Assembly: GCF_025643275.1 (NCBI RefSeq)
Contig: NZ_CP089977.1
Location: forward strand, 1,170,001-1,202,000
Origin: Moraxella nasicaprae
GTDB lineage: Bacteria > Pseudomonadota > Gammaproteobacteria > Pseudomonadales > Moraxellaceae
DNA length: 32,000 nucleotides
Direction: 5' to 3'
In this document: piece after piece, positions 1 to 32,000 of the stretch
How the letters are laid out: each line of letters starts with the position of its first letter
Numbering within the stretch: the stretch's first letter is position 1
Notes under the pieces: model-generated
What the model saw: the letters and a program-made list of their open reading frames with translations, nothing else
What the model was told of the DNA's origin: nothing
The model's database searches: none
Made by a program: the position numbers and the translations under genes

Positions 1-599
1 CCGTGTGTGGTGGCAGAAGTGGCATTGATGATGACATCGTGTTTGGCTCTCATCAGTTCATCGAGCGTTTTGATGGATAAGGGGTGTTTGGATAGGGCAT
101 CAAAATCGGTTGCCAGCGATTGAGCTTTGGTTAGTGTGCGATTGTAGATGGTGAGCCTTGCTCCTGCTTTTAGTAGTGGCAAGATTGCTCCACGAGTCGC
201 TCCACCAGCCCCAACGATGGCGACATCTGATGATGCCAAAGATACGCCTTGTCCAATCAAATCTGCCACCAGTCCACGCCCATCGGTGTTGTCGCCATAG
301 AGCTTACCGTCCTTGATGGCAAGGGTATTGACCGCCTTAGCACAAGCTGCCTCATCGCTAAGATTGCCTGTATCGACACACAGCTGATAGGCGATTTCTT
401 TAAAGGGCAAGGTGACATTTGCCCCCACGCCACCACCATGAAAAAATGCTTGCACCACCGCCACAAAACTGTCTTTGTCATCAGGGCAAAACTGCCGCTG
501 ATAGCTGATGGCAAGCCCTGTATGCTTGGCAAAGGCGTGATGAATTTGGGGGCTTTTTGAATGGCTGATGGGATTGCCAATGACGATGAAATGTTGCAT
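1..599 (-). CDS. aroE: shikimate 5-dehydrogenase AroE, 3' end cut by the window edge (about 199 N-terminal codons present)
   Basis: It is missing from the ORF track because no stop codon lies in-window. Reverse-strand translation from the ATG (complement of 597-599) reads MQHFIVIGNPISHSKSPQIHHAFAK...GANVTLPFKE...GDNTDGRGLV...IVGAGGATRGAILPLL...IYNRT. These are the AroE substrate-binding and NADP Rossmann motifs. Track ORFs 249..560(+) and 257..709(-) are off-frame shadows. Confidence 0.85.
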   Translation of the reverse strand, partial: MQHFIVIGNPISHSKSPQIHHAFAKHTGLAISYQRQFCPDDKDSFVAVVQAFFHGGGVGANVTLPFKEIAYQLCVDTGNLSDEAACAKAVNTLAIKDGKLYGDNTDGRGLVADLIGQGVSLASSDVAIVGAGGATRGAILPLLKAGARLTIYNRTLTKAQSLATDFDALSKHPLSIKTLDELMRAKHDVIINATSATTH

Positions 600-867
600 A
601 GCTGTGTGCCTAATCCAAAAATCAAACCTTTTTGCACGATGGCGACCATCTGCCCAAAAGTTAAGCTGATGGGCATCATGATTTGCCATGACTTAAATCG
701 TTGCCACAAATGGCGATTTTTTAGGATTTTGTGGAAGGTTTGATGTTGTCAAAAATTCAGCAAACAATAAGCCAATGCTGACGACTTGTCAAGTTTTTGG
801 GCAAATCATGATATTTGGCAAAGTGGCTAAAACCCTGTACAATGGCAGATAACTTCACCAAATAAGA

Positions 868-1443
868 ATGCTTATGACCGCTAATAACAAGACAAACAAA
901 CCTGTCATTTTGTGGATAGTGATTGGACTCATACTGTTTTTATTGCTGTGGTTTGGCATATCGTCTGATGAGTCAGCCCAAGCCCCAACCGATGTGCCAA
1001 AATCGCCCCCAACTGCGGTCATCTATCCCACTGATGATTGGCAGTTGCCCAGCCGACAAAGTGCCAAAATGACTGATATTAAGGCGGTGCTGGGCGATGT
1101 TATCCAGACGCAGTCGTCACTGGATTTTTATGGCAGACCTGCAACTTTATCCTATTATCGACAGGCCTTTTTGCCACCACTTTATACGGTTGAGTCTGAT
1201 AGACTGTTTGAGCTGGTGTGGTATTATCCCACCCCCACTGACAGCGATGCCGACAAGAGAGCTGGACAAGAATACGCCAAGCGTGCCCATGAATTGATGG
1301 GCGTGGCAACAGGCGAATTGGGGGCAAATCTCATCAAGGCATTGGTGCAGGGCAAGACGATTTCAAAACTGGATTTGGGCGATTTTTATGTGGTGCAGGC
1401 AGCGTGCAAGCCTTATCGCTGTCGTGTGATTTTATCGTATTGA
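868..1443 (+). CDS. hypothetical protein with an N-terminal signal-anchor/TM segment
   Basis: 191-aa ORF. The N-terminus (KPVILWIVIGLILFLLLWFGI) is a hydrophobic helix followed by a Pro/Ser-rich linker. Codon usage resembles the backbone. I recognise no family. Confidence 0.5.
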   Translation: MLMTANNKTNKPVILWIVIGLILFLLLWFGISSDESAQAPTDVPKSPPTAVIYPTDDWQLPSRQSAKMTDIKAVLGDVIQTQSSLDFYGRPATLSYYRQAFLPPLYTVESDRLFELVWYYPTPTDSDADKRAGQEYAKRAHELMGVATGELGANLIKALVQGKTISKLDLGDFYVVQAACKPYRCRVILSY

Positions 1444-1453
1444 TGGGGGCGCG

Positions 1454-2269
1454 ATGTACTATCTATTTGATGGCGATTGGCAGCAGGTACACACGCCCAT
1501 TGATGAACGAGCGTGTGCTTATGGTGATGGATTTTTTAGCACCATTGGCGTGTATGATGGGCAAATGCTTTGGCAAGACCATCACAAAGACAGAATACGC
1601 ACAGGCGTACAGGTGTTTGGTTTTGAGCTGGATATTGAGCCATTGATGGGTCATTTGGTCAAATTTGCCAGTCAAATGAATGAAGGTATCATCAAAATCA
1701 TCGTCAGTCGTTGTCAGCAATCGGTGCGTGGCTATGGCTATCAAGATGGGCAGTGTCAGGTGTGGATTAAGGCGATGCCAAGCCAGATTTATCAAGGCGT
1801 TGTGTGGATTGATGGCGTACCTGTTCAGCCAGCCATGCAGATTGGCTGTTTGCCTGATGCCCTACCAACTCGTATTCCTGCCTTGTGCGGTGTTAAGCTC
1901 ATCGCTTGTCCAGAACAGGTGCTGGCGGTAGCACGATTACAGCAGATACAGCAGGATAATCCAAGCATCAGCGATGCCTTGCTTGGCGATGTGCGGGGCG
2001 AGTGGATTTCGGGGACGACGGGCAATGTGCTGTATCGGCTTGATGGGCAATGGTACACACCGCCCATCACTCACGCAGGTGTGGCTGGGGTGATGCGTGC
2101 GGTGCTGTGTCAGCGATATGCCATCAGAGAACGCAGACTTATCGATGATGATTTGGCACGGCTTGATGCTTGTGTTTTGACCAATGCGGTGCGAGGCATC
2201 ACGCCTGTTGTGGCGTTATATCATCAAGGGCAATGGCGGACGCTATCTGTGTGCATGCCGTTATCGTGA
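1454..2269 (+). CDS. pabC: aminodeoxychorismate lyase (class IV aminotransferase fold)
   Basis: 271-aa ORF. The N-terminus DERACAYGDGFFSTIGV is typical of PabC/class IV PLP enzymes. It sits just upstream of mltG-tmk, matching the conserved pabC-mltG-tmk neighbourhood of gammaproteobacteria. Confidence 0.8.
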   Translation: MYYLFDGDWQQVHTPIDERACAYGDGFFSTIGVYDGQMLWQDHHKDRIRTGVQVFGFELDIEPLMGHLVKFASQMNEGIIKIIVSRCQQSVRGYGYQDGQCQVWIKAMPSQIYQGVVWIDGVPVQPAMQIGCLPDALPTRIPALCGVKLIACPEQVLAVARLQQIQQDNPSISDALLGDVRGEWISGTTGNVLYRLDGQWYTPPITHAGVAGVMRAVLCQRYAIRERRLIDDDLARLDACVLTNAVRGITPVVALYHQGQWRTLSVCMPLS

Positions 2270-2734
2270 TGGCATAAACAGCTTTTTTAGGGCGTTTAGG
2301 GCTTGATATTTGGTATCAAGCTCATCGCTGTCTTGGCGAAGTTTATCCACTTTATCCATCAAAGTTTGGCGTGCTTGCTCAAATTCTATCCGTGCCATCA
2401 TCTCGTCAATGAGCGTCTCTTCTTCGTGGCGTTTGGCAAAGGCGGTCAAATCCACCTTATCCACGACCCATTTATAGCGATAGTGTGTGTTTGCTTGGAT
2501 TTTTGGGGCTTGGTGCACTTGGGTGATGCGAGCGATTGCCAGCCGATTTTGGGCGTGTACGACCACACGGTCGCCAACTTGTAGATTAAGCAGGATATTG
2601 GCTTTGTAGGTATAAGCTCGTCCGTCTTGGCTAGGTGTGTCATCAAGATTGTCTGGCTCAAAAAAATCATCAAAGACGACTTCAACGGTGGTGTAATCGC
2701 TTTGCAATAAGTCAGCGTGATGAAATTTATCCAT
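2261..2734 (-). CDS. hypothetical protein with a coiled-coil-like C-terminus
   Basis: 157-aa ORF convergent with pabC, overlapping its 3' end by 9 nt. The composition is clean and backbone-like, and the C-terminal third is charged and helical (EEETLIDEMMARIEFEQARQTLMDKVDKLRQDSDELD). No family recognised. Confidence 0.55.
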   Translation of the reverse strand: MDKFHHADLLQSDYTTVEVVFDDFFEPDNLDDTPSQDGRAYTYKANILLNLQVGDRVVVHAQNRLAIARITQVHQAPKIQANTHYRYKWVVDKVDLTAFAKRHEEETLIDEMMARIEFEQARQTLMDKVDKLRQDSDELDTKYQALNALKKLFMPSR

Positions 2735-2861
2735 AAAAATTCCTTGTTGTTTTATTTTGTGATTTTGATGGCGGTGCTTTATGATACCAAAACTAATGGC
2801 AAAGTTACAATTTTCTTGACGCTAGGCAACTAACTTTTGCTAAAATAGGCAAAATTTTTGT

Positions 2862-3962
2862 GTGATAAAAAATATGAGCAGAATCAAACGCCCAACCAAA
2901 ACCAAAAAATCCACCAATCGTTTGACCAGCATTTTGGTTGTGTTAAGCCTTGTGGCACTTGTTGTGCTATTGGCGGTCTATCAAAGCATCTTTTCTACCA
3001 CCAAAAAAGCTGAACAAAACCTGACTGTCAGCAAAGGCGATACTTACCAAAAACTTCTTACCAAGCCCAGTTGGTCAGATGCGTGGTTGGCATCAGATTT
3101 TGTGACTCGTGCTTATTTGTCTGTGGCTGCCGACAAGCCATTGCAGGCAGGAGACTATACCATTCCTGCTGGGGCAAGCCTTGCCCAGACGGTCAAGATT
3201 TTGGGCGAGGGTGCGAAGGTTGAACAAATCACGGTGCGTATCATCGAGGGCAAAACCATCAAAGATTTGTATCAAACGCTAAAAAATACCGATGGCGTGG
3301 TGCTAGAAACCTTGACCCCAAAGGCAGATGGCTATGCTTGGAGCGATGTCGCTAGGGACAATGAGGCGGTCGCCAAAGCACTTGGCATCAGCTCGCCTAA
3401 TGGTAATTTGGAGGGTTGGTTTGCTCCTAATACTTATCACTTCACCAAAGGCACGACCGACACCGTGATTCTAAAACGCCTTTATGATACCCAGACCAAA
3501 GTGCTCAATGAAGCATGGGCGGCTCGTGATGAGAATCTACCCTATAAAACGCCATACGAAGCGTTAATCATGGCAAGCATCATCGAAAAAGAAACAGGCA
3601 TCAAATCAGAGCGAAATCTGGTGTCATCGGTATTTGTCAATCGCTTGCGTAAAAATATGCGTCTGCAAACCGACCCAACCATCATCTATGGATTATTTGA
3701 CCGCTATGACGGCAAGATTTATAAGTCCAATATTGCCGAACGCACCGATTATAACACTTATCAAATTGATGGCTTGCCACCCACGCCGATTGCCTTGCCA
3801 TCTGCCGAAGCCATCAAGGCAACCATGCACCCAGATGACAGCGATGTGCTGTTCTTCGTGGCGACAGGTAATGGCGGACATAAATTTAGCAAGACTTTGG
3901 CGGAGCACGACGCTGCTGTTGCCGAATATCGTGCCGTGATGAAACAAAAGGAAAGTCAATGA
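2862..3962 (+). CDS. mltG: endolytic murein transglycosylase MltG (YceG family)
   Basis: It has an N-terminal TM anchor and the YceG catalytic block ASIIEKETG...ERNLVSSVFVNRLRKNMRLQTDPTIIYG. The track start at 2862 is GTG; an ATG at 2874 (MSRIKRP...) is an equally plausible start. Confidence 0.9.
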   Translation: MIKNMSRIKRPTKTKKSTNRLTSILVVLSLVALVVLLAVYQSIFSTTKKAEQNLTVSKGDTYQKLLTKPSWSDAWLASDFVTRAYLSVAADKPLQAGDYTIPAGASLAQTVKILGEGAKVEQITVRIIEGKTIKDLYQTLKNTDGVVLETLTPKADGYAWSDVARDNEAVAKALGISSPNGNLEGWFAPNTYHFTKGTTDTVILKRLYDTQTKVLNEAWAARDENLPYKTPYEALIMASIIEKETGIKSERNLVSSVFVNRLRKNMRLQTDPTIIYGLFDRYDGKIYKSNIAERTDYNTYQIDGLPPTPIALPSAEAIKATMHPDDSDVLFFVATGNGGHKFSKTLAEHDAAVAEYRAVMKQKESQ

Positions 3963-4579
3963 CAGGCAAGTTCATCAGCTTTGAGGGTACCGAAGGCGTG
4001 GGCAAAACCACCGCCATTAACGCATTATGCGATAAGCTGACAACGCTTGGCATTCAGTTTATCAAAACTCGTGAGCCAGGGGGTAGTGTGCTTGCCGAAG
4101 AGTTGCGGGCGATATTTTTGGACAAGACTCGCACCATTGATGCCGATACGGAAATTTTGCTCATGTTTGCCGCTAGGGCTGATCATCTGCACCAAACGAT
4201 TTTGCCAGCATTGCAGGCGGGTAAATGGGTCATTTGCGATAGATTTTGTGACAGTACGATGGCGTATCAGGGCTTTGGGCGATATTTTGGCGACGCACAG
4301 GCGATGATTAAGATTGAGCAGCTGACCCAGCTTTTTGTGCCAAAATTACCTGACATCACGCTGTGGCTGGATTTGGACATTAAGACGGGCATGAGTCGTG
4401 CTGGCAAGCGTGGGGCGTTTGACCGCATGGAAGCCAATGACATTGCATTTTTTGAGCGAGTTTATCAAGGATTGGCGTATCAACACAGTAAATATCCAGC
4501 TCGCATCAAACGCATTGATGCAGCTGGCACGCCTGATGAAGTTGCCAAACGCATTGATGCGGTGCTTGACCTGTTTTGA
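3959..4579 (+). CDS. tmk: thymidylate (dTMP) kinase
   Basis: P-loop FISFEGTEGVGKTT, TREPGG motif and DRFxDST motif. Its start overlaps the mltG stop by 4 nt (ATGA), which suggests an operon. Confidence 0.92.
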   Translation: MTGKFISFEGTEGVGKTTAINALCDKLTTLGIQFIKTREPGGSVLAEELRAIFLDKTRTIDADTEILLMFAARADHLHQTILPALQAGKWVICDRFCDSTMAYQGFGRYFGDAQAMIKIEQLTQLFVPKLPDITLWLDLDIKTGMSRAGKRGAFDRMEANDIAFFERVYQGLAYQHSKYPARIKRIDAAGTPDEVAKRIDAVLDLF

Positions 4580-4803
4580 CAAACAAATCAGCGAAGATGC
4601 TTGACGAATGAGGGGCATTTTGCCATACTAGCCATCGCTACTGATTCTCAATCATCAAATGTTGGCGAGATGGATTTTTGGGTCAAAATTGCCAAAATCA
4701 TCATCAAAACTGCCAAAAAGTATGATAAACTAATCCTAATAAATTGCCATCAGCCAACTGGCAAATATGGCTTAACAATCAATAACCCAAATCAAGGTCG
4801 ATT

Positions 4804-5709
4804 ATGACAGACGCATATCAAGACATTAAATCCAGACTTCGTGGTGCGATTACTGCACTGATTACACCGATGACGACAGACGGTGCGGTGGATTATGATA
4901 AATTAGCGGATTTGATTGAATGGCAGATTGCCGAAGGGATTCATGCGTTGGTGGCGGTTGGTACGACAGGCGAGTCGGCGACTTTGACCATGCAAGAGCA
5001 TAGCAATGTCATTCGTTTCTTTGTCAAGCAAGTCGCTGGGCGTGTGCCTGTGATTGCAGGAACAGGGGCAAATTCCACTCATGAAGCCATCGAGCTGACA
5101 CAGCATGCCAAGGACGCTGGGGCGGATTGTGCGTTGTTGGTGGTTCCTTATTATAACAAACCAACCCAAGAGGGTATGTATCAGCACTACAAGGCGATTG
5201 CTGAGGCGGTGGATATGCCACAGATGCTGTATAATGTACCAGGTCGCACGGTGGTTGATATGAGTCAGCAGACGGTTGAGCGACTGATGAGCATTCCAAA
5301 TATTGTCGCCATCAAAGATGCCACAGGCAATTTGGAGCGTGGCAAGGCATTGATTGAGGCGGTGGGCGAGCATATGGTTGTCTTGTCTGGCGATGACCCA
5401 ACAGCATTAGAGCTGATTAAGCATGGTGCTAAGGGTAATATTTCTGTGACCTCTAATGTTGCACCAAAAGCGATGTCTCAGGTGTTTGCCCTTGCCTTAG
5501 AAGGGCGTTTTGATGAAGCCAATGCCATTCATGATACCATCAAACATCTGCACAAAGATTTGTTCATCGAGTCAAGCCCACAGCCAACCAAGTACGCCCT
5601 GTACAAACTTGGCAAAATCGACAAAGGCATTCGCTTACCGCTGGTCTGGCTATCCCAAGAGTATCAGCCTGTGATTGATGCAGCGATTGAGCGTGCTAAG
5701 CTAATCTAA
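4804..5709 (+). CDS. dapA: 4-hydroxy-tetrahydrodipicolinate synthase
   Basis: 301 aa with GTTGES, YNVPGRT and the AIKDATG active-site Lys block. Confidence 0.93.
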   Translation: MTDAYQDIKSRLRGAITALITPMTTDGAVDYDKLADLIEWQIAEGIHALVAVGTTGESATLTMQEHSNVIRFFVKQVAGRVPVIAGTGANSTHEAIELTQHAKDAGADCALLVVPYYNKPTQEGMYQHYKAIAEAVDMPQMLYNVPGRTVVDMSQQTVERLMSIPNIVAIKDATGNLERGKALIEAVGEHMVVLSGDDPTALELIKHGAKGNISVTSNVAPKAMSQVFALALEGRFDEANAIHDTIKHLHKDLFIESSPQPTKYALYKLGKIDKGIRLPLVWLSQEYQPVIDAAIERAKLI

Positions 5710-5721
5710 ATTATCAAGAGT

Positions 5722-6003
5722 ATGATTATGAAATTCCCAAAATTTATGGTTGTAGCTGCCTCAGCAGTGGTGCTGATGAGTGGTTGCTCAACCATCAAGG
5801 GCGTATTTGCCAAGCGTGATAACGGCAGTCTGACCTATCGCCAAAGCCAAAAACTTGCCCCAATTCAACTGCCTGCCAATCAGCCTGCTGGTGATTTTGT
5901 GCCATTATACACAGCACCGAATGCCGTTGGTGAATTGAGCGACTTCACCAATGAAGCTGGCAAACAGTACCAATTACCAAAACCGCCGACAGTTCGTCGC
6001 TAA
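5722..6003 (+). CDS. small lipoprotein in the BamC (NlpB) position, resembling only the N-terminal BamC segment
   Basis: Signal peptide plus lipobox (VVLMSGC). It lies between dapA and purC, where enterobacteria carry bamC. The mature N-terminus (KRDNGSLTYRQSQKLAPIQLPANQPAGDFVPLYTAP) recalls the unstructured BamD-binding N-terminus of BamC. Only 93 aa long. Confidence 0.6.
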   Translation: MIMKFPKFMVVAASAVVLMSGCSTIKGVFAKRDNGSLTYRQSQKLAPIQLPANQPAGDFVPLYTAPNAVGELSDFTNEAGKQYQLPKPPTVRR

Positions 6004-6028
6004 ACTTTGTCAATGTTGAGATTTTATC

Positions 6029-6745
6029 ATGGAAAAACAAGCTCTGCTCTATACTGGAAAAGCCAAATCTGTTTATGAAACCGCCGACCCTGACTATCTG
6101 GTGTTGCATTTTCGTGATGATGCCAGTGCGTTCAATGGTGAGCGTGTCGCAAGCCTTGACCGTAAAGGTAAAGTAAATAATCGCTTTAATGCTTTTATCA
6201 TGCAAAAATTGGCTGAGGCTGGTATCGAGACCCATTTTGAGCGTCAATTATCCGATGATGAAGTCTTGGTAAAACGCTTGACCATGATTCCTGTTGAGGC
6301 GGTGGTGCGTAATTATGCCGCTGGTGGTCTGATGAAACGCTTAGGTTTGGCAGAAGGCTTGCCATTGTTGCCACCGACTTATGAGCTGTTTTATAAAGAC
6401 GATGCTTTGGGTGACCCAATGTTGTCAGAATCTACCGCCATTGCGTTGGGCTATGCAACTGCCGATGAGCTTGCTCAGATGCAAAGTTTGACTTTCAAAG
6501 TCAATGAAGTGCTTAGCAAGCTGTTTGATGACGCTGGCTTGATGTTGGTGGATTTTAAGCTAGAATTTGGTCTGTTTCATGGTCGTGTGGTTTTGGGCGA
6601 TGAGTTTTCGCCTGATGGTTGCCGTCTATGGGACAAAGAAACCAAAAAGAAATTGGACAAAGACCGTTTCCGCCAAAGTTTGGGCGATGTGGTTGAAGCC
6701 TACGAAGAAGTCGCTCGCCGTATCGGTGTGCCACTAGAAGACTAG
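6029..6745 (+). CDS. purC: phosphoribosylaminoimidazole-succinocarboxamide (SAICAR) synthase
   Basis: 238 aa with [17 protein letters not shown] and the C-terminal DKDRFRQ motifs of PurC. Confidence 0.93.
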
Positions 6746-6765
6746 GATTGATTGACCAAATAGAT

Positions 6766-6796
6766 GCCCGCACAAAGAATTGTGCGGGCTTTTTTT
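6766..6796 (+). terminator. rho-independent terminator after purC
   Basis: The 9-bp perfect stem GCCCGCACA (6766-6774) pairs with TGTGCGGGC (6781-6789) around a 6-nt loop and is followed by T7. Confidence 0.7.
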
Positions 6797-6812
6797 AGAT
6801 TGGAGATTTGTT

Positions 6813-7127
6813 ATGTATAAATTCATCGCCTATATTCCAGAATCGGCATTAGCATCTGTTAAAACAGCGATGTTTGAGGCGGGGGCTGGGCGTGATGGTA
6901 ACTATGATTGCTGTGCTTGGCAGACTTTGGGCGTGGGGCAATTTCGTCCATTGGCTGGGGCGAATCCTGCAATCGGTCAAGTGGGCAAGATGAGCGAAGT
7001 TGCCGAATGGCGAGTAGAGATGATGGTTCATCAAGACAGACTGCGTAAGGTGGTGAGTGCCTATAAGCAAGCTCACCCTTATGAAGTGCCAGCCTATGAA
7101 GTGTATCAGATGATTGATGTTGATTGA
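6813..7127 (+). CDS. small YqfO/NIF3-insert-like (PII-fold-like) protein
   Basis: The track ORF starts at 6780, inside the purC terminator; the ATG at 6813 (MYKFIAYIPES...) is the credible start. The sequence (AGAGRDGNYDCCAWQTLGVGQFRPLAGANPAIGQVG...HPYEVPAYEVY) matches the roughly 100-aa standalone homologues of the NIF3/YqfO insert domain. Confidence 0.6.
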   Translation: MYKFIAYIPESALASVKTAMFEAGAGRDGNYDCCAWQTLGVGQFRPLAGANPAIGQVGKMSEVAEWRVEMMVHQDRLRKVVSAYKQAHPYEVPAYEVYQMIDVD

Positions 7128-7147
7128 TGATTGCTTAGTCGGGTGTC

Positions 7148-7176
7148 TTGACAAATTCCGCAGGGGGGGGTAAAAT
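7148..7176 (+). promoter_or_regulatory. near-consensus sigma70 promoter (TTGACA-17 nt-TAAAAT)
   Basis: TTGACA at 7148-7153, a 17-nt spacer AATTCCGCAGGGGGGGG, then TAAAAT at 7171-7176. An AGGA Shine-Dalgarno (7198-7201) and tandem ATGs at 7205/7208 lie downstream. Confidence 0.5.
7163..7170 (+). repeat. G8 homopolymeric tract inside the promoter spacer
   Basis: Eight consecutive G residues are read directly. They form the 3' half of the 17-nt spacer between the -35 and -10 hexamers. Confidence 0.95.
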
Positions 7177-7204
7177 ATAAAAGTATAACTAAACAATAGG
7201 AAAG

Positions 7205-7285
7205 ATGATGGGAAGATTTTTTGGTGTTTTGTTATTTGGTTTTATTGTGCTGGCTGCTTGGCACGGTTATCGTTATTTTTATTGA
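7205..7285 (+). CDS. 26-codon hydrophobic mini-ORF (MMGRFFGVLLFGFIVLAAWHGYRYFY)
   Basis: It is too short for the ORF track. It is preceded by the promoter and SD above and followed by a terminator at 7340-7363. It has a single TM-like helix with an aromatic/basic tail. Confidence 0.35.
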   Translation: MMGRFFGVLLFGFIVLAAWHGYRYFY

Positions 7286-7339
7286 TGAATCAAAAAAGCA
7301 AGTATCAATCATTGAATGTGATGGATTTGACTAAAAAAC

Positions 7340-7363
7340 AACCACTTAGATGAGTGGTTTTTT
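7340..7363 (+). terminator. rho-independent terminator closing the mini-ORF transcription unit
   Basis: Stem AACCACT (7340-7346) pairs with AGTGGTT (7353-7359) around a 6-nt loop, followed by TTTT. A run of A residues lies upstream. Confidence 0.5.
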
Positions 7364-7729
7364 GCGACTTGGCGAAGTGATATTTAGATGAGCGATGGTA
7401 TTGGCTCGACTGCCACGGACAGTTAAGCATTTGCCAAATCATCATTTGGACAATATTGATGATTGATGTACCCAACCTAATATTAAAAATAACTTAACAA
7501 AATACTGTTAAAAAATCAAGTGATGTCTTTTGTGTCAAGGCGATTTTTGGCAGTTTAAATCAATATCAATATGGATAAGAATTTTTTATGATGTACTTAT
7601 TGACTGTCTGGCGGTCAAAATAACTTTAAGGATGTACAGGCATGGATAAGAATCATCATGGCAGGGACTGACATACCTTAATACGCCTAAATCATGATGA
7701 GATGATGGCTAAGCAATGCTAATTAACAA

Positions 7730-7761
7730 TAAAAAAGCAGGACATAAACCCTGCTTTTTTA
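7730..7761 (-). terminator. bidirectional-looking terminator just downstream of parC
   Basis: AAAAAA-AGCAGG (7736-7741)-8-nt loop-CCTGCT (7750-7755)-TTTTTT, located 10-40 nt beyond the parC stop (7772). Confidence 0.6.
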
Positions 7762-7771
7762 TTGTTCGGAT

Positions 7772-9997
7772 TCAATCGGCTTTGGTCATGCTGGCAACCT
7801 TGCCAAATCCTTTGGGCAGCTGAGTGCCACGAGAGGCTCGTTTGCCGTGATAGCTGGCTAGGTCAGCAGGTTTGAGCGTTAAGGTGCGTTTGCCAGCAGT
7901 AATCATCAATGCGTCATCAGCGGATAGGGCGGTGATGGCGATGATATGCTCATCGTTTTTTAGGTTCATCAGTTTATTGCCCTTACCCTTAGCAAGCATT
8001 GGTAATTCATCGGTTGGAAAGACCAATAAGTAGCCCGATGAATTGACCACCGCAATCAAGGTATCGGTCGCTGCCATCTGGGCGATGGGCAGTAGTTTGC
8101 CCTCATTAAGGTTGATGCTGGCTTTACCTGCCTTTTGGTTGGTATCCAGATTGGATAATTGGTTGATGAAACCATAACCTGTACTGCTTGCCATGATGAT
8201 GGGGCTGTCTGCGATGAATAATAGCTGTTCGGCTTTAATGCCATTGCCCAGATTGATGAGGCTGGTGATGGGGTCGCCTTGCCCACGAGCAGATGGCAGA
8301 TTGGCAGCGTCCACACCATAGCTTCGACCTGTATTATCCAGCAAAATCAGCCGTTCGTTAGATTTGCCCAATGCGTGCGTCAAATAGCCATCGCCAGCAC
8401 GGTAACTCATCTGCAACGGGTCGGTTTGATGTCCTTTGGCACTACGAATCCAACCAGCTTGCGACAGCACAACCGTAATCGGTTCGGCTGGCACTAGCTC
8501 AGTGGCTTTTAGACTCACTGCATCATCTCGTTCTACAACAGGCGAACGGCGTGCATCGCCATGTTCTTTCATGTCAGCCGTCAGCTCATCAATGAGCAAT
8601 CCTGTCATCGCATCGTCATTACCCAGATAATGATTGATGCTGTCTTTTTCGGCGGTCAAGCGGTCTTTTTCGGCATTAAGCTCGATTTCTTCCAGTTTGG
8701 CAAGTTGGCGTAGTTTAATGTCCAAAATCGCATCAGCCTGAACATCAGTCAAACCATAGCGGTTCATTAGTTCAAGTTTGGGGTCATCTTCTTCACGAAT
8801 GATGGCGATGACTTCATCGATGTTTAGGTATGCAATCAGTAAGCCTGCCAAAATATGCAAGCGTTTTTCGATTTTGGCAAGACGATGTTGCAATCGGCGA
8901 ATCACCACATTGCGACGAACCGACAGCCATTCGGTCAAGATTTCTTTGAGATTTTTTACCTGAGGTTTGCCATTAACCCCAATCATGTTCATATTGACAC
9001 GATAGCTGGTTTCAAGGTCGGTATTGGCAAACAAATGATTCATGATTTTATCAATATCAAGTTTGCCTTTTTTAAGTTCAAGAACGATGCGACAAGCGTG
9101 TTCGTGGTCGGATTCGTCAGTGATGTCATTGACCCAAGGCAACTTTTTATCGCTCATCAGTTTGGCGATTTGTTCAATGATTTTGTTGCCAGAGATTTGG
9201 TAGGGCAGAGCATCGATGATGACGGTGTTTTTGTCCTTGGGATCGATATGATAAGTGGCACGCATCTTATAGCTGCCCTTGCCTGTTTGATACATCGCCA
9301 CGAGGTCAGATTTTGGCGTGATGATTTCGGCGGCGGTGGGCAAATCAGGTGCAAGCACCGTTTGAGCCAGTTGTTTGACCGACAAAGTAGGGTCTTTGAG
9401 CAGACGGATACACGCCTTGACAATCTCGGTCAGATTGTGTGGCGGAATGTCGGTTGCCATACCAACGGCAATGCCAGTCGTGCCATTGAGCAAAATGTTC
9501 GGCAGTCGAGCAGGTAGGGTAACAGGTTCGGTCAGCGAGCCATCGAAGTTATCTTGCCAATCGACCGTGCCTTGTTCCAATTCAGCCAGTAGGGTATTGG
9601 CGTATTGGCTCATCTTAGCTTCGGTATATCGCATGGCGGCAAAAGATTTGGGGTCGTCAGGACTGCCCCAGTTGCCTTGTCCTGTGATGAGCGGATAGCG
9701 ATAGCTAAATGGTTGTGCCATCAGCACCATCGCTTCATAACAAGCAATATCGCCATGTGGGTGATATTTGCCCAGCACATCGCCCACAGTACGAGCGGAT
9801 TTTTTTGGCTTGGCGGTGTGACGTAGTCCAAGCTCGCTCATCGCATAGACGATGCGGCGTTGGACGGGTTTTAGACCATCAGCAATGTGTGGCAAGGCTC
9901 TATCCATGATGACATACATGGCATAATTAAGATAAGCCTGTTCGGTAAAATCACTGATGGAGCGAGTATCGATGTTGGTGTCGTTATATAAAGTCAT
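7772..9997 (-). CDS. parC: DNA topoisomerase IV subunit A
   Basis: 741 aa. The N-terminus ([38 protein letters not shown]...[28 protein letters not shown]...AAMRYTE) is nearly collinear with E. coli ParC. It lacks the GyrA box, and its length fits ParC. Confidence 0.95.
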
Positions 9998-10089
9998 GAT
10001 ATTTTAATGATGATTTAGCAAACCGCTTATGATAGCAAGTTTGATAAAAAAAGCAATGATAAGACATCATTGCTTTTTGGTGTTTGAAC

Positions 10090-10371
10090 TTAGTGTGCGA
10101 TGCTTTCAAGGCGTTTGGCAAGCTGAACATCACGACTTTGTACAGCAGATTGCTCAGGGTCGCCAATGCGAACAGTCAGGACATTATGGTCATTTTGCCA
10201 TACAGGATAATGTTCCAAACTTTGGGCAGAAAATGCCCCACGCACCATAAAACTGATGGCATCGCTAAACTCTGCAAAGGTATAAGTCTTGACTAAGCTG
10301 TTGCCGTCTTTTGACCACTCAGGTAGGCTTTCTAGTTGTAGGGCAACTTGGTCGGCGGTAAGGCTACTCAT
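10090..10371 (-). CDS. pterin-4-alpha-carbinolamine dehydratase-like protein
   Basis: 93 aa. The layout (LPEWS...L.KTYTF.EF..AISFM...A..AQ...HYPVW.N..N.L.V.I) follows the PCD/DCoH family pattern. Confidence 0.7.
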   Translation of the reverse strand: MSSLTADQVALQLESLPEWSKDGNSLVKTYTFAEFSDAISFMVRGAFSAQSLEHYPVWQNDHNVLTVRIGDPEQSAVQSRDVQLAKRLESIAH

Positions 10372-10430
10372 ACATGTTCCTAAATTTTGCTAAAAAAATT
10401 GGGTTTATTATGGGCTATTTTGGCAAAAAA

Positions 10431-10703
10431 TCAAGCCAATAACTGCTGATATTCTGTTTTTTTATCGATGTACGCTGCCACAAAGCTGCAACTTGGCACG
10501 ATTTTTTTGTGATGTTGCTGGGCGTATTCTAGGGCAAATTTGACCAAAGCAGAACCAATGCCACGACCGCCAAGCTCAGATGGAACGATGGTGTGGTTAT
10601 AATTGAGCGTATCTTCATTGAGAACCTCGTAGCTTAAATAAGCGGTATGTCCATCAATGGTGGTCTCAAATCTTTGGGTGGTGGGGCTGTGAGTGATGTG
10701 CAT
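10431..10703 (-). CDS. small GNAT-family N-acetyltransferase (YjdJ-like)
   Basis: 90 aa. The GRGIGSALVKFALEYA acetyl-CoA-binding motif is followed by the KIVPSCSF segment typical of the short YjdJ-type GNATs. Confidence 0.7.
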   Translation of the reverse strand: MHITHSPTTQRFETTIDGHTAYLSYEVLNEDTLNYNHTIVPSELGGRGIGSALVKFALEYAQQHHKKIVPSCSFVAAYIDKKTEYQQLLA

Positions 10704-10794
10704 CGGCTTTTCCTAAAATAAGTAAAAAATCGGGCTTTACAACGGTACTGTATTAATCTATGCTAACATAAATTAGGATACAAGAGAATGATTT

Positions 10795-11260
10795 ATGGAT
10801 AAAAAGACAAAAAATGATTACCCAACTTTAAAAGTCATCACACTTTATCCGCTATTAGGTGGCATTATTGGCGGTTTGCCCATTACATTAACGGTTGTTA
10901 TTGGAATATTGATAAGAGCAAGATTGGAACTCTATTTTTGAAATGTTATGGGCAAGTGTTGCAGTGACTTTTTTAGCAGGTCTTATTCCATCGGCATTGG
11001 CGGGGATTTTGCTGGCTTATTATAAGATTAGGGTTTTACATAAAGCAAATTATTTACAAGCATTCTTTATTGGTTGGCTTGCTACTTTTTTACCGACAAT
11101 GATTTTGGTAATACTGGCAAATATTGATGTGCTGTTTGAGTGGCAAATGCTGGATATTCTGTTTGGCTTGGTTGTATCTATGGTGGCAGTTGCTATTTTT
11201 TCATTATTAGGAGGTTTAACATCAACTCTTCTTGCTAAATTTATTTTGCCAAAATATTAA
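10795..11260 (+). pseudogene. paralog 1 of a tandem 4-TM membrane-protein family, split by a +1 frameshift
   Basis: The ATG at 10795 gives MDKKTKNDYPTLKVITLYPLLGGIIGGLPITLTVVIGILI... and stops at 10939-10941. The family continues in the +1 frame (open from 10916; track ORF 10943..11260) to the shared C-terminus LLAKFILPKY. It is collinear with copies 2 and 3 only if the frames are joined near 10910-10920. Confidence 0.5.
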
Positions 11261-11272
11261 CAGGATAATTTT

Positions 11273-11719
11273 ATGAATAACAATAATAAAAACAAATACC
11301 CAACCTTAAAAGTCATCACGCTTTATCCATTGTTAGGCGGACTGGTGGGCGGAATGCCATTATTGATTTTTGCGGTACTTGCTTTCTTTTTCTATGATTT
11401 TGTGGGAAAAAATCAAATCTTGCTTTTTATTGTTGTAGTTTGGGCGACTGGCTTTGTTCCTGCATTATTGACAGGCATTGTCTTAGCTTATTTTAAAATA
11501 AAAATACTTAAATCCGATGATTATTTTAAAACATTTTGGATAGGTTTTGGGGTTACTTTTGTTTGTTGGTTAATTATTAATATTAAAAGCACTTTTTATA
11601 AGCTAAATGAAAGTTTGGTTTCAGGGATTTTATCGGTGATTTTTTCTCACTTGGTATTTGCCCTAATTGGTGGAATATCATCAGCAATTCTTGCTAAATT
11701 TATTTTACCAAAATCTTAA
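11273..11719 (+). CDS. paralog 2 of the tandem 4-TM membrane-protein family
   Basis: 148 aa with about four hydrophobic helices. N-terminus is MNNNNKNKYPTLKVITLYPLLGG and C-terminus is ILAKFILPKS. Confidence 0.6.
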   Translation: MNNNNKNKYPTLKVITLYPLLGGLVGGMPLLIFAVLAFFFYDFVGKNQILLFIVVVWATGFVPALLTGIVLAYFKIKILKSDDYFKTFWIGFGVTFVCWLIINIKSTFYKLNESLVSGILSVIFSHLVFALIGGISSAILAKFILPKS

Positions 11720-11732
11720 AAAGGAAAATTTT

Positions 11733-12182
11733 ATGAACAATAATAAAGAAAACAAATACCCAACTTTAAAAGTCATCACACTTTATCCATTATTGGGAGG
11801 TGTTATATATTGTGCAATTGTTTTATCAATAATGTACCCAATGATATTAAGTGAGGGTGTTAAATTTTCATTAGAGTATTTTTATTTTCATTTAATGGGA
11901 TTTTCTTTTATTGGTTTTATCTTAAATTTAATCATCAGTTTTATTTTTATTATTCTTAAAATTAAAACCATCAATAAAAATTATGCTAAAATTTTTGGTA
12001 TAGGTTTTGTGGTTTACTTTTTGTCAAGTTTTAGATTTTTTTATCCCAATATGATACCAAATATTGTATTTATTCTTGTTTGTGGTTTGCTAGGTGGCTT
12101 GTTATCAACCATTTTAGCCAAATTTATTTTACCAAAATCCCAAAATAAAACACCTTGCCCAAACCCAAAAATAATGCGATAA
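11733..12182 (+). CDS. paralog 3 of the tandem 4-TM membrane-protein family
   Basis: The track ORF starts at 11667 inside copy 2. The ATG at 11733 (MNNNKENKYPTLKVITLYPLLGG), preceded by AAGGAAA, aligns with the starts of the other copies. The C-terminus ILAKFILPKS carries a short extra tail. This copy is the most AT-rich. Confidence 0.6.
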   Translation: MNNNKENKYPTLKVITLYPLLGGVIYCAIVLSIMYPMILSEGVKFSLEYFYFHLMGFSFIGFILNLIISFIFIILKIKTINKNYAKIFGIGFVVYFLSSFRFFYPNMIPNIVFILVCGLLGGLLSTILAKFILPKSQNKTPCPNPKIMR

Positions 12183-12243
12183 TAGCAGGTTAAATCCCCC
12201 ATTTTTATTTTATAATTTTTCTTTTTAAATCAAAAGGATAGCT

Positions 12244-13905
12244 ATGGCTCAATACATCTACACGATGAACAAAGTCTCAAAAATCATTCCGCCTAAACGG
12301 GAGATTTTAAAGGACATTTCACTCTCCTTTTTCCCAGGGGCAAAAATTGGCGTACTGGGTCTAAACGGTGCAGGTAAATCCACCCTGCTACGCATTATGG
12401 CAGGCGTGGACACCGAGTACAATGGCGAGGCACGCCCCCAAGCAGGCATTAAGGTCGGCTATTTGCCCCAAGAACCCCAGCTTGACCCCAATAAAACCGT
12501 GCGTGAAAATGTAGAAGATGGCGTGCGTGAAGCCCTAGACGCCCTTGACCGTCTCAACCAAATCTATGCTGAGTATGCCGAGCCTGATGCTGATTTTGAT
12601 AAATTGGCTGCCGAGCAAGGCAAAATGGAGGACATCATTCAAGCGTGGGACGCTCACAACCTAAACACTCAGCTTGAAAAAGCCGCCGATGCCCTACGCC
12701 TACCGCCTTGGGACGCTGATGTTTCTAAACTGTCAGGGGGCGAAAAACGCCGTGTCGCCCTGTGCCGTCTGCTCCTGTCTAAGCCTGATATGCTCCTGCT
12801 TGACGAGCCGACCAACCACCTTGATGCTGAGAGTGTGGCGTGGCTTGAAAGATTTTTAAAGGACTATTCTGGCACGATTGTGGCGATTACCCACGACAGA
12901 TATTTTCTTGACAATGTCGCCGAGTGGATTTTGGAGCTGGACCGTGGCTATGGCTATCCTTATCAAGGCAACTACACCGAGTGGCTAGAACAGAAAAACA
13001 AACGCCTAGAACAAGAGCAAAAGCAAGAAGAAGCCTTTGCCAAAGCCCTAAAACAAGAGCTTGAATGGGTACGCAAAAACCAAAAAGGTCAGCAAGCCAA
13101 ATCCAAGTCTCGCCTAGAACGCTTTGAAGAGATGAACTCTCGTGAGTTCCAACAGCGAAATGAGACAGCAGAAATCTACATTCCACCAGGACCAAGACTG
13201 GGTAATAAAGTCATTGAAGTCAAAAACATCTCCAAATCCTTTGGCGACCGCCTGCTTTATGAAAACCTATCGTTCACCGTGCCACCAATGGCGATTGTCG
13301 GTATTGTCGGTCCAAATGGGGCTGGTAAAACCACGCTGTTTAATATGATTACAGGCAAAGACACGCCCGATACAGGCTCGGTGGAAGTCGGCGAGAGCGT
13401 CAAAGTCGCCTATGTCGGTCAGGTACGTGATAATCTTGACGACAAAAAAACGGTGTGGGAAGAGGTGTCGGACGGTCTTGATATGATTACCGTGGGCGAA
13501 TATACCACGCCAAGCCGTGCCTACATTGGTCGCTTTAACTTTAAAGGGCAAGACCAACAAAAACTGGTTGGCAACTTATCAGGCGGTGAACGCAATCGCT
13601 TACAGCTTGCTAAGACCTTAAAGCAAGGAGCGAATGTGATTTTGCTTGACGAACCCTCCAACGACCTTGATGTGGAGACCTTGCGTGCCTTAGAAGATGC
13701 CATTGAAGTCTTCCCCGGTACGGTAATGGTCGTCTCACACGACCGCTGGTTCTTAGACCGTATTTGTACGCATATTTTGTCGTTTGAAAATGAACAGCCT
13801 GAGTTTTTTGACGGCAACTACACCGAATACGAAAAATGGCGTAAAGAGCGACTGGGAGCAGATGCCACGCCCAAGCGTATGAAGTATAAGAAGATTGGGG
13901 GTTGA
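12244..13905 (+). CDS. ettA: energy-dependent translational throttle protein EttA (ABC-F ATPase)
   Basis: 553 aa. The N-terminus MAQYIYTMNKVSKIIPPKREILKDISLSFFPGAKIGVLGLNGAGKST is nearly identical to EttA/YjjK. It has two ABC cassettes (LSGGEKRR / GPNGAGKTT / LSGGERNR) and no TM domains. Confidence 0.93.
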   Translation: MAQYIYTMNKVSKIIPPKREILKDISLSFFPGAKIGVLGLNGAGKSTLLRIMAGVDTEYNGEARPQAGIKVGYLPQEPQLDPNKTVRENVEDGVREALDALDRLNQIYAEYAEPDADFDKLAAEQGKMEDIIQAWDAHNLNTQLEKAADALRLPPWDADVSKLSGGEKRRVALCRLLLSKPDMLLLDEPTNHLDAESVAWLERFLKDYSGTIVAITHDRYFLDNVAEWILELDRGYGYPYQGNYTEWLEQKNKRLEQEQKQEEAFAKALKQELEWVRKNQKGQQAKSKSRLERFEEMNSREFQQRNETAEIYIPPGPRLGNKVIEVKNISKSFGDRLLYENLSFTVPPMAIVGIVGPNGAGKTTLFNMITGKDTPDTGSVEVGESVKVAYVGQVRDNLDDKKTVWEEVSDGLDMITVGEYTTPSRAYIGRFNFKGQDQQKLVGNLSGGERNRLQLAKTLKQGANVILLDEPSNDLDVETLRALEDAIEVFPGTVMVVSHDRWFLDRICTHILSFENEQPEFFDGNYTEYEKWRKERLGADATPKRMKYKKIGG

Positions 13906-13979
13906 TTTAGCCTTCAATGGTAATAACATGCCCATATTTTTTTATGGGTATGTTTTTAAATACAATCTAAGGTGTATAT

Positions 13980-15116
13980 ATGATAATAAAGTCTGCTGAA
14001 GTTATTGGTTTAAATGGTTTGAATAATCACATTAAATTAGATTTTAATCGTGATTTAAATATTATCACAGGTCGCAATGGCTCTGGCAAAACCAATATTT
14101 TAAAGTTAATTTGGTATGTAATAAGTGGAAATATTGAAGTTGCTTTAAGAGAAATTAATTTTTCAAAAATTAAAATCGTTACAGATAAATATATTTGTAC
14201 TGTTAGTAAAATAGATACAGAGACATGTCAGGTTGCTTGGCAATGGAATGGCTCTAAAGATATTGAATTGTTTGAAGATGTTGAGGAAGATAGAGTTAGT
14301 AGTTTGGTGGTTCGTGTAAGACCTGCTGAGTATATTCCAAATAATCGATTAATAGAACATGGCGCATCAATATTTTTACCAACATTCCGACGTATAGAAG
14401 GTGGTTTTTTAACAAAACATAAAATTAGTAGTGCTACCGGCAGAATTTTACCTAGTATTAAAGGTAGTGCTATTGAAGATGCTTTAAATAATATATCTGG
14501 GCAATTATCAAATGGTTCTCATAGTTTTGTATCCTCTTTAAGTACTGCAGATATTGAATTATTAGTTATAAAAAAACATTCTGAATTATCTGAAGAAATA
14601 TCACAACTTCAACAGAAAACTTCGCAAGATATACAAAATAGAATTAAAGAATCTACAGAAGAAGAATCGTCTAATATTTTGCAAGAAGTAAAATCTCAAA
14701 TGGAAAAATTGGAAATTATTAGAAAGAATACTATGCAACCATTTGATACTTTTAAGGAACAGGTCTTTAAATTTATTAGTTATGGCGGTATTAAGCTAGG
14801 TTCTAAAAAAGAAAGTTTAAGTTTAGGCGATAGTGCTAGTGCAATTAATTCGGATTTACTCTCTGCAGGCGAAAAACAGATGCTAAGTTTTTTAGCCTAT
14901 AATGCTTTTTATCAAGATACTATTTTCATTATTGATGAGCCAGAATTAAGTTTACATGTAGATTGGCAGAGAATCTTATTTCCAACTTTATTAAGACAAA
15001 ATTCTAGCAATCAATTTATTGTTGCAACTCATTCTCCATTTATTTATGCAAAATACCCTGATAAAGAATTAACTTGGGTTGATGATCGAGGAGATTGTAA
15101 TGGAGAAGAGCAATAA
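13980..15116 (+). CDS. ABC/SMC-type (AAA_21/AAA_15-like) ATPase, AriA/OLD-ATPase-like
   Basis: 378 aa with Walker A GRNGSGKT (res 31-38), a charged coiled-coil-like insert (ELSEEISQLQQKTSQDIQNRIKESTEEE...), ABC signature LSAGEKQML, Walker B IFIIDEPELSLH and H-loop VATHSP. It is strongly AT-rich compared with ettA. Confidence 0.85.
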   Translation: MIIKSAEVIGLNGLNNHIKLDFNRDLNIITGRNGSGKTNILKLIWYVISGNIEVALREINFSKIKIVTDKYICTVSKIDTETCQVAWQWNGSKDIELFEDVEEDRVSSLVVRVRPAEYIPNNRLIEHGASIFLPTFRRIEGGFLTKHKISSATGRILPSIKGSAIEDALNNISGQLSNGSHSFVSSLSTADIELLVIKKHSELSEEISQLQQKTSQDIQNRIKESTEEESSNILQEVKSQMEKLEIIRKNTMQPFDTFKEQVFKFISYGGIKLGSKKESLSLGDSASAINSDLLSAGEKQMLSFLAYNAFYQDTIFIIDEPELSLHVDWQRILFPTLLRQNSSNQFIVATHSPFIYAKYPDKELTWVDDRGDCNGEEQ

Positions 15117-15880
15117 TGGCAAAAGTTGATTTAGATGAGATGATTTCTACATTAAATCATTCTGATTTACCAGCAATTATTGTTGAAGGAAAAGATGATA
15201 TTATTATTTACCGAAAATTAGAAGATGAGATAAGCAATGTTATTGTAACTCCTGTTGGTGGTAGAGCAAATGTATTAAAAATATTTCAAGAAACAGTCAA
15301 CCCTAATGGGCGTTTGTACAATAAAAATATTGTATTTATTGCAGACCAAGACATTTGGATTAATATTGGAATTCCTGATGAGTTTAAAAATCAGAAACTT
15401 ATTTTCACAAGTGGATATTCTATTGAAAACGATGTTTTTATTGACTACTGCTGTCAAAAAATGATAGACGATAATCCTGATATTAAAGCCAATTTCAATC
15501 AAGATAAAGAAAAGTTTATTGATTGGTATGTTTTGGCGTTACAGGCAACCATTGATAAATATAATCATGATTTAAATAAATTAGATTGTGCAGAAAACTT
15601 AACTTTATCGGAATTCAGAAAAATATCTCATAACCCTGAAAGGGTGTTTAAGCAATATGAAGACATGATTAAATTACTGGAAAATGAAATTCTCAATCAT
15701 CAATTAAAACAAAGTTTGATAGATGATTTCCCCTTATCCATTAGAGGAAAATCTCTAATGGCGTTATTTACAAGCAATATGAAAAATGGCATAAGAACTA
15801 TGCAAATTTTTCAAAATATTGCCGTTCGACCCAATGACCGAATTAACCGTATTTTTGATGATGTCAAAAGATTATTTTAG
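15116..15880 (+). CDS. DUF4435 / Toprim-like protein, AriB/OLD-nuclease-like
   Basis: 254 aa. The start overlaps the ATPase stop by 1 nt (TAATG). It has the DUF4435 hallmarks IIVEGKDDIIIY (Toprim Glu), FIADQDIW (DxD) and GYSIEND. Confidence 0.75.
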   Translation: MAKVDLDEMISTLNHSDLPAIIVEGKDDIIIYRKLEDEISNVIVTPVGGRANVLKIFQETVNPNGRLYNKNIVFIADQDIWINIGIPDEFKNQKLIFTSGYSIENDVFIDYCCQKMIDDNPDIKANFNQDKEKFIDWYVLALQATIDKYNHDLNKLDCAENLTLSEFRKISHNPERVFKQYEDMIKLLENEILNHQLKQSLIDDFPLSIRGKSLMALFTSNMKNGIRTMQIFQNIAVRPNDRINRIFDDVKRLF

Positions 15881-15886
15881 GTAAAG

Positions 15887-16042
15887 AAAATTTCACCCTT
15901 AACCAATTTTGAACCCCGTATTCTCACTCGTGGTAAGAGTTATTTAAACAATATTTTGCAATTAAAAAATAACTTTAATAACTATTGGATGACATTGGTT
16001 AAAGGCACATACTGTTATTAAGTCAAAGTTGCATTAACATAA
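15887..16042 (+). pseudogene. decayed 5' fragment of a SWIM-zinc-finger-type protein gene
   Basis: Just past the DUF4435 stop, in the same frame: KISPLTNFEPRILTRGKSYLNNILQLKNNFNNYWMTLVKGTYCY*VKVALT*. This follows the N-terminal pattern of SWIM/SNF2-associated proteins (F..RIL.RG..Y...g.V..L......a.V.Gs..Y.V.l). It contains two in-frame stops and the rest of the gene is absent. Confidence 0.35.
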
Positions 16043-16287
16043 AATGGTTGGCGCAGTGTGTTAATTTAACAAATGCATTGCAGTTGATTTCAAAAAATTA
16101 ATAAAAATCACCAACGCAAACCTATTTTGCAAGACTAAACAGAAACTTGGAAGGATAAATTTATAAAAAATGACCATCAATTAAGAAATTAAGTCAGATT
16201 GGTGATTACTATTAATTAAGAATAAGATATCATAGGAATTTTTCCTATAGACCAAAAATAGCATTATGTTACACTAAGGAGCGAACA

Positions 16288-16692
16288 ATGTTAATTAACA
16301 ATTATCAAATTGGCACAATTTTTACTAATCAAGATTTAATGGATACTTTTAAGGTTTCCAATGCAGGTGGTATGCGTCGCAGCAAACAAGCCAATTGCCT
16401 AATTTTAATCAATAAAACTGATTCTATTTATAAAAATTATTGGCAAGAGGATATTTTTTATTACATAGGTATGGGTTTAAAAGGCGACCAAGATATTAAT
16501 TTTGCACAAAATAAAACATTGGTAGAATCTGTTTTTAATGGTGTGCAAATTTTGCTATTCAATAGTTCAAAACCCAATCATTATCAATATGCTGGCGAAG
16601 TGTGTTTGGCGGGGGAGCCTTTTTATCAAATGCAACAAGATGAAGATAATAAAAATAGGAAAGTAGTAGTATTTCCATTAAAAAATGTCTGA
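16288..16692 (+). CDS. standalone SRA/YDG-like (PUA-fold) putative modified-cytosine-binding protein
   Basis: 134 aa with an AAGGAG SD 6 nt upstream. The pattern G.IF.....L.....VS.AGGMRRS....CLILI......Y.NYW..D.FYY.GMGLKGDQ....QNK.L.......V.ILLF.......YQYAGEV...... resembles the SRA/YDG modules of type IV restriction enzymes. No nuclease domain is attached. Confidence 0.5.
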   Translation: MLINNYQIGTIFTNQDLMDTFKVSNAGGMRRSKQANCLILINKTDSIYKNYWQEDIFYYIGMGLKGDQDINFAQNKTLVESVFNGVQILLFNSSKPNHYQYAGEVCLAGEPFYQMQQDEDNKNRKVVVFPLKNV

Positions 16693-17011
16693 TTTTGGTT
16701 GGTAATATCCTATACGGCTATATGGCGTGGAACTTAGGCAATACCAAAGTATTTTGTCCGCAATCGGTAGATTTCTTTGATAATGCGGGTGATAATAAAG
16801 AAAAATCTGAAAAATGCCTAGTCATTGATGGCAAATATTTACAACCCATCAGTGCAAAATATGTGTCTGCTTGGTAATAATGATGTCAATTTCTGCTTGG
16901 CACTGGTTATAGATGCTTTTGTTGCTTGCTTTATCTGTCACGCCATCGTTGTGTTATGTGGCTTGTCGAAAATGGCGATGGTCTATGCTGTGGGCTTATG
17001 TGATGGCATAG

Positions 17012-17299
17012 ATGGTGTGCTATTTGTTGCTTGTGGCGGCGGCAAAGGCAACCGATGGCTATCTGTATGCTGTTTTACAAAATTATGATGTTGATGGCGA
17101 TGGCTCATTTGATGGGCATGAAATCAACCCAGCACAACAACAAGCAATGGACGCTGTCACCAGCGATACAGGTAGGGCGATGGTGGTTTTAACAGGTGTG
17201 TTTATCTCGCCAATACTGACAGGGATTGGCTTTGGCTTGACTCATTTGTTGGTGCAGGGCTATGTTTGGTTTACCTCAAAAATCAGCCGTTTAGATTGA
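17012..17299 (+). CDS. hypothetical small membrane protein with an EF-hand-like DxDxDG loop
   Basis: 95 aa containing YDVDGDGSFDGHEI (the canonical Ca-binding loop pattern) and a C-terminal TM helix (AMVVLTGVFISPILTGIGFGLTHLLV). The start lies immediately after a stop, and upstream ORF fragments in other frames leave the gene model uncertain. Confidence 0.3.
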   Translation: MVCYLLLVAAAKATDGYLYAVLQNYDVDGDGSFDGHEINPAQQQAMDAVTSDTGRAMVVLTGVFISPILTGIGFGLTHLLVQGYVWFTSKISRLD

Positions 17300-17420
17300 T
17301 GTTAATGATATCAAAAATCTTTGTTGTAATTTTATTGCCAGATGATTGATTTGTTTTATTATCTGATGGGGCTATGCTAAAATGCCACATCAGTAAAACA
17401 CATTAACAAGGCAAAATATC

Positions 17421-18383
17421 ATGACAAATACAACCTATCAGCAAGTATTTCACAGGGTGGTGGACATCGAGATTCAAGCATTGCAATCGCTGACAAAGGC
17501 GGTCAATGAGAATTTTGATAAAGCCTGCCAGACGATTTTGGCGTGCCAAGGTCGGCTCATCATCACAGGCATGGGTAAGTCGGGCTTGGTCGGTCGAAAG
17601 ATGGCGGCGACGATGGCATCGACGGGTACGCCTGCATTTTTTGTTCACCCAGGCGAGGCAGGGCATGGCGATTTGGGCATGATTATCAAGGGTGATGTGG
17701 TACTGGCCATTTCCAATTCGGGCAATAGCGACGAAATCAATGTACTGCTGCCTGTCATCAAACGCCTAAACATTCCACTCATCAGCATCAGTAAAACACT
17801 CAATGGTCGTTTGCCCAAAGAGGCAGACATCGCTTTGACTTTGGGCGAGTTTGAAGAAGCGTGCCCATTGGGGCTGGCACCAACTTCTAGCACGACTGCC
17901 ACGATGGCACTGGGCGATGCCTTGGCGATTGCATTGCTTGAAGCCCGTGGTTTTAGGTCGGAGGATTTTGCCTTGTCGCACCCCGCAGGCTCGTTGGGTA
18001 AGCGACTTTTGACCGATGTGTCAGGCATCATGAAAACAGGTCATGACATTCCGATGGTGGCAGGCGAGACCAGCGTGATGGACGCTTTGTTTGAGATTAC
18101 TGAGAAGCGATTGGGCATGACGGTGGTTTATGATGATGGTTTGGGTTATGGTATTTTGACCGATGGCGATATTCGTCGCTTGCTTAGCCAAAAACAAGAC
18201 ATGAATCAGCCCATCAAACAAGTGATGAAAACCAATCCTTTGACCACCAGTTCGACCATGATGGCAACCGACGCCCTCAAATTAATGCAAGACAAGAGCG
18301 TCAATCAGCTATTAGTGGTCGATGAAGATAAATTGGTTGGGGTATTGGCATTGCGTGATTTGGTGCAGGCGGGGATTGGTTGA
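17421..18383 (+). CDS. kdsD: arabinose-5-phosphate isomerase (SIS domain plus tandem CBS)
   Basis: 320 aa with SIS motifs ITGMGKSG and FVHPGEAGHGDLGMI and a C-terminal CBS pair. KdsD (LOS Kdo) cannot be distinguished from KpsF (capsule) by sequence alone. A possible extended -10 (TGcTAAAAT, 17375-17383) lies upstream. Confidence 0.9.
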   Translation: MTNTTYQQVFHRVVDIEIQALQSLTKAVNENFDKACQTILACQGRLIITGMGKSGLVGRKMAATMASTGTPAFFVHPGEAGHGDLGMIIKGDVVLAISNSGNSDEINVLLPVIKRLNIPLISISKTLNGRLPKEADIALTLGEFEEACPLGLAPTSSTTATMALGDALAIALLEARGFRSEDFALSHPAGSLGKRLLTDVSGIMKTGHDIPMVAGETSVMDALFEITEKRLGMTVVYDDGLGYGILTDGDIRRLLSQKQDMNQPIKQVMKTNPLTTSSTMMATDALKLMQDKSVNQLLVVDEDKLVGVLALRDLVQAGIG

Positions 18384-18763
18384 TGAATATTTGATAATTT
18401 TATTATCAATTTACGACTAACAAATATCCAACAAAAATCAAAGGTCATTTTTTTGGGTTTATTATAATGATATTGGTCTGGGTAATAAGACAGTGTGTTT
18501 TTGTTACTTTGGGTAAACTTCATTGTCTTTCTTAGGGTAATTTGCTATTATGTATGGCATAGTCCTATTGTGGTTTTGGTGCTTAACTGGTTGTGCAGAG
18601 ATAGAAAGTAGTGACCTTGGTTGATTTTTAGAACAATGAATTGATGTAAAACCAATGGTTAATTAGTGCTTCTTGATCGGCTTGAAAATTCCTTATTGCG
18701 AGTGATATGGATTTTGTCAGACGCATAGAAATCACATCTCTTTTTTGCTTGGATAATTAGGTT

Positions 18764-19894
18764 ATGAAAAAAATTCTATTTGTAACAGGCACTCGTGCAG
18801 ACTTTGGCAAAATCAAAAGCCTGATGTCTGTAATTGAGCAATCATCACAGTTTGAATTGCATGTCTTAATAACAGGGATGCATATGATGAAACGCTATGG
18901 TTCAACCTACCTAGAAGTAAAAAAAGAAAATTATACCAATACCTATTTTACTTCCAATCAAAACGAAAACGAGCCAATGAGTTCGGTGCTGGGCAATACC
19001 ATTACCATTATTACTCGTCTTGTCAATGCCATTTCGCCAGATTTGATTGTGGTACACGGTGATAGATTGGAGGCGTTGGCAGGGGCAACTGTTGGGGCAT
19101 TGAGCCATATTCGTGTATGTCATATTGAAGGTGGAGAGCTGTCTGGTACCATTGACGACTCCATTCGCCATTCGGTTAGTAAATTATCTCACATTCATAT
19201 GGTGGCAAATGAAGAGGCTAAGGCTCGTTTGCTGCAATTAGGCGAAAACGAAAAAACGATCTTTATCATCGGCTCGCCAGACCTTGATGTGATGAATTCA
19301 CAAAAATTACCAACATTACAAGACGCAAAAGAGCATTATGGTATTGATTTTGAGGAATATTCAGTGGTAATGTTCCACCCTGTTACTAGTGAAGAACACG
19401 AAATCAAAAAGTACACCCAGAATTTATTCAAGGCATTGGAACAAAGCCAAAAAAATTATGTAGTGATTTATCCAAATAATGATACGGGTAGTGCCAAGAT
19501 TTTGAATGTTATTGCTGATTATGAAGAGCATCCGAATTTTAAATGCTATCCGTCTATCAATTTTGAACATTTTCTAACCTTATTAAAAAACGCCCAATTT
19601 ATTATTGGTAATTCTAGTGCGGGCGTGCGTGAAGCCCCATTTTATGGCTTGCCAAGTATCAACATTGGCACCCGCCAAAATGCCAGATTTCGTGGCAAAA
19701 CCGTCATTGATTGTGGCTATGACACCCAAGCGATTTTGTCCGCCATTGAGTGTGTGAATGATGTGCATACCGAAAAATCTACTTGGTTTGGCGATGGCAG
19801 CAGTACAGAAAAATTTGCCGAATTTGTTGCTAGCAAGGAATTTTGGGATATTCCTGTCCAAAAAGTCTTTGTGGACATCAATCAAGGAAGTTAG
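18764..19894 (+). CDS. neuC: UDP-N-acetylglucosamine 2-epimerase (hydrolysing), sialic acid pathway
   Basis: 376 aa. MKKILFVTGTRADFGKIKSLM...ITGMHMMKRYGSTY...HGDRLEALAGATVGAL...CHIEGGELSGTIDDSIRHSVSKLSHIH is collinear with NeuC/SiaA (CssA). Confidence 0.93.
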   Translation: MKKILFVTGTRADFGKIKSLMSVIEQSSQFELHVLITGMHMMKRYGSTYLEVKKENYTNTYFTSNQNENEPMSSVLGNTITIITRLVNAISPDLIVVHGDRLEALAGATVGALSHIRVCHIEGGELSGTIDDSIRHSVSKLSHIHMVANEEAKARLLQLGENEKTIFIIGSPDLDVMNSQKLPTLQDAKEHYGIDFEEYSVVMFHPVTSEEHEIKKYTQNLFKALEQSQKNYVVIYPNNDTGSAKILNVIADYEEHPNFKCYPSINFEHFLTLLKNAQFIIGNSSAGVREAPFYGLPSINIGTRQNARFRGKTVIDCGYDTQAILSAIECVNDVHTEKSTWFGDGSSTEKFAEFVASKEFWDIPVQKVFVDINQGS

Positions 19895-19896
19895 TT

Positions 19897-20571
19897 ATGT
19901 ATATCGCAGTCATTCCTGCTCGTGGCGGTTCAAAGGGTATTAAAGATAAAAATTTACAACTGGTGGGTGGTGTGTCGTTGGTGGCTCGTGCCATCATTGA
20001 AGCCAAAAAAGTAGATAAAATTAGCCAAATTATTGTCTCAACTGACAGTCAAAAAATCGCTGATGAAGCGGCAAAATATGGAGCAAATGTCCATTTTCGC
20101 AGTGAAAAAACTGCCAGCGATACCGCCAAAACCATTGAAGTGATTGAAGAGCTGGTGCAAGATATGAGTTTGCAGGACGATGTGTGTGTTTTGCTCCAAC
20201 CAACCAGCCCTTTGCGAATGAGCGAGCATATTTTGCAAACAATTGAATTATTTGAAAAAAATAATCATCGAGGCTCATCAATCACCGTAACACCAAGCGA
20301 ACATCACCCCTTCAAAATGATAATAATGGGCGATGATGGCAAGTATCAAGCGGTGCGAGCATTGGCAGACTTAGAAATGCCACGCCAAGCCTTGCCAGAG
20401 GCTTTTCGTATCAATGGAGCGGTTTATGTTAAACGCTTTACCGATTTGGTGGCTGAACAATCATTTTTTGGCAAGCCACAAGCCTTTGTCCAGATGGACG
20501 AGAAATCTTCAATAGACATTGATAACATCGCTGATTTGGTATTGGCAAATCAGTATTTTGAACAAATTTAG
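19897..20571 (+). CDS. neuA: N-acylneuraminate cytidylyltransferase (CMP-sialic acid synthetase)
   Basis: The track ORF starts at 19843, overlapping neuC. The ATG at 19897 gives MYIAVIPARGGSKGIKDKNL, the canonical NeuA/CssB N-terminus, and LLQPTSPLR is present. About 224 aa, the short (Neisseria-type) form without the esterase domain. Confidence 0.9.
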   Translation: MYIAVIPARGGSKGIKDKNLQLVGGVSLVARAIIEAKKVDKISQIIVSTDSQKIADEAAKYGANVHFRSEKTASDTAKTIEVIEELVQDMSLQDDVCVLLQPTSPLRMSEHILQTIELFEKNNHRGSSITVTPSEHHPFKMIIMGDDGKYQAVRALADLEMPRQALPEAFRINGAVYVKRFTDLVAEQSFFGKPQAFVQMDEKSSIDIDNIADLVLANQYFEQI

Positions 20572-20592
20572 GTTATGAATTAAGGTAATAGT

Positions 20593-21645
20593 ATGACGAC
20601 CACCAAAAAGCCAAGTTTTAAAATCGCTAACCGTATGGTTGGCTATGATTATGAACCACTTGTGATTGCCGAGATTGGCATTAACCACGAAGGTTCGCTA
20701 GAAGTCGCCAAACAGATGGTAGATGCCGCTTATGAGGCAGGTGCTGAAGTCGTCAAGCACCAAACGCACGTGGTAGAAGACGAAATGTCAGACGAGGCAA
20801 AAAAAGTAATCCCTGGTAACGCTGATGTGTCTATCTATGAGATTATGGAGCGTTGCGCATTAAACGAAGAAGACGAAACCGCCCTAAAAGAGTATGTAGA
20901 AAGTAAGGGTATGATTTTTATTAGTACACCGTTTTCTCGTGAGGCGGCTTATCGTCTCGAAAGAATGGGTGTGGAAGCTTATAAGATTGGTTCTGGCGAA
21001 TGCAATAACTATCCATTGATTAAGCTGGTGGCATCATTTGGCAAACCAATGATTGTCTCAACAGGCATGAATAGCATTGAAAGTGTGAAAAAATCTGTAC
21101 AAATTATGGAAGAAGCTGGCGTACCATACGCCCTACTTCATTGCACCAATGTGTATCCAACACCGCCAGAACTGGTGCGTCTGGGTGCGATGGAGGAGTT
21201 GCAAGAAGCCTTCCCAAATGCAGTCATTGGTTTGTCTGACCACTGTGTAGATAATTATGTATGTATGGGTGCGGTTGCTAGCGGTGCTTGTATCCTAGAA
21301 AGACACTTTACTGACTATTTTGATCGTCCAGGCCCTGACATTAACTGCTCAATGGACGGCAAGGGTATGGCAGAACTGATTGAAGCAAGTAAGCAAATTG
21401 CCAAAGCTCGTGGCGGTAAAAAAGGTGCGGTTGCCGAAGAGCAAGTAACCATTGATTTTGCTTTTGCGTCTGTGGTGGCTTATAAAGACATCAAGGCAGG
21501 CGAGGTCTTTACTGAAGAAAATCTGTGGGCGCGTCGTCCAGGTACAGGCGAGATTTTGGTAACCGAATATGATGATTTGCTTGGCAGAGTTGCTGCCACA
21601 GACATCAAAAAAGGCGAGCAACTTAAAAAAGCTCAGGTAAAATAA
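20593..21645 (+). CDS. neuB: N-acetylneuraminate synthase
   Basis: 350 aa with [28 protein letters not shown], a TIM-barrel NeuB domain and a C-terminal SAF/antifreeze-like domain ([16 protein letters not shown]). Confidence 0.93.
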
Positions 21646-21648
21646 CAC

Positions 21649-22719
21649 TTGAAACTGGGGTTTGTATTTCAAAAAGACTCTCATCTAAAAGCGGTTTTAG
21701 CGACTGCTTTTAGATTGAGAAAGGATTATTCGCAAGCAAAAATACAGTTTTTTGTGATTGATGCACCGTCGGACAGTGTGCAATGGTTGCCTGATGGCGT
21801 GGTGTTTTTGTCTGTGGAAAATCTAACACCGATGCAGGATTGTGATTATTTGGTTTGTTGTTTGGGTGGTTATTTACTCAATAAAATCATCGGACAGTAT
21901 CACCAAACCCAAACCAAAATCATCGCATTGTTTCCAGGAATTGTTAGTCATTATCAGCTCGATGCTTTTATCACCCGTTTTAATGCTGACCAAGTGTGGT
22001 TAAATTGCCCTGCTGATGTGCAGTTTTATGCCAAATTGTGCCAAGTTTTTGGTGTGCCAAATAATGGTGTACTGTACGGTGCTTCTTGGTTTTTGCAAAA
22101 AAACAATCAATCAATAAGCGATGGTAGCACCATCTTTTTTGAGCAGACGCAAATTATCAACAATCAAGCGACCGCCCAAAAGATCGAGTCGCAACTGATT
22201 GGTCTGATTAAAAAAAATCCAAACATACCATTTATTTATAAATTGCGTGAAAATATCCATAATGAATATTTGGTAACAATGCGAGAACGCCTTGCTCAAT
22301 TTGCTAATGTTCAAATGGTAAGCGTGCTAAATGATAGCGATGTGCAAAAAGCAGATACTTTTTTGTCTATTTCGTCATCAGCGATTGTGGAAGGATTGTT
22401 GCTTGGTAAGCAATGTTATTTGTTGGATAAAGAGTATCTTGATGATGATGCACGAGAGTTTTTTGGGCAAAGTAATTTGTTCTTGAGTGGCAATCTAAGC
22501 CCAAACCCAAATTGGCTAACAGACCGGGTGTTTGCCCCTGTGTCTACGGTAATATTGGAGACAATCTCTAAGCAGTCACCCAAAAAATTTCATCAGCGCA
22601 GTTTAATAGTGGTTGTAGTCAAGATGGTTTTGTTTGCGTGGCGTTATCCAAAATTATTTTTCCTGTTTGGCAAGTCAGACAGAATCAGGGCCATAAAAAA
22701 ATCACTAGAATATTTATAG
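21649..22719 (+). CDS. capsule-locus protein of unknown function, GT-B-like, in the position NeuE occupies in E. coli K1 (between the sialic acid synthesis genes and the polysialyltransferase)
   Basis: 356 aa with a TTG start 3 nt after the neuB stop. Its stop immediately precedes the next gene. It has an ISSSAIVEGLLLGK block reminiscent of GT-B capsule transferases and a hydrophobic C-terminal segment (LIVVVVKMVLFAWRYPKLFFLF). The functional call is weak. Confidence 0.5.
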   Translation: MKLGFVFQKDSHLKAVLATAFRLRKDYSQAKIQFFVIDAPSDSVQWLPDGVVFLSVENLTPMQDCDYLVCCLGGYLLNKIIGQYHQTQTKIIALFPGIVSHYQLDAFITRFNADQVWLNCPADVQFYAKLCQVFGVPNNGVLYGASWFLQKNNQSISDGSTIFFEQTQIINNQATAQKIESQLIGLIKKNPNIPFIYKLRENIHNEYLVTMRERLAQFANVQMVSVLNDSDVQKADTFLSISSSAIVEGLLLGKQCYLLDKEYLDDDAREFFGQSNLFLSGNLSPNPNWLTDRVFAPVSTVILETISKQSPKKFHQRSLIVVVVKMVLFAWRYPKLFFLFGKSDRIRAIKKSLEYL

Positions 22720-24096
22720 GTGAATATGAATAATCAGATGCTAGAACTTCAAAGTGGATATGCACAGACATTTGTAGACTATCTAAAAGCACCTCAGCAG
22801 GTCAAAAATTTATTTGTAGTTACCCATTTGGGGCAGTTAAAACAAATGGAGTCTTTGATTCAACAAAAGCAGCTAAAGAACAATTTGTTGGTTATTTTGT
22901 ATACAATGAAAAATCTTGATACGCCTAAGATGGTCGTAGATAACATTTCGCAAAATTGTTTTTCTGGTGCGATAACTGTTGAGATTCCTGTTGGTATCAA
23001 TAAAATAAGTTACAGCAAGCTCAACGAAGTTCAAAAAACATATGGCAAGATTTTAAATGCGATAAATTTTGATGATTTGTATGTGAATAGTTTTGAAGGT
23101 CATTATGCTATTCTTTTAAATATGGCAAAGAATAAAAAACGGGGTACAATCCTTGTTGAGGAGGGTACGGCAATTTATAAGCCAATTAGTGAGATGCCCA
23201 CTCAACAATACTCATTGTCCAAATATAAAAAAGTAGATTTTAAATTTCTCAAATCTCATTTTATGACCACGATTGGTGAAACACAAATTTTTAAGAAAGG
23301 GGTCAAAATAAAGAAAAATATCAAAAAGCCAACAGATATTTTTCCAGTCTATAAAAAAGTTGGGATTAAGCAGAGCGATATTTTAGATGGCAAGTTATTA
23401 AAGCAGATAAAAAATTTTGCTTTGAGTATTGATAAAGATTTGGGAGTGCAGCGTGATTTTATACGAATTGGCGGAAATGGGTATCTAAAATCAGCTTTGT
23501 CTGCTTATGTGGATTTTGATAAAGTGTATGCTAGTTCACCAAAATTACTGGCCGATACCTTTAAAAATTCTGTCTTTGAAAGATTCTTTATCTATGATTG
23601 GCTAGATGAGGAAAGTGTCGCTTATGCAAAATCATTGATCGCAAAATATAAAATTGGACATAACGATATTTTATTCTTAAATCAAAGATATGAACTTGAT
23701 TTAAGACTGTATATGACTGAGCTAAGAGCGTTGCTTTTGAGTATGGCAGACCAAGAGAACAAGATATTTGTAAAACTTCACCCAAAAGACGGGGACAGGG
23801 TTAGAGTATTATTTAATTATCTTGAACAACAGTCAGATGGTCGTATTGTTATTATAGAAGAGCAAGATTTTCTGGTGGAGTCTTTACTTAAGGTCAGTGG
23901 CATCAAAAAAGTGGTTGGAATTACCTCTAGCGTCTTGATGTATGCCCATTTGATTAATCAAGATGTAGAGGCGATATCTATCGCTAATTATTTGATAGAT
24001 AGATTGTCTAGTTATTCAGAATGCCAAAAAGGTTTGGAGGATATTTCTATACACCTACACATTATTTATAAGTTTGATTCTATCCAAGTTATTTGA
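22720..24096 (+). CDS. GT38-family (NeuS/SiaD-like) polysialyltransferase
   Basis: 458 aa (GTG 22720, or ATG 22726). NLFVVTHLGQLKQMESLI, ILVEEGTAIYKP, FVKLHPKDGDR and GITSSVLMYA match my recollection of the spaced motifs of E. coli K1 NeuS (NIFIISNLGQLKKAESFV / LIEEGTGTYK / HPK / SS). Confidence 0.8.
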   Translation: MNMNNQMLELQSGYAQTFVDYLKAPQQVKNLFVVTHLGQLKQMESLIQQKQLKNNLLVILYTMKNLDTPKMVVDNISQNCFSGAITVEIPVGINKISYSKLNEVQKTYGKILNAINFDDLYVNSFEGHYAILLNMAKNKKRGTILVEEGTAIYKPISEMPTQQYSLSKYKKVDFKFLKSHFMTTIGETQIFKKGVKIKKNIKKPTDIFPVYKKVGIKQSDILDGKLLKQIKNFALSIDKDLGVQRDFIRIGGNGYLKSALSAYVDFDKVYASSPKLLADTFKNSVFERFFIYDWLDEESVAYAKSLIAKYKIGHNDILFLNQRYELDLRLYMTELRALLLSMADQENKIFVKLHPKDGDRVRVLFNYLEQQSDGRIVIIEEQDFLVESLLKVSGIKKVVGITSSVLMYAHLINQDVEAISIANYLIDRLSSYSECQKGLEDISIHLHIIYKFDSIQVI

Positions 24097-24114
24097 ATTT
24101 GTGCGAGATTTGCT

Positions 24115-25596
24115 ATGTTGAAAGAAGTTAATTTAAATTCATTGCGTCCACTTGACAATCCAAAAGAGAGTACAAAATATTTTTTGGAAAAAGATGATTT
24201 TTACCAATATGTTTGGGCATTGAAATGGAATTATGAAGATACCACTGATTTAATTCAAAAGTTTTATGCTCGTGGAGATGGTCGGTCATTCTTTAAAGCT
24301 TTGTATTTGATTTACCATCTTGACGGAGCTGACAAGGCATATCAGTTTATTAAAACAGAAGGCGTTTTGTCTGATGTGATTGCGGCAGATTCCTACTATA
24401 TGGAAATGTTGATTTTAATATTGGTTATTTATTCCAAAGTGGGAAATGCTAACGACATTGACTTTGTGCTAAATCTAATGAATGCACAATTAACTCGAAG
24501 CTTGCCAAGAACTTTGGGGATTCCAGATATTTATACCCACGCATCTTTGCACGCTTTAATTGCTAGAGCTATCAGACAGGCTGGCGATATTTCTTTATCT
24601 AATACAAATGATTTGATTGTCATGGATGTACAAGATGGACAATTGGTATTAGAGGATGTGTCTGGCAAAAAAATTGAATTACAGAATAATCACGATATTT
24701 CTATTGCGGCAATGATGAGGGTTAGAAACGAGAGAGATAATATTGGGGTTGTTATTGAAGCTGTTTATAAGTATGTTGATGTGATTATCTTATATGATGA
24801 TTGTTCAACTGATGATACTGTCGATATCGTCAAGTCTTATCAGCAAAAAGGCATTAATATTGATTTGATTGAGGGTCAAGAATGGTTATTTAATGAAGCA
24901 TTAATTCATCAAATCATTGTCAAAAGAGGTAGAGAGATCGGCGCAACACATTTTGTACAGCTTGATGCTGACGAGATTTTTTCTAGTGCTCTAAACCCTA
25001 CTGTATTCAGAGAATTGATGCAACAAATGCAACCTGGCGATGTTCTAGCATTGCCATGGCTAAATGTCAATGACGATATTAGTGGGTATTATTCGGAAGA
25101 AAAAATAGTTGGGATTATGCCTTCTCGAGGATTGAAGCGTTATAAAGACATTGCTTTTGCTGATGATGGTTTTACCAATTTTGGAGAATGGCAGTATGCA
25201 CATGTAAATACCTCTCCTTTTGTGTATGTGCGTAGATTTTTAAGTTTGTCCGATGAATTTTCGTTGATACATTTGGAGCAAATTAATTTGCTAAATTACA
25301 TTGCAAAAAAAGATTGGTATAGAATAAGAGCTTATGCACAAAATGGGAAGTTGCCATCTGACCCTTATGCTGATATTCGCTTGCCTTTACTGCAGTTGCA
25401 AGAATCTATTAGTTATTTTGATAATCCTGTGCATTGTGGAGATGATCATATTATTGAGATTTTTAAGCAATTGGCAATGGCTAGAATTGAGTCTAATACC
25501 CAAGGCTGTCAAATGTATCCAGATATTAAAAAGCAGATGTATCTTAATTATGATGCTTTTATCAAGAATAACACCAATACCATTTCGGAGAAGTAA
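24115..25596 (+). CDS. GT2-family glycosyltransferase with a roughly 195-aa helical N-terminal extension
   Basis: 493 aa. The GT-A core is ISIAAMMRVRNERDNIG...VIILYDDCSTDDT...VQLDADEIF (DxD). I do not recognise the N-terminal third. Confidence 0.7.
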   Translation: MLKEVNLNSLRPLDNPKESTKYFLEKDDFYQYVWALKWNYEDTTDLIQKFYARGDGRSFFKALYLIYHLDGADKAYQFIKTEGVLSDVIAADSYYMEMLILILVIYSKVGNANDIDFVLNLMNAQLTRSLPRTLGIPDIYTHASLHALIARAIRQAGDISLSNTNDLIVMDVQDGQLVLEDVSGKKIELQNNHDISIAAMMRVRNERDNIGVVIEAVYKYVDVIILYDDCSTDDTVDIVKSYQQKGINIDLIEGQEWLFNEALIHQIIVKRGREIGATHFVQLDADEIFSSALNPTVFRELMQQMQPGDVLALPWLNVNDDISGYYSEEKIVGIMPSRGLKRYKDIAFADDGFTNFGEWQYAHVNTSPFVYVRRFLSLSDEFSLIHLEQINLLNYIAKKDWYRIRAYAQNGKLPSDPYADIRLPLLQLQESISYFDNPVHCGDDHIIEIFKQLAMARIESNTQGCQMYPDIKKQMYLNYDAFIKNNTNTISEK

Positions 25597-25598
25597 GA

Positions 25599-32000: not shown

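Follow-up and report, generated by a model that had tools for sequence, protein, structure and literature searches.

Gene content and base composition downstream of ettA

The window analysed here, the whole stretch of 32,000 nucleotides from Moraxella nasicaprae, carries two overlapping genes, hereafter gene 1 and gene 2, between ettA on one side and an SRA gene (gene 3) and the kpsF/neu capsule genes on the other (Table 1). Both open reading frames proposed in the first-pass annotation (13980..15116 and 15116..15880) are intact at exactly those coordinates. They had also been described as translationally coupled by a TAATG overlap, and the last A of the gene 1 stop codon is indeed the first base of the gene 2 ATG in gcaaTAATGgca. 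Further, a Shine-Dalgarno sequence, AAGGTG, lies 5 nt ahead of the gene 1 ATG.

Table 1. Features of the locus, by position in the window.
Feature	Positions	Strand	Evidence
ettA (energy-dependent translational throttle)	12244..13905	+	Pfam ABC_tran (two) and ABC_tran_Xtn; UXZ04094.1, named EttA, Moraxella nasicaprae
Hairpin CCCATA-N6-TATGGG followed by a T-rich stretch	13931..13948	+	Read by eye from the sequence
Gene 1, AriA-like ABC ATPase, 378 aa, ATG start	13980..15116	+	UXZ04095.1; Pfam, PADLOC, PDB, fold
Walker A GRNGSGKT, G31-T38, with K37 (E. coli AriA K39)	14070..14093	+	Alignment; invariant in the gene 1 family
Variable middle cassette of gene 1, residues 53-289	14136..14846	+	Contains a beta region, the coiled coil and two loops of low conservation (about 91-110 and 146-162)
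ABC signature LSAGEKQ, residues 294-300	14859..14879	+	Motif reading; family conservation
Walker B IFIIDE, residues 315-320 (E320 = E. coli E393), and D328-W-Q-R331	14922..14972	+	PDB sequence alignment
Gene 2, AriB-like DUF4435/Toprim putative nuclease, 254 aa, ATG start	15116..15880	+	UXZ04096.1; Pfam, PADLOC, PDB profile, fold
Toprim motif VEGKDD with E24 (catalytic E26 of E. coli AriB)	15182..15199	+	Profile alignment; E24, G25 and D28 invariant
Toprim acidic motif D77-Q-D79	15344..15352	+	D77 and D79 invariant; aligned to AriB D88-R-E90
GYSIEND motif, G100-D106	15413..15433	+	Invariant; aligned to AriB GHSLEN
R210-G-K-S motif, C-terminal helical half of gene 2	15743..15754	+	G211 invariant; R210, K212 and S213 at least 90% conserved
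Stop-containing remnant, N-terminus of a 595-aa SWIM-like gene	15893..16048	+	tblastn E 8e-10, 43% identity, in-frame stops
Gene 3, stand-alone SRA (ScoMcrA-like) domain protein, 134 aa	16288..16692	+	PF26348; UniRef name; phrog_15103 3e-31
Remnant, C-terminus of a 458-aa membrane-protein gene	16710..16868	+	tblastn E 9e-14; blastn of locus L116 to 16709-16801

The pair had been placed in a sharply AT-rich insert after ettA, which agrees with a GC content of 0.296 over positions 13906-16846 vs. 0.489 for ettA and 0.498 for kpsF. The individual values were 0.296 for gene 1 and 0.289 for gene 2, and the left edge of the 29.6% GC insert coincides with the ettA stop codon. A classical integrative element would be expected to show direct repeats at its flanks, tRNA genes or an integrase, and none of these was found around the insert. 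The hairpin just after ettA is possibly, on weak evidence, the ettA terminator on the plus strand. A scan for promoters and terminators returned site counts no higher than in shuffled sequence, and the only terminator-like site that it placed at 13931..13948 was on the minus strand.

Two gene relics flank gene 3. The upstream one derives from a gene that is found directly 3' of gene 2 in related loci (L088-L091), and the downstream one, with which the inserted DNA ends on the right, from a gene that follows ettA in M. haemolytica and is possibly the native occupant of the site. Neither the 595-aa nor the 458-aa gene received a significant family assignment. The presence of both relics (15893-16048 and 16710-16868) indicates that cargo turnover and decay happen in this island, and it also gives some substance to a reading of the whole locus as a decaying, non-functional remnant. 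Such a reading is highly improbable for the pair itself, since both reading frames are full length and keep every family-invariant residue, the coupled junction and the Shine-Dalgarno sequence are intact, and near-identical alleles occur in other organisms.

Several candidates for a further component of the system were discarded. A conserved third component in the form of the 595-aa SWIM-like gene was rejected, as no homologue of it was present in the 80 loci. The SRA gene was likewise rejected, being absent from 80 non-Moraxella loci and found alone at the same site elsewhere: in Moraxella metagenome-assembled genomes, SRA genes 61-62% identical to gene 3 stand by themselves after ettA. Gene 3 is thus a separate cargo, outside the pair. 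An Rfam search of positions 13700-17500 yielded no match, and hence no retron-type or other known RNA partner.

Relationship of the two proteins to AriA and AriB

All comparisons of gene 1 pointed to AriA, the ATPase of PARIS. Pfam AAA_21 (8e-20, 72.5 bits) and AAA_15 (6.5e-17, 62.6 bits) were both matched above their curated cut-offs, and AriA was the best match in PADLOC (7.8e-26) as well as among PDB sequences (3e-20). The top 16 Foldseek matches of the gene 1 model were all AriA (E about 1e-16), and the gene 1 family aligned end to end with an E. coli-type AriA in hhalign (probability 99.6%, E 1.7e-24). K37, D319-E320, LSAGEKQ and H351 are invariant in 37 gene 1 homologues, with K37 and E320 aligning to K39 and E393, which the E. 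coli protein has been shown to require. The coiled-coil insert that had been postulated between Walker A and the signature is recovered in the AlphaFold2 (AF2) model as helices 190-224, 227-251 and 253-269. Compared with E. coli AriA, gene 1 is shorter by some 35 residues following the Q-loop and by some 25 at the apex of the coiled coil. These approximately 60 residues fall in regions corresponding to two helical inserts, IS1 and IS2, both of which have a part in sensing the trigger and in forming the hexamer of the E. coli system.

The motifs on which gene 2 had been called a DUF4435/Toprim protein, namely VEGKDD (23-28), DQD (77-79) and YSIEN (within GYSIEND, 100-106), are present and invariant in 43 homologues, with E24, D77, D79, E104 and N105 invariant across the gene 2 family. 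In E. coli AriB, an E26A substitution at the position equivalent to E24 abolishes activity (PMC12409363). Profile searches, whose failure here had been named as a possible refutation, do place gene 2 in Pfam DUF4435 (5e-9, 36.7 bits, above the curated cut-off). AriB was its sole PADLOC match (1.5e-10) and its only significant relative in the PDB, with a profile E-value of 0.0048 and a fold E-value of 4.7e-5; the single gene 2 sequence found no match in the PDB with phmmer, so that the family profile was needed to reach AriB. When the gene 2 family was aligned with the E. coli-type AriB family by hhalign (96%, E 4e-9), the alignment covered the Toprim half only (132-136 columns), and no profile-level alignment with AriB was obtained for the C-terminal half. 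Foldseek aligned the proteins over their full length at a modest TM-score of 0.44. At a place similar to that of the R210-G-K-S motif, E. coli-type AriB proteins have a conserved C-R-G-H-T, in which G, H and T do not vary and the conservation of C and R is at least 90%; none of the tools aligned the two motifs.

The divergent C-terminal half and the absence of the segment that contains K60 in E. coli AriB leave some room for a different chemistry within a PARIS-like architecture, in which the Toprim protein would nick or degrade phage or host DNA, as class 1/2 OLD proteins do (P2 Old, Vibrio Old, GajA), instead of acting on tRNA. OLD and Gabija Toprim nucleases are reported to act on DNA (PMC12392090). 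Nevertheless, we regard this alternative as unlikely: gene 2 was matched by none of the Toprim models for OLD or GajA in either PADLOC or Pfam, PF20469 was detected in only 1 of 120 gene 2 homologues, and AriB is the sole structural relative of the protein, with R50 of gene 2 (at least 90% conserved) aligning to the tRNA-contacting K64 of E. coli AriB.

The published detection rule for PARIS asks for AAA_15 at 32 bits or more, or AAA_21 at 27 bits or more, adjacent to DUF4435 at 27 bits or more (Rousset et al. 2022, PMC9122126). The two adjacent, overlapping genes scored 62.6 bits (AAA_15), 72.5 bits (AAA_21) and 36.7 bits (DUF4435). PARIS with an AAA_21-type ATPase goes by the name PARIS_II. 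Profile searches, structures and gene context alike assign the pair to PARIS (class 4 OLD-like), in agreement with the PARIS-type pairing originally proposed. We therefore interpret it, with a probability of roughly 0.75, as a PARIS-family abortive-infection module of a compact clade; as such, it is a real and largely expected kind of element.

As stated in the first-pass annotation, both proteins are shorter than their E. coli counterparts (378 and 254 aa vs. 464 and 308-316 aa in the deposited AriA and AriB chains). The further suggestion of a distinct, uncharacterised minimal subtype holds in part. A compact clade with consistent lengths does exist, and a search of solved structures and literature found no experimentally characterised member of it. 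Its novelty, however, was overstated, because the standard PARIS rule already catches the clade, in which matches to Pfam DUF4435 are more frequent than in the E. coli-type AriB family, and because 11 PARIS clades have already been described (Burman et al.). That the compact clade has a different trigger or target is plausible.

Distribution of the pair and variation at the ettA flank

The compact clade comprises 410 clusters at 50% identity (E<=1e-30). Both genes were present in 101 of 101 loci examined, and a gene 1 homologue lay directly upstream of gene 2 in 80 of 80 genome loci, in 13 of 13 viral loci and also in related metagenome loci that reach the upstream DNA. The junction was a stop/start overlap of 1 or 4 nt in 59 of 99 loci, and in 34 more the ATG fell within 10 nt. 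Rare fusions of both genes into one exist as well (P0383). The immediate neighbours in other phyla were mostly housekeeping genes, with about 13 of 107 related to defence or mobile elements among the families listed; guilt by association from these neighbours is weak, and the comparison of the Moraxella hotspot is far more informative than that across phyla.

The pair was detected in 234 of 185,579 species representatives, that is, it is absent from more than 99.8% of them, and it also occurs on prophage-like contigs and on one plasmid. This distribution bears on the notion that the two genes serve DNA metabolism or the cell cycle as housekeeping genes, as reported for the archaeal OLD-family ATPase Cran1; at least one ATPase of the OLD family is reported to have apparently no part in antiviral defence (PMC12796447). 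Given that the pair is also absent from most Moraxella, has a foreign GC content, is carried by prophage-like contigs and a plasmid and is exchanged between species, a housekeeping role is scarcely credible.

Within the genus, the DNA 3' of ettA is a defence hotspot whose content varies between strains, with the conserved ettA as its left flank. Homology of the ettA region to all other Moraxella loci ends at 13901-13909, and the cargo that follows consists of PARIS-like, Septu, HEC-01, GmrSD or SRA genes, or is missing. Septu occupies the slot in M. bovis and M. lacunata, and HEC-01 in one M. bovis strain. Universal conservation in the genus had been named as an observation that would speak against a defence module; the pair is not core, as M. 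catarrhalis, M. bovis, M. lacunata and M. haemolytica carry other genes at this site or none.

Gene 1 itself proved to be a mosaic. Compared with the M. oblonga allele, residues 1-52 and 290-378 are 98% and 97% identical, respectively, and residues 53-289 only 30%; at the nucleotide level, an identity of approximately 90% gives way to 40-52% over the stretch from about 14150 to about 14850. For genes 2 and 3, identity to M. oblonga is 96-100%, with ettA at about 92%, and one organism shares gene 1 at 97-100% nucleotide identity and ettA at only about 78%. In Moraxella, residues 53-289 may behave as an exchangeable cassette that would recombine between deeply diverged alleles, with the ATPase core and the nuclease being kept. 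In contrast to this variable middle, the ends are conserved, and both the ATPase motifs and the AriB-docking position are located there. The cassette holds the presumed trigger loops and the coiled coil. Conservation within the gene 1 family is minimal at residues 91-110 and 151-160, and the AF2 model has a mean pLDDT of 57 at 101-110 and values below 50 at 146-162; these low-confidence, least conserved loops (91-110 and 146-162) lie roughly where the pore loops are in the E. coli protein.

The mosaic pattern is also informative with regard to a reading of the pair as mainly a selfish toxin-antitoxin cassette, which would stabilize the island by addiction without specific phage sensing. PARIS is formally a toxin-antitoxin pair: AriA has been deposited in the PDB as 'AriA antitoxin' and called type II TA-like (PMC13064643), and the AAA_21 family carries the description 'putative AbiEii toxin, Type IV TA system'. 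Yet deep allelic divergence confined to the presumed sensor part, between near-identical ends, is unexpected for a pure addiction module, and bona fide defence systems fill the same slot in sister species. Addiction as the main role is accordingly very unlikely.

Proposed mode of action and comparison with known systems

By homology with E. coli PARIS, the complex formation, trigger, target and phenotype of the pair may be envisaged as follows. The gene 1 ATPase would dimerise head to tail and keep the gene 2 Toprim nuclease inactive above its ATP sites. A phage protein would then bind to the variable loops and coiled-coil part of the ATPase and, with ATP bound, the nuclease would be released; in PARIS, the activators are anti-restriction proteins of phages (Ocr, Ptr1/2), and AriB release depends on ATP. 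Once free, it would dimerise and cut host nucleic acid, most probably one or more tRNAs, at a two-metal Toprim site formed by E24, D77, D79 and E104, with the consequence that translation and phage growth would stop. The pair itself was gained horizontally into the Moraxella ettA 3' flank and is exchanged between species by recombination.

Nothing here is surprising in kind: that defence genes gather in hotspots, that PARIS is diverse and that sensor regions vary are established concepts. PARIS has, however, been dissected mainly in one E. coli system, with a Lactococcus system also described, and a minimal PARIS, whose ATPase is little more than an ABC head with a short coiled coil and whose nuclease is little more than a DUF4435 domain, could show which parts are essential. 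The natural chimeras, with the same nuclease and ATPase core and middles that are 30% identical, offer a direct test of whether trigger specificity resides in the variable loops and the coiled coil. Further, new systems could be sought at the previously unremarked ettA 3' hotspot, in a genus that comprises respiratory pathogens of veterinary and human importance.

Other systems that pair a related ATPase with an effector were considered. In Septu and in retrons Ec78-Ec83, the AAA_15/21 ABC ATPase PtuA sequesters a nuclease, PtuB; their structures were the next-best folds of gene 1 (E 1e-10 to 1e-8), and PtuA was matched by gene 1 in PADLOC (7e-21), but the NCBIfam PtuA score was 50 bits vs. 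a cut-off of 500. Septu was rejected, as its PtuB partner is an HNH protein and gene 2 is a DUF4435 protein without an HNH domain. Class 1/2 OLD proteins (P2 Old, Ts OLD 6P74, GajA) also combine an ABC ATPase with a Toprim domain, but in one fused polypeptide, and gene 1 matched GajA (5.5e-5) and Ts OLD (6.8e-3) weakly, through the ATPase C-lobe. Gabija also requires GajB. These classes were discarded because here two separate reading frames occur and gene 2 has no PF20469 match.

[quoted passage not shown] AbiL was excluded by an AbiLi match weaker than that of AriA and by the lack of an AbiLii match for gene 2; MADS, by an NCBIfam MAD3 score of 25.6 bits vs. a cut-off of 420, no MAD4 match and no methylase or other MADS genes nearby. 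The PADLOC candidate HEC-01 likewise consists of two genes, an AAA_15/21 ATPase and a small effector, which belongs to DUF4276 and not DUF4435; HEC-01 models were the top PADLOC match of neither gene 1 nor gene 2.

The closest counterpart is PARIS of E. coli B185 (PDB 8UX9, 8V45-8V49), located in a P4-like satellite and not, as here, in a chromosomal hotspot. In both, the ATPase gene comes first and the Toprim/DUF4435 gene second, and in a relative close to the E. coli system (L082) the genes overlap, as they do here. Walker A and B, the signature, the H-loop, the Toprim glutamate and the acidic motifs are common to both, although identity is about 24% for the ATPase (vs. the L082 relative) and 13-14% for the nuclease (fold alignment). 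E. coli AriA forms a hexamer, a trimer of dimers, with three AriB molecules, each docked through helix alpha2 to AriA D401 and E404, known as the AriB-docking residues (PMC11464382). According to the alignment, their counterparts in gene 1 are D328 and R331, the latter invariant among gene 1 homologues, and the helix alpha2 docking positions in gene 2 are K26 and I29. The E. coli salt bridge between AriA E404 and AriB R31 is therefore not kept, its equivalents being R331 and I29, and the 9-residue insertion in which AriB K60 sits is missing from the compact clade. Both differences suggest that docking geometry and substrate may differ from those of E. coli.

Taken jointly, these features may be read as a compact clade that is a mechanistically distinct PARIS variant, with a swappable sensor cassette in Moraxella, which we advance as a tentative and rather doubtful proposal. 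With most of the IS1/IS2-aligned region absent, the ATPase might assemble differently from the E. coli hexamer; the nuclease might dock through a charge-reversed interface, in which AriA R331 pairs with AriB D27 in place of E404-R31, and might cut a different substrate. If this were true, the pair would be an example from nature of trigger specificity that can be swapped, at a dedicated hotspot beside ettA.

The gene pair and its relation to PARIS

The two coupled genes described in the first-pass annotation were confirmed, with unchanged coordinates and lengths. Their junction reads TAATG, so that the stop codon of gene 1 and the start codon of gene 2 have one base in common, and the gene 1 ATG is preceded, at a distance of 5 nt, by an AAGGTG ribosome-binding site. 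The AT-rich character claimed for the insert right after ettA was likewise borne out, as GC content was 0.296 in gene 1, 0.289 in gene 2 and 0.296 over 13906-16846, versus 0.489 in ettA and 0.498 in kpsF. Exact-sequence look-ups identified EttA as UXZ04094.1, the ScoMcrA-like SRA protein as UXZ04097.1 and KpsF as UXZ04100.1. No Rfam match to a known RNA family was found in 13700-17500.

Features of the insert and its surroundings (positions in the window)
Feature	Position	Strand	Description	Basis
Pterin-4a dehydratase and acetyltransferase genes	10104-10699	opposite to ettA	5' of ettA
Small membrane protein array	10943-12182		three tandem paralogues (105, 148, about 150 aa) just 5' of ettA; GC 0.25-0.30
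Gene 1	13980-15116	+	378 aa; UXZ04095.1, named 'AAA family ATPase'	exact-sequence look-up
Variable middle of gene 1, residues 53-289	14136-14846	+		M. oblonga comparison
Gene 2	15116-15880	+	254 aa; UXZ04096.1, named 'DUF4435 domain-containing protein'	exact-sequence look-up
Relic of 595-aa gene N-terminus	15893-16048		in-frame stops	tblastn E 8e-10
Gene 3	16288-16692	+	134-aa stand-alone SRA (ScoMcrA-like) protein, without nuclease domain
Relic of 458-aa gene, C-terminal 75 codons	16710-16868		in small ORF 16695-16877	tblastn E 9e-14
Sialic-acid capsule locus	17421-28144		3' of island; kpsF, then neuC (UDP-GlcNAc 2-epimerase), neuA (CMP-sialic acid synthetase), neuB; GC about 0.35-0.44, below core genes

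In Pfam, gene 1 scored above threshold for AAA_21 (72.5 bits), AAA_15 (62.6 bits), SMC_N and AAA_23, and it reached no cut-off among the NCBIfam models. AriA, the sensor ATPase of PARIS, was its top PADLOC model (7.8e-26), with PtuA, mad3 and AbiLi ranking below, and E. coli AriA (464 aa) was also its top sequence match among solved structures (3.3e-20). When its AlphaFold model (pLDDT 77.8) was searched with Foldseek, AriA chains took ranks 1-16 (TM about 0.55, E about 1e-16), and retron and Septu PtuA came next. Further, a profile of 37 gene 1 homologues aligned end to end by hhalign (99.6% probability, E 1.7e-24) with L082, an E. coli-type AriA from an IMG/VR contig that is 67% identical to the protein of the studied E. 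coli system B185 over the C-terminal 129 residues.

Gene 2 matched Pfam DUF4435 with 36.7 bits (cut-off 27), and its sole PADLOC match was AriB (1.5e-10), the Toprim nuclease of PARIS. A PDB search with the gene 2 sequence alone returned no match, while a profile of 43 homologues retrieved AriB as the sole match (8UX9_A, E 0.0048), as did Foldseek (E 4.7e-5, probability 1.00, TM 0.44) with the very confident predicted model (pLDDT 94.9). Profile-profile comparison of the gene 2 family with 32 E. coli-type AriB proteins (96%, E 4e-9) covered the Toprim half only (132 columns). Conservation in the family is complete or almost complete at E24, G25, D28, D77, D79, G100-Y-S-I-E-N-D106 and G211. E24 aligns to AriB E26, and the E26A mutant is inactive in the E. 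coli system (PMC12409363). A decaying locus is very improbable, being contradicted by the intact invariant residues in both genes and by near-identical alleles elsewhere.

PARIS has been defined operationally as AAA_15 of at least 32 bits or AAA_21 of at least 27 bits adjoining DUF4435 of at least 27 bits (PMC9122126); with 72.5, 62.6 and 36.7 bits in adjacent genes, the pair therefore falls within this definition. Thus, the earlier reading of gene 1 as the ABC ATPase and of gene 2 as the DUF4435/Toprim partner of a PARIS system was supported by family, fold, motif and context evidence. By every sequence and model feature that could be checked here, the pair belongs to PARIS, and we put the probability of a PARIS-type mechanism, by analogy with the E. 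coli system, at about 0.75. Other assignments were rejected: OLD class 1 or 2 (two unfused genes, no PF20469), Septu (no HNH partner), and AbiL and MADS (no AbiLii/MAD4 match, scores far below cut-offs).

Variable cargo downstream of ettA

In all Moraxella loci compared with 13906-16868 (L105-L117), homology to the window breaks off no more than a few bases from the stop codon of ettA. Some M. bovis strains carry HEC-01 after ettA (411-aa ATPase, PADLOC 9.5e-126, and DUF4276 protein, 8.2e-92) and others Septu (PtuA 1.8e-128, PtuB 1.9e-46); M. lacunata carries a Septu-like pair (500 and 191 aa), M. haemolytica a 458-aa membrane protein and M. catarrhalis no insertion. Moraxella MAGs with one identical EttA have either a lone 134-aa SRA gene or a 559-aa GmrSD type IV restriction enzyme, and in related metagenomic loci the PARIS-like pair is directly followed by a 595-aa SWIM-like gene. 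The ettA 3' flank is thus a strain-variable defence hotspot in Moraxella. Universal conservation in the genus, named beforehand as a finding that would count against a defence role, was not observed: the pair is accessory, with other genes or none at the ettA site in other Moraxella. This context is the strongest non-homology evidence for the pair as a defence module.

In related contigs, the 595-aa gene (L088, 2314-4101) starts 4 nt after gene 2. Its product shows a sub-threshold SWIM zinc-finger match but matches none of the Pfam, PADLOC or PHROG families significantly, and outside that lineage the pair was never found next to a homologue. The relic of the 458-aa gene forms the right edge of the insert; this gene, which in M. 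haemolytica encodes a multi-pass membrane protein 3' of ettA, may have held the site first and been cut short by the insertion. Gene 3, which might act as a lone reader of modified DNA, matches the N-terminal half only of the 280-position phage family phrog_15103, and other Moraxella have versions with 61-62% identity as the single gene 3' of ettA.

Neither a tRNA nor an integrase nor a flanking repeat was found at the island; its cargo is therefore probably replaced through homologous recombination within the conserved flanks. The acetyltransferase gene is placed alike in M. catarrhalis, and both it and the dehydratase gene lie 3' of the hotspot in M. bovis (L105); the hotspot may thus have been a breakpoint of an inversion or other rearrangement. 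The small membrane proteins 5' of ettA all end in ILAKFILPK[SY], and no Pfam match was found in the two copies scanned. In M. oblonga one of the copies shows 95% conservation, and homologous sequence also precedes ettA in M. bovis and M. lacunata (blastn); the array resembles a set of immunity-like genes.

The compact clade

Homologues of gene 1 span 355-400 aa and those of gene 2 are nearly all 230-260 aa. With the gene 2 family HMM, a search of 1.84 billion representatives gave 410 clusters at 50% identity for E of 1e-30 or below, rising to 1048 when the limit was relaxed to 1e-3. Relatives of the pair occur in 234 of 185,579 species representatives, with hosts in Proteobacteria, Bacteroidota, Poribacteria, Chloroflexota, Verrucomicrobiota and Bacillota, and mobile copies on 13 IMG/VR contigs and one 28.8-kb plasmid. 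This distribution contradicts a housekeeping role of the kind reported for archaeal Cran1, and such a role is very improbable. Burman et al. distinguish 11 clades of PARIS; no experimental work on the compact clade was found in the literature searched.

A gene 1 homologue lies directly 5' of gene 2 in all 80 genome loci and all 13 viral loci, as well as in those related metagenome contigs that reach upstream DNA. Stop and start codons overlap by 1 or 4 nt in 59 of 99 scored loci, and the ATG lies within 10 nt in a further 34. Single-gene fusions are few, e.g., P0383 (695 aa), a clear AAA_21-DUF4435 fusion; in two other long gene 2 relatives, P0319 (698 aa) and P0367 (692 aa), the gene 2 profile matches two separate stretches each, with little or no Pfam match. 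No third gene conserved across the clade neighbourhoods was found. Sponge-associated Poribacteria/Caldilineaceae MAGs (L034, L039, L040, L048, L053, L054, L057, L069, L070, L073, L074, L078-L081) share a recurring neighbourhood with a 5' gene of about 559 aa and a 3' gene of about 275 aa. Five neighbours among all loci scanned were type III RM methyltransferases. A precomputed DUF4435 match is present in most compact-clade proteins but absent from most E. coli-type AriB proteins, which places the compact form nearer the Pfam archetype and makes the E. coli form the elaborated version.

Comparison with E. coli PARIS and the mosaic structure of gene 1

The hhalign alignment shows two gaps in the compact ATPase relative to E. 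coli-type AriA, one of about 35 residues behind the Q-loop and another of about 25 at the apex of the coiled coil. They fall within the E. coli AriA regions that Burman et al. name IS1 (122-180), which serves in recognising the trigger, and IS2 (242-289), an expansion of the coiled coil that enables the hexamer. In E. coli, AriA K39 and E393 are needed for ATP-dependent release, AriB residues 1-53 lie over the ATP sites of the AriA dimer (PMC11464382, PMC12409363), and AriB R28 and R31 form salt bridges with AriA D401 and E404 (PMC11464382). In the alignments, K39 (Walker A Lys), E393 (Walker B Glu) and D401 correspond to K37, E320 and D328 of gene 1, and E404 to R331, which is invariant and of opposite charge; AriB R28, R31 and H29 (no role listed) correspond to K26, I29 and the nearly invariant D27 of gene 2. 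Released AriB dimers cut tRNA-Lys, tRNA-Thr and tRNA-Asn, with K60, K64 and R236 touching the tRNA (PMC11464382, PMC12409363). K64 aligns to R50 (at least 90% conserved), and K60 falls within a 9-residue insertion absent from gene 2. These correspondences suggest conservation of the catalytic machinery and of the overall docking site, while fine detail of the docking interface and part of the substrate-holding surface appear to differ from E. coli PARIS.

The diverged C-terminal half of gene 2, together with the missing tRNA-contact segment, would fit an effector that targets DNA, as in OLD and Gabija; this is unlikely, however, as the OLD-type Toprim signature is missing from gene 2, whose only structural relative is AriB.

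The ATPase family is least conserved at residues 91-110 and 151-160, where the gene 1 model is of low confidence or disordered. In the hhalign alignment, these two stretches lie roughly at the positions of the flexible AriA loops (113-124 and 161-174) that line the Ocr-sensing pores (PMC11464382, PMC12409363). In M. oblonga (L002), the pair occupies the same place, with about 92% nucleotide identity in ettA and 96-100% identity in genes 2 and 3. Gene 1 residues 1-52 and 290-378 are 98% and 97% identical, but residues 53-289 only 30%, and nucleotide identity falls abruptly to 40-52% from about 14150 to 14850. Eight metagenomic alleles (P0132, P0133, P0136, P0137, P0139, P0140, P0145 and P0146) showed the same mosaic pattern, with ends 88-99% and middles 30-32% identical to the window gene 1. 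Their middles are thus less like it than those of homologues from other proteobacterial orders, which share 40-43% in the middle and only about 65% and 82% at the ends. On contig L084, from another organism, gene 1 is 97-100% identical, ettA only about 78% and gene 2 65-70%.

The simplest reading of these sequences would be frequent recombination that shuffles the middle 'sensor' cassette and, less strongly, the nuclease, with the ATPase core, its nucleotide motifs and the nuclease-docking position probably retained. A pure addiction module would leave unexplained why diversification is restricted to the sensor part of gene 1, and is improbable. Shuffling of the sensor cassette would agree with the suggestion of Burman et al. 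that the pores of PARIS change in evolution so as to respond to different triggers. The locus thereby offers a minimal architecture, natural sensor chimeras and the ettA hotspot, and its gene 1 mosaics show swapping within a clade, which lies outside the clade-level analysis of Burman et al.
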